64,000 bases of DNA from an uncultured Bacteroidales bacterium (GTDB lineage Bacteria > Bacteroidota > Bacteroidia > Bacteroidales > VadinHA17): contig CAVTPT010000004.1 of the NCBI GenBank assembly GCA_963736675.1, positions 448,815-512,814 of the forward strand, written 5' to 3'. Both the position numbers and the translations under genes were made by a program. Below the pieces are notes generated by a model. The model did no database searches, was not told the origin of the DNA, and was given only the letters and a program-made list of their open reading frames with translations. Shown here in pieces: positions 1 through 64,000 of this stretch (positions are counted from its first letter, which is position 1; each line of letters starts with the position of its first letter).

Positions 1-774
1 CATCTTCAGCAGGATGAGTGCGCTGCTCCTGAAAAATTAATTGGTTGTAAGGTTTTGACTGTTGATACCCCTGACGGGAAACTTACTGTCGAAATTATAG
101 CAAAGCACATGCATGGATTTGACTTTGAGCACCATGCCCAGCCCGGTATTGTTTCGGTTTCACAATCAACCGAATTGGGCACGGTATATACACCCGGGGA
201 GATAAGGCTTATAGCCGATTATGTCCACCGATACGGGCTTTATCTTCACATGGACGGGGCAAGGATAGCTAATGCTGCAGCTTCTCTTGACAGCTCTTTT
301 AAGGCCATTACAACTGATGCAGGCGTTGATGTATTATCGTTTGGCGGGACCAAGAACGGGATGATGCTTGGTGAGGCGGTCTGTTTCTTAAGGCCCGGAC
401 TTTCGGGCAATTTTAAATATATCAGGAAACAGGGGATGCAGCTTGCTTCCAAAATGAGGTACATCTCGGCCCAGTATATTGCTTATTTCAGGAATGATCT
501 CTGGAAGCATTGTGCTTCACATTCAAATCATATGGCAAAGATTCTTGCTACAGGGCTGGAGAAGATAGAAGAGGTAAGAATAGTCCAGGAGGTTCAGTCG
601 AACGGCGTTTTTGTGATGATACCACACGATTTAGCTGAACGGATAAGAAGTACTTTCTTTTTCTATCCGTGGGATGAGGAGAGATCGGAGTATCGGCTGA
701 TGACAAGCTGGGATACAACTGAGGAGGATATCGGGCAGTTTATAGGACTTCTTCAGAAAGAGATCCGGAGATAG
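1..774 (+). CDS. ltaE: low-specificity L-threonine aldolase, C-terminal part (5' end outside window)
   Basis: Frame 1 is open from base 1. The listed start at 55 is an internal TTG. The translation has a PLP aldolase-like core including the SFGGTKNG lysine motif, then HMDGARIANAAASL. Confidence 0.8.
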   Translation, partial: HLQQDECAAPEKLIGCKVLTVDTPDGKLTVEIIAKHMHGFDFEHHAQPGIVSVSQSTELGTVYTPGEIRLIADYVHRYGLYLHMDGARIANAAASLDSSFKAITTDAGVDVLSFGGTKNGMMLGEAVCFLRPGLSGNFKYIRKQGMQLASKMRYISAQYIAYFRNDLWKHCASHSNHMAKILATGLEKIEEVRIVQEVQSNGVFVMIPHDLAERIRSTFFFYPWDEERSEYRLMTSWDTTEEDIGQFIGLLQKEIRR

Positions 775-832
775 TACCGTCAATGCCTGGTCCGAACCTG
801 GCTGATGAGGGAAAATAAAGAGGACAGGAGCA

Positions 833-872
833 AAAAAAATGAAGGCCGGATCATGCGATCCGGCCTTTTTCT
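833..872. terminator. bidirectional rho-independent terminator between ltaE (+) and tonB (-)
   Basis: Perfect 11-bp stem AAGGCCGGATC (842-852) / GATCCGGCCTT (857-867) with loop ATGC. An A-run lies upstream and a T-run downstream, so it can work on either strand. Confidence 0.65.
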
Positions 873-888
873 ATAGTAATAAAATGAT

Positions 889-1674
889 TTATTTAAGCGT
901 AAAGTTGATTGGTACCTGGTACCATACAGGAACCGGTACCCCGCCCTGTTTACCTGGCTTAAACGTAGGAAGCGTGTTTACAACCCTGATGGCTTCTGCA
1001 TCAAGTTCCGGATCAACACTCTTAAGAACGGAAACCTGGCTTACACCACCTTTGGCTGTCACACAAAATTGCACAATTACTTTACCCTGAATGTTATTTT
1101 CCTTTGCTACTTCAGGATAGTTGGCATGTTCGTAGATATACTTCAGAAGTTCTTCCTGTCCACCCGGGAACATGGGCATCTCTTCTACTATTACAAATGG
1201 TGTTGCTTCAGCTTCGTCTTCCTGAACTTCTTCCTGTACTTCCTCTATTACTGCAATCTCATCAACATCCCTGTCAACTACGGTGGCAATTGCCTGGTCA
1301 GCAGTCATAAGCTGAACAACGTCTTCAGGTTTTATTGAGTCAACGACAACAGGAGGAACATATGGTGCAACAGTCGTCTCTGTCGGAGGAGGAGGTGGTG
1401 GAGGAGGAGCAGCGATAGCTTCTGTCGGCTGATCAAGGTTCTCCATTATTATCTCAACCTGTTGCTCAGTACGATCCGTTTTGGTTCTCACTGCAGCTTT
1501 GGCATTCAGGTAGGGCGTGATAACAGCCGTACCAAATGCAATAACTGCAATAAGAATAGCAATCAGTACATTACGACTGTACTTTTTACGTAGTCTGTAA
1601 GCTCCGTACTCCTTATTCCTCAACTCGAATACGATCTCGTCAAAGGCAGGGGCTTTAAATGTTTCTTTTGCCAT
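889..1674 (-). CDS. tonB: energy transducer TonB
   Basis: Single N-terminal TM (NVLIAILIAVIAFGTAVI), a PPPPPPPP spacer, and a C-terminal TonB-like domain (MPMFPGGQEELLKYI...NNIQGKVIVQF...KPGKQGG). Start moved to the ATG at 1674 (MAKETF), because the longer ORF overlaps exbD. Confidence 0.85.
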   Translation of the reverse strand: MAKETFKAPAFDEIVFELRNKEYGAYRLRKKYSRNVLIAILIAVIAFGTAVITPYLNAKAAVRTKTDRTEQQVEIIMENLDQPTEAIAAPPPPPPPPTETTVAPYVPPVVVDSIKPEDVVQLMTADQAIATVVDRDVDEIAVIEEVQEEVQEDEAEATPFVIVEEMPMFPGGQEELLKYIYEHANYPEVAKENNIQGKVIVQFCVTAKGGVSQVSVLKSVDPELDAEAIRVVNTLPTFKPGKQGGVPVPVWYQVPINFTLK

Positions 1675-1694
1675 CTTCTTTAAAGGTTTACGGG

Positions 1695-2357
1695 TTAATT
1701 GGCCGAAGCTGTTGATGGTGTTATACCAGCAGCATTTTGGACCATAATTTCTTCGTACCAGGCGATATCCATAAATGTATAACGTGCAATTCCACATATA
1801 TTCATCTCATCGAGGATATCGACAAAGTTACCATAATTAGCTTCTTTGTAAGCTTTTATGAGCACAATAGGACCAGTGTCATCTTCTGTTTTCAATCTGC
1901 TTATGGAAGCCTGAACTGAATCCTGTGGTATTCGGATTTTCCCCTCAAGGACCTGTTGTTCAAAGTCGTTGATTTTTCTGAAAAGAGTTTTGTTCCTATC
2001 CAGTAGCAAAGCACGAACACCGTCAGCACTGTAACTGAGTTCCGTTACAGGCGGCAGATTTTCATAGTCTTCTGCATCTACTCCACCGGGATACCAATAT
2101 ACCTTATCATTGGGACCGAGGATCAGGTTCACAGTACGGCTTGCTGAGATCTTTGGAGGTGCCTGGTTCGGATCTTTGATCTTCTCAGGAAGCGTAATTT
2201 CCATAATCTTGGATTTACTCAGAGATGTCGTCAGCATAAAAAATGTTATCAATAACATCATCAGGTCCACCATAGGAGTCATGTCCATATGCGGGAGGAT
2301 CTTCTTCGCCTTTTTCTTCCCTCCTTCGCCTTTTTCCGCTTGAATTATTTCTGCCAT
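1695..2357 (-). CDS. exbD: ExbD/TolR-family biopolymer transport protein (long form)
   Basis: The N-terminal DMTPMVDLMMLLITFFML motif is typical of ExbD/TolR. It sits between tonB and a second exbD. Confidence 0.85.
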   Translation of the reverse strand: MAEIIQAEKGEGGKKKAKKILPHMDMTPMVDLMMLLITFFMLTTSLSKSKIMEITLPEKIKDPNQAPPKISASRTVNLILGPNDKVYWYPGGVDAEDYENLPPVTELSYSADGVRALLLDRNKTLFRKINDFEQQVLEGKIRIPQDSVQASISRLKTEDDTGPIVLIKAYKEANYGNFVDILDEMNICGIARYTFMDIAWYEEIMVQNAAGITPSTASAN

Positions 2358-2358
2358 G

Positions 2359-2994
2359 TTACTGTTGTATTTCGTCTAGGTTTATTTTTACTGCTTCAAG
2401 GCTGGTAACCAGATTAAACCTGCTCACAAGTCTATCCTGAAGTATATCAAGGACTTGTTTAACAACCGGAAAATCAGTATTGGAGTCTCCTTTTATGGTA
2501 GCCTTGACAGCAGGATTTACCTGCCGGGTATAGAGTATCCACATTGTCAGCTGATTATCAGTTGAATCCATTGGAATCCCTGTTTCCATTTCTCTCCTTG
2601 CGGCAGCATCAGCACTTAAAAATGCTTTCATCTGCTGAATTGGAACCCCGATCGGAGAAGGATATTTCTCAAACAATGCTAATTCGTCTTCGGTAAACTG
2701 AATGTTGTACAGATTCCCCATTTCCTGGAGAATCTTTCTTCTGAACTGATATGAAGTATCAGGTCCGTTATCAACATTAAAAAATACTTTACCGTCATCG
2801 GAGAGTAGAAAAGTCATCGAATTAAAATCAGGTGTAGGTGTTTCTGATATAGAAAAAGGCATATCAACATTGGCCGGTTCCGGTGACCTCATCTGTGATG
2901 TTAACAAAAGAAATATCAATATCACAGCGAAAGTGTCAACCATCGGCGTCATGTCGATTCTTGGCGATTTTGTCGGTAATTTAATCTTTGGCAT
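2359..2994 (-). CDS. exbD: ExbD/TolR-family biopolymer transport protein
   Basis: IDMTPMVDTFAVILIFLLL motif. Its stop lies 1 nt from the start of the next exbD. Confidence 0.85.
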   Translation of the reverse strand: MPKIKLPTKSPRIDMTPMVDTFAVILIFLLLTSQMRSPEPANVDMPFSISETPTPDFNSMTFLLSDDGKVFFNVDNGPDTSYQFRRKILQEMGNLYNIQFTEDELALFEKYPSPIGVPIQQMKAFLSADAAARREMETGIPMDSTDNQLTMWILYTRQVNPAVKATIKGDSNTDFPVVKQVLDILQDRLVSRFNLVTSLEAVKINLDEIQQ

Positions 2995-3037
2995 TACTGT
3001 TTTTGATTAAATGATTAATCCAAAGGACAAATCAAAG

Positions 3038-3856
3038 TTATGCATTCTTTAATGATGCAGCAAAATTCTGTGTCAGGCTGAAACCAGCTTCGTCAATCTT
3101 GAATGTATAAGCATCAATTGTTGACGAGAAATAGTTAAAGGCAAGAATTGAAAGTGTTGATCCTGTGATACCGAAAGCAGTATTAACAAGAGCTTCGGAG
3201 ATACCTTGTGAAAGTGCAAGGGCATCAGGTGCACCTGACTGGGCAAGAGCTGCGAAAGCACGGATCATACCAAGAACTGTTCCGATAAGACCTATAAGCA
3301 CTGATACAGAAGCAAGAGTGGAGAAAATAACCATGTTTTTTGAAAGCATCGGCAGCTCAAGAGCAGTAGCTTCTTCAAATGATTTCTGAATTGACAGGAT
3401 CTTCTGGTCTTTTTCCAGTTCTTTGTCCTTCTGAAGATCACGGTAACGTGACAGCCCTGCCTTCATAACATTTGCAAGCGAACCTTTTTGATTATCACAT
3501 ACTTCCAAAGCTTCTTCAATCTTATCCTCTGCAAGAAGACTCTGAAGTTTTCTGACAAATACATTTAACCTGCTTTTTCCTTTTGCTCTGGAAAGGGTTA
3601 TAATTCTTTCAATAACAAAGATAATAAGTGTCAGCACACAGGTCATAAGAACCGGTACTATAAAACCACCTTTATAAATAATGCCAAGGTAGTTTCCCTC
3701 CAGCGCCTGACCTTCCGGATTACCTCCCTCAAAATTAACCGTGTTACCCATTACATTGACGAACAATAGATAGGATACCACAAAAGCTATTAAAATAGCA
3801 CTTGCTGCAAAAACGTTTTGCAACGCATCTTTGAACGAACTTCCTTGTTTACTCAT
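3038..3856 (-). CDS. exbB: MotA/TolQ/ExbB proton-channel protein
   Basis: Three TM segments and the conserved C-terminal GLIGTVLGMIRAF...ISEALVNTAFG motif of ExbB/TolQ. Confidence 0.9.
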   Translation of the reverse strand: MSKQGSSFKDALQNVFAASAILIAFVVSYLLFVNVMGNTVNFEGGNPEGQALEGNYLGIIYKGGFIVPVLMTCVLTLIIFVIERIITLSRAKGKSRLNVFVRKLQSLLAEDKIEEALEVCDNQKGSLANVMKAGLSRYRDLQKDKELEKDQKILSIQKSFEEATALELPMLSKNMVIFSTLASVSVLIGLIGTVLGMIRAFAALAQSGAPDALALSQGISEALVNTAFGITGSTLSILAFNYFSSTIDAYTFKIDEAGFSLTQNFAASLKNA

Positions 3857-3894
3857 TTTTATCTATTTGTTTAGGTTTAAGATTTTACGATTTG

Positions 3895-3902
3895 CAAATA
3901 TA
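3895..3902 (-). promoter_or_regulatory. candidate Bacteroidota -7 promoter box (TATATTTG on - strand)
   Basis: Matches the TAnnTTTG consensus and lies about 39 nt upstream of the exbB ATG, in an AT-rich spacer. Motif match only. Confidence 0.3.
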
Positions 3903-4044
3903 AATGTTTTCAATTATTTTTTCCAATAATGAATAAAATTAAGTTGTTTTTTTCTTTTCTAAGGTCACAATCTATTTAAAGACCTTTAAATCATTATGAA
4001 CCCTATGTAATTTATTATTATTTTAAATATTATTCTATAATTTA

Positions 4045-6342
4045 TTATTTGCTCAGGGAAACATTATAAACTCTTGATTTTGTTACCGGTATCTCCTGTG
4101 ACTGGTAACCCTTCGCGCTGATAATAAGGATCTCTGATGACTGAGGTATCTCAAATTTATATTCACCTTTCTGATTAGTGAGGTTCTCGGCCGCTGTATC
4201 CTTAACCCTTATCGATGCATATGCAATCGGCTGTCCGGTACCGGAATCCGTAACAACACCCTTGATCTCATTGGGATTGATGCCTTTTTTGACTGAGGCT
4301 ATATAGGTCTGGACATAGCTCAGCGAGTTTTTTGCTGCCTGGTTCGAAGGATCAATTGCAAGTATTTTGTTATAGTAATCATTTGATTTTGCCAGGTACG
4401 CCAGCTTCCCTTCAAGGGTTTTTTCAAGGCCGGCAGCAGAAATTTCAAGACTTCCCAGACCGTTGTATCCGGTTATTTTATAATCCTTGTTATTGGGAGT
4501 GAGATTGACCATCCGGTTATAATAATTCCTGGCAGCCGTACTATTGCCGTTTTCCATATGATAGTAGGCGAGATAGGAAAATGATTCCATCATTTCACCT
4601 GCATTTTTTATTGAGTCAGTTTTGGCCACATCCACAATTTTTTCAAACTTGGGTCTTGCAAGTCCTAATTTGGCGTCAGGGTCCATTTGTGAATATACAC
4701 GGGCAATATAAACATGAGCAGGCAGATACCCTGGTGTTTTCTTTGTAACAATGCTGAAGATTGAGTCGGCACTCTTATATACGCCTGAGTTATAGTAAGC
4801 TCTTCCAACCTGCATATATTCAGCAGTGTTATCCTCTTTTGAAGGATCTATAAGTTTTCCCCACGATTTTGCAGCTCCGTCATACCTTCTGAAGTTATAA
4901 TAACTTACTGCCATCTCGTTTAATATCGACTTTTCATAGGCAGTCAGCGGAGATGTATCACCGGGTTTCCGGTCGAAATTCAGTGCCTTTTCATATTCTT
5001 TAAAGCCTCTGTCAATTTCAGCTTCGGCTTTTGCCACAGCATTTGTGAGATCAGCTACCTTACCTGTCAGTTCATCAAGGCTCGCTTTGTTCTTAGCTTT
5101 TTCTGCTGCTGTCGAACTGTTATATCTCGATTTCTCCCTGTCAAGCTGCTGCTTAAGAGTAGCAAGTTCATCAACCTTTTTTGGATAATCCTGATTTATT
5201 GTCAGAAGTATCCTGGCCATGTAGTGGTAGTCTTTTTTAATTATACTCTCAGGCGCTAATGTTTTGAACAGAGTCTCCATATACGAAAGGGCCTTGTTAT
5301 AATCGGGATTCTCTTTTTCAAAACTTGAATAGCCGGCGATACGGTTCAGGTATGTCCTTGACTTATCAACTACAAGGATCTCTTCAACAGAGGTAATGAC
5401 TTCTTCGTAATCCTTTGCATAGAAAAGGGAGGTCACATATCTTATTTTAGCTGGTATATTACCTGCTGTGAGTTCAAGATACTTTTTGTAATTCTCCTTT
5501 GAGAGTTCAAGCCTGCGGGCCTGCCAGTAAAGCTGGCCAAGCTCCCTGTAAGCAGGTGCATACGAAGGATCGAGACTTATTGCCTCCTCAAAGAACGGGA
5601 TAGCCTGCTGCAATACCTTGGCCCTGACATACACATAACCGATCTTCATATTGGCTGTCGGCGACTTGGGATCATAGTACTGAGCCATGTTATAGTTCTT
5701 AATGGCGTTCGATCCGTCTGAAATAATCATATAAATGTCACCGGCTATCAGAAAAATATCAGGATTTTTCGAATCGATAGTCATAGCCTTCCTTATTAAT
5801 GGCAATGCCAGTGAAGTATCGACGCTGTTATCCTTGATATAAGATTCAGCGATCTTGGCCAGAATAAATGCATAATCACGGGCAGGAGGGCTCATTTTTT
5901 TGATATTCTTATAGGGCAGTAAAAAACTTTTGGCTTTTTCCCTCATCGCATTGGCCGTATTGTTATCTCCAAGATAGGAGGCAACCTTTGCCAGCCCTAT
6001 ATAGTTCAAAGGCTCATTAGGATTGGTATCGACTCCTTTCTGATAAATATCTTTTGCTTCTTTCGTTGCTACAGTCAGTGAATTAGATATTGTATCGGCA
6101 AAATAGTTGAGAAGATAATTCTCTCCGTAATAAAAGTAATTTTTTGCGTTGGCAGGTTCTTTCTGTATTAGTTGCAGATAAATTTCCTGGGCTTTATCAT
6201 ACTGTTCGCTTTTTGTCAGAAGTATTCCGTTGCTCAGGTCCTGGGCCTGAAGATTACCGCTCAGCAAAACAGAAATTAATACTGCCAGCATAAAAACCGG
6301 ACTTAAAATTGAACGTTTCATAGCTTTCTTATTTGATATCAA
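4045..6342 (-). CDS. secreted TPR-repeat protein with C-terminal CarboxypepD_reg-like beta-sandwich
   Basis: Signal peptide (FMLAVLISVLLSGNLQAQ). Many TPR-like units (AxxYYxxG / A..Y..LG patterns). The C-terminus GVVTDSGTGQPIAYASIRV...GEYKFEI...ISAKGY is typical of carboxypeptidase-regulatory-like domains. Confidence 0.7.
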   Translation of the reverse strand: MISNKKAMKRSILSPVFMLAVLISVLLSGNLQAQDLSNGILLTKSEQYDKAQEIYLQLIQKEPANAKNYFYYGENYLLNYFADTISNSLTVATKEAKDIYQKGVDTNPNEPLNYIGLAKVASYLGDNNTANAMREKAKSFLLPYKNIKKMSPPARDYAFILAKIAESYIKDNSVDTSLALPLIRKAMTIDSKNPDIFLIAGDIYMIISDGSNAIKNYNMAQYYDPKSPTANMKIGYVYVRAKVLQQAIPFFEEAISLDPSYAPAYRELGQLYWQARRLELSKENYKKYLELTAGNIPAKIRYVTSLFYAKDYEEVITSVEEILVVDKSRTYLNRIAGYSSFEKENPDYNKALSYMETLFKTLAPESIIKKDYHYMARILLTINQDYPKKVDELATLKQQLDREKSRYNSSTAAEKAKNKASLDELTGKVADLTNAVAKAEAEIDRGFKEYEKALNFDRKPGDTSPLTAYEKSILNEMAVSYYNFRRYDGAAKSWGKLIDPSKEDNTAEYMQVGRAYYNSGVYKSADSIFSIVTKKTPGYLPAHVYIARVYSQMDPDAKLGLARPKFEKIVDVAKTDSIKNAGEMMESFSYLAYYHMENGNSTAARNYYNRMVNLTPNNKDYKITGYNGLGSLEISAAGLEKTLEGKLAYLAKSNDYYNKILAIDPSNQAAKNSLSYVQTYIASVKKGINPNEIKGVVTDSGTGQPIAYASIRVKDTAAENLTNQKGEYKFEIPQSSEILIISAKGYQSQEIPVTKSRVYNVSLSK

Positions 6343-6405
6343 TTATTGTAATTATTTATTTATTCTTAACAAATTTTAAACTCAAGATCCCGTTCACAGT
6401 ACACC

Positions 6406-7443
6406 CTATTGTTTTATCTGCACCAGCCTTATGGGCATTGTTGCCGGTACAAGGCCGGATTTTAATACAATCCTTTGTCCCTTTTCGCCGGTAGCAAACT
6501 GAATAAAGCCGGTTCCGAGGCCTGCAAATGTTTCTCTCGAAACAAAATATATCTCCCTTACAAACGGATAGGATCTGTCATATATCGATCCCTGGTAAGG
6601 CCTGTAATATGTTCCGTCATCAAATAACTCCTGTGAAATGGCAAGTACATTAACTTTGTCGATAAAACTCATACTAAGGGAATCATCTTTGTCGCTTATC
6701 CAGTTCACACTTATTATTCCCATAGCATCAGGGTTCCTTGAAACAAAATCCACAACCTCTGCATTGGATTCGACTGCATAAAAATTCTCGCCAAGATCCT
6801 CTTTTATTTCAAACAACTCTTTAAAATATCTGATATTCCCCGATTTTGTGTTGTCAAAAATAACACTTATTTCATTACGATTTGATTTTGGATTAATATC
6901 CTTCCAGTTTCTTATCCTGCCCAGAAAAATATCCCTTATACTATTATATTTTATAAGCGAATCTTTATTTTCCTTGTTTGTAATAAGTGCCAGTGCATCC
7001 CAGGCGAAGGCGGTTGTGCGAGCAACAATCAGTGAATCACGAAGATACTGGATCTGGTCTTCGGTAAGTTTTCTGCTCGTAACGATTACCTTTACCGAAT
7101 CATTCATAAAATCATTAACAATATCAACCTCGGGTTTATAGGTAGCCCTGACCTTTGCGTTCTGATACAACTGGGTAAAAGTAAAAACCTCAGTATCTAT
7201 AAGAAGCTGGAAAGATTCATCAGCCATTATTTTTATGTTACCGCGGGTTGGGGTCTCATTAAGCTTTGTGCCGCCGTTATTACATGAGACCATCACCAGT
7301 AATAAAATTATTGGAATCAGGCTTTTACCTGAGATAATGATGCTATTATTTAGTTTTACCAAAGTCTCCCCGGTTTCAGATAATAGGTTTTGGAACGCAA
7401 TAATAATCAAATTCCGGTTATCTTTTACATTGCTCATGGTCAT
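6406..7443 (-). CDS. PstS-like periplasmic substrate-binding (PBP) lipoprotein
   Basis: Lipobox-like LLLVMVSC. PBP-like_2 features (GNIKIMADESF..., TSRKLT, GIISVNW, SGLVP). No pstCAB genes are adjacent. The start codon is uncertain. Confidence 0.6.
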   Translation of the reverse strand: MTMSNVKDNRNLIIIAFQNLLSETGETLVKLNNSIIISGKSLIPIILLLVMVSCNNGGTKLNETPTRGNIKIMADESFQLLIDTEVFTFTQLYQNAKVRATYKPEVDIVNDFMNDSVKVIVTSRKLTEDQIQYLRDSLIVARTTAFAWDALALITNKENKDSLIKYNSIRDIFLGRIRNWKDINPKSNRNEISVIFDNTKSGNIRYFKELFEIKEDLGENFYAVESNAEVVDFVSRNPDAMGIISVNWISDKDDSLSMSFIDKVNVLAISQELFDDGTYYRPYQGSIYDRSYPFVREIYFVSRETFAGLGTGFIQFATGEKGQRIVLKSGLVPATMPIRLVQIKQ

Positions 7444-7528
7444 TAAATTTTGTCGGTTATAAACATTTTACTGTAAGTATAACAACAAAGTACATGCCAA
7501 GCATGATAAACAGAGGACACAAATCATT

Positions 7529-7762
7529 TCAATCTTCATCCTTGTTTTTAGTAAAGAACAACTCGACAATTTTAAAATAAGTCCTGAATGCCCTGTATAA
7601 GCCGTATAAGATGAATGATGATCCAACGATGACCCTGATTGGCTTATCAAGATTTCCCAGATTAAAAAAGAAAACCAGGTAAACTCCGATGCCCAGATAG
7701 AAGATCACCATCAGAAGGCTGAAAATGGCAGTTATCTGCTCCAATGTCCTGTTATCATTCAT
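7529..7762 (-). CDS. small two-TM membrane protein
   Basis: 77-aa ORF with two hydrophobic helices. No family recognised. Confidence 0.4.
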   Translation of the reverse strand: MNDNRTLEQITAIFSLLMVIFYLGIGVYLVFFFNLGNLDKPIRVIVGSSFILYGLYRAFRTYFKIVELFFTKNKDED

Positions 7763-7857
7763 CCTTGCTCTTTTTGGTTGTCAAATAAACGAATTATCAT
7801 AATACTTTCAAAAAAAAATAAAGTTTTCTTTCCTTAAAAAATCATAACAGGGATAAT

Positions 7858-9078
7858 CTATCTATATAAAAGTGAACTATCTCCGTAACTCAGGAACCTG
7901 AAATCGTTTTCCATGGCATAACTGTAGATTTTTTTCCATCCGTTTCCCACCCAGGCCGACACAAGCAGAAGAAGAGTGCTGCCCGGTTGATGGAAGTTTG
8001 TTATGAGACCTCCGGTCATTTTAAAATCATACCCGGGGACTATAATGATACTTGTTGAACCATGCAGGTAACCGATACCTCTTTCATCCATGGCTGATAA
8101 AAGTGCTTTGAGAGACTGATCAGGAGATATGTCCATGGTTTGATCGTAAGGTTCCCATTGCCCTACCGTAAAACAATTTTCAGTTTTGTTTTCTCCCTTC
8201 AATATTTTTACTCCCATCCAGTAAAGACTTTCAATAGTTCTTACGGATGTAGTACCGACAGCAATGATTCTGCCGTAATTATTCATCAGGGAAGCTATAT
8301 TTTCTCTTGTGATAAAGAAATGTTCGCAGTGCATTTCGTGATCTGTTATATTCCCTGATTTTACAGGTTTGAATGTACCGGCTCCTACATGGAGTGTGAC
8401 TTCGGTTTTATTTACTCCTTTCTGTGCCAGCTTATCAAGAACCCCGGCTGTAAAATGCAATCCCGCAGTAGGGGCAGCTACCGATCCGCTGATTGACGAA
8501 TAGACCGTCTGGTAAGCTACTGCATCTTCGAGCCTGTCGCCACGGTTAATATAGGGTGGGAGCGGGATATGTCCCGCCAGTTCGATCACTTCACCAAAAC
8601 TCAGTTCATTGCAATCCCACGAGAGTCTTATCCTCCATGCCTCTTCGCCTTCGGGCCTGATCTTTTCGGCATGCAGAGCAACAGGTCTGCCCCTGAAGGC
8701 AAAGCTGGTGATTATGGTCCCGGTTTTCCATTTCTTCAGGTTTCCAATAATACATTTCCATTCTACAGGCTTTAGGGAGGCGAACGATTCTCCGTAATCT
8801 GCCGGACCGACAGGTTCCAGACAGAATACCTCAATATTGGCACCTGACTCCTTCCGGAACAACAACCGCGCCCTTATCACACGGGTATTGTTAAACACAA
8901 GCAACGAACCTGAAGGAATATGGTCATCAATATTTCTGAAAACGTCCGAAGATATCTCCCCTTTGTCGTACAGGAGCAGTTTTGAAGTATCTCTTACATT
9001 TACGGGAAACTGGGCAATTCTCTCTTCAGGCAGATGGTAATTATATTCACTCAGATCAATATCAAACATCTTTTCCAT
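7858..9078 (-). CDS. queA: S-adenosylmethionine:tRNA ribosyltransferase-isomerase
   Basis: DLSEYNYHLPEERIAQFP N-terminus and the LPPYI and TAGLHFT motifs. Start placed at the ATG at 9078 (MEKMFDIDL); the ATG at 9069 is also possible. Confidence 0.9.
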   Translation of the reverse strand: MEKMFDIDLSEYNYHLPEERIAQFPVNVRDTSKLLLYDKGEISSDVFRNIDDHIPSGSLLVFNNTRVIRARLLFRKESGANIEVFCLEPVGPADYGESFASLKPVEWKCIIGNLKKWKTGTIITSFAFRGRPVALHAEKIRPEGEEAWRIRLSWDCNELSFGEVIELAGHIPLPPYINRGDRLEDAVAYQTVYSSISGSVAAPTAGLHFTAGVLDKLAQKGVNKTEVTLHVGAGTFKPVKSGNITDHEMHCEHFFITRENIASLMNNYGRIIAVGTTSVRTIESLYWMGVKILKGENKTENCFTVGQWEPYDQTMDISPDQSLKALLSAMDERGIGYLHGSTSIIIVPGYDFKMTGGLITNFHQPGSTLLLLVSAWVGNGWKKIYSYAMENDFRFLSYGDSSLLYR

Positions 9079-9177
9079 TTGTATTACGCAGGCAGAGCGA
9101 TCCTTGCCGGTAATTATTCTGCCAGGCAAAAATAGAAATAATTAAGGTTTCTCCTCTTTATTATTTATCTTTGTATC

Positions 9178-9565
9178 GCAGCTGGCTGTTCCATCGTCCA
9201 GGTTTTCCGTCAGGAAAAGCTGGAAGGAAAGTCCGGGCAACACAGAGCACCATACTTCCTAACGGGAAGATATCCGCGAGGGTATTGTAATGTAACAGAA
9301 AATGACCTCCCCGGTATAAAAGCCGGGGGAAGGGTGAAAAGGTGAGGTAAGAGCTCACCGGTCGTGATGGCGACATTGCGAGCCGTACATCTTATGGGTT
9401 GAAAGGCCATGTATACCGGCGCACTGGGCTGCTCGTCCAATGCCGGGGGGTAGGCTGTATGATCCGGTCAGCAATGACCGGACGAGATAAATGATGGAAA
9501 ACGGTCCCAATTTCTCTTGCAGAAGCCGGGACCGTGACAGAATCCGGCTTACAGGCCAGCTGCTT
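9178..9565 (+). ncRNA. rnpB: RNase P RNA, bacterial type A
   Basis: Conserved P4 halves GGAAAGTCCGGGC (9226-9238) and ACAGAATCCGGCTTA (9537-9551). Perfect 9-bp P1 closure GCAGCTGGC (9178-9186) / GCCAGCTGC (9555-9563). A terminator follows. Confidence 0.9.
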
Positions 9566-9573
9566 ACAAATAA

Positions 9574-9608
9574 AAAGAAGAAACGGGCATTCCGCCCGTT
9601 TCTTCTTT
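9574..9608. terminator. bidirectional terminator hairpin (rnpB + / lolA-like gene -)
   Basis: 15-bp stem AAAGAAGAAACGGGC / GCCCGTTTCTTCTTT with loop ATTCC. The A/T runs are built into the stem flanks. Confidence 0.7.
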
Positions 9609-9643
9609 TCTGATCATTAAGCCTGTATCAACAATCAATTCAA

Positions 9644-10348
9644 CTATTTAAGTTTGAACACATCGTCGGCGACCGGAACATTTACCTCAATTTTCTCAAA
9701 AGTAATAACGCCGGCTTCCATTCCGTTGGCCATGGCAGTTGTCTTTTTTGGCATGATAACACCACTGACTTCAGTGTAGTCGGTCATATATGATTCCACC
9801 TCAATTGAGGTTCCCATCTGCTCGGTAGTGGTTTTCGATTTGACAGGCAACATTGAAACCTTGTCAAGATAAATATATGCAGTACCCGATCCATCAGTAA
9901 CAGCTTTCAGTACGAAAGCAGGTTTCCCGTTCACGTTATCTTCTCCTTCAAGGGTTAGCTTCCCGCTCTTGAAATAATTGAGTATTTCATTTGAAAAAAC
10001 ATTATTGTTCTGAACCTGTTTTAACTGAGCCCCCGTAAGTTCAACCGGTTCCGACGATCCTCCCATGGGATTTATCGTATATCCTTTTTCTCCGTCAAAA
10101 GCTGATGACATTTCCTGACCACCCAGGTTGTAAACAACCTTTATCTTATTAGGATTCTTCATGTACATCGTCATTGGCATCTCCATTCCCATAGCCGACA
10201 TTTTACCTGTTATCTTTATTGTCGTCACTTTGGCAAGCTGGTCTGCTTTAATTGCTGTGGTGTATTTCTTTACTATTTCTTCAAGTGACTGTGCATTAAC
10301 AGCTGTTAATGCAAAAAGTGCTGTCAGGATTAAAATTGATTTTTTCAT
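9644..10348 (-). CDS. secreted LolA-fold / outer-membrane lipoprotein-sorting-like protein
   Basis: Signal peptide ending NAQ and a Met-rich beta-rich sequence. It resembles LolA-like proteins common in Bacteroidota. Recognition only. Confidence 0.55.
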   Translation of the reverse strand: MKKSILILTALFALTAVNAQSLEEIVKKYTTAIKADQLAKVTTIKITGKMSAMGMEMPMTMYMKNPNKIKVVYNLGGQEMSSAFDGEKGYTINPMGGSSEPVELTGAQLKQVQNNNVFSNEILNYFKSGKLTLEGEDNVNGKPAFVLKAVTDGSGTAYIYLDKVSMLPVKSKTTTEQMGTSIEVESYMTDYTEVSGVIMPKKTTAMANGMEAGVITFEKIEVNVPVADDVFKLK

Positions 10349-10365
10349 TGAATTTAAATTAGGGT

Positions 10366-11199
10366 TTATTTATTAAAAGAATTAATTGTGTTTCGTATTG
10401 CCGTCAGCCTGATTAGAAGAGCCTCCAGTCTGTCGAGCTTCAACATGTTGGCCCCGTCCGATTTTGCATTTGCCGGATCAGGATGAGTTTCAATGAAGAT
10501 GCCATCAGCGCCCACACTGATTGCAGCCCTTCCGATAGTCTCAATCATTTCGGGATTTCCTCCGGATACCCCCGATTCCTGGTTAGGTTGCTGAAGCGAA
10601 TGGGTTATATCCATTATTACTGGAACCCCCGATTCCCTAATAACAGGGATGTTCCTGAAATCAACTACAATATCCTGGTACCCGAACATGTTACCCCTGT
10701 CGGTGACCATTACCTTGTCGTTACCGCTATCCCTCACTTTGTCAACTGCGAACTTCATAGACGCACCTGACAGGAACTGCCCTTTTTTTATATTTACCCA
10801 TTTACCTGTTTTCGCAGCAGCAACCAGCAGATCAGTCTGACGGCACAGAAATGCAGGTATCTGAAGAATATCAACATACTCTGCAGCCAGCCCGGCTTCA
10901 TCCGGATTATGTATGTCGGTAATCACCGGAACAGAAAAATTCTTTCTTACCTCTGCCAGAATTCTGAGAGCCTTAACATCTCCGATACCGGAGAACGAGT
11001 CTCCTTTTGATCTGTTTGCTTTCCTGTATGAAGCCTTGAATACAAAGGGGAGCCGGTACTTAATGGCCAGTTTTACAATATATTCGGCTATCTCAAAAGT
11101 GATATCTTCGCTCTCAACGACGCATGGACCGGCGATCAGTAAAAAGTTCCCTGATTCACTGAAACCGATACCCGGTATATCTGAAACTCTGTTTTTCAT
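10366..11199 (-). CDS. kdsA: 3-deoxy-8-phosphooctulonate synthase
   Basis: LIAGPCVVES, FKASYRKANRS, ITDIH, LQIPAFLCRQTDL and DITHSLQ motifs. Confidence 0.9.
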   Translation of the reverse strand: MKNRVSDIPGIGFSESGNFLLIAGPCVVESEDITFEIAEYIVKLAIKYRLPFVFKASYRKANRSKGDSFSGIGDVKALRILAEVRKNFSVPVITDIHNPDEAGLAAEYVDILQIPAFLCRQTDLLVAAAKTGKWVNIKKGQFLSGASMKFAVDKVRDSGNDKVMVTDRGNMFGYQDIVVDFRNIPVIRESGVPVIMDITHSLQQPNQESGVSGGNPEMIETIGRAAISVGADGIFIETHPDPANAKSDGANMLKLDRLEALLIRLTAIRNTINSFNK

Positions 11200-11458
11200 C
11201 AGAATATAATTTTTATTTTAATGGTATGATGCAACCCACATGTCTGAATATTATATACATACGTGTTTGTGTTAGCATAACATGTGGGATTCATTCCGGA
11301 TAGCCTGCCCTGCACAGGCAGGGGCAGAACATATAATCAGAAATGAATTATATCCATTTGTGTTTTTTGCCAAATCAATCATCCGGGTACATTCGAAAGG
11401 TAAATTTAATATTTTATTTCCCTGATTATTTAAAATTATTGTCCAATATTAGTCAATC

Positions 11459-12760
11459 TCATTCCTTATTATAATTGTAATGGTCCTTCCAGAGATCTGC
11501 CATCCTTTTTCTGATTTCTTCCTCCCTGGTGTTGGTACCCGGCTGATAGAACTGCGTTCCGCTGATCTCTTCAGGCAGGAAGTTATCGGCAATAAAATTC
11601 CCCGGGAATGTATGGGCATATTTATACTCTTTCCCATATTCCAGGTCCTTCATCAGCTTTGTAGGGGCATTCCTCAGATGAAGGGGTACCGGCAGGTCTC
11701 CTTTCTCCCTGACAACTCCGACCGCCTTTTCTATTGCCATATATGCTGCATTGCTTTTAGGCGAGGCAGCGAGAAATAGCGCGGTCTCAGAAAGAATTAT
11801 TCTCGACTCGGGCCATCCGATCTTATTGACAGCCTCAAAACATGTATGGGCAAGCAGAAGGGCATTGGGATTTGCCAGTCCTATATCTTCAGCGGCCAGT
11901 ATAACCATTCTCCGGGCAATGAATTTAGGATCCTCACCTCCCTCAACCATTCTTGCCAGCCAGTAAACAGCAGCATTGGGATCGCTGCCTCTCAGTGACT
12001 TAATGAATGCTGATATTATATCATAATGCTGTTCTCCGTTCTTGTCATAAAGGGCAAGGTTCTTCTGTACATGTTTCAGTACCTTTAAATTGTCAATTAC
12101 AATCTTTTCCCTGTTTTCTTCATCAGATTCCGAAGACACCACAAGCTCAAGTGCATTATAAAGTTTCCTGGCATCTCCTCCCGAAATCCTTATAAGCGCT
12201 TCATATTCCTTTATTTCAATTTCAAGCTTTGCCAGGTGCAAGTCTTTTTTAAGTGCCCTGTCAAGAAGTCCCCTGAGTTCCTCCTCGCTCAGCGAGTTCA
12301 TTACATAAACCTGGCAGCGCGATAACAGGGGAGAAATGACCTCAAATGAGGGGTTCTCGGTTGTAGCACCTATCAAAGTAATTATACCCTGCTCAACGGC
12401 GCTTAATAGGGAATCCTGCTGCGATTTGTTAAAACGGTGAATCTCATCAATGAACAAAATTGGATTGGGCTGGTTGAAAAACTGCTGTTTTTTAGCCTTT
12501 TCAATGGTCTCCCTGACATCTTTAACTCCTGAATGGACAGCGCTTAAATGAAAAAACGGCCGTTTCAGGGTTAACGCAATGATCCCGGCCAGGGTAGTTT
12601 TCCCGACTCCCGGAGGACCCCATAGTATAAAAGATGGTATGTTACCCGATTCAATAGCCTTGCGAAGAATTGCATTCTTCCCGACAAGATGCTCCTGACC
12701 GCAGAACTCATCAATTTCTTTCGGCCTTAGCCTTTCCGCAAGTGGTTGATTTGTCAGCAT
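11459..12760 (-). CDS. rarA: replication-associated recombination protein A (AAA ATPase)
   Basis: LAERLRP N-terminus, Walker A GPPGVGKTT, Walker B LFIDEIHRFNK, and the MgsA C-terminal region (YDIISAFIKSLRGSDPNAAVYWLARM). Confidence 0.9.
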   Translation of the reverse strand: MLTNQPLAERLRPKEIDEFCGQEHLVGKNAILRKAIESGNIPSFILWGPPGVGKTTLAGIIALTLKRPFFHLSAVHSGVKDVRETIEKAKKQQFFNQPNPILFIDEIHRFNKSQQDSLLSAVEQGIITLIGATTENPSFEVISPLLSRCQVYVMNSLSEEELRGLLDRALKKDLHLAKLEIEIKEYEALIRISGGDARKLYNALELVVSSESDEENREKIVIDNLKVLKHVQKNLALYDKNGEQHYDIISAFIKSLRGSDPNAAVYWLARMVEGGEDPKFIARRMVILAAEDIGLANPNALLLAHTCFEAVNKIGWPESRIILSETALFLAASPKSNAAYMAIEKAVGVVREKGDLPVPLHLRNAPTKLMKDLEYGKEYKYAHTFPGNFIADNFLPEEISGTQFYQPGTNTREEEIRKRMADLWKDHYNYNKE

Positions 12761-12775
12761 CAGTTAATATTTCTG

Positions 12776-12783
12776 CAAAAATA
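12776..12783 (-). promoter_or_regulatory. candidate -7 box (TATTTTTG on - strand) upstream of rarA
   Basis: TAnnTTTG match 16-23 nt upstream of the rarA ATG. Motif match only. Confidence 0.25.
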
Positions 12784-13168
12784 TAAAAAACAATCATAGG
12801 AATTTCCGAATATGGTCATGCTCCGTTTTCATAACCTCGGGAATTTTTTCCACCATCATGATTATTTACCGGCGGCAGTTGATACATAGGCAATTCATGG
12901 ACTTACTGACATGTGATACAATTGAAAGAATTAAACAACTATCAGGTTTTTTGTGTGGTTCAGGTACTAAATATCGGTTTAAAAGTACTCCTGCTCCTGC
13001 ATTTACACTACCTTAAGACCTATTGCAGTTCAAGATTTTTTACTAAATTGCCTCAAATTTATTTTCTTGGAAAAAAATAAATTAATACTTTTAACAGCTG
13101 AAATAGTAATATTCAGTCAATTATTGCAGTTATATTGTATTTGAATACTGTCACATATTTACTAAGTT

Positions 13169-14323
13169 ATGAAAAAGCCGCTTCTAATATTAATTATCAT
13201 TCTGGCAGTAATCTTAGCCCTTCCCTTCATAAACTTTATCCGCTGGAATTTTCAGACGAAAAAACCTATGGATATAGTGATCCTCGACAAAACAGTTCCA
13301 ACCCTTGACCGTGAAAAACACAAATCCCTCAACTGGATACTGACAAATGAAAGGTTTGTAAAAAAGGACAGGAAAAGCAGCTATTCGTATAGAAAAGACT
13401 ATTATGGTTTTGCTCCGACAAGGCCTTTAAAGGAGAGAGGCAGCTTTAAAAACGAATACCGTCTTTCCGACATGATCGAATTACCAGAAAAGAGTGATGC
13501 CTTATATATCACCGATACATATGGTGTTTTCTTTAACGACTGGTACAGCGGGATCAATAAAAGCCGGAAATCCCGAAAACTTTATGGGGGCCTTAATAAC
13601 AACGATTACCTTCTGATAAACGAAATGAAGGAGAGAAATAAACTTATCATTCTTGAATATAATTCATTTGATTACCCCACAGCACAGTTTGACTCTTACA
13701 GGACCCAGGAAAAACTCGGTATAACTTTCTCGGGGTGGACAGGCAAATATTTTGCTAGCCTTGATACAACGGATAAGGAGTTTCCCATCTGGATGACAGC
13801 TATGTACAGGAAAGAGTACAGGAAGCCATGGACCTTTACCAGACCCGGTGTAGTCCTTCTGACCGAAAAGAACATTATTGTTCTGGAAGAAGGAACCCAC
13901 CTCACCAAAGCAATGCCCGGGATCATAACTGATGATGAAAACTGTACAAAATACGGAGTGCCATCTTCAGTTGCCTTCGCTAACTGGTTCGATATAATTG
14001 ACCCGATCTCAAACAAAGTGATCTCAAAGTTCAAACTCGAGACCACAGCATTGGGGGATACCCTCCTGGAAGCAAATGGTATCTCCGGGGAATTTCCTGC
14101 AGTTGTTCAGGACCCGGTCAGTAACAGGATATACTATTTTTCCGGTGATTTTGCCACAAATCCTGTCTGGTACCCTACATCAAGGATCAAAGGTTTTAAT
14201 AAGCTCAAAGGAATTCTCTATTCAACAAAACCTGATGACCCGAGAAGGTTTTTCTGGCTCTACTACCGGCCTTTGATACAAAATATCTTTGACGAATATT
14301 ATTTGTCGTTGAATAAAAATTAG
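13169..14323 (+). CDS. membrane-anchored conserved hypothetical protein
   Basis: 384-aa ORF with an N-terminal TM anchor (LLILIIILAVILALPFI). The remainder is Trp/Tyr-rich and soluble. No family recognised. Confidence 0.6.
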   Translation: MKKPLLILIIILAVILALPFINFIRWNFQTKKPMDIVILDKTVPTLDREKHKSLNWILTNERFVKKDRKSSYSYRKDYYGFAPTRPLKERGSFKNEYRLSDMIELPEKSDALYITDTYGVFFNDWYSGINKSRKSRKLYGGLNNNDYLLINEMKERNKLIILEYNSFDYPTAQFDSYRTQEKLGITFSGWTGKYFASLDTTDKEFPIWMTAMYRKEYRKPWTFTRPGVVLLTEKNIIVLEEGTHLTKAMPGIITDDENCTKYGVPSSVAFANWFDIIDPISNKVISKFKLETTALGDTLLEANGISGEFPAVVQDPVSNRIYYFSGDFATNPVWYPTSRIKGFNKLKGILYSTKPDDPRRFFWLYYRPLIQNIFDEYYLSLNKN

Positions 14324-14411
14324 TCGTCACCCGGCTCTGACCATAAAATACGGACAGGTTCATAACGGACCTGCCCTTTTTATTTACTGTTACTTTAATA
14401 CTTTTTATGAA

Positions 14412-15182
14412 ATGAGACTGACTATTGTTCAATATGATATAGCATGGGAAGCGAAGGAGAAGAATTTTGAACGGATAGAAAAGCTCCTCGGACCCGGGTT
14501 CGGAAATACCGATCTTGTTGTATTACCTGAGATGTTCTCAACAGGATTCTCTATGGATGCCCTGAAATTTTCTGAACCCCCCGGGTCGCTGACATGCGAA
14601 TGGATGGCGGAAACAGCCTCCAAAGGTAATTTCGGTTTGTGTGGCAGCTTTATTGCAGTGGAAAATGATCAGTATTATAACAGATGGTTGTTTGTCACAC
14701 CAGGGAAAGAGGTCTTTATCTACGATAAAAGACATCTTTTCAGTATTGAGGGAGAGGATAAGGTTTATTCCCCGGGCAGGACAAGGATAGTGTTTTCATT
14801 CAGAGGGATCAGAATTTGCCCCAATATTTGCTATGATCTCAGGTTCCCGGTATGGAGCAGAAACAGGAACGATTATGATCTTCTCATAAATTCGGCAAAC
14901 TGGCCGGGAAGCAGGAGAGTGGTATGGCAGACCCTTCTCAGGGCAAGGGCCATTGAAAATCAATGTTATGTTGCCGGATCGAACAGGACCGGGATTGACG
15001 GTAACGGAATATTTTATACCGGAGATTCAGTCATCATTGGTCCTAAAGGGGAGACTATCTCAGATTCAGCGGAAAATATTGAGGGTCTGATAAATGGGGA
15101 GATCTCATTATCCGAACTTGATGATTTCCGCCGCAAATTTCCTGTTTCAGAAGATGCCGACGATTTTATACTCAGCCTTTAA
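14412..15182 (+). CDS. carbon-nitrogen hydrolase (nitrilase superfamily, omega-amidase/YafV-like)
   Basis: The Glu-Lys-Cys triad context is visible: LVVLPEMF (E), YDKRHLF (K), ICYDLRFP (C). Confidence 0.85.
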   Translation: MRLTIVQYDIAWEAKEKNFERIEKLLGPGFGNTDLVVLPEMFSTGFSMDALKFSEPPGSLTCEWMAETASKGNFGLCGSFIAVENDQYYNRWLFVTPGKEVFIYDKRHLFSIEGEDKVYSPGRTRIVFSFRGIRICPNICYDLRFPVWSRNRNDYDLLINSANWPGSRRVVWQTLLRARAIENQCYVAGSNRTGIDGNGIFYTGDSVIIGPKGETISDSAENIEGLINGEISLSELDDFRRKFPVSEDADDFILSL

Positions 15183-15272
15183 CCTTTCCGCATTCGCGGG
15201 ATTGAGTCACTTCGTGCCTCAACAGTTTTTCTTGCTCACGCCTCACACCTTTTTTTCGCCTCACGCCTTTTT

Positions 15273-18215
15273 TCAGTCTCTTATCAGCGCTTCATACAGT
15301 ATCTCAGCCGGGTGCCTGGCAATTCTTCCGGTACCATCTTTGATCTGATGCCTGCAGCTTGTCCCTGGCGCTGCAATAAGTGTATCCTTGTCGGAATTCC
15401 TGACAGCGGGGAACAAAATCATTTCTCCGACCCTGACAGAGAGATCGTAATGCTCCTTCTCGTATCCGAACGATCCGGCCATGCCACAGCAGCCCGACGG
15501 TATTTCGGTCACTGAGTAATTCCCTGGTATTGAGAGCATAGCAATTGTCGGGGCGGATGAGGAGATCGCTTTCTGCTGACAATGAGCATGAAGGAGAATA
15601 CGGGCAGGGTCACTTACGAAAGATTCGCGTTTTATCCTTCCCGCCTTAAACTCATTTACAATAAACTCGTCGAGCAGAAGGCAATTTTCCGCAAGTCTGA
15701 TTGATTTCTCCTTCAGGTCGTCACCGACAAGATCAGGGTACTCATCACGAAAACCAAGTATTGCTGACGGTTCGATACCGATAAGCGGATTACCGGAAGA
15801 GATATTACCGCTTAAAATTTCTACATTCCTCCTGGCAATTTTCCGGGCACTTCTTACCAGCCCTTTTGAGATAAATGTGCGGCCGCTTAATGAGTGTTCC
15901 GGTATTATTACTCTGTAATTAAGGGAAGTCAGCAGCCTGATTACCGCAATTCCGGCTTCAGTATCATTATAGTCGGTGAATTCGTCAATAAAAAGTGAAA
16001 CCGATCCGGCAGGATCTGACGGATTGATTGAGGGGAGGTTTTTACGGGCCCATCTTTTCAGGGTGGTCTTATATAATAATGGAATACTTCTCCCGCGGGC
16101 AAAGCCAGCTATTTGTTTCAGTAAACCGGAAAAGAATCTGTTCCGCAGGAAAAAATTATAAATTCCCGGTGCCAGCGAGCCCAGCCTGTTAAATGTTGAT
16201 ATATATGCAATTAATCTTGTTCTCAGCGGGATCCCGTGCCTGTCGTACCAGTGCTGGAGAAACTCCGACTTAAGTTTTGCCATGTCGACTCCTGAAGGAC
16301 ATTCTGATTTGCATCCCTTGCACGACAGGCACAGATCCAGTATATCATATATCTCCCTGTGGTCCCACGGATCAGGACTCTCATCGCTCAAAAATTCCCT
16401 CATTACATTTGCCCGTGCCCTGGTAGTATTTGCCTCTTCACCCGTTGCCATAAAACTCGGGCACATTGTTCCGCCTATTAATACGGATTTTCTGCAATCG
16501 GCCGATCCGTTGCATTTCTCTGTGGCCCTGAGGAGTCCCGCTGTGGAGGAAAAATCATAGAGAGTGTCTATATCCCTTGTCTTCTTTCCCGCAACGTACC
16601 TGAGGTTACTGTTCATCAGGGGTGTTGATGTAATTTTACCGGGGTTCAGTATATTTCCGGGATCCCAGCAGTTTTTTACCTCACACAGCAACCTGAAATT
16701 ATTCTCTCCCAGAATAATTGGAATAAACTCCCCCCTCAGTCGTCCGTCGCCATGTTCGCCGCTCATTGAGCCCCTGTATTTTTTTACCAGCCGGGCAGTT
16801 TTTAACCCGATAGTCCGGAATAATTCAACATCCTGAGTATCCTTAAGGTTAAGAACAGGTCTGATATGAAGTTCCCCGGTGCCTATATGAGCATGATAAA
16901 CCGAGTCCCTGCCATACTCAGCAAGGATCTTCTCAAGTTCATTAATGTAATCGTCGAGTTGTTCGACCCTCACGGCAGTATCTTCAATAAGTGAAACCGG
17001 TTTGGGATCACCTTTCATATTTGCCAGTATCCCGAGACCTGCCTTTCTCAGGTCCCATACCTTTGAAATATCTTTCCCTTTAATCACAGGCCAGGAGTAA
17101 CCGTAACCTGCCGTTTTAAGCTCACGTATCAGTTCGCTTACAACTTCATCAAGTTCTCCGATGGTGTCGCGGGCAAATTCCACAATGGTTATTGATCCCG
17201 GCCTGCCTTCAAGAAAAAAACGGTTGTTTTTCTGACTTATATTGCCTTCGGTAAGTTCAAGAATCCGGTTGTCCATCATCTCTACTGCCGAAGGTTTAAG
17301 TCTCAGAGCTATCATGTTGGCCTTAAAGGCTTCGTTACGTTCCCTGTGATGAACGCAAACAAGAGCCTTGTGAGCAGGAGGAAGCGGAACGAGATTCAGC
17401 TTTATCTCCGTGACGATTGCCAGGGTTCCTTCCGATCCTGCGATAAGCCTGCTGAAATTGAACGGCCTTACCGAAGTTTTATCAAATACTCCGGAGCTCA
17501 TCAGCAGATCAAGAGCATAACCGGTATTCCTTCTTGGAATGGCCCGGTCGGGATACTCTTCAGTAATACTGTTAATGTTCTCCGGGTTTTCCAGGATATC
17601 CCTTATATTACGGTAAATCTTTCCTTCAAGATTTTCAGCGTTGCATTTTGCCTCGAACCCTGGTCTGTCAAGCGGACCGAATATTGCCTCGCTACCATCG
17701 CTGAGAAGGACTTTCAACTCAAGAGTGTGGTCGCGGGTTGATCCATAAATAACAGAATGCAAGCCACATGCATTATTCCCGACCATCCCTCCTATATTAC
17801 ATCTGTTGGCGGTAGATGTTTCGGGACCGAAGAATAATCCGTATTTCTTAAGGTATATGTTAAGCTCGTCGAGAACAACTCCCGGCTCCACCTTTACCCA
17901 TTTTTCACTGCTGTTTATCTCCACGATCCTGTTCATGTGTTTGGATATGTCAACAACGATACCTGAGCCTACCACCTGGCCTGCAAGGGACGTCCCTGCT
18001 GCCCTGACAATCACATTTGTCTTCTCATCCGATGCAAAGTGAAGGATCTTCCGGATATCGGCAGTTCCTTTTGGCCATATGACTGCGACCGGTTTCTCTT
18101 TATAAACTGATGCATCAGTTGAATAAATGGTTCTTGTAACAGTATCATATCTGAGCTCACCATCAAGGGAAGCTTTAAGTGATTCCAGCCGTGAATTGAA
18201 AGAGTCCATATACAA
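15273..18215 (-). CDS. FAD-binding plus Fe-S/CCG-domain oxidoreductase (GlcD-GlcF fusion, YdiJ-like 2-hydroxyacid dehydrogenase)
   Basis: 980 aa. N-terminal FAD_binding_4 region (VRAAGTSLAGQ), Cys clusters (CLSCKGCKSECP), and a C-terminal CCG motif (GCCGMAGSFGY). Confidence 0.85.
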   Translation of the reverse strand: MYMDSFNSRLESLKASLDGELRYDTVTRTIYSTDASVYKEKPVAVIWPKGTADIRKILHFASDEKTNVIVRAAGTSLAGQVVGSGIVVDISKHMNRIVEINSSEKWVKVEPGVVLDELNIYLKKYGLFFGPETSTANRCNIGGMVGNNACGLHSVIYGSTRDHTLELKVLLSDGSEAIFGPLDRPGFEAKCNAENLEGKIYRNIRDILENPENINSITEEYPDRAIPRRNTGYALDLLMSSGVFDKTSVRPFNFSRLIAGSEGTLAIVTEIKLNLVPLPPAHKALVCVHHRERNEAFKANMIALRLKPSAVEMMDNRILELTEGNISQKNNRFFLEGRPGSITIVEFARDTIGELDEVVSELIRELKTAGYGYSWPVIKGKDISKVWDLRKAGLGILANMKGDPKPVSLIEDTAVRVEQLDDYINELEKILAEYGRDSVYHAHIGTGELHIRPVLNLKDTQDVELFRTIGLKTARLVKKYRGSMSGEHGDGRLRGEFIPIILGENNFRLLCEVKNCWDPGNILNPGKITSTPLMNSNLRYVAGKKTRDIDTLYDFSSTAGLLRATEKCNGSADCRKSVLIGGTMCPSFMATGEEANTTRARANVMREFLSDESPDPWDHREIYDILDLCLSCKGCKSECPSGVDMAKLKSEFLQHWYDRHGIPLRTRLIAYISTFNRLGSLAPGIYNFFLRNRFFSGLLKQIAGFARGRSIPLLYKTTLKRWARKNLPSINPSDPAGSVSLFIDEFTDYNDTEAGIAVIRLLTSLNYRVIIPEHSLSGRTFISKGLVRSARKIARRNVEILSGNISSGNPLIGIEPSAILGFRDEYPDLVGDDLKEKSIRLAENCLLLDEFIVNEFKAGRIKRESFVSDPARILLHAHCQQKAISSSAPTIAMLSIPGNYSVTEIPSGCCGMAGSFGYEKEHYDLSVRVGEMILFPAVRNSDKDTLIAAPGTSCRHQIKDGTGRIARHPAEILYEALIRD

Positions 18216-18400
18216 TCAAAAGTTGAAGCTGCTAATTTAGGAAATCATTGGTCATTTTCTAAAAAAGAGTTTACAGCCTGCCGGATTATAATAAAAAACA
18301 TCTTACCTGACAATAATCATGTATTTTATGGTAGTTTAATAGCGCTTTTTTTTCGTACATTTAAACAAAAAAATATTATAATTTAAATTACTGATACACA

Positions 18401-19408
18401 ATGGAATTATTGGATCGCATCAAATTAAATGCAAAAAAATATAACATGAGGATAGTTCTTCCCGAAGGATACGAGGAGAGAACTATTAAGGCTGCAGACA
18501 AGGCTATTGAAGAAGGTCTGGCAGAAATTATTCTGATAGGAGATCCGGAGGAGATAAAATCGCATGCTGCTGCTCTGGGACTAAAAAACATTTCAAAAGC
18601 CACAATTGTAAATCCAAAGGCGCACGGGAAAAAAGATCATTATATCAACCTGATGGTCGAGCTGCGTAAAAGCAAGGGCATGACCCGTGAAGAAGCTGCA
18701 AAATTGATTGAGGATCCCCTTTATCTTGGAGTTTTGATGATAAAAAATGGTGACGCCGACGGTGAGGTTTCAGGTGCTGATCATGCCACAGGAGATGTCC
18801 TGAGGCCAGCTTTCCAGTATGTTAAGACGGCTCCTGGCATTTCGGTTGTCTCAGGGGCCTTTATTATGATCCTTCCTGAAAAAAATTACGGTGCAGACGG
18901 CGTTATGATATTTGCTGATGGAGCCGTTCATCCCGATCCTACCGACAAAGAACTTGCCGAAATTGCGGTTGCATCAGCCCAGACAGCAAAAACCCTTGCC
19001 GGTTTTGAACCCAAGGTAGCCTTACTGAGTTTCTCGACAAAGGGTAGTGCACGACATGCACTTGTCGATAAAGTTGTCAGTGCTACTAAAATAGCGAAAG
19101 AGATGGCTCCCGACCTGCTGATTGACGGAGAACTCCAGGTCGATGCCGCGCTTGTGGAAGCAATATGTGTTAAAAAAGCTCCCGGCAGCCCTATTGCCGG
19201 TAAGGCCAATGTGCTGATCTTCCCCAACCTCGAATCAGGAAATATTGCCTATAAACTGGTTCAGCGTCTGGCTAATGCAGAAGCTATCGGACCAATTCTT
19301 CAGGGAATGGCTGCTCCCATAAATGACCTTTCGAGAGGCTGCTCGGTAAGTGATATAGTGAGTATGATCGCGATTACGGCAAACCAGGCTGCAGCAAAAA
19401 CAAACTGA
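18401..19408 (+). CDS. pta: phosphate acetyltransferase
   Basis: PTA_PTB fold of 335 aa (IVLPEG..ERTIKAA, SGADHATGDVLRPA, FSTKGSA, NVLIFPNLESGNIAYK). Immediately upstream of ackA. Confidence 0.9.
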   Translation: MELLDRIKLNAKKYNMRIVLPEGYEERTIKAADKAIEEGLAEIILIGDPEEIKSHAAALGLKNISKATIVNPKAHGKKDHYINLMVELRKSKGMTREEAAKLIEDPLYLGVLMIKNGDADGEVSGADHATGDVLRPAFQYVKTAPGISVVSGAFIMILPEKNYGADGVMIFADGAVHPDPTDKELAEIAVASAQTAKTLAGFEPKVALLSFSTKGSARHALVDKVVSATKIAKEMAPDLLIDGELQVDAALVEAICVKKAPGSPIAGKANVLIFPNLESGNIAYKLVQRLANAEAIGPILQGMAAPINDLSRGCSVSDIVSMIAITANQAAAKTN

Positions 19409-19438
19409 CTTTAGATTAATTTATAAATATATTTTGAA

Positions 19439-20650
19439 ATGATTATCCTTGTTTTAAATTGCGGAAGCTCTTCAATAAAATATCAGTTATTCAATATGGG
19501 AGAAAAGGCGGAGATGCTCGCCAAAGGCCTTCTTGAACGCATCGGACTGAATGATAGTATTCTGACACATAAACCCACAGGTAAGGAGCCTTATAAAGTG
19601 ATTCATGATATTCCTGATCATACAACAGGTATTAACCTTGTAATGGCTGCACTGACTGATCCGAAACATGGTGTTATAAAGAACGTAAATGAGATCAAGG
19701 CTGTTGGTCACAGAGTGGTGAATGGTGGTGAGAGTTATAAAGAGAGTATCCTGGTCGACAATGAGGTAAAGAAGCAAATCGAGATATGCAGCGAGCTTGC
19801 GCCCCTGCACAATCCCGCTAACCTTAAAGGTATCCTTTCTGTCGAGAAACTGATACCGGGAGTTCCCCAGGTTGCAGTATTTGATACATCTTTCCATCAG
19901 ACAATGCCTGACTATGCCTATATGTACGCTCTGCCATACGAGTATTATGAGAGATACAAGATAAGAAAGTACGGGTATCACGGTACAAGCCACAAATTTG
20001 TAGCTTCAAAAGCTGCCGGTCTTTTAGGCAGGGATGTGAAGGACCTTAAGATAATCACGTGCCATCTTGGTAACGGTGCATCAATAACTGCTATTCGCAA
20101 TGGTAATTCAATTGACACATCAATGGGCTTTACTCCGGTCGACGGGCTGATAATGGGAACCAGGACAGGGGAGATTGATCCCGGAGTACTTATCTATATT
20201 GCCGACAAGGAACACCTTAACGTAACCGGTGTAAATAATCTTATCAACAAGAAAAGCGGTGTAGCAGGTATTTCGCAGCTCTCTTCCGATATGCGCGATC
20301 TTGAACTGGCAGCTATGGAGGGAAATGAAAAGGCAATTCTTGCATTGAATATGTACGCATATAAAGTAAAGAAGTTCATCGGATCATATATAGCGGTTCT
20401 AAATGGCCTTGATCTTCTTGTATTTACAGGTGGAGTAGGGGAAAATGACTATAAAATGAGGGCTATGATCTGTACCGGCATGGAGAACCTGGGTATTATT
20501 TTTGACAAAGCAACAAACGACGGGAAGAAGGGCAAAGACCTTATAATCTCGAAACCTGAATCGAAAGTGAAGGTAATGTGTATCACCACCGACGAAGAAT
20601 TTGTTATTGCCTCTGATACCCGTTATATTATTGAACATCATACTGTATGA
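19439..20650 (+). CDS. ackA: acetate kinase
   Basis: ILVLNCGSSSIKYQL, HRVVNGG, AVFDTSFHQTMP, RKYGYHGTSH and FTGGVGEN motifs. Confidence 0.95.
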   Translation: MIILVLNCGSSSIKYQLFNMGEKAEMLAKGLLERIGLNDSILTHKPTGKEPYKVIHDIPDHTTGINLVMAALTDPKHGVIKNVNEIKAVGHRVVNGGESYKESILVDNEVKKQIEICSELAPLHNPANLKGILSVEKLIPGVPQVAVFDTSFHQTMPDYAYMYALPYEYYERYKIRKYGYHGTSHKFVASKAAGLLGRDVKDLKIITCHLGNGASITAIRNGNSIDTSMGFTPVDGLIMGTRTGEIDPGVLIYIADKEHLNVTGVNNLINKKSGVAGISQLSSDMRDLELAAMEGNEKAILALNMYAYKVKKFIGSYIAVLNGLDLLVFTGGVGENDYKMRAMICTGMENLGIIFDKATNDGKKGKDLIISKPESKVKVMCITTDEEFVIASDTRYIIEHHTV

Positions 20651-20675
20651 CAATGAAACAGTAAAAAACAATTAT

Positions 20676-21578
20676 ATGGCATTAAAGTACCTTTCTGATC
20701 TGAAAAACATTGTTGCAGGTAAGCCGAGAAAGAAACTAGTGCTTGCAGCAGCCCAGGATCAGCATTCACTGGGAGCAGTAATAAGAGCATGGCAGGATGA
20801 AATAATAGAACCAATTCTTGTCGGAGATAAAGAAGGGATACAGAATATTTGCGAAGAGAACGGATACAATATTACCGGAATAAGGATCATTCACGAGCCA
20901 GATACCGACACATCAGTCGAGATGGCTGTAAAAATGCTTAGCAGCAAACAGGCCGATGTCCTGATGAAAGGGAAGGTGGGAACCTCCACCCTGCTTAAAT
21001 GTGTCCTGAATAAAGAATGGGGCCTCCGGACAGGTAACCTGCTTTCACATATTGCACTTTTTGAGGTAGATACATATCATAAATTGATTGCCGTTACCGA
21101 CGTGGCTATGAATATAGCTCCGAGCCTCAAGGACAAAATAGCCATTGTCAATAATTCGGTTGCATTCCTGCACAGGCTTGGATATCAGATGCCAAAAGTG
21201 GCTGTACTCGGAGCTGTTGAGATGGTCAACGAAAACATGGAGGCCACCCTCGATGCTGCTCTCCTCTCCAAAATGAACCAGCGCGATCAGATCAGGAATT
21301 GCATAATTGACGGTCCTCTGGCGTTCGATAATGCCATAAGCATAGAAAGCGCCAGGCACAAAGGGATCAAGAGTGAGGTTGCAGGAGATACCGACCTGCT
21401 TCTGATGCCCGACATTGAAGTGGGGAATGTGCTCTATAAATCGATGGTATTCTTTGCAAAAGCCAAGGTTGCATCAATTATTCTCGGAGCCCTTGTTCCG
21501 ATTGTACTGACATCAAGGTCCGATTCAGAACAGGCCAAGTACGACAGCATATTATTATCAGCAGCAGCCAGCAAGTAA
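20676..21578 (+). CDS. ptb: phosphate butyryltransferase-type acyltransferase (paralog 1)
   Basis: PTA_PTB family, about 300 aa (ADVLMKGKVGTSTLLK, VAVLGAVE). Start moved to the ATG at 20676 (MALKYL), because the longer ORF overlaps the ackA stop. Confidence 0.8.
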   Translation: MALKYLSDLKNIVAGKPRKKLVLAAAQDQHSLGAVIRAWQDEIIEPILVGDKEGIQNICEENGYNITGIRIIHEPDTDTSVEMAVKMLSSKQADVLMKGKVGTSTLLKCVLNKEWGLRTGNLLSHIALFEVDTYHKLIAVTDVAMNIAPSLKDKIAIVNNSVAFLHRLGYQMPKVAVLGAVEMVNENMEATLDAALLSKMNQRDQIRNCIIDGPLAFDNAISIESARHKGIKSEVAGDTDLLLMPDIEVGNVLYKSMVFFAKAKVASIILGALVPIVLTSRSDSEQAKYDSILLSAAASK

Positions 21579-21585
21579 AAAGTAT

Positions 21586-22488
21586 ATGATCCGATCTCTC
21601 GGCCAGATGGTGGAAAAGGTGCTCTCTGCGGGAAGGAGATACCGGATTGCTGTTGCATGGGCTCATGATGAAAACACGATAGGAGCATTAAGCAGGGCCG
21701 TCAGGGAAGGTTTTGCTGAAGCCATAATGATCGGGAACCAATCAGAAATAAAAAGGCTATGCAAAACTTTGGGAACCGACGAAAAACTCTTAACCATTAT
21801 TAATATCACTGACGAAAAAGAAGCATCTGAGGAGGCCATAAGACTTGCGGTAACAGGAGCAGCTGATATTGTCATGAAAGGCCTTGTAGGTACCGATAAG
21901 TTCCTCAGGGCTGTGATGGATAAAGATCATGGGCTGATGCTCCCCGATACAATAATGAGCTACGTCTGTGCAATTGAGATACCTGCATATAAAAAGCTTT
22001 TATTTATTACCGATCCGGCAGTAATCCCGTTTCCTGATCTCGGGCAGAAGATTGCAATGGCCGAATATGCCATAGCCATGGCCCACAGATTTGGAATTGA
22101 AAAACCTAAAATTGCACTTATCGGGGCATCGGAGAAGATGACCCGCCATTCCGGAAATTCAACAGATTACGCTGTAATGTGCAAAATGGCAGAAAGGGGC
22201 CAGATAAAAAACTGCATAATGGATGGACCTCTTGATATTTTTCTCGCCTGCGATAAAAACAGCGTACGGATAAAAAATGTTCCGACGCCGGTTGAGGGAG
22301 ATGCAGATATCCTTTTGTTCCCATCGCTGGAGTCGTGTAATCCTTTTTATAAAGGACTGATGCTTTTTGCCGGAGGGGAACTGGCCGGACTGATCAGGGG
22401 AACCAGAAGCCCTGTCATCGTCATGTCGCGAAGTGAAAGTGAAAAGTCGAAGTATTACTGTATCGCTCTGTCTTGCTTTATGTTATAA
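21586..22488 (+). CDS. ptb: phosphate butyryltransferase-type acyltransferase (paralog 2)
   Basis: PTA_PTB family (ADIVMKGLVGTDKFLR, IALIGASE). By eye only about one third identical to paralog 1. Directly upstream of buk. Confidence 0.8.
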   Translation: MIRSLGQMVEKVLSAGRRYRIAVAWAHDENTIGALSRAVREGFAEAIMIGNQSEIKRLCKTLGTDEKLLTIINITDEKEASEEAIRLAVTGAADIVMKGLVGTDKFLRAVMDKDHGLMLPDTIMSYVCAIEIPAYKKLLFITDPAVIPFPDLGQKIAMAEYAIAMAHRFGIEKPKIALIGASEKMTRHSGNSTDYAVMCKMAERGQIKNCIMDGPLDIFLACDKNSVRIKNVPTPVEGDADILLFPSLESCNPFYKGLMLFAGGELAGLIRGTRSPVIVMSRSESEKSKYYCIALSCFML

Positions 22489-22530
22489 GTAGCTTTTATT
22501 GGTCTCAACTGAATATTATTGCTTTTTAAT

Positions 22531-23607
22531 ATGCTCAACCGGTTAATTCTCGCTATAAATCCTGGGTCGACTTCGACTAAATTCTCACTTTTTGAAGAGG
22601 AAACATTGATTTTCGAAACAACGCTTCGCCATATTCCGGAAGAGCTGGATGGCTATGAAAAAATTTCAGATCAGTTCCATTTCCGGAAAGATCTCATCAT
22701 AAGTGAGTTAATTTCCAGAAATGTGGATTTTGACCGTATTGCTGCTGTTGTCGGAAGGGGAGGACTTTTAAAGCCAATATTATCAGGTATTTATACCGTA
22801 AATGAAAAAATGAGGCAGGATCTGCAGGAGGGTTTGCTCGGACAGCATGCCAGTAATCTGGGTGGTCTGATAGCATATGATATTGCTTCATCCCTGTCGG
22901 GGGCAAGAGCTTATATTGTTGATCCGGTAGTTGTGGATGAACTTCAGCCTGTAGCCAGGATCTCGGGGCATCCTGAAATAGAAAGGATCTCAATATTCCA
23001 TGCATTGAACCAGAAAGCTGTGGCCAGGACCTATGCCGGATCTATCGGGGAGAAATATGAAAACCTGAATCTTATTGTTGTGCATATGGGTGGTGGTATC
23101 AGCGTTGGGGCACATAGAAAAGGAAAGGTTATTGATGTGAACAATGCCCTCCATGGAGATGGCCCGTTTTCACCTGAGCGTTCGGGAGGCCTGCCCTCGC
23201 GTCAGCTTGCTGACCTGTGTTTCAGCGGACGGTTTACTTATAACGAGATAAAATCGATGATAACAGGAAGAGGAGGTATGGTCGCTTACCTTGGTACAAA
23301 TAACTTCAGGGAGGTCTGCAGGCTGGCTGAGAACGGTGACAGTAAGGCAGAGCTTATCAGAGATGCAGCCGCTTACCAGATCGCAAAAGAGATCGGAGCA
23401 ATGGCCGCTGTTCTTGAAGGAGACGTCGACGCCATAATACTTACGGGAGGGATGGCTTACCAGGAATCACACATTGAAAAGATAAAGTCCATGATCCGGT
23501 TTATTGCCGAAGTAGTTGTCTATCCTGGAGAGGATGAGATGAAAGCGTTGGCATTCAATGGATTACTTGCACTTGATGGAGAGGTTGAAATCCGGAATTA
23601 TTCGTGA
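22531..23607 (+). CDS. buk: butyrate (short/branched-chain acyl) kinase
   Basis: ILAINPGSTSTKF, HASNLGG, VHMGGGISVGAH and ILTGGMAY motifs. ATG at 22531 preferred over the listed TTG at 22519. Confidence 0.9.
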   Translation: MLNRLILAINPGSTSTKFSLFEEETLIFETTLRHIPEELDGYEKISDQFHFRKDLIISELISRNVDFDRIAAVVGRGGLLKPILSGIYTVNEKMRQDLQEGLLGQHASNLGGLIAYDIASSLSGARAYIVDPVVVDELQPVARISGHPEIERISIFHALNQKAVARTYAGSIGEKYENLNLIVVHMGGGISVGAHRKGKVIDVNNALHGDGPFSPERSGGLPSRQLADLCFSGRFTYNEIKSMITGRGGMVAYLGTNNFREVCRLAENGDSKAELIRDAAAYQIAKEIGAMAAVLEGDVDAIILTGGMAYQESHIEKIKSMIRFIAEVVVYPGEDEMKALAFNGLLALDGEVEIRNYS

Positions 23608-23705
23608 ATTATGCTTTAAAAATGCTGATGTAAAGACACACGGAATCAAATCAACAGAGATTCTTCTGATCCCAATTGTTAACCTGTTAAATATCTTATT
23701 GATTT

Positions 23706-24401
23706 TCAGGGATTATTTACCGCCACGGGGATAATTTTACCATTTATAACCTTACCTGCATTTTCAGCAAATTGTGCAATAAACGCTGCCATATCCACCT
23801 GATTTACAGGTGCTTTCAAACCGGGAAAAGCTTTTTCAAACATCTCTGTCATCACCGAACCCAGGGCAAGACAGTTCACACTTATTCCCGATTCCTTAAA
23901 TTCCTCAGCCAGGCATTCGGTAAGGCATGCAAGGGCGGCCTTTGAAGCGCTGTAAAAGGATAATCCCGGATATTTTGAACTTCCCTGGTAGCCTCCCATA
24001 CTTGAAATGTTAACAATATGTGATCCATTGATCATCAGAGGCTTTACAAGTCGTATCAGTGAGGCGGGACCGATAAGATTGGTCTCGATCATTATCCTGG
24101 CATCATTATTTGATAATTTCATGAAATCCCGTGAGATAAGTGTACCGGCATTATTGATCAATATATCAAGTACACTGAATCTGGTGTAAACCTGGTCTTT
24201 AAACGAATCAAGCTGATCGTCTATTACAGAAAGATCAATCTGTGCCGATGTTACATTGTTGTTTTCACAGCTTTTTACGAGCTCTTCCAGAGCTGCTTCA
24301 TCCCTCCCGGTCACCAGAATCTGATTATCCCTGTTCTTTGCATAAAAAACAACGATCTCCCTGCCAATACCATGGCTCCCTCCATTGACTAAAATATTCA
24401 T
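23706..24401 (-). CDS. SDR-family oxidoreductase
   Basis: Degenerate Rossmann NGGSHGIG, NNAG, and the catalytic YSASKAA motif. Confidence 0.85.
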   Translation of the reverse strand: MNILVNGGSHGIGREIVVFYAKNRDNQILVTGRDEAALEELVKSCENNNVTSAQIDLSVIDDQLDSFKDQVYTRFSVLDILINNAGTLISRDFMKLSNNDARIMIETNLIGPASLIRLVKPLMINGSHIVNISSMGGYQGSSKYPGLSFYSASKAALACLTECLAEEFKESGISVNCLALGSVMTEMFEKAFPGLKAPVNQVDMAAFIAQFAENAGKVINGKIIPVAVNNP

Positions 24402-24598
24402 TTTCGCGGTATATATTAGAAATCTGTTTTTTTCGTTTATTTGCTGTGCGCATGCGTAAAGGTACTAAATTGTTGTTGTGAAAACCGATGTTTTTTCAAA
24501 CACTGACAGGAATAAATGAATTTGTTAACAGGCTGAGCGGGCCCGGCGAAGTCAGTTATGTGAGGTTCCACCGGCCATTAAAAATAAATTATATAAGG

Positions 24599-25186
24599 AT
24601 GAAAATTAATAAAAGAGTCATTTGCCAGACGGTCATGAGGGCCTTCCTGACAGCATTTTTATTGTTGATCATTTTTTCTGATTCATCAGGCCAGAAAAAC
24701 GAAGGTGACGTGCCTCAGTTAAAAGAAAGACTTTTTTACGGTGGGAGTTTCGGACTACAGTTTGGTACAATAACAGATATTCAGGCCTCGCCGGTAATCG
24801 GAATCTGGATACTGCCCAGAGTCGGGATTGCTGCAGGTCCGAATTACAGATTCTATAAATACAGAACCAGCAAGACTCATATCTATGGCGGAAGATCGTA
24901 CCTGCAATATTTGTTTATCAGGGATCTTAACTCGGTCATTCCGCTTGGAATAAATACAGGAATGTTTCTTCATGGTGAATATGAACTGCTAAGCCTGGAA
25001 TCTTCATACTGGAAAAATCCATACACGACCGGCCGTTTTACTACGGGAACCCTCCTTGCCGGGGGAGGTTTGTCGCAGCAGATCGGAAGAAGATCTTTTA
25101 TGAACTTTATGATCCTGTGGCCGTTAAATGATTCGGGATATGGAATATACAGCAATCCTGAGATCCGTTTTGCATTCATTTTCTGA
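24599..25186 (+). CDS. secreted hypothetical protein, possibly a small outer-membrane beta-barrel
   Basis: Start moved to MKINKR (24599), giving a signal peptide. The sequence has alternating aromatic/Gly-rich stretches and ends in F. No family recognised. Confidence 0.45.
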   Translation: MKINKRVICQTVMRAFLTAFLLLIIFSDSSGQKNEGDVPQLKERLFYGGSFGLQFGTITDIQASPVIGIWILPRVGIAAGPNYRFYKYRTSKTHIYGGRSYLQYLFIRDLNSVIPLGINTGMFLHGEYELLSLESSYWKNPYTTGRFTTGTLLAGGGLSQQIGRRSFMNFMILWPLNDSGYGIYSNPEIRFAFIF

Positions 25187-25254
25187 TTATCTCCTGTCTG
25201 TTCTGATATTTAAATTATTACCTTTGCCTGCTCAAAATAAAAAAAAGAATATTT

Positions 25255-25791
25255 ATGAAAGTCGAAAAGAATAAAATGGTATCCCTGATTTATGAGCTCA
25301 GGGAAGTAAATCCGGAAGGACGCATAATTGAGGCTCTTGAGGAGAACCAGCCACTTAAATTTGTTTATGGTGCAGGGCGTCTTCTTCCCTCTTTTGAATC
25401 GAACATTTTTGATCTGAAGAACGGAGACCTTTTCAATTTTACGCTCAAGGCCGAAAATGCTTATGGTGAGAGGGATGAGAGCATGATAATCAACGTCCCC
25501 GTTTCAGTTTTTCAGAAGGACGGAATGATTGATGAGGATATCTGCCAGGTTGGCAACGAGGTTCCGATGGTGGATTCGGAAGGACATCCTCTGAATGGAG
25601 TTATTAACGAAATAACCGATTCGCATGTGAGGATGGATTTTAACCATCCCATGGCAGGAATCGATCTTTATTTTGCCGGAAAGATAATCGATATCAGAGA
25701 CGCCACAGATGAAGAACTGGCTGCCCTGAATCATTCATGTTCCTCCTGCGGAAGTCATTCCGATGCAGGTTGCTCAGGATCATGTAACTAG
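25255..25791 (+). CDS. slyD: FKBP-type peptidyl-prolyl isomerase, SlyD-like, with Cys/His-rich tail
   Basis: SlyD-like N-terminus (KMVSLIYELREV...PLKFVYGAG.LLP.FE), the HPMAG motif, and a C-terminal CSSCGSHSDAGCSGSC metal-binding-type tail. Confidence 0.85.
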   Translation: MKVEKNKMVSLIYELREVNPEGRIIEALEENQPLKFVYGAGRLLPSFESNIFDLKNGDLFNFTLKAENAYGERDESMIINVPVSVFQKDGMIDEDICQVGNEVPMVDSEGHPLNGVINEITDSHVRMDFNHPMAGIDLYFAGKIIDIRDATDEELAALNHSCSSCGSHSDAGCSGSCN

Positions 25792-27023
25792 ATATTTAAC
25801 TTTTCTCCTTCCGACTTCGCAATAATTACGGCTGCACAGGTGTCGCCATATACATTTATGGTTGTACGGAACATATCAAGAATACGGTCGACAGCGAGTA
25901 CAAGGCCGATACCTTCGAGCGGTAATCCCACTGCCTTAAGTACTACAGCCATCATTACCAGTCCTGCCATTGGTATTCCAGCCGACCCGATGGCAGCCAG
26001 AAGTGCCGTAAAAATCACGATAAGCTGCTGTCCGAATGTGAGTTCAATTCCATAAGCCTGTGCGATGAACATTACAGCCACACACTCATAAAGGGCTGTG
26101 CCGTTCATATTAATCGTAGCTCCAAGTGGTAATGTGAAACTTGCAATTTTATTAGATACTCCATCCCTGTTTTCAACAGCTTCCATAGTGAGAGGAAGTG
26201 TTGCATTAGATGATGAAGTTGAAAACGCAGTCAGCAAGGGCGTTGCCATGTTCCTGAAGTGCTTTATCGGATTTGCACGGCCAAGTATTTTTACAGATAA
26301 TGGCAGGGTTACCAACCCATGAAACAGTAAACCTGTCAGGACAGTCAGGAAATAGAGTCCCAGCCTGCTGATAATCTCACCGATCTCATTACCCATACTG
26401 ATCTGTTGAGCAATCACCCGGGCTGTTATGCTGAATATGCCGAGAGGTGTGAACTTAATTATGAAAAGAGTAATTTTCATAATTACATCAAGTGCGGCAT
26501 TAAGTACTTCAGTAAGCAACAGTTGCGATTTAACATTAACCCTGGTGATAAAAAACCCGAACAGGACAGCAAAAAAGATTATGGACAACATCTGTCCCTC
26601 CATCATAGCTTCAAATAAGTTGTCGGGGACGATCTTAATCAGCGTCTGACCGAAACTATCCGATGCTATTGAAATATCTTCAACCGGAACTTTAAGACCC
26701 AGTTCGGAGCCAACTCCCGGCTTAAACCATATTACGAGCAGGTATCCTGTAATTATTGCCGCCAGCGTCGACACGATATAATAAGCAAGGGTCTTTAAAC
26801 CGAGCCTTCCCAGGTTTCCGCTGCTTCCGACACTTGCCAGACCAGTAGTTATAGATAAAAGTATCAGAGGTACAATTATCATATTCAGGGCTCTCAGAAA
26901 TATCTCACCTATCCAGTTGGTGTATTGGGTGGTTTCAGGAAAGTAATAACCAAAAAGCCCTCCGGCAACAAGAGTTAAAAGAATCTGGTAATGAAGAGGA
27001 AAAGAGAATCGATGCCTTGCCAT
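25788..27023 (-). CDS. dicarboxylate/amino acid:cation symporter (DAACS/GltP family)
   Basis: Multi-TM protein with SSSNATLP and INMNGTALYE motifs. Start moved to the ATG at 27023 (MARHRF). Its stop overlaps the slyD stop. Confidence 0.85.
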   Translation of the reverse strand: MARHRFSFPLHYQILLTLVAGGLFGYYFPETTQYTNWIGEIFLRALNMIIVPLILLSITTGLASVGSSGNLGRLGLKTLAYYIVSTLAAIITGYLLVIWFKPGVGSELGLKVPVEDISIASDSFGQTLIKIVPDNLFEAMMEGQMLSIIFFAVLFGFFITRVNVKSQLLLTEVLNAALDVIMKITLFIIKFTPLGIFSITARVIAQQISMGNEIGEIISRLGLYFLTVLTGLLFHGLVTLPLSVKILGRANPIKHFRNMATPLLTAFSTSSSNATLPLTMEAVENRDGVSNKIASFTLPLGATINMNGTALYECVAVMFIAQAYGIELTFGQQLIVIFTALLAAIGSAGIPMAGLVMMAVVLKAVGLPLEGIGLVLAVDRILDMFRTTINVYGDTCAAVIIAKSEGEKLNI

Positions 27024-27243
27024 AAACCTTAATTTACCTGATAAAGGAATATAATCCCTGCGACAATTCCTTTCAAATACAAAAAAAATTTGCTGATCCT
27101 GAACTCCTCCAGAATTCAATATTTGAAAATCAAACAGGGAACGGGGGTAAATAGTGCAGAATTTTTCAATTCGGACATACACCCTCGAAAGAGCATGGTG
27201 ACTGAGATACCACAAAAGACATTTTCAGGCCGGAAATCGTAAA

Positions 27244-27325
27244 GTTACAAATGTAACATTACGAAACAGATGGATTATTCACATTCGTAATCACCATATT
27301 TAACAATTTAATGTTACATAAGTAA
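27244..27325. promoter_or_regulatory. two TTAC-N4-GTAA palindromes plus an ATTACGAA/TTCGTAAT inverted repeat (symporter-proximal)
   Basis: GTTACAAATGTAAC at 27244-27257. TTACATAAGTAA at 27314-27325. 8-bp arms at 27258-27265 and 27284-27291. Confidence 0.4.
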
Positions 27326-27595
27326 ATTATTTCACGGGTAATCTATTAATTAGCATAAATAACAAATAATCAATGCAATAATCAGTATTATATAAAAAAT
27401 TACTTCAATTATTCCGGTTTAAATAGGTTCAGGGAGTAAAATTAAGGTTAGAAATTGTATTTATAACATTAATATTCAATAAAATACAGATCTAATCTCA
27501 ATGGATACATGATATTATGTTCTAATTTAAAATGCTAATATTCAATTCTTTACGGATAGCTGTCAGGTATTAAATTACACATAAGTAATCTTACG

Positions 27596-27654
27596 TTACA
27601 AATGTAAATTCAATATAATTACAATAGTAAACTTTTAATTATTTACATTTGTAA
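27596..27654. promoter_or_regulatory. three phased TTAC-N4-GTAA palindromes (candidate operators of the downstream XRE regulator)
   Basis: TTACAAATGTAA at 27596-27607, TTACAATAGTAA at 27619-27630, TTACATTTGTAA at 27643-27654. Centres are 23 and 24 bp apart. The last site ends 16 nt before the ATG at 27671. Confidence 0.45.
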
Positions 27655-27670
27655 TATTATCTTTTTTGTC

Positions 27671-28105
27671 ATGAAAGAACGAATAACGGAGTTTCTCAGG
27701 AACGAAAACAAAACTTCAGCTCAGTTGGCTGAAGAGATCGGAGTTCAGCCTTCGGGGATTTCGCACATATTATCAGGAAGGAATAAACCAAGTCTGGATT
27801 TTGTGATAAAAATGCTTGAAAAATACCCCAATTTGTCGACTGAATGGCTCATTTTTGGCAAAGGGGCAATGTACAGGGAACACACACTTGCTGATCTGTT
27901 TGAAAAAGAACAGGTTACGGCTGCCAGCCGGGGAATGGAGGAAACTGTGGTACGGGGATTCCGGATTGACGCTCCTTCTTTAAGCGAAAAATCCGGCGAG
28001 GTTTCTAAAGTCGCTGATGATCACACTGATTACAAAAAAATCAAAAGGATTATCTGGTTTTTTGAAAATAAAAGCTTTGAAGAGTTTTTTCCAGGAAATG
28101 AATAG
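27671..28105 (+). CDS. XRE-family helix-turn-helix transcriptional regulator
   Basis: N-terminal HTH_3-like segment (TSAQLAEEIGVQPSGISHILSGRNKPSLDFVIKMLEKYP). No C-terminal domain recognised. Confidence 0.8.
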   Translation: MKERITEFLRNENKTSAQLAEEIGVQPSGISHILSGRNKPSLDFVIKMLEKYPNLSTEWLIFGKGAMYREHTLADLFEKEQVTAASRGMEETVVRGFRIDAPSLSEKSGEVSKVADDHTDYKKIKRIIWFFENKSFEEFFPGNE

Positions 28106-28159
28106 AATTTCTTTTTCAGAAATTCTCTATTAAAAGTATCTTTGCGGTAAATACCGCCT

Positions 28160-28927
28160 ATGTCGAAACGAATTGAGGATTTTAAAGTTACTTCCAACAG
28201 ACGGATAAACAAAGATTTCTTTATTCTTGAACTGGCTGCAAAATCTGTCTTACCTGAATTACGGCCCGGACAATTTGTACAGGCCAGGATTGAAGGAAGT
28301 CCGGAAACCTTTTTACGCCGGCCATTATCCATTCATGATGTTGATTATGAGAAAAATACTCTTAAGATTCTGATACAGATTGCTGGTAAAGGAACCAACG
28401 TTCTCTCTCAATTAAAGGAAAGTGACACCTTAAATCTGATATACCCGCTGGGAAACTCATTTTCCCTTCCCGTAAAGGACGAAAAGATTCTCCTGGTTGG
28501 AGGAGGATGTGGCATTGCTCCCTTATTGTTTCTAGGAAAATATCTGAAATCCCACAGTTTTATTCCTGACATTCTCCTTGGATTCAGAAACAGCGAACGG
28601 ATAATCGAATATGATGATTATAGTCAGATAGGGAGAGTCTTTCTTACTACTGAAGATGGCTCTGAAGGAGAAAAAGGCTTTGTGACACAACATTCGATAC
28701 TACAAAAGAATGATTACAGCAGAATTTACTGCTGTGGACCCGATCCCATGATGAAGGCTGTAGCCGGTTACTGCATGAATAAAGGAATTTTCTGCGAGGT
28801 TTCGCTTGAAAAGCTCATGGCGTGTGGCATAGGAGTATGCCTTTGCTGTGTTGTCGATACGGTCAGAGGAAATCTTTGCACCTGTACTGAAGGTCCGGTA
28901 TTCAACATAAATGAATTAAAATGGTAA
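28160..28927 (+). CDS. pyrK: dihydroorotate dehydrogenase (class 1B) electron-transfer subunit
   Basis: FAD/NAD-binding ferredoxin-reductase-like fold ([16 protein letters not shown]) and a C-terminal 2Fe-2S Cys cluster (CGIGVCLCC...C.C). Overlaps the pyrD start by 7 nt. Confidence 0.85.
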
Positions 28928-29835
28928 ATCTTGGCTTTTCCATAGGCGGACTTAAATTCAGGAATCCTGTGCTGACTGCATCCGGGACTTTTGGTTATGG
29001 CTCTGAATTTGAGGATTTTCTGGATGTTTCGGGTCTCGGAGGAATAATCCTTAAAGGAACTACACTTGAACCGCGTGAGGGTAATCCTTACCCGCGGATG
29101 GCTGAGACCCCTTCGGGTATGCTTAATGCTGTCGGACTTCAGAATAAGGGCATTGATTATTTTGAGAAAAATATTTATCCTGTCGTGTCGGGTTTTGACA
29201 CCAATGTTATTATGAATGTCAATGGAAGCTATGTTGAAGATTACGTAAAACTGGCAGACCGGATTAACAAACTCGACAAAATACCTGCAATTGAACTCAA
29301 TATTTCGTGTCCCAATGTAAAAATGGGAGGTATGGCATTCGGTACCAATCCTGAATCAGCACGTGAAGTTATAAGAAGTGTCAGGAATGTTTACCCGGGC
29401 ATACTTATTGTAAAGCTGTCGCCAAATGTTACTGATATTGTCTCTTTTGCCAGGATCGCTGAAGAGGAGGGAGCTGATTCGGTGTCTCTTATAAATACTC
29501 TGCTTGGAATGGCTGTTGATGCCGGTGCAATGAAACCATCCCTTTCGACCATAACCGGCGGATTATCCGGTCCGGCTGTCAAGCCCGTGGCCCTGAGAAT
29601 GGTATGGCAGGTTGCTAGGGCTGTCAGTATACCTGTGATCGGGATTGGTGGCATAATGACAGCTTCGGATGCCATAGAGTTCATCCTTGCAGGAGCATCC
29701 GCGGTTGAAATTGGCACGGCTTCATTTATAGATCCACAGATTTCGGCAACGATAGTGCAGGGTATTGAAAATTACCTGGAAAGAAAAGGATACAACGATT
29801 TATCGGAAATTACAGGATATATTAACAGAACCTGA
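28921..29835 (+). CDS. pyrD: dihydroorotate dehydrogenase catalytic subunit (class 1B)
   Basis: [28 protein letters not shown] and [14 protein letters not shown] motifs. Confidence 0.9.
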
Positions 29836-29844
29836 TTTTTGGTC

Positions 29845-29870
29845 TGACCTGGACGGCCGGACACAGGTCA
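29845..29870 (+). terminator. candidate terminator after pyrD
   Basis: 7-bp stem TGACCTG / CAGGTCA with a 12-nt loop, followed by a T-rich stretch (TTATTTCTT). Confidence 0.4.
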
Positions 29871-29977
29871 TTATTTCTTAAAATATTTTTTGTTCAAATA
29901 ATAATTATTATCTTTTGGTTTTATTTATAATACAGAATAAAGAAATCAAATAATTTCATTAATCAGAATTTAGCGAG

Positions 29978-30448
29978 ATGGCAGAAAATACTTATGTAGA
30001 TGATCTGGACAGAAAGATACTTGATATTATTACAAAAAATGCAAGAGTCCCTTACCTCGAAGTTGCCAGGGAATGCGGTGTTTCAGGAGCAGCAATACAC
30101 CAGCGTGTTCAGAGACTGATGCGGATAGGCGTAATCAGAGGCTCGGAGTTTAAAGTTGATCCTGTAATGGTCGGATTTAAAACGTGTGCCTACATTGGTA
30201 TTTTTCTTGATCATCCAAACCATTTCAGGGAGGTGATAAACCAGTTCAGGGATATTCCTGAAATAATAGAGTGCCATTATACAACAGGCAATTATTCGCT
30301 GTTCATCAAGGTGTATGCCAATGATAATGAACATCTCAGAACCATTCTCACCGATAAGCTCCAGACAATTTCAGGAGTTGTTCGCACTGAGACGCTGATT
30401 TCGCTCGAGGAGTCTATTAACAGACAGATCCCGGTTCTTTCGAAATAA
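29978..30448 (+). CDS. Lrp/AsnC-family transcriptional regulator
   Basis: LDRKILDIITKNARVPYLEVARECGVSGAAIHQRVQRL HTH plus a C-terminal RAM/AsnC_trans_reg-type domain. Confidence 0.9.
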   Translation: MAENTYVDDLDRKILDIITKNARVPYLEVARECGVSGAAIHQRVQRLMRIGVIRGSEFKVDPVMVGFKTCAYIGIFLDHPNHFREVINQFRDIPEIIECHYTTGNYSLFIKVYANDNEHLRTILTDKLQTISGVVRTETLISLEESINRQIPVLSK

Positions 30449-30565
30449 GCAATCTGCCAGGTATTCATGATGAGCACCGGATGACACCAATGATTCCTGA
30501 TTCTGTTTTTTCTTTACCGGAACCTTAATTAACCTTTTATATTAAACTACTAAAACCAATTTCTT

Positions 30566-31033
30566 ATGAAAAAAATTACTGTTTTATTAGCAGCAGTTGT
30601 GATTTCTGCATCATCGTTTGCACAGACCCCTGATTTTTCAGGAAGCTGGAAGCTTAATTCTGAAAAGAGCAAACTGGGAGCAGAGTTCAGTATGGCCCCT
30701 GGTCAGATCATTGTTATTCAAAAAGGTAATGATATGAGTGTCGAAAAACACTCTGATTTCGGAGGACAAGAGGTTACAACAACTGACAAGCTTACCCTCG
30801 ACGGGAAAGAGTGTATAAACGCCGGATGGCAGGATTCCAGGAAAAAATCGACTGCTTTGTGGTCAGATGATAAAAAATCGCTGAAAATAACTTCCAAACT
30901 TGATGTTGGAGATGGTGGTGAAATGACAATTGTGGAAGTATATAAGATGAATGGTGCAAACATGGTCATTGAATCAAGCTCATCCTCGTCATTCGGCGAT
31001 ATGGCTGAAACCATGGCTTATGATAAGCAATAA
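30566..31033 (+). CDS. secreted hypothetical protein (lipocalin-like beta-rich)
   Basis: Signal peptide ending FAQ, followed by a GSWKLN motif as in small lipocalin-like proteins. No specific family recognised. Confidence 0.5.
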   Translation: MKKITVLLAAVVISASSFAQTPDFSGSWKLNSEKSKLGAEFSMAPGQIIVIQKGNDMSVEKHSDFGGQEVTTTDKLTLDGKECINAGWQDSRKKSTALWSDDKKSLKITSKLDVGDGGEMTIVEVYKMNGANMVIESSSSSSFGDMAETMAYDKQ

Positions 31034-31118
31034 CCTGATCACACTATATGTACAGGGTTTTTAGATTCTTTTCAGGTTAACACTTACCTGTTTTTTAAGG
31101 AAAAATCCTGATTCAGTA

Positions 31119-31155
31119 AATTCCGGTGTCTTAAATGAGATAAGACACCGGAATT
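31119..31155. terminator. bidirectional terminator hairpin
   Basis: 15-bp stem AATTCCGGTGTCTTA / TAAGACACCGGAATT with loop AATGAGA, followed by TCAATTTTTT. It sits between convergent genes. Confidence 0.65.
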
Positions 31156-31234
31156 TCAATTTTTTGACCTCATGGTATACCGGCCAAAATATAGCACATT
31201 GTTGTCAATCACCATTTCTGAAACGACTGTGGGT

Positions 31235-32320
31235 CTAAGCGTTTTTACGATATTCGGCCGGAGTGCAACCGGCCACTTTCTTAAATATCGTGTTGAATGA
31301 TGATTTTGAATTGAACCCTGCTTCGAAGAGAATCCACAAAATCGTTTTTTCTTTTAGTGCAGGGTCAGTAAGCAGGTTCATGGCATACTTCACCCGGTAA
31401 GTGTTTACATAGTCCGAAAAATTTTGCTGCTTGTGTTCATTTATTACCTGCGACAGGTTTCGCGCCTGTATTTGGAGCATTCCTGAAAGATCTTTCAGTT
31501 TTATTCCGGAATTTACATAGGGTTTGTTGGTCTTCATCAGATGATCGAGCTGCGAAATCACAAGCAGGGCTTCCGGTTTACTCAGGCTCGATTTTTTATA
31601 CTTCTCATGGATCTGAAACTTCTCTGTCAGAGAACGGCTTACAATTGCCACATAAAATAGAATGCAAAAATAGATCAGAAAAGCCATATTCCCAATCACT
31701 TTCCAGCTGAATCCCTCATTGGGAATAGTGTTGTCGAGTTGATTACCCACCTGAACCAATGCACAGGAAACCACAAATCCCCAAAGAGATATGGTTTGCC
31801 AGATAACCGGGATGTTATTGGCCAGTTGCGGATTTATTTTCACTTTAGCCCGGTATCGGGCATACCGGAGAATGGCCGCAATGTTAAAGCCTGCAATAAG
31901 GATATTAAAAAAAGTGATTAAGGCTGGAATACGGTATTTATAAATGAGGGGAAATCTTATGCTCATCTGATTGCTCAATTCAGGATCAAGGCTTAAAATC
32001 AGAAAGAAAAAAGAAATTATCATGGGAACAAATATCCAGAGGTTCTTTACTCTGAACTGAAAGCTGGAATCGATCAACGAACAAACAAACAAGTAAAACA
32101 GGCCACCCCAGACATATTGAAACGAGATCAGAAAACTATACAGTAGTACCGGGAGATGATTCACGATCAGGCATGACAAAGCCAGAATCTGACTGACAAA
32201 ATATAAACCCAGATATCTGTTTGATTTATTATGTCTGCCCACAGTGAACAGTAACAACGAAAAAAGCAACAGAAGAAAAATTGTTAAAATATTGATAATC
32301 GAAACAGGGCTCAACACCAT
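31235..32320 (-). CDS. membrane-bound AraC-family transcriptional regulator
   Basis: About 230 aa of multi-TM N-terminus followed by an AraC HTH (LSQVINEHKQQNFSDYVNTYRVKYAMNLL...GFNSKSSFNTIFKKVAGCTPAEYR). Confidence 0.8.
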   Translation of the reverse strand: MVLSPVSIINILTIFLLLLFSLLLFTVGRHNKSNRYLGLYFVSQILALSCLIVNHLPVLLYSFLISFQYVWGGLFYLFVCSLIDSSFQFRVKNLWIFVPMIISFFFLILSLDPELSNQMSIRFPLIYKYRIPALITFFNILIAGFNIAAILRYARYRAKVKINPQLANNIPVIWQTISLWGFVVSCALVQVGNQLDNTIPNEGFSWKVIGNMAFLIYFCILFYVAIVSRSLTEKFQIHEKYKKSSLSKPEALLVISQLDHLMKTNKPYVNSGIKLKDLSGMLQIQARNLSQVINEHKQQNFSDYVNTYRVKYAMNLLTDPALKEKTILWILFEAGFNSKSSFNTIFKKVAGCTPAEYRKNA

Positions 32321-32368
32321 ACGATTAATGTTTTTGAAATTAATATATAATATTGATGACCCGTTCTT

Positions 32369-32920
32369 TTAAAATGTTATTCTGTATTTGCAGCTTTTGT
32401 CTCCCCTTTGAACCGACGAAATCACAGTTGCTGAAACAGGCTGTCCAATTACTGTTGAAAACATTTTTTCGGCAAAGCCTTCCGAGCAATAGCATAACAC
32501 CGGATATCTGGTCTCTGATTTATTGTCTATCATGGGGCATACACAGTAGTTCTTGTTCTCGTCGGCAACTATGGTTCTTGTGGCTTTATTGTAATCAACT
32601 TTCCAACCCCAACTGGTTTCTACCCAACAAATGAATGTTTCGAGCTTGTCTTTGTAACCGACAAGGATGCTCTCCATTTTCAGATCGTTGTAGTGTGCCA
32701 TTGCCGAACTTTTGAGTACTTTCCGGATTTCTTCCTCTCCCAGGGAGGAGTCGATATTGGCAAGCAACAGGGCGATCCAACTTTGGAAAAACAGCGTTTT
32801 GCTGTCATCTGCCTGATTTTTATTTTCTGATGGTGCTGTTCCGGCAATTGCGCTGAACCCGCACAAACAGGCACTGCCTAAACAGGCTGTTTTGAAAAAT
32901 TGCTTTCTGCTAATGGTCAT
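32369..32920 (-). CDS. Cys-rich hypothetical protein with Tat-like signal
   Basis: N-terminal SRKQFFKTACLGSA (an RK variant of the twin-arginine motif). The C-terminal Cys pattern is CVCP...LCYCSEGF...CKY. Confidence 0.5.
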   Translation of the reverse strand: MTISRKQFFKTACLGSACLCGFSAIAGTAPSENKNQADDSKTLFFQSWIALLLANIDSSLGEEEIRKVLKSSAMAHYNDLKMESILVGYKDKLETFICWVETSWGWKVDYNKATRTIVADENKNYCVCPMIDNKSETRYPVLCYCSEGFAEKMFSTVIGQPVSATVISSVQRGDKSCKYRITF

Positions 32921-33002
32921 ATTGTTTTTTATTTGGTTATTTCTTAAACTTCATTCATCCCTCAGCGCCTCCACCGGGTTCCTCGTGGCTGCTCTCCGTT
33001 TA

Positions 33003-33146
33003 CCACCCCTAAATCCCCTGAAGGGGACTTTTAAATCTACCTTAAACCACATTTTCAATTCTTTTAACTACTTCTTTTATATTATTTACAGTCCATTCCA
33101 TTGTTGAATTCCTTAGTTCTTAAAGCCCCTTCAGGGGTTTGGGGTG
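33003..33146. mobile_element. MITE-like module, copy 1 (imperfect terminal inverted repeats flanking a 96-bp AT-rich core)
   Basis: The left arm CCACCCCTAAATCCCCTGAAGGGGAC (33003-33028) is the inverted complement, with three 1-nt gaps, of the right arm GCCCCTTCAGGGGTTTGGGGTG (33125-33146). Each arm also contains its own CCCC-N4-GGGG mini-palindrome. Confidence 0.3.
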
Positions 33147-33202
33147 AAAATTACTCATACCTCAGCGCCTCCACCGGATTTCGTGTAGCAGCTTTCCGTT
33201 TA

Positions 33203-33346
33203 CCACCCCTAAATCCCCTGAAGGGGACTTTTAACTCTACCTTAAACCACATTTTCAATTCTTTCAACTGCTTCTTTTATATTATTTTCAATCCATTCCA
33301 TTGTTAAATTCCTTAGTTCTTAAAGCCCCTTCAGGGGTTTGGGGTG
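33203..33346. mobile_element. MITE-like module, copy 2
   Basis: Same architecture 200 bp downstream (arms 33203-33228 and 33325-33346), with a few substitutions relative to copy 1. Confidence 0.3.
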
Positions 33347-33350
33347 AAAA

Positions 33351-35711
33351 CTATTCATACCTCAGCGCCTCCACCGGATTTCGTGTAGCAGCTTTCCAGC
33401 TTTGCCAGCTAACCGTTAACAATGCAATTCCCAATGCCAGTACTCCAGCCAAAGCGAAGATCCACCAACTTAAATTGGTTTTGTAAGCAAAACTTTCAAG
33501 CCATTTATCCATGACATACCATGCAACGGGTGTGGCAATTACAAAAGCAATAGCTACCCATTTCACAAAGTCGCGGTTGAGCATAGTCATTACTTCCGAA
33601 ATACGGGCGCCGTTCACTTTACGGATACCAATTTCCTTTACCCTGCGCTGGCAGGCAAACAGCGAAACTGCTAAAATTCCCAGGCTGCAAATCACAATTG
33701 CACAAATCGCAAACAGCGAGAAGGTGCGCCGAAACTGTACTTCCGACTGGTACAGGTTTCCGATGGCCTGATCCAGAAAGCTGATTTCGACCGGGAAAGA
33801 AGGTGACAACCCTGTGGCGCTTTTACTGATGTCCTGGATGGCGTAGTTCAGGTCCGAATAATCCGATGTTTGAAGGTTGACAAGGCAGTAGGAGGCAAAC
33901 GGTTCATTCCGGATGGCCAAAGGCAAAATCGGATTGTTTACGGGCTTATAATGAAAATCTTTGATCACTCCAATGATTTCACAAATAGTGCCGTTCATGC
34001 TGAAAAATTTAACGCTCAGTGGGTTCTGCAGTTTGTTCTCGCGGACAAAACTTTCGTTCACCACTACTTTATTGGCATCAGTCGAAAGATCTTCAGAATA
34101 AAGGTGCCCTGAGATCAGTTGCAGTCCCATTGTTTCAAAAAAGCTGGCATCAGCGCCAAAGGTGTCGTAATTCAGTTGTCTGGGTTCGCCGGCGGCATCC
34201 ATTTTGGTTTCCCAGTACGAAAGTGGCTGACCGGGATAATATTGTGAAAATGAGATTTTTCCTACTGAAGGGTTTTCAAGAAGCATTTTCTTCAGAACAT
34301 CTCTTTTGCCCATCAGTTCGGGAGTTAATCTGATTCCGATGACATTCTCCTGATTGATGCCCAGATTACTGCTTCCGAAGTTGACCTGTTTTTGTACCAA
34401 AACCGTGAAAGCTATTAAAACGATAGCAATGGTGAACTGGACAGTTACCAGAATTCCGCTTGAAACCGAATTATTGGTGCGTGGTTTAACAGAATGTCGG
34501 AGGTTGTCAATAGGGTCTGACGACGAAATGCGAAGGGCCGGAATGATACTGAAAATTAAACTCAACGCCAGAGTTGCGGCTACGGCTATTCCCATAAATC
34601 CGTACGAATAAATCAGTTGCTGATTAAACAGAATTCCGGTGTAGCTGCAAATGTATGGGGTAAAAATTCGGATCAGCAGGATAGCAAAAAACAATGCGAT
34701 CAGGAAAAACAGGAATGCTTCGGAAATAACCTGGAAAAGCAATGCTGCGCGGCTTGCCCCATTGACCTTCATTACCCCGGTTTGCCTGATTCGTTCCAGC
34801 CATTGCGAAGCTGAAATGTTGATGAAGTTGACCAACGCTATAATCAGCACCAATGCCGCTACCAGCAATAAAATCATCACTTTTTTCTGATCGCCGGAAT
34901 GCAGGTAATTACCGTTGAACAAGGTGAATTGAGAAAAGTAAAGCTTTTTGAGTGGCGTTAATTGGGCTGCCGATTCTTTAGTGCGCATTTCGTTTGGGAA
35001 AAGAGCTGCAATATTTTTAGCCGTTTCATCGGGGTTAATTCCCTCTTTCAGCAGAACAAAAGTCTGGAAAAGACAGAAGGGCCACACTTTAAACTCGTTT
35101 TCGTCGGGCATTACCACTTTTCGGGTGGCCATCGATGTCAGCGCACTGAACGAAAGGCTCGAATTGGCCTCCGGATCTTCAACCACCGCTTTAACGGTGA
35201 GTTCTTTTTCGTTGTTCAGCTTCATGGTTTTACCAGTCGCAGGTTCTTTCCCGAAAAGCTTTTCCGACAAGGTTTGGGTGATTACCACGGTCATTGGCTC
35301 TTTCAGCGCCAGTTCCGGATCGCCTTCAACCACCTTGTAAGTAAAGAGTTTGAAGAAATCTTCGTCGGCAAAAATCAGGTCCGAAGTGATGGGATCTTTA
35401 CCTGTAACCTGAAAAACCGGGGCTTCCCACGTTCCGGCAACGCGGACGGTCGATTCCACACCTGGCACACTCAGGTCGATATTGTCTTTCAGCACTCCCG
35501 GGGTATAAATCTGAGGTAGATTATTCGCATCAGAATACAGAAAAACGCGCTTGCCGTTTTTGTGGTAATTGTCAGTAGTCAGTTCGCTGTACGAATACAC
35601 CGAAAGGATGATGACCAGGGCCAGACTAATGCCAAGTCCAAGTAAATTAATCAGGTTAGTTACCGGTTTTCGGACAAAATTTCTATAAGTCGATTTGAAT
35701 ATGTTTTTCAT
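33351..35711 (-). CDS. FtsX/MacB-type ABC transporter permease (paralog 1)
   Basis: 786 aa. N-terminal TM, large periplasmic domain, FtsX 4-TM module, second periplasmic domain, and a second FtsX module (GIRKVNGA...). Confidence 0.85.
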   Translation of the reverse strand: MKNIFKSTYRNFVRKPVTNLINLLGLGISLALVIILSVYSYSELTTDNYHKNGKRVFLYSDANNLPQIYTPGVLKDNIDLSVPGVESTVRVAGTWEAPVFQVTGKDPITSDLIFADEDFFKLFTYKVVEGDPELALKEPMTVVITQTLSEKLFGKEPATGKTMKLNNEKELTVKAVVEDPEANSSLSFSALTSMATRKVVMPDENEFKVWPFCLFQTFVLLKEGINPDETAKNIAALFPNEMRTKESAAQLTPLKKLYFSQFTLFNGNYLHSGDQKKVMILLLVAALVLIIALVNFINISASQWLERIRQTGVMKVNGASRAALLFQVISEAFLFFLIALFFAILLIRIFTPYICSYTGILFNQQLIYSYGFMGIAVAATLALSLIFSIIPALRISSSDPIDNLRHSVKPRTNNSVSSGILVTVQFTIAIVLIAFTVLVQKQVNFGSSNLGINQENVIGIRLTPELMGKRDVLKKMLLENPSVGKISFSQYYPGQPLSYWETKMDAAGEPRQLNYDTFGADASFFETMGLQLISGHLYSEDLSTDANKVVVNESFVRENKLQNPLSVKFFSMNGTICEIIGVIKDFHYKPVNNPILPLAIRNEPFASYCLVNLQTSDYSDLNYAIQDISKSATGLSPSFPVEISFLDQAIGNLYQSEVQFRRTFSLFAICAIVICSLGILAVSLFACQRRVKEIGIRKVNGARISEVMTMLNRDFVKWVAIAFVIATPVAWYVMDKWLESFAYKTNLSWWIFALAGVLALGIALLTVSWQSWKAATRNPVEALRYE

Positions 35712-35767
35712 GATATGAATTAATTAGGTGTTTGTTTTCAGTTTTTACTTTCTGTTTTAAGTTAATT

Positions 35768-38149
35768 TTATTCGTATCTCAATGATTCCACCGGATTTCG
35801 CGTTGCCGCTTTCCAGCTTTGCCAGCTCACTGTGAGCAAAGCAATTCCCAATGCCAGTACTCCGGCCAAAGCGAAAATCCACCAGCTCAACTCGGTTTTG
35901 TAGGCAAAACTTTCAAGCCATTTATCCATGACATACCATGCAATGGGTGTGGCAATTACAAATGCAATGGCCACCCACTTCACAAAGTCGCGGTTGAGCA
36001 TGACCAGTACTTCGGAGATACGGGCTCCGTTTACTTTTCGGACACCAATTTCCTTTAATCTTTGTTCTGCCGCGAACATGGCCAGGCCAAACAAACCAAG
36101 GCAGGAGATCAGTATTCCGAGGGCAGCAAATAAACGGGAAAGGATTCCAATCCGTTGTTCGGCTACATACTGCGACTGATAAGTTGCATCCAAAAACTGG
36201 TAATCAAACGAAAGGCCCGGATTAAACCTGGAATAGACGTTGCCAAGCCCGGCAAGCACTTGTTTTTCCTGCCCGGCTTCAATCCGGGCCATAATTTTCA
36301 TCGTATTTCCAGGGTTTAAATCAAACAGTAATGGGTTTATCTTCTGATGGAGTGATTCATAATTGAAATCTTTCACCACCCCGGCAATCTGCTTTTCCTG
36401 GCCCCAGAAACGGATGGTCTTTCCAACCGGGTCCTTAAGACCCATAACATCCATAGCAGCCTGGTTCATCAGGATTTTTTCCTTCTCGTTTCCAAATGCT
36501 TCAGAAAAACTTCGTCCTTCGGCTATTTCCATTTCAAGGGTTTCAATCATCTGAAAATTAACCGGAACAACTTCAAAACGTATGCTGGCATCTGCCGGTT
36601 TGCCTTTCCAACTTACATCGTAAGTACTTGAATAACTGCCCATCAGGTTTCCGCCAATACTCGAAATGTTGACCACTCCGGGTATCTTTTTTGCTTCAGA
36701 TAAAAATGCGTCTTCCTCCTGAGCAACAGCACCCTCTTTGTCGAAGATAATCAGGTTATCTTTGTTGTATCCCAGGTTTTTATGCTGAATATATTCGATT
36801 TGTTTATAAACCACCAGTACCGAAATAATGAGGACGATCGAAATCACGAATTGAAAAACAACCAGCCCTTTTCGTGCCCAGATTTCACTTACCGGATTAG
36901 CCATTTTGCTTTTTAATACCTGGGAAGTACGAAATCCGGAGAGGTAAAGCGCCGGATAGATACCCGTTATAACTGCCGAAAGCAGGCAAACCCCCAGGGT
37001 TGTTAACCCAAATACAGGATTTAAGTTCAGGCTCATGTGTTTCGCGGTTATATGGTTAAACAGGGGAAGGAGCAAAAGCACCACGGTTATGGCCAGGATA
37101 AGCGAGAATACCGACAGAATCACCGATTCTGAAATAAACTGGAGTGTAAGAGAAGAACGGGTACTCCCAACGGCCTTTTTTATCCCTATTTCCTTCATTC
37201 TTTTTGACGAACGGGCTGTAGCCATGTTCATAAAATTGATACCTGCGATCAGCAGGATAAAAATGGCGACCAATGAAAAAAGCCTGACATAACTGATCCG
37301 GCCACCAGATTGCACCCCGTTTTCGAACTTTCCATAGAGGTATTGGCTGGAATATGGAATTGTAAATAAAGTGATGTTCGAATCACTCATTTTAGTTTTC
37401 AGGAAATTAGCGATACTGGCATTAAAATTTCTCAAATCTGTTCCTTTATTCAAAACCAGGTAGGTGGATGGTGCATTATTTCCCCATTGAATCTGTCGAC
37501 CCATCGACCTGGATAATTCAAGCCAGGCATCGAATGATAAAGTAAAATCGAACTGTGTCGTAGAGTTTGCAGGTGTTCCCTCAAATACGCCCGAAACAAC
37601 TGCCTGTTTTTCAAAATTTAATATCTTCCAGACAACCGTCTTCCCAATTACATTTTCGGTTGTCCCAAACAAGTTCATCGCCAGCTTTTTTGAAACAACG
37701 ATAGCATTTTGATCTGTCAATACACCATTGGGGTCTCCCTGGGACAGCCAATATGAAAAAATCCTGAAGAAATCCTTATCGGCAAATTGCCCGGCGCTTT
37801 TCACTGCCTTATTTTCACTGGATACCAGCGAAAAATTGCCTAACAAACTGGCTGGCATTACCGATGCTGCAAGTTCTACTTCGCTCATTTCTTCAGCCAA
37901 TGTGCGCCCCAACATATCGGGAGTCCATGACTGGGTAATAATTCCTTCCGAAGTCTGGTGATTTTCCATCACCTGAACCAATTGTTTATCCAGTGTATGA
38001 AATTTATCCACATGCTTTTCATCGTTCACCCATAAAAAGATGAGGATTGCACAACTAAAACCGGCAGATAGTCCGAGCAGGTTGATGATGAATGAACTTC
38101 TTTGGCGTCCAAAATTCCTGAATATAAAACGGAGATAATAACTTAGCAT
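35768..38149 (-). CDS. FtsX/MacB-type ABC transporter permease (paralog 2)
   Basis: 793 aa with the same architecture. The last 98 aa match paralog 1 at 90 positions by my count, while the rest is weakly similar. Confidence 0.85.
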   Translation of the reverse strand: MLSYYLRFIFRNFGRQRSSFIINLLGLSAGFSCAILIFLWVNDEKHVDKFHTLDKQLVQVMENHQTSEGIITQSWTPDMLGRTLAEEMSEVELAASVMPASLLGNFSLVSSENKAVKSAGQFADKDFFRIFSYWLSQGDPNGVLTDQNAIVVSKKLAMNLFGTTENVIGKTVVWKILNFEKQAVVSGVFEGTPANSTTQFDFTLSFDAWLELSRSMGRQIQWGNNAPSTYLVLNKGTDLRNFNASIANFLKTKMSDSNITLFTIPYSSQYLYGKFENGVQSGGRISYVRLFSLVAIFILLIAGINFMNMATARSSKRMKEIGIKKAVGSTRSSLTLQFISESVILSVFSLILAITVVLLLLPLFNHITAKHMSLNLNPVFGLTTLGVCLLSAVITGIYPALYLSGFRTSQVLKSKMANPVSEIWARKGLVVFQFVISIVLIISVLVVYKQIEYIQHKNLGYNKDNLIIFDKEGAVAQEEDAFLSEAKKIPGVVNISSIGGNLMGSYSSTYDVSWKGKPADASIRFEVVPVNFQMIETLEMEIAEGRSFSEAFGNEKEKILMNQAAMDVMGLKDPVGKTIRFWGQEKQIAGVVKDFNYESLHQKINPLLFDLNPGNTMKIMARIEAGQEKQVLAGLGNVYSRFNPGLSFDYQFLDATYQSQYVAEQRIGILSRLFAALGILISCLGLFGLAMFAAEQRLKEIGVRKVNGARISEVLVMLNRDFVKWVAIAFVIATPIAWYVMDKWLESFAYKTELSWWIFALAGVLALGIALLTVSWQSWKAATRNPVESLRYE

Positions 38150-38177
38150 ATTGATAATTTTTAAAGAGATAAATAAT

Positions 38178-38312
38178 TAATCATACCCCAGCGTCTCCAC
38201 CGGATTTCGTGTTGTCGCTTTCCAGCTTTGCCATGTTACGGTTAAAATGACTATCCCTAAGGCCAGTAAACCGGGCAGGGCATATATCCGCCAGCTAATT
38301 TCGGTTTTGTTT
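38178..38312 (-). pseudogene. 3'-terminal remnant of a third FtsX permease paralog
   Basis: The reverse translation reads NKTEISWRIYALPGLLALGIVILTVTWQSWKATTRNPVETLGYD*. It matches 31 of 44 residues of the paralog 2 C-terminus. An in-frame stop lies at 38313-38315 and unrelated AT-rich DNA lies beyond. Confidence 0.7.
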
Positions 38313-38523
38313 CACACTCCTCGGGCCATTTATACTACCAAAACAGAAACATGATTATTATCATATATATTCCATTATTGTGCCAAAAGATTAATTAATT
38401 AAAATACAGCGTATTATATTTTAAGACAATTGAAGATTGTCAAACATTTTTACATACAATTGTGTTATTATTTGTCACTTTCAGTTTCCCGGCCAGGAGT
38501 TTCATATCCGGAGGGTTACGGCA

Positions 38524-38549
38524 AAAAAAAAGCAGTCATTCTGACTGCT
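38524..38549 (-). terminator. terminator after tRNA-Lys
   Basis: On the - strand: GCAGTCAGAATGACTGC hairpin (7-bp stem) followed by a T8 run. Confidence 0.6.
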
Positions 38550-38552
38550 ACG

Positions 38553-38625
38553 TGATCCAGCTGGGGCTCGAACCCAGGACCCCATCCTTAAAAGGGATGT
38601 GCTCTACCAACTGAGCTACTGAATC
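38553..38625 (-). tRNA. tRNA-Lys (anticodon UUU)
   Basis: The reverse complement is GATTCAGTAGCTCAGTTGGTAGAGCACATCCCTTTTAAGGATGGGGTCCTGGGTTCGAGCCCCAGCTGGATCA. It folds as a cloverleaf with anticodon loop CTTTTAA and a GGTTCGAGCC T-arm. No CCA is encoded. Confidence 0.9.
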
Positions 38626-38762
38626 CTGTTTATTTTTGCGAGTGCAAAGTTAATTTAAAATATTTCCTATCCAAAAAATCTTTTCATTATTATTATCTTC
38701 TTAATTAAATCAGTCCTTCTGACAGAGCATAAAATGTCTTATTTTAGCATATTATTCCGATT

Positions 38763-39593
38763 ATGATGAGTACCATGAATAGTTTCTTCCGGGGCAAAGT
38801 AGTAATAATCACCGGGGCTTCTTCAGGAATAGGTGAAGCAGCAGCCCGTGAATTTGCCGCGAACGGCAGCAGAGTGGTACTTGCTGCCAGGTCAGAAGAA
38901 AAATTAATGTCAATAACAAGTGAATTAAAAGCAGCCGGACTCGAGGCAGAATACCATATAACAGATGTTACAGTTGAGGAGAACTGCAAAAATCTGATTG
39001 ATTTTACAATATCGAAGTACAGCCGGCTTGATATTCTTGTTAACAATGCCGGAATCTCAATGAGAGCACTCTTTACGGAAGTCGACCTGAAAGTTCTTCA
39101 CCGGCTCATGAATGTTAATTTCTGGGGAACAGTCTATTGCACGAAATATGCTTTACCACATCTGATTGCTGCCAAAGGGACTCTTGCAGCTGTCTCATCA
39201 GTCGCAGGCTTTAACGGGTTACCCGGCAGAACAGGCTATTCAGCTTCAAAATTTGCCGTCCATGGCTTTATGGAGACTATCAGGATAGAGAACCTGAAAA
39301 ACGGATTGCATGTTATGGTAATTGCTCCCGGCTTCACAACAAGTGAAATAAGAAAACATGCTCTTACTGCCAATGGCTCGGAGCAGGGAGATTCCCCAAG
39401 ATCGGAAGAGAAGCTTAAATCCCCCGGATTTGTGGCAAAAAGACTGCTTGCCGGAATCAGGTTCCGGCGGCGCAATATGATCCTGACCTGGGAAGGGAAA
39501 TTAACTGCCCTGTTTCAGAGAATTGTGCCCCGGCTCCTCGACAGGGCTTATTATGAAGCTATGTCACGTGAGCCAAGTTCCCCGTTAAAATAG
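38763..39593 (+). CDS. SDR-family oxidoreductase
   Basis: TGASSGIG, NNAG and YSASKFA motifs. Confidence 0.85.
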   Translation: MMSTMNSFFRGKVVIITGASSGIGEAAAREFAANGSRVVLAARSEEKLMSITSELKAAGLEAEYHITDVTVEENCKNLIDFTISKYSRLDILVNNAGISMRALFTEVDLKVLHRLMNVNFWGTVYCTKYALPHLIAAKGTLAAVSSVAGFNGLPGRTGYSASKFAVHGFMETIRIENLKNGLHVMVIAPGFTTSEIRKHALTANGSEQGDSPRSEEKLKSPGFVAKRLLAGIRFRRRNMILTWEGKLTALFQRIVPRLLDRAYYEAMSREPSSPLK

Positions 39594-39715
39594 TCCTGCG
39601 GGTCTGAAACGGTTATCCCGGAATAATTTATAGAAATATTAAAATTTCTGTAATGAAACTTCGTGTTTAACGTCTTGCAGTAAAATGAGGTTCACTTAAC
39701 TTAAAATTGACTGCC

Positions 39716-40219
39716 ATGAAAAAAGTTCTTTTATTTTCAGTTCTCCTGATGTTCATATTCCCATTACTCCAGGGACAGAAGTCGATTGATGCACTCTTCT
39801 CCCGGTATTCAGGCAGAGAAGGCTTTGTGACTGTAAGGATCGATGGTAACCTGCTGAAGCTGGTTGCCCTGCTTGACGACGACAATGATATTGAAGGTAT
39901 CTCGGGTGAGATAAACGAAATCAGGATACTTGCCCAGGAGGATGAAGTGACGAGCTTTGCCAACTTTTATGATATCGTTAACAGGGATATTAATTTCAAT
40001 GATTATGAGGAATTTATGAAGATAAAGGAGTCAGGGCAGGATATGAGGATGCTGGTGAAAACCGAAGGTAAAAGGTTCAGGGAATTCCTGTTTATTGCCG
40101 GTGGAGACGATAATTTTATTATCCAGGTAAAAGGGAATCTGAGCATGAGCGACGCAAAACATTTTTCAGCCGATATGAAAAGAAACCATGGAAGAGACAT
40201 GATGGAGGAGTACAATTAA
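39716..40219 (+). CDS. DUF4252-like secreted protein
   Basis: Signal peptide, then IDALFSRYSGREGFVTVRIDGNLLKL, which resembles DUF4252 proteins found beside ECF sigma genes. ATG at 39716 preferred over the listed TTG at 39707. Confidence 0.65.
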   Translation: MKKVLLFSVLLMFIFPLLQGQKSIDALFSRYSGREGFVTVRIDGNLLKLVALLDDDNDIEGISGEINEIRILAQEDEVTSFANFYDIVNRDINFNDYEEFMKIKESGQDMRMLVKTEGKRFREFLFIAGGDDNFIIQVKGNLSMSDAKHFSADMKRNHGRDMMEEYN

Positions 40220-40269
40220 TTGTTTGTTAACTTAGCGCTATACTTACTGTATAAAATTGTATTCCGGGC

Positions 40270-40812
40270 ATGTCCAGGACAGAATTTAATGATCTTATCC
40301 GCTCTTTGAGCCGCCGGTTGTATTGGTATGCCTACCGTATCCTGCAAAACCAGGCTGAAGCTGAAGATGCTGTACAGGAGGTGTTTATGAAACTCTGGAC
40401 CATGGGTAAAAGACTGGATGAATATAAAAGTGTTGAGGCACTGGCTGTAACCATGACAAGAAATTATTGTCTCGACTTGCTCAGAAGGCAGAAAATTACT
40501 GATTCGGTGGAAACAGCCTTACTTGTTCTTCCCTGTCAGGAAGAGCCTTCACCTCACGAGATTATGGAAAGAGATGAAACGGCAGCTGCTCTGAACAGGA
40601 TAATCAGCCAGTTGCCGGAAAACTACTGCGAAATAATAAGGTTAAAGGATATCAAAGGATTTACTTATGAGGAGATATGTACAATTACAGGTCAGAATAT
40701 TAATACATTGCGGGTTGTAATATCGAGAGCCAGAAAAATGATCAGGGATAATTATATCAACTATCTTAATGAAAACGGAAGAGCTGAAAAAAGTACTCGC
40801 AAAGTACTATAA
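40270..40812 (+). CDS. ECF-type RNA polymerase sigma-70 factor
   Basis: Region 2 (AEDAVQEVFMKLW) and region 4 (LPENYCEIIRLKDIKGFTYEEICTITGQNINTLRVVISRARKMI). Confidence 0.9.
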   Translation: MSRTEFNDLIRSLSRRLYWYAYRILQNQAEAEDAVQEVFMKLWTMGKRLDEYKSVEALAVTMTRNYCLDLLRRQKITDSVETALLVLPCQEEPSPHEIMERDETAAALNRIISQLPENYCEIIRLKDIKGFTYEEICTITGQNINTLRVVISRARKMIRDNYINYLNENGRAEKSTRKVL

Positions 40813-41341
40813 TGCAGAGTGTACTGAAGATGAGGAGCAATTACTCAGGGAATTCTTTTCAGGAGAAGATGTTCCTGAAGAACTCAGTGAAGAGAAGGAT
40901 ATTTTCAATTTCTACTCCGGTGAAAGAATATTCCGTGAACCGTCTGAGGATTTTGAAGAAAGGATAATTTCATCCATCGACAGGAAAGAATCGGTGATCG
41001 CGCGAAAGTCAGTCAGGAGAATTGTGACCGCTTTATCAGGAATAGCTGCAGGTCTTCTGATCCTCGCAGGCAGTTATTTCTTCTTAACCGGAAGGGAAGA
41101 GCCCGGGGATACATTCTCAGATCCTGAACTTGCCTATGCCGAGACAATGAAGATACTTTTTGATGTGTCTGAAAGGATGAACAGTAGCGTCAGGGCATTG
41201 GAGCCGATGGAAAAAATCGGTGACGCAGCTGAAAAATCGTTGAATCTGTTCTCCGAACAAGCTTCAAAAATTGATCAGAACCTGGAAGCGATAGATAAGT
41301 TTAAAAAGACTATGGAAAATATGAACATGATATTGGAATGA
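40769..41341 (+). CDS. putative anti-sigma factor (single TM)
   Basis: Overlaps the sigma gene by 44 nt. It has an acidic N-terminus and a central TM (IVTALSGIAAGLLILAGSYFF). The assignment rests on position. Confidence 0.5.
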   Translation: MKTEELKKVLAKYYNAECTEDEEQLLREFFSGEDVPEELSEEKDIFNFYSGERIFREPSEDFEERIISSIDRKESVIARKSVRRIVTALSGIAAGLLILAGSYFFLTGREEPGDTFSDPELAYAETMKILFDVSERMNSSVRALEPMEKIGDAAEKSLNLFSEQASKIDQNLEAIDKFKKTMENMNMILE

Positions 41342-41362
41342 TTAACAAGTAATTAGAATAAT

Positions 41363-41875
41363 ATGAAAAGGTTTCTCCTACTAATGGCTCTATCTATATA
41401 TGCATTTAATGCAGGTGCTCAGACAAGTGCGATAGATGAGATGTTTGACAAATACTCGGAAAGGGAAGGATTTACATCGGTATATATATCAAGCAAAATG
41501 CTTGGGCTTTTTGCAGACAAAGAAGAGAAGGAAAATGTAGTCAACAGACTTAAATCGATAAGGATCCTGACGGTAGAAGATTCGTTGATCAACAGGGGAC
41601 TGAACTTTTACAATGAGCTGAGCCGTAAAACCAATCTATCGGCATATGAAGAATTAATGGTTGTAAGGGATGCAAATCAGACGACAAGGTTCCTTATAAT
41701 TCAGAAGGGGGATATTATCACGGAACTTCTGGTAATAGTCGGGGGCCCTGATGATAACACACTTATATCAATTAAGGGAGATCTCGATCTCAAATCAATC
41801 TCCGATCTTTCCAGAAACAGCGGCATAGAAGAGCTCGAAAGTCTGGACCACATTAAACCGGATGAAAAGGATTAG
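41363..41875 (+). CDS. DUF4252-like secreted protein (second copy)
   Basis: Signal peptide, then IDEMFDKYSEREGFTSVYISSKMLGL. It is paralogous to 39716-40219. Confidence 0.65.
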   Translation: MKRFLLLMALSIYAFNAGAQTSAIDEMFDKYSEREGFTSVYISSKMLGLFADKEEKENVVNRLKSIRILTVEDSLINRGLNFYNELSRKTNLSAYEELMVVRDANQTTRFLIIQKGDIITELLVIVGGPDDNTLISIKGDLDLKSISDLSRNSGIEELESLDHIKPDEKD

Positions 41876-41972
41876 TGCCTGACCGGCAGAAAGGGACCTT
41901 AATTGTAGTCTTCGGGTTTTTGCGAAAATGAATCTATTTTATTTACTTTAGTACGTTGTATTAAGATAAATA

Positions 41973-44147
41973 ATGGATCAGGGGAAGATACAAAAAGGGT
42001 ACAGGGCTTTACTCAGGGCGGCTAAAGGATCTGTCTCTCCATCAGAATACAGGATGATCAGGAGAGCAGTTGATTTGTCGGTGGAAGCATGCGGGGATAA
42101 AACGATCATTACCGGCGAGCCGGAGATCCTTCATGCTCTTTCGGTGGCGAGAATAATAGCCGGAGAGATGGGACTTGGCCTCACCTCAATAATAACGGCT
42201 CTTCTGCACGATTCGTACGACAGACTGGGAGTGACGCCTGCCGGGCTTGAAAAGGAGTTCGGAAAACTTGTTGTTGACATTCTGAGGGGTTTCTCGCGTA
42301 TCACAGGAATCAATTCTTCACAATCTTCATATCAGTCTGAGAACTTCAGAAAACTTTTACTCAGCCTCGCTGACGACGTAAGGGTAATTCTTATCAAGCT
42401 TGTTGAACGGCTTGAGTATATGAGGAACCTCGACAATGCACCTGAAAAGGAGCGCTTGCCTCTTGCTTCGGAGACCTATTTCCTTTATGCGCCCCTGGCG
42501 CACCGTCTCGGCTTTTACAATATAAAATCGGAGATGGAGGATCTTGCCGTCAAATACCTTGAGCCTGAACAATATAATTATGTGGAATGCCGGCTGAAGC
42601 AGACAACGGCATCTAGGAATAAACTTATCCGCGAATTTTCAGCTCCGCTGAATGATATGCTTGAAAAGCAGGGATTTAAATTCGTTGTTAAAAGCCGGAC
42701 AAAATCAATTCATTCCATAATGCTGAAAATGAAAAAGCAGGGTGTTGATTTTGACGAAGTGTACGACCTGTTTGCCGTCCGGATAATCATCGATTCATTA
42801 AGTGAAAATGAAAAATCCGATTGCTGGAGAGCCTACTCCATAGTTACGGATCTTTACCAGCCAAATCCAAGCAGGCTGAGGGACTGGATATCGGTACCAA
42901 AATCGAATGGTTATGAATCACTACACACTACTGTCGTAGGGCCACGGGGCAAGTGGGTTGAGGTACAGATTAGATCGGCAAGGATGGACGAGATAGCTGA
43001 AAAGGGACTTGCAGCTCATTTCAAATACAAAGGGATAAAGGGAGAGGGAGGGCTGGATACATGGCTTTCAAAGATGAGGGAGATCCTCGAATCGTCTGAA
43101 AAAGAAGATAGTGCCTTTCTCGACCAGGTAAGGTCAGGTCTCTATACCGACGAAGTGTTTGTTTTTACTCCCAAGGGCGATCTTCGACAGTTGCCTGCAG
43201 GAGCGACGGTGCTCGACTTCGCATTCGATATTCACACTGCTGTGGGTGCAACATGTGTCGGAGGAAAGGTAAATGGTAAAAATGTCACAATAAGATATGT
43301 CCTTCAGAACGGCGATCATGTTGATATTATAAGGTCAAAGAACCAGAAACCTAAACAGGACTGGCTCTCATTTGTTGTGACAAACAAGGCCAGGACCAAG
43401 ATCAAACTCGCCCTGAATGAGGAGAAGAATAAGGCTGCCGCCGAGGGCAAGGAGATGCTGATGCGCCGGTTGAAAAACTGGAAGATTGCATATGGGGATA
43501 CCTTAATACAAAGGCTGATAAATCATTACAACTTCAAGACAGCACAGGACCTCTATTTTCTTATCGGGACAGGCAAGATTGAGCTTTTAGAGATAAAGGA
43601 GGTCCTTCAGAAAGATGAGACGGAGGAGCAGAGCAGCATACCTGCATCCATGCCCGAGAAGGAGATTAAGGAGACCCAGGATACACAATACTCCGATTTT
43701 CTGATAATCGAGAACAGGGTGGAAGGACTGGATTACAGGCTCTCAAAGTGCTGCAATCCTGTTTTTGGTGACAGCATCTTCGGATTCGTTACTATTTCGG
43801 AAGGTATCAAAATCCACAGGAAGGGGTGCCCTAATGCTCATAATATGATGGCAAGGTATCCTTACAGGGTTATCTCAGCCCGGTGGACACAATCAAAGAC
43901 AAGCCCGTCGTTTGTTACTTCTGTAAAGATCACTGGCATAGAGGAGATAGGAATGGTTAACAGGATTGCTGATGTTCTTGCTGTTAACAATGTTGTAATC
44001 AGGAGTTTCAATTACAGGATGGACGATGGTATGTTTGAAGGTATACTTAATATCATGGTTCCCAATAACGATGTCCTGTATGGGGTTCTGAGGAAGATTG
44101 TTTCGATAAAAGGTGTGTTGAAAGCCTCCAGGATGATAAGCGACTAA
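41973..44147 (+). CDS. bifunctional RelA/SpoT-family (p)ppGpp synthetase/hydrolase
   Basis: HD domain (ALLHD), synthetase domain (KSIHSIMLKMKK..., YESLHTTV, EVQIRS), TGS (VFVFTPKGD...LPAGATVLDFA) and a C-terminal ACT-like region. Confidence 0.9.
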   Translation: MDQGKIQKGYRALLRAAKGSVSPSEYRMIRRAVDLSVEACGDKTIITGEPEILHALSVARIIAGEMGLGLTSIITALLHDSYDRLGVTPAGLEKEFGKLVVDILRGFSRITGINSSQSSYQSENFRKLLLSLADDVRVILIKLVERLEYMRNLDNAPEKERLPLASETYFLYAPLAHRLGFYNIKSEMEDLAVKYLEPEQYNYVECRLKQTTASRNKLIREFSAPLNDMLEKQGFKFVVKSRTKSIHSIMLKMKKQGVDFDEVYDLFAVRIIIDSLSENEKSDCWRAYSIVTDLYQPNPSRLRDWISVPKSNGYESLHTTVVGPRGKWVEVQIRSARMDEIAEKGLAAHFKYKGIKGEGGLDTWLSKMREILESSEKEDSAFLDQVRSGLYTDEVFVFTPKGDLRQLPAGATVLDFAFDIHTAVGATCVGGKVNGKNVTIRYVLQNGDHVDIIRSKNQKPKQDWLSFVVTNKARTKIKLALNEEKNKAAAEGKEMLMRRLKNWKIAYGDTLIQRLINHYNFKTAQDLYFLIGTGKIELLEIKEVLQKDETEEQSSIPASMPEKEIKETQDTQYSDFLIIENRVEGLDYRLSKCCNPVFGDSIFGFVTISEGIKIHRKGCPNAHNMMARYPYRVISARWTQSKTSPSFVTSVKITGIEEIGMVNRIADVLAVNNVVIRSFNYRMDDGMFEGILNIMVPNNDVLYGVLRKIVSIKGVLKASRMISD

Positions 44148-47083
44148 TATCTTTTGTCAGGTTTAACCGGCAGCCTGGCCAGTTTTTCCGCTTCAAGCGA
44201 CGGGAAACCGAATTCCTGCACAATTTTACCAAGAATGAGATATGTACCGCTCCCTTTAAACGGGTAGTTTTTAAGTGACTGAGAGAAATGTGTGGTATCG
44301 AAATAGTTACCTTCATTATCTATGAAACAACCGAAATTCATCCATTCCCCTTTTATTGTCCTGATATATTTGATTGTAACCAGGTGTCCCACCATTCTCA
44401 CTTTTTTCCCGGTGTACCGGCTCATTTCACGCGCTGTTATTTCTCCCCTGAATGAAGTTTCAAGCATGTCGAACCATGTTATTGAAACCGGAAATCCGAA
44501 CAGCTCTATTTCATCATAGGCATGCTCCAGCGCACCCTGATCAAGTTCGGGTAAAGAAAAGTTTTTTACCGGAGGGGAGAAGAGCGGGCGTATATTCACC
44601 GGTTTGCTTTTGTTCATCAACATATGAGCCTCCCACATAAGAACCGCCTTCTTTTTTCCGGTAAACCTGAATGCCCCGGCCCGTATAAGTATCAGTACCT
44701 GCTCCAGTCCGGGACATACCCTGGTGATAAAGTCGTTCAGATCGCTGAAATCACCTTCTTTCCTGCGGAACTCTTCGATCGACATTGCCAGATCGTGCTC
44801 AATACTAAGGATATGTATAAACCCAAGGTAGATCTCATTTCCGTAAATGGTTGTTTTATAAGTACTTTTGTTGACACATGGCAGCCGTATCTCAGCTCCG
44901 TATCTTTTTGCTTCATGGACATACACCCATGTTCTGTAAAACCCGCCAAAATTGTTAATGACAGCTACCATGAACTCAACAGGGAAGTGTGCCTTGAGGT
45001 AAAGGCTTTGAAAGCTTTCGACAGCATACGATGCGGAATGTGCCTTTGAGAATGAGTAACCGGCAAAAGATTCGATCTGCCGCCACACCTCCCTGATAAT
45101 TTCCTCGCTATATCCCTTTTCCCTGCAGTTTGTAAAGTACCGGTCAACAATTCGCTGCATCTCCTGTTTCGATCTGTATTTCCCGCTCATTGCCCGGCGG
45201 AGGGTGTCGGCATCGGCAAGGTCGAGTCCTGCAAAATGATGGCACACCATCAGAACATCCTCCTGGTAAACCATTACCCCAAAAGTCTCTTCCAGCTGCT
45301 CTTTCATTACCGGATGTATATATTCAAATTTTCCCGGATTATGGAACCTGTAAATATATTCCTTCATCATACCCGAGCGTGCAACACCTGGCCTGATAAT
45401 TGAGCTGGCTGCAACAAGTGTCGGGTAATCTTCACATTGCAGTTTCTGCAGAAGTCCCCTCATTGAAGGGCTCTCAATATAAAAGCATCCTTTTGTTTCG
45501 CCGGTCTTCAGATACTCTTTTACTTTTGGATCGTTTCTGAACTTTTGAATTGCGTGAACATCAACATCCACTGAACGGTTACGCATTATTATTTCAGCAC
45601 TTTCCCTGATATGTCCGATCCCGCGCTGACTGAGTATATCGAGTTTTTCAAAACCGATATCTTCAGCTGTATACATATCCCACTGTGTTACAGGAAAGCC
45701 TTTTGGAGGCATGTCAAGAGCAGTATAGCAGGTTACCGGCTCTTCGGAAATAAGTATCCCGCCGGAATGGATGCTTCTCATATTGGGAAAATCGGCAATC
45801 CGCATGCCTGTTGAAAAGATGATATCGGATATCTCGTTCCTGTTTGCTCCTGCCGATGGATTTTCAATCAGGGCATCAATATCTTCCTTTGGCAATCCGT
45901 GAATTTTTCCCAGCTCACGTACAATCGATTTGCCCCTGAAGGTGCTTATTGTCCCCAGCAGGGCGGTATGCCTGACTCCGTATCTTTTGAAGATGTAATC
46001 AATAACCTCGTCACGCTCTTTCCACGAATAATCAATGTCAAAGTCAGGAGGGCTGCTTCGTTTGGGGTTTATGAACCTCTCGAAGTAAAGATTCAGGTCA
46101 ATAGGGTCAACATTGGTGATTTTCAGGCAATAAGCAACTATGGAGTTTGCTCCGCTACCCCGTCCCACGTGATAAAATCCCCTTGACATGGAATATCTGA
46201 CAATATCCCAGGTGATAAGGAAATATGCTGAAAAACCAAGCTTGTCGATGATATCAAGTTCGTGTCTTATCTTTTTTTTTGCTTCAACGTTCTGTTTCCC
46301 GTACCTGTATGCCATCCCGTCCCAGGCCAGTTTTTCGAGAAGGAGTCTGTCGTCATACCTGCTTGCAGAAAACACCTTTTTGTTTTTGAGGTTTTCACGG
46401 TCAAAATTGAGGGAGCAGTCATCAAGCAACCTTTGGGTGTTATCTTTTATATCAGGAAAGCCGTCCAGCATAAGACCACACTCTGCGGGGGACCTGAAAA
46501 ACTCATCGTCATCAGCATATTGCCCTGGTTTAAGATGGCTCAGCAGTATATTGTTGTCGACAGCCCTGAGGCTTTTGTGAATAAAGAGATCGCCGGTTGC
46601 TGAGAATGTGACAGGTGCAAGTAATACCATTGAGTTCCTGCTTACCGAAGTGAGTGTCAGGAGCCGGTTTATTTCCCCGGGTTTGATCCCTATGCGCTCA
46701 TTTTCAAACAGTTTTCTTTCAGGGATCTTTTTCAGGGAATATATTATGTAAGCGTCGGAGAACTGAGGGGCCGGAAAGGGGAGAGGGCTCTTTTCAAAGT
46801 TATGTTTTGAAAGAAACTCATTTAACTCTCTTAATCCATTGTTATTACGGGCAATGCCAATATATTCGGGCTGGTTTTCATTCCGGAATTCAATACCACC
46901 CAGAGGCCGTATGTTGTTTTTAGCGCATTCTCCTGCAAATTCGGGAATTGCAGTTGAGTTATTGATATCGGTGAGAGCAATGGCCACGGCTCCGGCCGTC
47001 CCGGCGTTCTGCACGAGCTGTTCCACTGACATCATTCCGTAGCGCAGGCTGTAATATGAATGGCAGTTCAGGTACATTGCCAC
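44144..47083 (-). CDS. dnaE2: DNA polymerase III alpha-like, error-prone DnaE2-type
   Basis: 979 aa with an N-terminal PHP motif (LNCHSYYSLRYG) and pol III alpha core motifs (FDIDY, GYSFSKAHSASYA). It is translationally coupled to the upstream Y-family polymerase gene. Confidence 0.8.
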   Translation of the reverse strand: MAMYLNCHSYYSLRYGMMSVEQLVQNAGTAGAVAIALTDINNSTAIPEFAGECAKNNIRPLGGIEFRNENQPEYIGIARNNNGLRELNEFLSKHNFEKSPLPFPAPQFSDAYIIYSLKKIPERKLFENERIGIKPGEINRLLTLTSVSRNSMVLLAPVTFSATGDLFIHKSLRAVDNNILLSHLKPGQYADDDEFFRSPAECGLMLDGFPDIKDNTQRLLDDCSLNFDRENLKNKKVFSASRYDDRLLLEKLAWDGMAYRYGKQNVEAKKKIRHELDIIDKLGFSAYFLITWDIVRYSMSRGFYHVGRGSGANSIVAYCLKITNVDPIDLNLYFERFINPKRSSPPDFDIDYSWKERDEVIDYIFKRYGVRHTALLGTISTFRGKSIVRELGKIHGLPKEDIDALIENPSAGANRNEISDIIFSTGMRIADFPNMRSIHSGGILISEEPVTCYTALDMPPKGFPVTQWDMYTAEDIGFEKLDILSQRGIGHIRESAEIIMRNRSVDVDVHAIQKFRNDPKVKEYLKTGETKGCFYIESPSMRGLLQKLQCEDYPTLVAASSIIRPGVARSGMMKEYIYRFHNPGKFEYIHPVMKEQLEETFGVMVYQEDVLMVCHHFAGLDLADADTLRRAMSGKYRSKQEMQRIVDRYFTNCREKGYSEEIIREVWRQIESFAGYSFSKAHSASYAVESFQSLYLKAHFPVEFMVAVINNFGGFYRTWVYVHEAKRYGAEIRLPCVNKSTYKTTIYGNEIYLGFIHILSIEHDLAMSIEEFRRKEGDFSDLNDFITRVCPGLEQVLILIRAGAFRFTGKKKAVLMWEAHMLMNKSKPVNIRPLFSPPVKNFSLPELDQGALEHAYDEIELFGFPVSITWFDMLETSFRGEITAREMSRYTGKKVRMVGHLVTIKYIRTIKGEWMNFGCFIDNEGNYFDTTHFSQSLKNYPFKGSGTYLILGKIVQEFGFPSLEAEKLARLPVKPDKRY

Positions 47084-48330
47084 ACTCTTTTAAGCCTCTC
47101 TTCCATCATTTTTTGCTCATTAATAGCATTTTCGAGCTGTTTAATGGCTTTTTCCTCCCTTTCAGCAGTGGTCATTACTCCGGATGCCCTGTGTACCGCA
47201 TCGCGTCCGAAACGTCTTCTTATCTTATCCATTGCCATATAGAGACTTACTTTCTCCGGAGTATCGTCGAACATATCAAGTTGCTGGACTCCCCTTACCA
47301 GATGGCTGAACCGGACCCCTATAAGCCTTATGAGCATGCGCCGTTGGTAGAGCCTGCTGAATAGCTCTTTGGCAATATCAGCAAGAACATGGTCAAAGGA
47401 TGTGTAGGGGATCCGTTTCTGCAGGGTATGTGTATCAAAGTTTGAGTACCTTATCTTTACCGTGATGCACGATGTAAGCTTCTCCTGTCTTCTGAGCTCG
47501 TATGCTGTCTTTTCGACCATGCCTGACAGTAACTGATTCAGCCTGGCAATATCGGTAGTGTCTTTATCAAATGTGTGCTCGGTGCTTATTGATTTCCGTT
47601 CCTGGTAACTTATTACCGGCGTTGAGTCTATCCCGTTGGCTCTCTTCCATATTTCGATCCCGTTTTTACCCATGAGCTTTTCAAGCATCTCTGCCGGTAT
47701 GTTCCTCAGGGTATATATTGTCGCAATACCCATTGAACGCAGGGTATGATAGGTTTTCTGCCCTATCATCGGGATCTTGCTTATTGACAGCGGATCGAGA
47801 AAGGGGAGGACTATCTCTTTCCCTACCTCTATTTCCCCGTTTGGTTTTGCTTCGCCTGTTGCGATCTTTGAAACGGTTTTATTGACTGACAGACCGATGG
47901 ATATCGGCAATCCGGTCTCTCTTATGATAAATTGCCGCAGTTCATGCGACCATTTGTAACATCCGTGAAACCGGTCCATGCCGGTAATATCTACGTAATG
48001 CTCATCAATGGAGGCCTTTTCGTACAACGGCGACCGTCCGGCAATTATCTCTGTCACGATGTCCGAATAGTTGGTGTACATCTCCATGTCGCCCCTTATT
48101 ACTATTGCATCCGGACACATGGCCCTTGCCATCTTCATTGGCATGGCTGAGCTTACACCGTATTTCCTTGCCTCATAACTGCAACTCGATACCACGCCAC
48201 GATCGGACATACCACCGATAATGACCGGCTTGCCGTTAAGCCTGCTGTTTTTAAGCCTCTCTACCGACACGAAAAAGGTGTCAAGGTCAAGGTGAAGTAC
48301 AGATCTTTCTATATTTCCTGCAATAAACAT
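47068..48330 (-). CDS. dinB: Y-family DNA polymerase (DinB/Pol IV-like, catalytic residues intact)
   Basis: HLDLDTFFVSVE (catalytic Asp motif), SCSYEARKYGV, SIDEHYVDIT (Asp-Glu pair), and little-finger region. Overlaps the dnaE2 start by 16 nt. Confidence 0.85.
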   Translation of the reverse strand: MFIAGNIERSVLHLDLDTFFVSVERLKNSRLNGKPVIIGGMSDRGVVSSCSYEARKYGVSSAMPMKMARAMCPDAIVIRGDMEMYTNYSDIVTEIIAGRSPLYEKASIDEHYVDITGMDRFHGCYKWSHELRQFIIRETGLPISIGLSVNKTVSKIATGEAKPNGEIEVGKEIVLPFLDPLSISKIPMIGQKTYHTLRSMGIATIYTLRNIPAEMLEKLMGKNGIEIWKRANGIDSTPVISYQERKSISTEHTFDKDTTDIARLNQLLSGMVEKTAYELRRQEKLTSCITVKIRYSNFDTHTLQKRIPYTSFDHVLADIAKELFSRLYQRRMLIRLIGVRFSHLVRGVQQLDMFDDTPEKVSLYMAMDKIRRRFGRDAVHRASGVMTTAEREEKAIKQLENAINEQKMMEERLKRVWQCT

Positions 48331-48458
48331 ATCCCGGATTTTAAATACCCTGGAATACTTAGTGTTAACTATCTCCTTAATTTTAAGTACTCCACAATTT
48401 GACTCAGTTCAACTTTTTTTCTGATTAATTTGGTTGTTTCACTTTTTTATTCTATTTT

Positions 48459-48498
48459 TGATTAGAAATTAATCAATATTATGATTACAATATAATCA
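48459..48498. promoter_or_regulatory. two TGATTA-N5-TAATCA palindromes (candidate operators of the XRE/S24 repressor)
   Basis: TGATTAGAAATTAATCA at 48459-48475 and TGATTACAATATAATCA at 48482-48498. Centres are 23 bp apart. The second site ends 11 nt before the repressor ATG. An isolated TGATTA half-site lies at 48422-48427. Confidence 0.45.
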
Positions 48499-48509
48499 AT
48501 TTTTTTAAT

Positions 48510-49337
48510 ATGTACTTCGCATCGAACATAAAATTTTTAAGAAAAAGGAGGGGCAGGACACAGGACGATGTTGCTGCAGCCCTTAACCTGAAGCGTTCAA
48601 CACTGAGCGGTTATGAGAATGGTGTTGCGCAGCCGGGGATTGAGGTACTTGTCTCATTTTCAGGATATTTCAATATGTCAATTGACACAATGCTGAAACT
48701 TGACATGATGAAGCTTTCAGAAAGCCAGCTTGGAGAACTCGAACGTGGATACGATGCCTATGTGAGAGGCAGTAACCTCAGGGTGCTTACCACAACCGTG
48801 AATTCTGAAAACAAAGAAAATATTGAACTTGTACCAGAAAAGGCCAAAGCCGGATACGCAACAGGCTATGCCGATCCGGAATATATCGGGGAGCTTCCCG
48901 TGTTTAACCTCCCTTTCCTTTCGGATAAAAGAAAATACAGAACTTTTCAGCTGAAAGGCGACTCAATGCTGCCGATACCCGAAGGATCGTGGGTTACAGG
49001 TGAGTTTGTTCAGGACTGGCTTGAAATTATAAACGGACAGGCATATGTGGTTTTTACAATTAACGACGGAATAGTATTTAAAGTAGTTGAAAACAACCTT
49101 ATTAAAGACGGAAAACTGGTACTCTATTCACTTAATCCCATATATGAACCTTACGAGGTCCATGTGACCGAAGTCAAAGAAGTATGGAAATTTGTCAATT
49201 ATATAAGCAGCGAACTTCCCGATCCTGTTCTTCCCGAAAAACAGATAATCCAGTCTATCGCTGTTATGAAAAATGACCTCGAAAAGATTAAAACCAGGCT
49301 GGGAAGGGATATCTCCGACATAAAGGAGGTAAACTGA
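48510..49337 (+). CDS. XRE-HTH / S24 peptidase repressor (LexA- or CI-like)
   Basis: N-terminal HTH_3 (IKFLRKRRGRTQDDVAAALNLKRSTLSGYENG). C-terminal S24 domain with the Ser motif (LKGDSMLP) and a downstream Lys (VFKVV). There is an Ala-Gly (KAKAGY) in the linker. Confidence 0.85.
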   Translation: MYFASNIKFLRKRRGRTQDDVAAALNLKRSTLSGYENGVAQPGIEVLVSFSGYFNMSIDTMLKLDMMKLSESQLGELERGYDAYVRGSNLRVLTTTVNSENKENIELVPEKAKAGYATGYADPEYIGELPVFNLPFLSDKRKYRTFQLKGDSMLPIPEGSWVTGEFVQDWLEIINGQAYVVFTINDGIVFKVVENNLIKDGKLVLYSLNPIYEPYEVHVTEVKEVWKFVNYISSELPDPVLPEKQIIQSIAVMKNDLEKIKTRLGRDISDIKEVN

Positions 49338-49880
49338 TCACTCCCCGTTTTGCAGGCTGATCCACTTGCCATCCCTGAAAAGAATGGGCAGAGTGCTGCC
49401 CCCGGATAACATACCGAGGTTAAATTCCACATGAGGTAATCTCAGTAAATTACTGATATCCTTCTGATTATATTTATCAGGAGAATTCATTATTATTAAT
49501 AATCCCGGTTCAATAAAATGCGCGAGGGCAGGGGATTCACATACAACAGGGGTGCCCTGTTTTATGTGTTTCATTATTTCATCGAACGCTGCCTGAAGGT
49601 TGTTGTCAGCGACTTTTGCAAAAAATACATCCACAGCACCTGCCCTGAGCATCCTGGAGGTGTCTTTCGACAGTTCCTTATTGGTCTCCCTGTAAACAGA
49701 AAACCCCTTCTTTTCAGCAACCGGTACAAGACCCGGTGTTGTTTCGTGAAAATGAGGAGTGATCTTCACCGACACAATACCCATACTGCAAAACTGCTCA
49801 ATAAGCCTGCAGGCCATCGAGGTTTTGCCTGATTTGTTACCGGTTCCTGCAATAATCAGAAGATTCGGGATCATCGTCAT
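49338..49880 (-). CDS. P-loop NTPase, MobB-like (uncertain)
   Basis: Walker A GTGNKSGKTS at the N-terminus of a 180-aa protein. Family assignment is tentative. Confidence 0.5.
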   Translation of the reverse strand: MTMIPNLLIIAGTGNKSGKTSMACRLIEQFCSMGIVSVKITPHFHETTPGLVPVAEKKGFSVYRETNKELSKDTSRMLRAGAVDVFFAKVADNNLQAAFDEIMKHIKQGTPVVCESPALAHFIEPGLLIIMNSPDKYNQKDISNLLRLPHVEFNLGMLSGGSTLPILFRDGKWISLQNGE

Positions 49881-49921
49881 GGGAACACGGAGTCTTAAAT
49901 TATGCGCTCAGAATGAGACTG

Positions 49922-50458
49922 TTATTCCTTTGTAAGATCAATAATAAGTTGTACGATCTTCTGATTTTCAGTTTCAGGGATCTTGCCTTTGTAGATTGCC
50001 CTGCAGATCCTGTTCTTGTCGAGAATAATCACGCTGTAACTGTCGCGGGGAAGGCCCCATGACTCCTGGAGGGTGCCCTTGTAATCGAACAATATCGTCG
50101 TATCATATTTTTTTGCCTTATTTCCGGCGATCATCCTGATAAGTCCGTTCGGTTTCCAGGTCGACTTTGTATCAACGATACCGAACCCTTTGAAATAGTC
50201 CTTGTTAATGATCTTGTCAATATCAGTTGCTTTATCGATTGCATCATTGAAAGGATCGTTCAAATCCGACTCGTCGGGATCAACATAATTGATCTGTAGA
50301 ACTTTACCTGCCCATGAATCCATGGTGAAATCTTTTTTGTCAGCATCCGGGAATGTCCATTCGGGTGCTTTCATGCCAACTTCAAGCTTGCCAGTCTGGG
50401 CATTAGCTGAATTTAAGACAAGAATAATAAAGAAAAAGGTGAAGATCAGATTTTTCAT
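49922..50458 (-). CDS. secreted redoxin-fold protein lacking CxxC
   Basis: Signal peptide. The AhpC/TSA-like entry motif GMKAPEWTF.D...K.FT...W.GKVL is present, but INYVDPDES occupies the position where the active-site Cys motif would be. Confidence 0.45.
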   Translation of the reverse strand: MKNLIFTFFFIILVLNSANAQTGKLEVGMKAPEWTFPDADKKDFTMDSWAGKVLQINYVDPDESDLNDPFNDAIDKATDIDKIINKDYFKGFGIVDTKSTWKPNGLIRMIAGNKAKKYDTTILFDYKGTLQESWGLPRDSYSVIILDKNRICRAIYKGKIPETENQKIVQLIIDLTKE

Positions 50459-50573
50459 ATTGGAGATTTTTAAATTTAGCGAAATATAGGAATTTTTTGC
50501 TACAAATTAATTTTCAGGGTTTTTTACATTAATCCGCTCAACAATATTACTTTTGCAGGTCTTAATTATTCTT

Positions 50574-52355
50574 ATGCAGCTTATCAGAAATATAGCGATC
50601 ATTGCACACGTTGATCATGGTAAAACAACCCTGGTCGACAGGATTATTCAGGAATGCAAGGTCATGGACGAGAGGAAAGAAATCGGAGAGCTGATCCTCG
50701 ACAGCAATGATCTGGAGAAAGAGAGAGGTATAACCATTACCTCCAAGAACGTCTCAGTCAGTTATAAAGGTATTAAAATAAATATCATCGACACCCCGGG
50801 TCATGCTGATTTTGGGGGCGAAGTGGAGCGGGTCCTTAAGATGGCCGACGGTGTGCTGTTACTTGTCGATGCCTTTGAAGGTCCGATGCCCCAGACCAGG
50901 TTTGTCCTGGGGAAAGCAATAAACCTCGGACTAAAGCCTATAGTTGTGGTTAATAAGGTTGACAAGGATAACTGCCGGCCTGATGAGGTGCAACAGGATA
51001 TTTTCGAACTTATGTTCAACCTGGATGCATCGGACGAACAGCTCGACTTTGAAACAGTCTTCGGATCTTCAAAGTATGGATGGATGAGCAAGGATTGGAG
51101 GAAGCCTGCTGATGATATTAAAATACTTCTTGATACGATTCTTGAGCAGATACCCGAACCTGAGTATGTTGAAGGAACAGCCCAGATGCAGGTAGCCTCG
51201 CTGGACTATTCGAGTTATGTCGGCCGTATTGCCATCGGAAGGGTTTTCAGAGGAGAAATATTTGCAGGAAATGACTATACTCTTTGTAAAAAAGGAGGGG
51301 AGGTCAAAAAGGTAAAGGTCAAGGAGCTATATGTTTTTGAGGGTCTGGGAAGGATCAGAACCGAAAAGGTAAGATGCGGTGACTTGTGTGCCGTTATCGG
51401 GCTGGAGGATTTTGAGATAGGAGATACCCTTGCCGATTTGCTGGCACCCGAAGCCTTAACACGCATCGAGGTCGACGAACCGACAATGAGCATGGTGTTT
51501 ACAATCAACAATTCGCCGCTCTTTGGTAAAGAAGGAAAATTTGTGACATCAAGACACCTGAGAAACAGGCTATTAAGAGAAACTGAGAAGAACCTGGCAC
51601 TGAAAGTAGAAGAGACAAAATCGGAAGATACATTCAATGTCTACGGGAGGGGAATACTTCATCTCTCAATCCTCATCGAGACAATGAGACGCGAAGGATA
51701 TGAATTCCAGGTCGGGAAACCAAAGGTGATACTAAAGGAGGCAAATGGTGTCAAAACAGAACCATACGAAACTCTTTCTATTGATGTTCCTGCTGATGTG
51801 TCGGGGAAGGCAATTGAACTCGTAACGATGAGGAAGGGAGAGATGACTACCATCGAGCCCAAAGGCGACCTGGTGCACCTCGAATTCGACATTCCGGCCA
51901 GGAGCCTGATCGGACTCAGGAACAATATGCTTACAGCCACATCAGGAGAGGCTGTTATGCATCACAGGTTCAGAGGTTACGATAAATATAAAGGCGACGA
52001 TCTGATGCCAAAACAGACCGGATCCATAATATCGCTTGAACAGGGAATGGCAACCGGCTATGCAATTGACAGGCTTCAGGACAGGGGAAGATTTTATATC
52101 GATCCGGGAGAAAATGTCTACAAAGGCCAGGTGATAGGGGAGTACACCCGTCCGGGAGATATTGAAGTCAACGTAGTAAAAGGCAAAAAACTGACTAACA
52201 TGAGGGCTTCAGGCTCGGATGAGAGTCTCAAAATAGCCCCGAAGTTAAAATTCTCACTTGAGGAGTCGATGGAACAGATCAAGGATGATGAATATCTTGA
52301 AATTACCCCTTTGAATCTGAGAATGAGGAAGATACCTGTTCAGAGAAACTTTTGA
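50574..52355 (+). CDS. typA: translational GTPase TypA/BipA
   Basis: IRNIAIIAHVDHGKTTLVD, DTPGHADFGGEVER and NKVD motifs, about 600 aa. ATG at 50574 preferred over the listed TTG at 50553. Confidence 0.95.
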   Translation: MQLIRNIAIIAHVDHGKTTLVDRIIQECKVMDERKEIGELILDSNDLEKERGITITSKNVSVSYKGIKINIIDTPGHADFGGEVERVLKMADGVLLLVDAFEGPMPQTRFVLGKAINLGLKPIVVVNKVDKDNCRPDEVQQDIFELMFNLDASDEQLDFETVFGSSKYGWMSKDWRKPADDIKILLDTILEQIPEPEYVEGTAQMQVASLDYSSYVGRIAIGRVFRGEIFAGNDYTLCKKGGEVKKVKVKELYVFEGLGRIRTEKVRCGDLCAVIGLEDFEIGDTLADLLAPEALTRIEVDEPTMSMVFTINNSPLFGKEGKFVTSRHLRNRLLRETEKNLALKVEETKSEDTFNVYGRGILHLSILIETMRREGYEFQVGKPKVILKEANGVKTEPYETLSIDVPADVSGKAIELVTMRKGEMTTIEPKGDLVHLEFDIPARSLIGLRNNMLTATSGEAVMHHRFRGYDKYKGDDLMPKQTGSIISLEQGMATGYAIDRLQDRGRFYIDPGENVYKGQVIGEYTRPGDIEVNVVKGKKLTNMRASGSDESLKIAPKLKFSLEESMEQIKDDEYLEITPLNLRMRKIPVQRNF

Positions 52356-52418
52356 TTCACTATCCTCCGCAGCAGATCCGGACCGGGCTTATCATCATCC
52401 GGAAAGTACTCCTCTTAA

Positions 52419-53084
52419 CTAATATTCGTTCAGAAAATAATTAAGAGGCTTCATTATCCTCGATGCTTCTATAATCAGATCAAATGCATCTTTGCTTAAG
52501 ATCCCGCTGTCGGATATCATTTTCGTGACCAGAAAGCTTTTCATCTTAAGTAAATCAATATATGGATGCCCGTTGGTAAAACCCCTGGGAGCACTTTTCA
52601 GTTTTTCACCCTCGATATTTCCGTAAAAATTCACAAACTCCTTATCGTTCAGAATTCTCATAAGCCTGTCACCCTGTTCATCAATTTTTTCCCTGATGGC
52701 GGTCAGCCACGGCATCGGGGGAATATATGCACCTCCGGCTATCATACTGTTATTTTCAGGCTCGACATGCACGTAATACCCGGCATACCTGTCGCCAAAT
52801 TTTTTTCCGCCTTTTACAATGAAGGCACCCAGGTGGGTTTTGTAAAGTGTCTTGTCATTGGTGAACCGGATATCGCGGTTTATTCTGTACGTGCAGCTTT
52901 GAACACCAAGTCCCCTGATATCAGGATCAAAAGCAGATATCCTGTCAATAACTGCCTGAACAAATAATTCGTAGTTTTTCCTGGCCGACTCATACCTGCT
53001 GCGGTTTTTTGAAAACCATTCCCTGTCGTTGTTAAGTTTAAGGTCGGACAGAAATTCGAGCGTGGATTTATCTATCTGGATCAT
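52419..53084 (-). CDS. DUF2461-family protein
   Basis: LEFLSDLKLNNDREWF...YRINRDIRF pattern is typical of the TIGR02453/DUF2461 family. Confidence 0.7.
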   Translation of the reverse strand: MIQIDKSTLEFLSDLKLNNDREWFSKNRSRYESARKNYELFVQAVIDRISAFDPDIRGLGVQSCTYRINRDIRFTNDKTLYKTHLGAFIVKGGKKFGDRYAGYYVHVEPENNSMIAGGAYIPPMPWLTAIREKIDEQGDRLMRILNDKEFVNFYGNIEGEKLKSAPRGFTNGHPYIDLLKMKSFLVTKMISDSGILSKDAFDLIIEASRIMKPLNYFLNEY

Positions 53085-53240
53085 AATATCTTGTTTTCTG
53101 AGTTGTTTTAAGGCATTAGCCCGGATGAATATAAGAAAATTCAGATTATTGAAAGAAACAATGTAAATTTTTGTTCGGGGAGTCTGGTATTTGCCCGAAA
53201 AAATCCGATTTTTACATTATCCTTACCAAAAAATGAAATT

Positions 53241-54596
53241 ATGACCGGGAAAAGAATTCTTTCAGCTTTTGCGCTCATTCTGGGCGCTGCAGTTATTGGA
53301 GCTGCGATTTATCTTAATTCGCTGCTTCCGATAATTACCGGGTATGCTGCAAAAAATCTTTGTTCAGATGTTTTTGTATCCGGGAGGGATCCTGAAAGTG
53401 TGGAAAATACTGACCTTAACTTTTCATTTATAAAGTTTACCACTAACAAGGTAAATTTTGCTGAAAAAAGTGTTGAAAGCCGCTTCCTGTGGGGCAAATC
53501 GAAAGCTATTTACCGCGAGGGCTTTGGAGCCACACTTCTGAGGGATACACCCGAAGAGGAACTGCGTGATATTAAGTTCCCTGAGACTGATGAACCCGGA
53601 TATTCAAGAGATACTATTCCCTGGCCAATGGGAGACATTCTGCCGGATAGTATTTCGACCGGTATCGATAAGCAAGCCCTTGAAGAGATATCCAAAAAGA
53701 TGATGAGCGAAAACGGGTATAACGGAAATGCATTTGCCTTCCTTGTTCTTCATAAAGGCATTCCTGTTGTTGAAACTTATAAGCCCGGATTTAACATGGA
53801 AACCAGATTCCTGAGCTGGTCGATGGCAAAAAGCTTCGTCAATGCAATGATAGGAATAATGGTAAGGGACGGTAAAACAGATATTTACGCGAAAACCGGA
53901 CTTGAAGAGTGGGAGGGGGATGAGAGGAAAAATATTACTCTCAATGATCTTATGCAGATGCAGAGCGGACTGAAATGGAACGAAGATTACGGCAACAGAT
54001 CCGACGTAACGGTAATGCTTCACTGTGAGAGTGATATGAGCCGGTTTGCCCTTGAACAGCCCATGGAATATCCTGCCGGAACAAAGTGGTACTATTCATC
54101 CGGAACAACAAATATTGTCAGTTATATCCTTAGAAAAAAGTTTGATAGCGATACGCAATATTATCAATTTATTCATAATGAGCTTTTTAACAAGACAGGT
54201 ATCAGAAATGCCGTTCTTGAGGTCGATCCGGAAGGTACATTGATCGGATCGTCCTACCTGTATCTTACTGCCAGGGATTATGCACGATTTGCATTACTGT
54301 ACCAGAATGACGGTGTTTTTAACGGAGAAAGGATCTTACCCGTGGGTTGGGTTGATTATTCCAGGACCCCGGCTTCGGCCAGTAACGGTGAATATGGATC
54401 TTTCTTCTGGCTTAACAGGGGAAAAAGCCTGCCTTCGGCACCGGAAGATATGTATATGTGTGTGGGACACGACGGACAAAGGATATTTCTGCTTCCGGAC
54501 GAAGAGCTGATAATAGTAATACTTGGATATTCTCCGACATCCAACGGGGGAATGGATTTTGACACTATTATTAAAGATATCCTTGATACTTTATAA
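53241..54596 (+). CDS. serine hydrolase (beta-lactamase/transpeptidase-like), membrane-anchored
   Basis: N-terminal TM. SxxK motif SWSMAKSF and a YSSGTT (YxN-like) region. Confidence 0.75.
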   Translation: MTGKRILSAFALILGAAVIGAAIYLNSLLPIITGYAAKNLCSDVFVSGRDPESVENTDLNFSFIKFTTNKVNFAEKSVESRFLWGKSKAIYREGFGATLLRDTPEEELRDIKFPETDEPGYSRDTIPWPMGDILPDSISTGIDKQALEEISKKMMSENGYNGNAFAFLVLHKGIPVVETYKPGFNMETRFLSWSMAKSFVNAMIGIMVRDGKTDIYAKTGLEEWEGDERKNITLNDLMQMQSGLKWNEDYGNRSDVTVMLHCESDMSRFALEQPMEYPAGTKWYYSSGTTNIVSYILRKKFDSDTQYYQFIHNELFNKTGIRNAVLEVDPEGTLIGSSYLYLTARDYARFALLYQNDGVFNGERILPVGWVDYSRTPASASNGEYGSFFWLNRGKSLPSAPEDMYMCVGHDGQRIFLLPDEELIIVILGYSPTSNGGMDFDTIIKDILDTL

Positions 54597-54665
54597 GGAA
54601 TATTTTGTTTTTTATTATACAAAATATCAGTTTGTTATGAATAATTTACCAAATATATAAGAACT

Positions 54666-56303
54666 ATGAATGAGCAATATTCGGTTAGTCCGGGCGGGGA
54701 AAAATTCCCTTTGCCAAAGCCTGAGGATTACAAAAATGAATTTAAGAACCTGAAAGAAAGAGTTGATCAGGAGAGAACCAAAAACCGCGAGATTGTTGTT
54801 GTCATGGGTGTGGGATTTGTCGGCGCCGTGATGGCTGCGATAGTAGCCGATACTGTTGATGCGGATGGTCAGCCCTCTAAATTTGTAATTGGTATGCAGC
54901 GTCCGAGTGTACGAAGCTACTGGAAGATCCCGATGTTGAACAGGGGGACGTCGCCTGTTAAGGCAGAAGATCCGGAAGTCGATCCCATGATTGCACGGTG
55001 TGTTATTGAAAAGAAGACACTGATAGCCACCTATACATACGATGTGCTTAAGCTGGCTGATGTTGTTGTGGTTGATGTTCAGTGCGATTATATAAAGGAG
55101 GATCTTGGGAATGTGAGGAATGGCCAGGCTGACATGGAAGCACTGGAAGCTTCGTTGCATGTGATTGCTGAGCATATTATGCCCGAAGCCCTGGTTCTTA
55201 TCGAGACAACTGTGGCTCCGGGTACTACCGAACAGGTTGCATATCCGATAATGAAAAAAGTTTTCAGAAGCAGGGGTATTGAATCAGATCCGCTGCTCGC
55301 TCACAGCTATGAGAGAGTGATGCCGGGACGTAACTATGTTGCCAGTATCCGTGATTTCTGGAGAGTATGCAGCGGGATAAATGAGGAGGCTAAGAACCGG
55401 GTGGTAAAATTCCTTAATGAAGTACTTAATACTGACAAGTATCCGCTGACAGTGATGGACAGGCCGATTGAATCGGAGACTGCCAAAATAGTCGAAAACA
55501 GTTACCGGGCTACTATCCTTGCATTTCTGGATGAATGGAGCCTCTATGCAGAACGAAATGGAGTCGACCTTATAAAAGTCATAAAAGCAATTAAAGTCAG
55601 ACCCACACACAGCAATATTATTTTCCCGGGACCGGGAGTCGGAGGATACTGTCTTCCGAAAGATGGCGGCCTTGGCGTTTGGGCATATAAGCATATACTT
55701 GGTTTTGAGGATGATATTTTCAAGATAACACCTCTGGCAATTGATATAAATGACACCCGTGGTCTGCATGTCGGACAGCTTGTAAGAGATGCGCTTCGCA
55801 ACATGGGAAGACCGATTGCAGCTGCCGATGTACTGGTTCTTGGCGCTGCTTACAGAGAAGATGTGGGCGATACACGGTACAGCGGTTCTGAAATTGTCAT
55901 CAGGAAACTTGCCGAGATGGGCGCCGAAATAAAAGTCCATGATCCTTATGTTGAACATTGGTGGGAATTTGAGCAGCAGGACACTTATCCGGCAGCCGGT
56001 GAGAGTAAATCGAGATTTTTCCGTAACCAGGAGAAGTTGCAGGAGATAAGAATTGAACCGGATCTTGATAAGGCTCTTTACGATGCAGATGCCGTGGTAC
56101 TTGCCGTTCCTCACAAAATTTACCTGGATCTGAATCCTGATGAGGTTCTGAAATCAATCGGCAAACCGGCGGCAATAATAGATTGTTTTGGAATTCTGTC
56201 TGACGATAAGATCAGGCGCTATTTTCAGCTGGGTTGTGAAGTAAAAGGTCTCGGACGGGGACATATTCAGAGGATAAAGGAAGAGATACGGCATATTTCC
56301 TGA
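54666..56303 (+). CDS. nucleotide-sugar dehydrogenase (UDP-glucose/GDP-mannose dehydrogenase family), long form
   Basis: Rossmann VVVMGVGFVGAVMA. Catalytic-Cys context GPGVGGYCLPKD. C-terminal UDPG_MGDP_dh_C-like region (VLGAAYREDVGDTRYS). At 545 aa it is longer than the usual family members. Confidence 0.85.
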   Translation: MNEQYSVSPGGEKFPLPKPEDYKNEFKNLKERVDQERTKNREIVVVMGVGFVGAVMAAIVADTVDADGQPSKFVIGMQRPSVRSYWKIPMLNRGTSPVKAEDPEVDPMIARCVIEKKTLIATYTYDVLKLADVVVVDVQCDYIKEDLGNVRNGQADMEALEASLHVIAEHIMPEALVLIETTVAPGTTEQVAYPIMKKVFRSRGIESDPLLAHSYERVMPGRNYVASIRDFWRVCSGINEEAKNRVVKFLNEVLNTDKYPLTVMDRPIESETAKIVENSYRATILAFLDEWSLYAERNGVDLIKVIKAIKVRPTHSNIIFPGPGVGGYCLPKDGGLGVWAYKHILGFEDDIFKITPLAIDINDTRGLHVGQLVRDALRNMGRPIAAADVLVLGAAYREDVGDTRYSGSEIVIRKLAEMGAEIKVHDPYVEHWWEFEQQDTYPAAGESKSRFFRNQEKLQEIRIEPDLDKALYDADAVVLAVPHKIYLDLNPDEVLKSIGKPAAIIDCFGILSDDKIRRYFQLGCEVKGLGRGHIQRIKEEIRHIS

Positions 56304-56310
56304 GAATAAC

Positions 56311-56900
56311 TCAATTAGCCGCAAATTCCTTTGACATAAAATCGTGCCGATATAGGTCTGTTACACAGACACTATATCTGATTTTATGTCAATCAGCAGA
56401 GCTGAGCGGAATTTACTGGAAAAGCAATTCAATTAGTCGCAAATTCCTTTGACATAAAATCGTGCCGATATAGGTCTGTTACACAGACACTATATCTGAT
56501 TTTATGTCAATCAGCAAAGCTGAGCGGAATTTGCTGGGAAAGCAATTCAATTAGTCGCAAATTCCTTTGACATAAAATCGTTGCCGATATAGGTCTGTTA
56601 CACAGACACTATATCTTATTTTATGTCAATCAGCGGAGCTGAGCGGAATTTGCCGGGAAAGCAATTCAATTAGCCGCAAATTCCTTTGACATAAAATCGT
56701 GCCGATATAGGTCTGTTACACAGACACTATATCTGATTTTATGTCAATCAGCAGAGCTGAGCGGAATTTGCTGGGGAAAGCAATTCAATTAGCCGCAAAT
56801 TCCTTTGACATAAAATCGTTGCCGATATAGGTCTGTTACACAGACACTATATCTGATTTTATGTCAATCAGCGGAGCTGAACGGAATTTGCTGGAAAAAC
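56311..56900. repeat. five tandem 118/119-bp units, each an extended imperfect palindrome
   Basis: Units start at 56311, 56429, 56547, 56666 and 56785 (TCAATTAG landmark), with only about 7 variable positions per unit. No ORF of 60 aa or more on either strand between 56304 and 57012. Confidence 0.9.
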
Positions 56901-57012
56901 CCTATAATTAATATTATGTCAAATAGAAAATTTTTAGGTTATTATCAGAAGTAAATATGACCGGAAGTTACACTGCCCTATCGGGGATAAATTGAAAACT
57001 GACGGATTCCTG

Positions 57013-57813
57013 TTATTGATTAAGGAAATACCCTATTTCGTCGGAGTTTGTCACATCGAGCATCGGCAGACTTGGCAAAACCAGAAGATCCATATCAGCA
57101 TTTTCAATTGCTGCATGAACTGATGTTCTGATAAATTTATATCCGTTCCGGAGTGCAGCCGCTTTAATATCTTCATCTCCTGCTCCATCTCCATAAGGTA
57201 AAGCAAGGACTGAAACCGGTACCGGTGAATGTAAATCAATAATTGCTTTTGATTCCCTCAGCTCATAATCAAGAAATGAATTATACTCTGTCTCGCTGCT
57301 GAAGCTGGTCCTGCTGGCATAAAGGTACGGATGCGAGAAAGTATGGGATCCGAATTTGAAAGGGTTAATTCCTCCAGGTAATGTATAGTAGCTCATATCC
57401 TCAATTTCCTGCCAGCTTAGGAATGAATTCTGCCCGATCTTATAGGTCCAGAGAAAAAATGTAGCTCTGTATTTAAACTCAAGCAACAAAGGTTTTGCCT
57501 GGGTATACCAGGAATGGTCACCATCGTCGAAGGTAATTATTGCGCTGTTACCAGGAGGCATCTTACCTGAAACCGAAATTTCTTCAAGATCATTGAAATC
57601 AATTACATTAATATTATTCCTTTTCAGATATTCCATATCTTCCCTGAAATCAGTCACGCTGCGTTCATATGTATTCCCTGCCTCTCCGGTTGTCAGCCGG
57701 TGATACATAAGAATAATGATCTTCCCCGGAGGTTCAGGAGTTATTTTCTCCTTTTCTGTACAGCCATATACCAGTAATGTAAAGAATATCAGATATATAA
57801 GGAGAAGTCTCAT
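57013..57813 (-). CDS. polysaccharide deacetylase-family lipoprotein
   Basis: Lipobox LLVYGC. NodB-like motifs (ITFDDGD, SHTFSHP). Confidence 0.8.
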   Translation of the reverse strand: MRLLLIYLIFFTLLVYGCTEKEKITPEPPGKIIILMYHRLTTGEAGNTYERSVTDFREDMEYLKRNNINVIDFNDLEEISVSGKMPPGNSAIITFDDGDHSWYTQAKPLLLEFKYRATFFLWTYKIGQNSFLSWQEIEDMSYYTLPGGINPFKFGSHTFSHPYLYASRTSFSSETEYNSFLDYELRESKAIIDLHSPVPVSVLALPYGDGAGDEDIKAAALRNGYKFIRTSVHAAIENADMDLLVLPSLPMLDVTNSDEIGYFLNQ

Positions 57814-57848
57814 GATAAATGGAATAAATCTTCAGGTTTAAAATAAAA

Positions 57849-57876
57849 AACTCTTCCCGTATTTTCAGGAAGAGTT
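57849..57876 (-). terminator. terminator after the TPR gene
   Basis: 9-bp stem AACTCTTCC / GGAAGAGTT with a 10-nt loop, flanked by A/T runs. Confidence 0.6.
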
Positions 57877-57928
57877 TTTTTGTTTATTGTCAGGATCATA
57901 ATTTTATAAAGTGACCCCCTGTCGTTTA

Positions 57929-59092
57929 CTATTGTCCCTGATCCAGTTTGTCGAGTTTTTCTTTAACCGCATTGTATTTGTCGGTCATTTTAAGTCTGTA
58001 GTAGAGTTCCCTCAGGCTTCTCATTGTATCAATATCGTCGGGTTTAATCTGATCAGCTTTTTCCATGTAAGGGAGTGCTTTTGCGAAGATGAGCATTGCT
58101 TCATCGATTGCAGCACTATACTTATTAACATCCATGATATCATTAGCCTTTGTAAACATTTCTGAAGCTTTGTTTATATAGGCTGCTCCAACTCCGTATT
58201 GTGTTTCAAATACATCGGGATTAAGCTGAACTGATTTCTCAAGGCTGACAATAGCTTCGTCGTATTTAAGCTGGTTAAGGAAAATTATACCTTCAGCAAA
58301 ATAGAGGCTGAAATTTGACGGATCGGAAGTTTTTGCTTCTCCAAGTAGTCTCAGTGCTTCATCATTCTTCCCGCTCTTTATATAAAGGTCTATAAGATTG
58401 AGTTTTACATTTTTGTTACCCGGGAATTTACCTTCAAGTCCGGTAAGAACAGACTCAGCCTTAACGGTATCTCCCAGTGCAAGGTAAGCTTCGCTTATCT
58501 GGAAATATGGGGTAACACCTTCATATTTCAACTCGGCGCATTTTTCAAAAAATCTGATAGCTTCCTGATGTTTACCGGCGTTCACTGCAGCAAGACCTGC
58601 GTTATAATACATACCCGTATCAATGGTCCCTGCATAATTATCACTTTCAGTGATTGTAATCTGTGTCTCAAATGACTTAAGAGCTCCACTATAATCTTTT
58701 ACTGTAAATTGAGCACTTCCCTGGTTATAAAGATCGAGGGCAAGAGAATTATAGATCATGTTGGTAATGATTCTCTTTTTCATACCCCCTTTTGTATCGA
58801 GTTCCATTGCTTTCTGGTATGATGCATAAGCTTCACTCAGAGGATCGGCACAAAGAGATTTATAAGCCTGATTTTCTGATTCAAAAACAGCCTGGCATAA
58901 TCTTCCCTTAGCGAAATAAGTATTGAACCAATCTTTCGATTTTTCATTAACCATGGCTTCATCAATCGCTTCCTTGGCTTTATCCAGAATACCCTGATCG
59001 ATCAGACTAAGTGCACTCGTTACTTTTCCCTTCTGGGACATAGCCGATAATGAGATACTAACAGCTGCAAATAGCAGTAATAATTTTTTCAT
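57929..59092 (-). CDS. secreted TPR-repeat protein
   Basis: Signal peptide and repeated TPR-like units (A...Y..A...DP, YYNAGLAAVNAGKHQEAI). Confidence 0.75.
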   Translation of the reverse strand: MKKLLLLFAAVSISLSAMSQKGKVTSALSLIDQGILDKAKEAIDEAMVNEKSKDWFNTYFAKGRLCQAVFESENQAYKSLCADPLSEAYASYQKAMELDTKGGMKKRIITNMIYNSLALDLYNQGSAQFTVKDYSGALKSFETQITITESDNYAGTIDTGMYYNAGLAAVNAGKHQEAIRFFEKCAELKYEGVTPYFQISEAYLALGDTVKAESVLTGLEGKFPGNKNVKLNLIDLYIKSGKNDEALRLLGEAKTSDPSNFSLYFAEGIIFLNQLKYDEAIVSLEKSVQLNPDVFETQYGVGAAYINKASEMFTKANDIMDVNKYSAAIDEAMLIFAKALPYMEKADQIKPDDIDTMRSLRELYYRLKMTDKYNAVKEKLDKLDQGQ

Positions 59093-59155
59093 GATTATAA
59101 CTTTAATTTGTTTTAATTACGGTTTAAAAATTTCCCAAATTTATAATATTACTTA

Positions 59156-61684
59156 TTAATCATCAAATTCTTTGCCAATTTCCTTGGCATAATTATTATT
59201 TTCTTCATTTGACTCAGGCAGACCCTCATTCTGTTCATCTTCATTCACCAGCACACAGGCCACTGATGCTATAATATCGCTCTCACGAAGATTGATAAGT
59301 CTGACTCCCTGTGTTGCTCTTCCCATGATTCTGAGAGCTGATACCGGACTACGCAGGATATTGCCATATTGAGTTATGATCATAAGGTCATGATTGTCGG
59401 TAACATCTTTCAGCGCAATAAGGTAACCAGTTTTCTCCGTGATATTAATTGTTTTTACTCCTTTTCCGCCCCTGTTGGTTATCCTGTAATCCTCTATTTC
59501 GGATCGTTTACCATACCCTTTTTCGGAGACGACAAGAACATCTTTCTCCTTATTCTCCACTGTGATCATACCTACAACAAGATCAGTAGAATCATCAGCA
59601 AGTCTTATTCCACGTACACCTGAGGCTGTACGGCCCATCGGTCGTACAGACGCTTCAGGGAATCTGATTGCACGGCCCGATTTTACTGCCAGCATGATAT
59701 GGTGTTTCCCGTTGGTCATTCTGGCCTCGAGAAGTTCATCACCTTCTCTTACCGTTATGGCGTTAACGCCATTTGCCCTTTGTCTTGAATAAGCTTCGAG
59801 CGATGTTTTCTTAATAATGCCTTTAGTAGTACAAAGAACAATGAAGTTGTTGTTTATATATTCCGCATCATTAAGATTCTTCACATTTATAAATGCCTTA
59901 ACGTTTTCATCCGGATCAATGTTTATCAGGTTCTGCATGGCTCTCCCTTTTGAGGTCCTCGAACCTTCAGGAATATTGTAGACTTTCAGCCAGTAGCACC
60001 TCCCCTTCTGTGTAAAGAAAAGCATTGTATTATGCATTGTTGCAATATACAGGTGCTCAATAAAATCCTCATCACGCGTTGTGCCTCCCTTTGCACCTGT
60101 TCCTCCCCTGTTCTGTCTGCGGAATTCGGTCAGTGGCGTTCTTTTAATGTAACCCATGTGGGAAATTGTGATCACCATTTCATCGTCGGCGTAGAAATCT
60201 TCGGGATTAAACTCTTCGGCGTTGGGGATGATTTCGGTACGTCTCCTGTCGCCATATTTTTCCTTTATTTCGAAGAGTTCATCCTTTATAATTTTCATCT
60301 GAAGGTCTATACTTTCAAGAACGCTTTTAAGGTACTCAATGAGAGCCATTACCTCCTGGTACTCAGCTCTCAGCTTCTCCTGTTCGAGTCCGGTCAGCTG
60401 CCTCAGGCGCATTTCCACGATCGCCTTTGACTGAATTTCGCTGAGCGCGAATCTTTCCATAAGTCTTTCCCTGGCCTCATCAGGTGTTTTGGATGACCTG
60501 ATTATTGCGACAACTTCGTCGATGTTGTCACTTGCAATGATCAATCCTTCAAGTATATGAGCCCGTTTTTCAGCCTGGTCAAGGTCGTACCTTGTCCTTC
60601 GCAGTATTACTTCGTGCCGGTGTTTTACAAAATGTTCAATTAAGTCCTTGGTATTAAGGGTTTTAGGCCTTCCCCTCACAAGGGCTATATTGTTCACGCT
60701 GAATGAGGTCTGAAGTGATGATAATTTATAAAGATTATTGAGAACCACATTTGCGCTTGCATCCTTCTTCAGAATTATGACGATCCTCATTCCGTTCCTG
60801 TCCGATTCGTCATTTATATATGATATTCCTTCAAGCCTCTTCTCATTTATCAGATCGGCAATTTTCCTTATCATCTCGGCCTTGTTGACCATGTAAGGAA
60901 TTTCTGTCACCACAATGCACTCCCTTCCCGAATGAGTAAGTTCGATCTCAGTTTTCGCCCTGATCATTATACGGCCTCTGCCTGTTTCGCAGGCATCTTT
61001 TATTCCCTGCTCACCATATATTATGCCGCCTGTCGGGAAGTCGGGTCCTTTTATAAAATGTAACAACTCTTCCGCAGTGATATCATTGTTGTCAATATAG
61101 GCAACTGTGGCATCAATAATTTCTCCAAGGTTATGGGGCGGCATGTTGGTGGCCATCCCTACAGCAATTCCGGAGGCCCCGTTGACAAGCAGGTTGGGGA
61201 TCCTGGTCGGAAGAACGGTTGGTTCGGTCAGCGAATCATCGAAATTAGGCTGAAAATCAACGGTATCCTTATCGATGTCCGACAGTGTCTCCTCTGCAAT
61301 CTTTTTAAGCCTTGCTTCGGTATATCTCATGGCCGCAGGCGAATCGCCGTCGACGGAACCGAAGTTACCCTGACCATCAACAAGCGGATATCTGAGGGAC
61401 CACTCCTGGGCCATCCTGACCATCGCTTCATATACTGAAGAATCTCCATGAGGATGAAACTTTCCAAGAACCTCCCCTACTATCCTGGCAGATTTTTTAT
61501 ATGGCCTGTTCGAAAGCACTCCAAGTTCTGACATGCCAAAAAGGACACGCCTGTGAACCGGCTTTAAACCGTCTCTTACATCAGGTAATGCTCTTGATAC
61601 AATCACCGACATCGAATAATCGATGTAGGCCGATTTCATTTCCTCCTCAATATTTACGTGAACAATCCTCTCTCTTTCTGACAT
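59156..61684 (-). CDS. gyrA: DNA gyrase subunit A
   Basis: [42 protein letters not shown] (QRDR region) with the active-site AAMRYTE, and C-terminal beta-pinwheel repeats. Confidence 0.97.
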
Positions 61685-61849
61685 AACAGATTATAAATTA
61701 AATAGATATGAAAACAATCCCGATAAAGGGATTTGAATTACGAAAATAGTCAATTATTGGTTAATTTTAACCATTCATAACGTCGAATTGTTAACATTAA
61801 TTGTTTATAAATGGGCATGAAAATTGCCATACATAAATTGTGTATGATT

Positions 61850-61857
61850 TAACTTTG
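61850..61857 (+). promoter_or_regulatory. candidate -7 box (TAACTTTG) upstream of clpC
   Basis: TAnnTTTG match about 86 nt upstream of the clpC ATG. Motif match only. Confidence 0.3.
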
Positions 61858-61942
61858 AAATTGCAGATTATTGCCCTTTCATGGATAAAGACTGACACAT
61901 TGACATATGATTAATCAGATTCATTAAATGACCAGACAAAAT

Positions 61943-64000
61943 ATGGATTCACAATTTTCGCAAAGAGTAAAAGATATTCTTGGCTACAGCAAAGAAGAAG
62001 CAATAAGGCTGGGGAACAGTCATATCAGCCCTGAGCATCTTTTTTTGGGGATACTGAGAGACGGTGAAGGCGTTGCGGTAGAAATCCTTTTAAACCAGGG
62101 TATTGATCTTCTGGTACTGAAAAGTTCCCTTGAGAAGAGTATCAAGGTTGAGAGTCCCGTTCCTGTGGCAGATCATGAAGTCATCCCGTTGCTCAGAAGT
62201 ACCGAAAGGGTGCTGAAACTTGTATATCTTGAAGCAAAGTCGTTGAAAAGCAATACAATAGATTCGGAACACCTTCTTTTGGCCATTCTGAAAGATGAGA
62301 ATGCACTTGTCACAAGATTCCTTTCGGAACTTGATGTTGACTACCAGACGGTTCGCCGGATGGTTGAAGCCGAGGGACCTTCGGCAAAGGCCGATTTCCC
62401 GAGGGACGAGGAAGATGAAGGCCAGTCTTACGGTGGTCAGGGAAAAGGGCAGCCCCCCTCTCCTTCTTCTTCAAAACCTTCGTCGGATACACCGGTTCTT
62501 GATAACTTCGGAATCGATCTTACTAAAGCTGCTGAAGAGGGAAGACTCGATCCCGTTGTCGGAAGGGAACGTGAGATAGAAAGGCTTGCACAGATTCTCT
62601 CAAGAAGAAAGAAGAATAATCCGGTTCTGATTGGTGAGCCGGGAGTTGGTAAATCGGCTATTGCTGAGGGACTTGCCCTGAGAATAATAAAGAAGAATGT
62701 CTCAAGGGTCCTTTTTAATAAACGTGTTGTCGCACTCGACCTGGCTTCAATTGTGGCAGGTACCAAATACCGCGGGCAGTTTGAGGAGAGGATGAAGGCC
62801 ATCCTCAATGAATTGTCGAAAAATGATAATATTATTCTTTTTATTGACGAGATACATACAATAGTCGGCGCAGGCGGAGCAACAGGTTCGCTGGATGCTG
62901 CAAATATGCTCAAGCCGGCACTAGCCCGGGGTGAGATCCAGTGCATAGGGGCAACAACCCTGGATGAATACCGGCAGCATATTGAAAAGGACGGAGCCCT
63001 TGAAAGAAGGTTCCAGAAGGTTATAGTGGAACCTACATCCATTGAAGAGACAATTCATATCCTTCACAATATCAAGGAACGTTATGAAGAGCATCACAAT
63101 GTAAATTATACCGATGATGCCATTGATGCGTGTGTAAAACTTACCAACCGTTACATTTCCGACAGGCACCTGCCCGACAAGGCAATTGATGCTCTTGACG
63201 AGTCAGGTTCCAGGGTGCATATTTCAAATATTGTTGTGCCCGAACGGATACTTACTCTCGAAACACAACTCGAAGAGACCAAAAAAGAGAAGATAATGGC
63301 AGTCAAGAATCAGAACTTTGAGAAAGCTGCCAGTTTCCGCGACCGCGAGAAAGACCTTCTCGACCTGATTGACCTGGAAAAGAAAAAATGGGAAAAAGAG
63401 CTTGCCGTAAACAGGGAGACCGTTGATGCTGAAAAAGTTGCAGAGGTAGTGGCAATGATGACAGGGGTTCCTGTCCAGAGGATTGCCCAGACTGAAGGCA
63501 CCAGGCTCCTGAAGATGGCCGACGAGCTGAGAGGAAGTGTAATTGGTCAGGATGAAGCAATACACAAAGTGGTAAAATCAATCCAGAGAAACAGGGCCGG
63601 ACTGAAAGACCCGAATAAACCGATCGGTACTTTTATCTTCCTTGGTCCTACCGGAGTCGGAAAGACCCAGCTGGCAAAAGTGCTGGCGAAATTTCTGTTC
63701 GATACCACCGACAATCTCATAAGGATCGACATGAGCGAATATATGGAGAAATTCTCTGTTTCAAGACTTGTCGGGGCACCTCCCGGATATGTCGGCTATG
63801 AAGAAGGCGGACAGCTTACCGAGAAAGTCAGAAGAAAGCCCTACTCAGTTGTACTTCTTGATGAGATCGAAAAGGCTCACCCCGATGTATTTCATATTAT
63901 GCTTCAGGTACTTGACGAAGGTCAGCTTACCGACAGTCTGGGGCGCCGTGTTGATTTCAGAAACACAATTGTGATCCTTACATCAAACATCGGAACAAGG
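61943..64000 (+). CDS. clpC: ATP-dependent Clp protease ATP-binding subunit ClpC (3' end outside window)
   Basis: Not in the ORF track because the frame is open to the window edge. My own translation gives [38 protein letters not shown] (Clp_N), Walker [10 protein letters not shown], a UVR-like [13 protein letters not shown] linker, and the second AAA module [12 protein letters not shown]. An in-frame ATG at 61928 is an alternative start. Confidence 0.9.

Follow-up and report, generated by a model that had tools for sequence, protein, structure and literature searches.

A conserved, gene-less folding DNA module arrayed in tandem beside a dif candidate of an uncultured Bacteroidales bacterium

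The window, that is, the whole 64,000-nt (64-kb) stretch of the uncultured Bacteroidales genome that was analysed, contained a gene of the UDP-glucose/GDP-mannose dehydrogenase family at 54666-56303 on the plus strand (Pfam PF03720, PF00984 and PF03721) and a convergent polysaccharide deacetylase gene at 57013-57813 on the minus strand (PF01522), followed by a TPR gene and gyrA. Both genes are flanking context and not part of the element described here. Between them, TRF and the unit alignment (A1) revealed a tandem array of five 118/119-bp units at 56311-56898 on the plus strand, with a period of 118, 5.0 copies and 95% matches. TRF also reported a second, higher-order period of 237 bp, and the type of bulge in the units alternated with this period. 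The eighth base past the TGA stop codon of the dehydrogenase gene (56301-56303) was the first of the array, and no ORF of at least 60 aa was present in the region or inside the array. An earlier note, made from the sequence alone, had reported the array, its start and the lack of ORFs together with two convergent polysaccharide-type genes, and this observation is confirmed. It had also let the array fill the whole gap, which is not the case: a separate 28-mer at 56897-56924 and then 88 further bases precede the deacetylase gene.

The unit cores, from the 5′ to the 3′ strand of the outer stem, were located on the plus strand at 56321-56416 (unit 1, motif coordinates and nhmmer match), 56439-56534 (unit 2, covariance-model match of 114 bits and fold), 56557-56653 (unit 3), 56676-56771 (unit 4, unit alignment and motif coordinates) and 56795-56891 (unit 5, covariance-model match of 124.9 bits). 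Unit 5 is the dif-proximal one and ends 5 nt before the 28-mer. The linkers between units are 22 nt long and alike in all units, so that there are no unique spacers and the array is no CRISPR array, as had been noted before. No other copy of the unit was found elsewhere in the window. The mean column identity in alignment A1 was 95% and each unit had its own variants. The differences between units, about ten, had been placed mainly in unpaired positions; two of them strike paired positions and are uncompensated, namely a G>T in the 3′ strand of P2 in unit 3, which also carries an extra T in the bulge, and, in unit 1, a G>A that falls in P1. Therefore, the variation within the array says little on constraint. 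Exact-protein look-ups, in which the dehydrogenase had no record, gave only a short-read contig of the same organism (2.2 kb) that stops at the array edge, so the copy number of five is that of this assembly.

One unit folds as RNA with -45.9 kcal/mol (z = -8.4 against shuffled sequence) and as DNA with -30.8 kcal/mol (z = -8.7). The opposite strand has about equal folding stability, and as DNA both strands are equal. The outer stem P1 has 9 bp and is formed in unit 5 by GCAAATTCC (56795-56803) and GGAATTTGC (56883-56891); its pairing was found by folding and by covariation. P2, TTGACATAAAATC(G)/(T)GATTTTATGTCAA, has 13-14 bp; in unit 5 its 5′ strand (56805-56817) is the reverse complement of an XerD-arm-like word plus AATC, and its 3′ strand (56855-56867) contains TTATGTCAA. 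P3 is a 7-bp stem, GATATAG/CTATATC (56824-56830 and 56847-56853), the 3′ strand of which takes the XerC-arm position in a dif-like reading. The variable apical stem-loop P4, GTCTGT-TAC-ACAGAC at 56831-56845, has a stem of 6 bp, GTCTGT/ACAGAC. The side hairpin P5, TCAGC-NNN-GCTGA, has 5 bp and lies at 56868-56880 with the loop GGA. A bulge is unpaired in the fold and reads GTTGCC in unit 5 (56818-56823, alignment A2 columns 37-42) and GTGCC in units 1, 2 and 4; across the aligned units it was always on the 5′ strand, with a near-invariant CC at its end. All the stems named in the earlier note were present in the fold, most of them slightly longer than stated.

The 28-mer at 56897-56924 on the plus strand is composed of a candidate XerC-binding arm of 11 bp, AAACCCTATAA (56897-56907), a central region of 6 bp, TTAATA (56908-56913), and a candidate XerD-binding arm of 11 bp, TTATGTCAAAT (56914-56924), and it has the partial dyad symmetry of a dif site. 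It matched the predicted dif of Robiginitalea and Lysinibacillus in 22 of 28 positions and those of Gramella, Pedobacter and B. subtilis in 20-21, the reference sites being the predictions of Kono et al. for Bacteroidetes and Firmicutes (PMC3025954, supplementary file 2). In the 64-kb window it was the unique best match to predicted dif sites, with a runner-up at 19/28. The site is intergenic between convergent genes, was kept in all related loci, and persisted in more than 140 loci with varying left-hand genes; the synteny dif-TPR-gyrA was also seen. When GC skew was split into transcription and replication terms, the replication term was small and showed no sign change, only 7 kb of the window lying to the right of the 28-mer. 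From its sequence and conservation we infer that the 28-mer is probably the working dif of the chromosome. This adjoining dif site, which we regard as the key to the element, had been overlooked in the earlier note.

The units themselves resemble this site. The right arm of each unit contains a pseudo-dif 28-mer, on the plus strand at 56367-56394, 56485-56512, 56604-56631, 56722-56749 and 56842-56869 for units 1 to 5; in unit 1 it reads AGACACTATAT CTGATT TTATGTCAATC. With 20 of 28 positions identical, these five right arms were the five best non-self matches to the resident dif on both strands of the window. The XerD arm of dif begins with the same 9 nt, TTATGTCAA, that the units contain; this word occurred 11 times in the 64 kb, all in dif or unit arms, and the pattern CTATAW-N6-TTATGTHAA was present in the window in the units and dif only. 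The right arm reads CTATAT-N6-TTATGTCAA, and in the left arm these words recur on the minus strand, spaced by N9-12. The XerD-arm word was the most conserved part of the unit, and the 6-nt spacing on the 3′ strand was ungapped in all of 28 aligned units. The likeness to the XerC arm is weak (CTATA only) and gone in lineages with a replaced P3, which makes XerC binding doubtful. In 19 of 19 loci where position 7 of dif is A, the XerD-like arm of the unit has C and the A was never copied; where it is T, the unit arm has T in 6 of 8 loci, a comparison confounded by phylogeny. The previous suggestion that arms of 13 bp are sites of a dimeric protein came near the mark: what these arms contain is the sequence of the XerD arm of the dif next to them.

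The linkers in the window show weak and ambiguous XerC-arm-like traces. A reading of the linkers as decayed 'XerC arm + TTA' junctions was suggestive in the window and in L020; it was set aside because an AT-rich near-palindrome also fits the inverted reading.

Through scans of genome and metagenome collections, we found the module beside dif in about 45 other Bacteroidales/Bacteroidota loci, in 1-5 copies, always on the XerC-arm flank, in one orientation and at most 54 nt from dif. A scan of a genome collection for the hairpin arms gave 20 loci, 18 of them Bacteroidales/Bacteroidota MAGs; 14 of these 18 had the exact dif core just 3′ of the unit, and in the remaining four the dif-like site was variant or interrupted. 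Samples with such MAGs included fen, lake and Danish soil. A second, independent scan that started from dif yielded 120 metagenome loci; units were present in about 28 of them, all on the same strand as dif, on its XerC side and within 54 nt. The module stays at dif despite different flanking genes (L033, L081, L105 and L130), and the units are intact, ending 4-6 bp outside the XerC arm. It was missing entirely in close relatives (L026, L048, L079, L120, L028 and L136), indicating that it is dispensable and not needed for dif function. Only a single module locus was found per genome in the genome scan, and no target-site duplication was seen at the junctions of the module. The scan of IMG/VR for the hairpin arms gave no match, four IMG/VR loci with the same dif (L021-L024) contained no units, and BLAST against phage and plasmid collections found no match. 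The search for dispersed copies which the earlier note had proposed gave no match away from dif; the array is locus-specific and, as the note had held, its unit is much longer than a classical REP. Searches of the literature, which covered the element, its literal sequences and hairpins next to dif in Bacteroidetes, brought up nothing. The five repeats are a conserved, gene-less folding DNA module at dif that was previously undescribed.

Comparison between species supported the fold. RNAalifold on related units recovered P1, P2, P3 and P5. In 28 units, 96.9% of cells were paired against 87.2% in shuffles, and 20 pairs covaried against 8.9; the observed pairing and covariation was reached by none of 500 shuffles, and slid registers were only 26-45% paired. 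In 43 units, 95.6% of cells were paired against 82.3% in shuffles, and 23 of 35 pairs covaried. These counts come partly from an alignment (A3) fitted to the structure model and from loci of which L001-L020 were selected by exact hairpin-arm sequences. All four testable helices covaried strongly: in P1 nine of ten pairs covaried across species, in P5 four of four (43 units), P2 was 97-98% paired, and P3 retained its pairing through total replacement of its sequence in some lineages. P4 varied by species in sequence and length with pairing retained, and the one-sided bulge was never 'corrected' into a perfect palindrome. Template-switch mutation can also change the two arms of a palindrome together without selection. 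Between species with 75-79% identity in the neighbouring TPR protein, units shared 95-97% identity, and units were still present where TPR identity was only 30-40%. The fold is thus constrained, as the earlier note had thought possible, on the evidence of covariation across species and not of the within-array differences to which the note had appealed.

A constrained fold would also be expected if the units were a structured non-coding RNA, lying in a 3′ UTR or reached by read-through and acting as a stabiliser, terminator or sRNA, with the closeness to dif a matter of gene order only. The very stable three-way-junction fold, the covariation of every helix and the conserved unpaired nucleotides agree with it, and so does a G·U pair kept on the plus strand at the border of P2 and the bulge (27 G·U and 9 A·U among 43 units). 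The convergent downstream gene was on the minus strand in 28 of 31 loci, so that transcription from it may pass dif and reach the units. Nevertheless, we consider the RNA reading unlikely. Rfam (15) gave no match at gathering score, and up to an E value of 10 only chance miRNA-type hairpins; the Bacteroidetes -7 box TAnnTTTG was found in 1/35 and 2/35 loci on the two sides, at or below background; the upstream gene was co-oriented in only 23 of 32 loci and divergent in about 9 of 32; and in several loci the stretch from the TPR gene to dif contains canonical intrinsic terminators. Paired positions in 43 units had 179 double-sided changes against 22 one-sided ones, and G·U intermediates were nearly absent (about 1% of cells outside one fixed column) though A-U/G-C swaps were frequent. 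The RNA reading also leaves unexplained that the arms are the best dif matches and that the module stays at dif as genes change. The rarity of G·U-type pairs, the lack of a promoter of this type and the lack of an Rfam match make DNA more likely than RNA as the folding form of the module, and the array of sRNAs or 3′-UTR elements offered in the earlier note is not supported. We regard it as very unlikely that the array is an artefact of assembly, a neutral minisatellite or a set of strong palindromes acting as a generic barrier (transcription insulator or fork pause) with no sequence-specific role. The five copies are 95% identical, pointing to recent amplification, the short-read contig breaks at the array edge, and strong hairpins are able to stall polymerases. 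However, variants private to each copy and the alternating 237-bp bulge pattern are unexpected in an artefact, neutrality does not agree with compensatory changes in about 45 loci or with a module more conserved than the adjacent protein, and neither a neutral repeat nor a generic barrier would preserve invariant arms, the side of the bulge and the orientation.

Two other readings accept the relation to dif. The units might be an array of double-stranded XerD sites, comparable to the XDS of B. subtilis, where XerD unloads SMC complexes near the terminus (a system cited in PMC11894783); each unit would have two inverted arms, and the hairpin would be a by-product of paired half-sites. In accordance with this, the XerD-arm word is the most conserved in the unit, isolated inverted XerD-arm sites occur among ordinary upstream genes (L009, L014, L019 and L020), and in L075, from another lineage, the side of dif on which units lie elsewhere has a 17-nt repeat in 17.6 copies, 13 of its 17 positions agreeing with the reverse-complemented XerD arm and flank. 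But duplex binding needs no pairing in P1, P4 and P5, which nonetheless covary, and it explains neither the concerted changes of the AATC/GATT segment outside the arm nor the conserved one-sided bulge; we hold it to be improbable. It is also rather improbable, in our estimate slightly more so, that the units are a gene-less IMEX or a foldback MITE aimed at dif, gained and lost repeatedly, with a structure kept for propagation. Among close relatives, the boundary between presence and absence falls exactly on the outer border of the XerC arm, P1 resembles terminal inverted repeats, and intact units adjoin dif with decayed ones further off. In L014 three unit types stand in series, each of them the dif-proximal type in other species, and close hosts have different unit types (L009 and L011). 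IMEXs typically form tandem arrays at dif (PMC4246890), and microvirus proviruses of Bacteroidetes are flanked by dif-like sites (PMC3091885). Against mobility, no copy turned up in IMG/VR or among phage and plasmid records, each genome had a single locus and target-site duplications were lacking, findings that also count against the amplified MITE considered in the earlier note; helper genes are not known, and unit divergence followed host divergence (Mantel r = 0.58, reached by 2 of 2000 permutations). Worked by hand, CTX-type integration predicts a circularly permuted unit with its right arm fused to dif; the units are intact 4-6 bp outside the XerC arm, no permuted unit was observed, and this origin of the present arrangement was rejected.

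The reading we prefer, and to which we give about an even chance, is that the array comprises five gene-less DNA modules on the XerC-arm flank of dif, each a folded mimic of a Xer site acting in cis. The DNA at dif would be single-stranded on the lagging-strand template as forks arrive, or would be extruded as a cruciform, and each module would then adopt its three-way-junction fold, with P1 as the closing stem. In the long arm, dif would be copied as a hairpin: a first stem contains TTATGTCAA of the XerD arm; in the 'central region', 6 nt of the 3′ strand stand opposite about 10-11 nt of the 5′ strand, hence a half-paired centre with a bulge of 4-6 nt; and a second stem at the XerC-arm position is followed by the variable tip. 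The resemblance of the arms and their position suggest that host Xer recombinases, XerD at least, may bind the folded arm. Productive exchange between module and dif would not be expected, since the central regions differ (CTGATT in the unit, TTAATA in dif). In cis, the module might load or retain Xer proteins at dif, might be a decoy against ssDNA elements integrating there, or might be a passenger exploiting Xer binding. Copy number would shift by unequal exchange between units, the array in the window representing a duplicated two-unit block.

A close known parallel of such a folded mimic is the attP(+) of CTXphi, where attP1 and attP2 are inverted dif-like sites with central regions of 12 nt and 7 nt, about 90 nt apart, and the ssDNA fold is the substrate of XerCD (PMC3089051, PMC4246890). 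Both have inverted dif-like sites with arms that pair in ssDNA to rebuild XerC- and XerD-arm duplexes, unequal and partly unpaired centres (about 10-11 and 6 nt in the module), a location at dif and, commonly, tandem copies. In contrast to the phage of about 7 kb, the module has about 105 nt and no genes, and its arms are about 20 nt apart instead of about 90. Neither its closing stem P1 nor its side hairpin P5 is matched by any part of dif, attP(+) or attC. Unlike a CTXphi-type IMEX, it was not found in any viral collection, and no sign of an extrachromosomal form was seen; it stands intact outside the XerC arm where CTX-type integration leaves split hybrid sites, its XerC-arm likeness is weak, and its inheritance is mostly vertical.

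In the attC site of integrons, an unpaired spacer lies between the R box and the L box, and the terminal structure is variable (PMC5027507); the module follows this order with its P2 stem, one-sided bulge, P3 stem and variable tip P4. Both are imperfect palindromes of similar size, in which distal structure is conserved more than sequence, unpaired features make the strands unequal, and tandem series stand beside a primary recombination site. However, the conserved words of the module are TTGACATAA / TTATGTCAA and not the RYYYAAC / GTTRRRY of attC; GTT...AAC was found in some lineages only, in P3. There is no intI, attI or cassette ORF, linkers of 22 nt and not genes separate the units, and no tyrosine-recombinase box II signature was found in the six frames of the 64-kb window.

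The plasmid sites cer and psi have their accessory DNA next to the XerC arm of the core. The module shares with it, and with XDS (cited in PMC11894783), XerD-arm-like or accessory sequence outside but near dif or the core. If XerD-arm sequence with no working XerC arm in the terminus region is taken as the mark of an XDS, the module, with a conserved XerD-arm word and a weak XerC-like part, is at most a possible one. XDS and cer/psi act as duplex, with no known need for intrastrand pairing, whereas in the module every helix covaries. MITEs, REP/BIME and foldback elements are likewise short, non-coding and palindromic, have ends like terminal repeats (here P1), vary in copy number and differ in presence between relatives; the module differs from them in having one locus per genome, at dif, undispersed and without target-site duplication, and in being much longer than REP.

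To our knowledge, integron attC and CTX-type phage attP are the only folded ssDNA substrates of tyrosine recombinases, and both are mobile. More tentatively, and short of an even chance, the module may be the first chromosomal counterpart of these folded-DNA recombination sites, working through Xer at dif, either as a cis element kept by the host (for Xer loading, protection of dif from ssDNA phages, or SMC unloading) or as the smallest Xer-exploiting element, of about 105 nt and without genes. If so, folded sites would also be resident features of chromosomes, fixed at dif across a bacterial clade. We know of no study on the organisation of Xer recombination, chromosome termination and SMC unloading in Bacteroidota, and the module would offer a handle on it, as well as on the use of dif by ssDNA phages such as microviruses in this phylum and on a possible origin of integron-like or IMEX-like systems from Xer/dif. 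The module also accounts for short-read assembly breaks at this locus and can serve as a dif marker for Bacteroidales MAGs.

The tandem array claimed in the earlier note was confirmed at 56311-56898 by Tandem Repeats Finder (period 118, 5.0 copies, 95% matches; the five-copy figure is that of one assembly, and a short-read contig from the same organism ends at the array edge) and by alignment of the five units, whose mean column identity was 95%. A UDP-glucose/GDP-mannose dehydrogenase-family gene (54666-56303) precedes the array, which starts at the eighth base past that gene's stop codon, in agreement with the 8 nt given in that note; as also stated there, the array holds no ORF that reaches 60 aa. 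A polysaccharide deacetylase gene (57013-57813) lies convergent to it, with a TPR protein gene and then gyrA beyond. Every stem named before was found, and most were slightly longer than described. A single unit reached -45.9 kcal/mol (z = -8.4) when folded as RNA and -30.8 kcal/mol (z = -8.7) when folded as DNA, and the opposite strand folded about equally well. The differences within the array had been read as a sign of constraint; however, two of roughly ten disrupt base pairs without compensation, and therefore this pattern gives no evidence of constraint. A 237-bp higher-order period was also called, and this period, together with the alternating bulge variants, indicates that a two-unit block was duplicated recently in the window.

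Five bases past the last unit we found a 28-mer that the earlier note had overlooked (56897-56924, AAACCCTATAA-TTAATA-TTATGTCAAAT), resembling dif, the Xer site of chromosome dimer resolution. It showed 22/28 identity with the dif sites of Robiginitalea and Lysinibacillus predicted by Kono et al. (PMC3025954, supplementary file 2) and 20-21/28 with their Gramella, Pedobacter and B. subtilis predictions, and was the sole top match to dif on both strands of the 64 kb, the runner-up scoring 19. The same 28-mer is located downstream of the TPR-gyrA pair in many Bacteroidota with gyrA 55-70% identical to that of the window, the genes on the opposite side being variable. Judged by similarity, uniqueness and conservation only, 56897-56924 is a candidate dif. 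With regard to a place at the replication terminus, the window sequence to its right covers only 7 kb, and a decomposition of the GC skew gave a small replication term that did not change sign. The order dif-TPR protein-gyrA is conserved in many loci (e.g. L025, L030, L040, L049, L060, L066, L071 and L115), and across Bacteroidota the gyrA in such loci is only 55-75% identical to that of the window; thus dif has stayed beside the gyrA operon through deep divergence.

A scan for the two hairpin arms, with one genome per species and about 0.75 chance matches expected, revealed 20 loci (L001-L020), 18 of them in Bacteroidales or Bacteroidota MAGs. In all 18 the unit, in one to five copies, occupied the syntenic interval and orientation of the window and was followed by a dif or dif-like site, with the exact dif core in 14 and a variant or interrupted one in four. 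Because these loci were chosen by exact arm sequences, a second, independent metagenome scan was anchored on the dif sequence alone. Profile and covariance-model search found units in about 28 of its 120 loci, all on the dif strand, on the XerC-arm side and at most 54 nt from dif; none of these unit-bearing loci had a unit on the XerD side. The unit remained beside dif where the flanking genes were unrelated (L033, L081, L105, L130), and no unit was found outside the array in the rest of the 64-kb window; therefore the module is tied to dif and not to polysaccharide genes. Two arm-scan loci have an apparently interrupted dif: in L012 (2184-2234) a 23-nt insert splits the XerC arm and centre from the XerD arm, and in L020 (~2812-2840) unrelated sequence takes the place of the XerD arm. 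Elements that used dif may have left these as scars or junctions.

RNAalifold independently folds the 28 dif-proximal units into a three-way junction closed by a 10-bp outer stem (P1). In its long arm P2 (14 bp) and P3 (7 bp) are separated by a bulge of 4-6 nt, invariably on the 5' strand, and the tip (P4) is variable; a side hairpin (P5) emerges where P2 gives way to the 3' strand of P1. Paired cells made up 96.9% vs 87.2% in column shuffles, and compensatory double changes occurred in 20 of 35 pairs vs 8.9, values reached by 0 of 500 of these phylogeny-blind shuffles; pairing was only 26-45% in shifted registers. In the 43-unit alignment A3, which was fitted to the structure model, 95.6% of cells were paired vs 82.3% in phylogeny-blind column shuffles, with compensatory double changes in 23 of 35 pairs. 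In P2, AAAATC/GATTTT became AATTTC/GAAATT; in P3, GATATAG/CTATATC was swapped whole for GTTATCG/CGATAAC, GTTCCGG/CCGGAAC or GTTACGG/CCGCAAC; and in P1 and P5, G-C was exchanged for C-G or A-T. Loss of the bulge was never seen, which argues against plain palindrome-correcting mutation as the cause.

Some units depart from this plan. Dif-distal (older) units in L001, L002, L006, L010, L011, L012 and L016 carry an extra hairpin of ~30 nt within the P2 3' strand (GATTTTAC[...]AGATGTCAA), whose stem covaries across species (TCTGC/GCAGA, TCATC/GATGA, TCAGAT/ATCTGA, CTGCC/GGCAG). One unit (L135:78-211) has CCCGACATTTTATGTCGGG instead of P5, with a loop echoing the main-arm words ACAT...TTATGT.

Along the 3' strand of the long arm the sequence is CTATAT-CTGATT-TTATGTCAA: a word resembling the XerC arm, a spacer of exactly six bases, and then the nine bases with which the XerD arm begins; the 5' strand carries these words in reverse complement, 9-12 bases apart. 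The five right arms showed 20/28 identity with the resident dif and were its top five non-self matches in the window, and all 11 copies of the 9-mer TTATGTCAA in 64 kb lie within dif or unit arms. The six-base spacing was kept without gaps in 28/28 aligned units, the bulge being variable in length. Thus the folded arm presents a duplex XerD arm, a half-paired and half-bulged centre, and a second duplex at the XerC-arm position. The XerC-arm likeness is weak and is lost where P3 was replaced; the invariant parts are the XerD-arm stem, the neighbouring C-TGAT-N and the bulge, which ends in CC.

The long arm shares the published design of CTXphi attP(+), the XerCD substrate formed when attP1 and attP2, inverted dif-like sites with centres of 12 nt and 7 nt, pair in the phage single strand (PMC3089051, PMC4246890). 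Its parts also follow the order of an integron attC: conserved box, unpaired spacer, second box and variable terminal structure (PMC5027507). CTX-type integration as the origin of the present arrangement was rejected, since it would give a permuted unit fused to dif and the observed units are intact, ending 4-6 bp outside the XerC arm. In the last unit, 56804-56813 of the 5' arm is complementary to 56914-56923 of dif (TTTGACATAA/TTATGTCAAA, 10 bp), and 56826-56831 to 56901-56906 (TATAGG/CCTATA, 6 bp), the arm and dif being ~70 nt apart. The unit could thus fold alternatively by pairing with the top strand of the actual dif, much as attP1 and attP2 pair. Three IMG/VR contigs have the same dif without a hairpin unit: L021 and L022 with an inverted dif-like site ~130 nt upstream, and L024 with a tight inverted XerD-arm pair further upstream, the layout one would expect where a CTX-type integrated element ends.

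The earlier note had proposed a small RNA or 3'-UTR array, and action of the units as RNA would be supported by one conserved G.T pair and by possible minus-strand read-through from the convergent gene. We consider this reading improbable, and the evidence favours folding as DNA. Among the 43 model-aligned units, double-sided changes outnumbered one-sided ones (179 vs 22), and G.U-type cells were ~1% excluding one fixed column, even at pairs with frequent A-T/G-C alternation. Both strands gave equally good DNA folds; no Rfam family matched the unit; the Bacteroidetes -7 promoter box was found upstream in 1/35 loci and on the other side in 2/35, at or below background; and the upstream gene was co-oriented with the unit in only 23/32 loci.

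Vertical descent is backed by the correlation between unit divergence and adjacent TPR protein divergence (Mantel r = 0.58, reached by 2/2000 permutations), by the single unit locus per genome, and by the finding of no copies in IMG/VR, phage or plasmid records. Turnover is backed by close relatives having the same flanking genes and no unit (L026, L048, L079, L120, L028, L136), where the gene stop codon lies ~10-50 nt from dif, by decayed units lying farther from dif than the intact ones that adjoin it, and by mixed types, with three unit types serially in L014 and different types possible in closely related hosts. Constraint on the unit is strong; interspecies identity was 95-97% where the TPR proteins were 75-79% identical. 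The main rival readings are an RNA, an array of XerD sites acting as duplex DNA, a mobile element in miniature, or a neutral repeat.

The best-supported reading is that the module is conserved, dispensable, gene-less DNA that folds as an Xer-site mimic and is attached to dif on its XerC flank. We propose that XerD, and perhaps also XerC, binds the folded arm; productive exchange with dif would not be expected because the centres differ (CTGATT vs TTAATA). It might load or retain Xer proteins locally, act as a decoy against single-stranded elements integrating at dif, provide a folded form of XerD-binding sites, or merely persist as a passenger; the module could serve the host as an accessory or be selfish. 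What we infer here is the binding of Xer proteins, the existence of a single-stranded state, and any phenotype.

Other tandem repeats were found on the XerC flank in lineages without the hairpin unit: 17.6 copies of a 17-nt unit ATTCTTATTTACAAACT in L075 (355-653; dif 711-734), matching the XerD arm plus flank in reverse complement at 13/17, and 4.7 copies of a 59-nt unit containing CTATTTGTCCAA in L066 (4299-4577; dif 4589-4612). It may be a wider theme in Bacteroidota that inverted words resembling the XerD arm are arrayed next to dif. Solitary dif-like sites, the XerD arm intact (...AATAATATTATGTCAAAT) and the XerC arm degenerate, occur in L009 (~2423, ~2650), L014 (~2119, ~2444), L019 (~4125, ~5399, ~5793) and L020 (~2362, ~2637), inverted relative to dif and 0.1-1.8 kb upstream of the unit, amid ordinary genes (permease and shikimate-dehydrogenase-like in L019); they recall sites that bind XerD alone.

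Elsewhere in the window, a second tandem repeat (32955-33397; period 200 bp, 2.2 copies, 93% matches) with CCCCTGAAGGGG palindromes has a 183-aa ORF on one side and a MacB/FtsX-type permease gene, its 3' end nearest, on the other. At gathering score, Rfam gave just two matches in the window: a class A RNase P RNA (9178-9567, plus strand, 247 bits) and one tRNA (38553-38625, minus strand). A damage-inducible mutagenesis-type cassette (44144-49337) is composed of a DnaE2-like Pol III alpha gene (44144-47083) and an ImuB/Y-family polymerase gene (47068-48330), both on the minus strand, and a divergent LexA-like repressor gene with HTH and peptidase S24 domains (48510-49337, plus strand).
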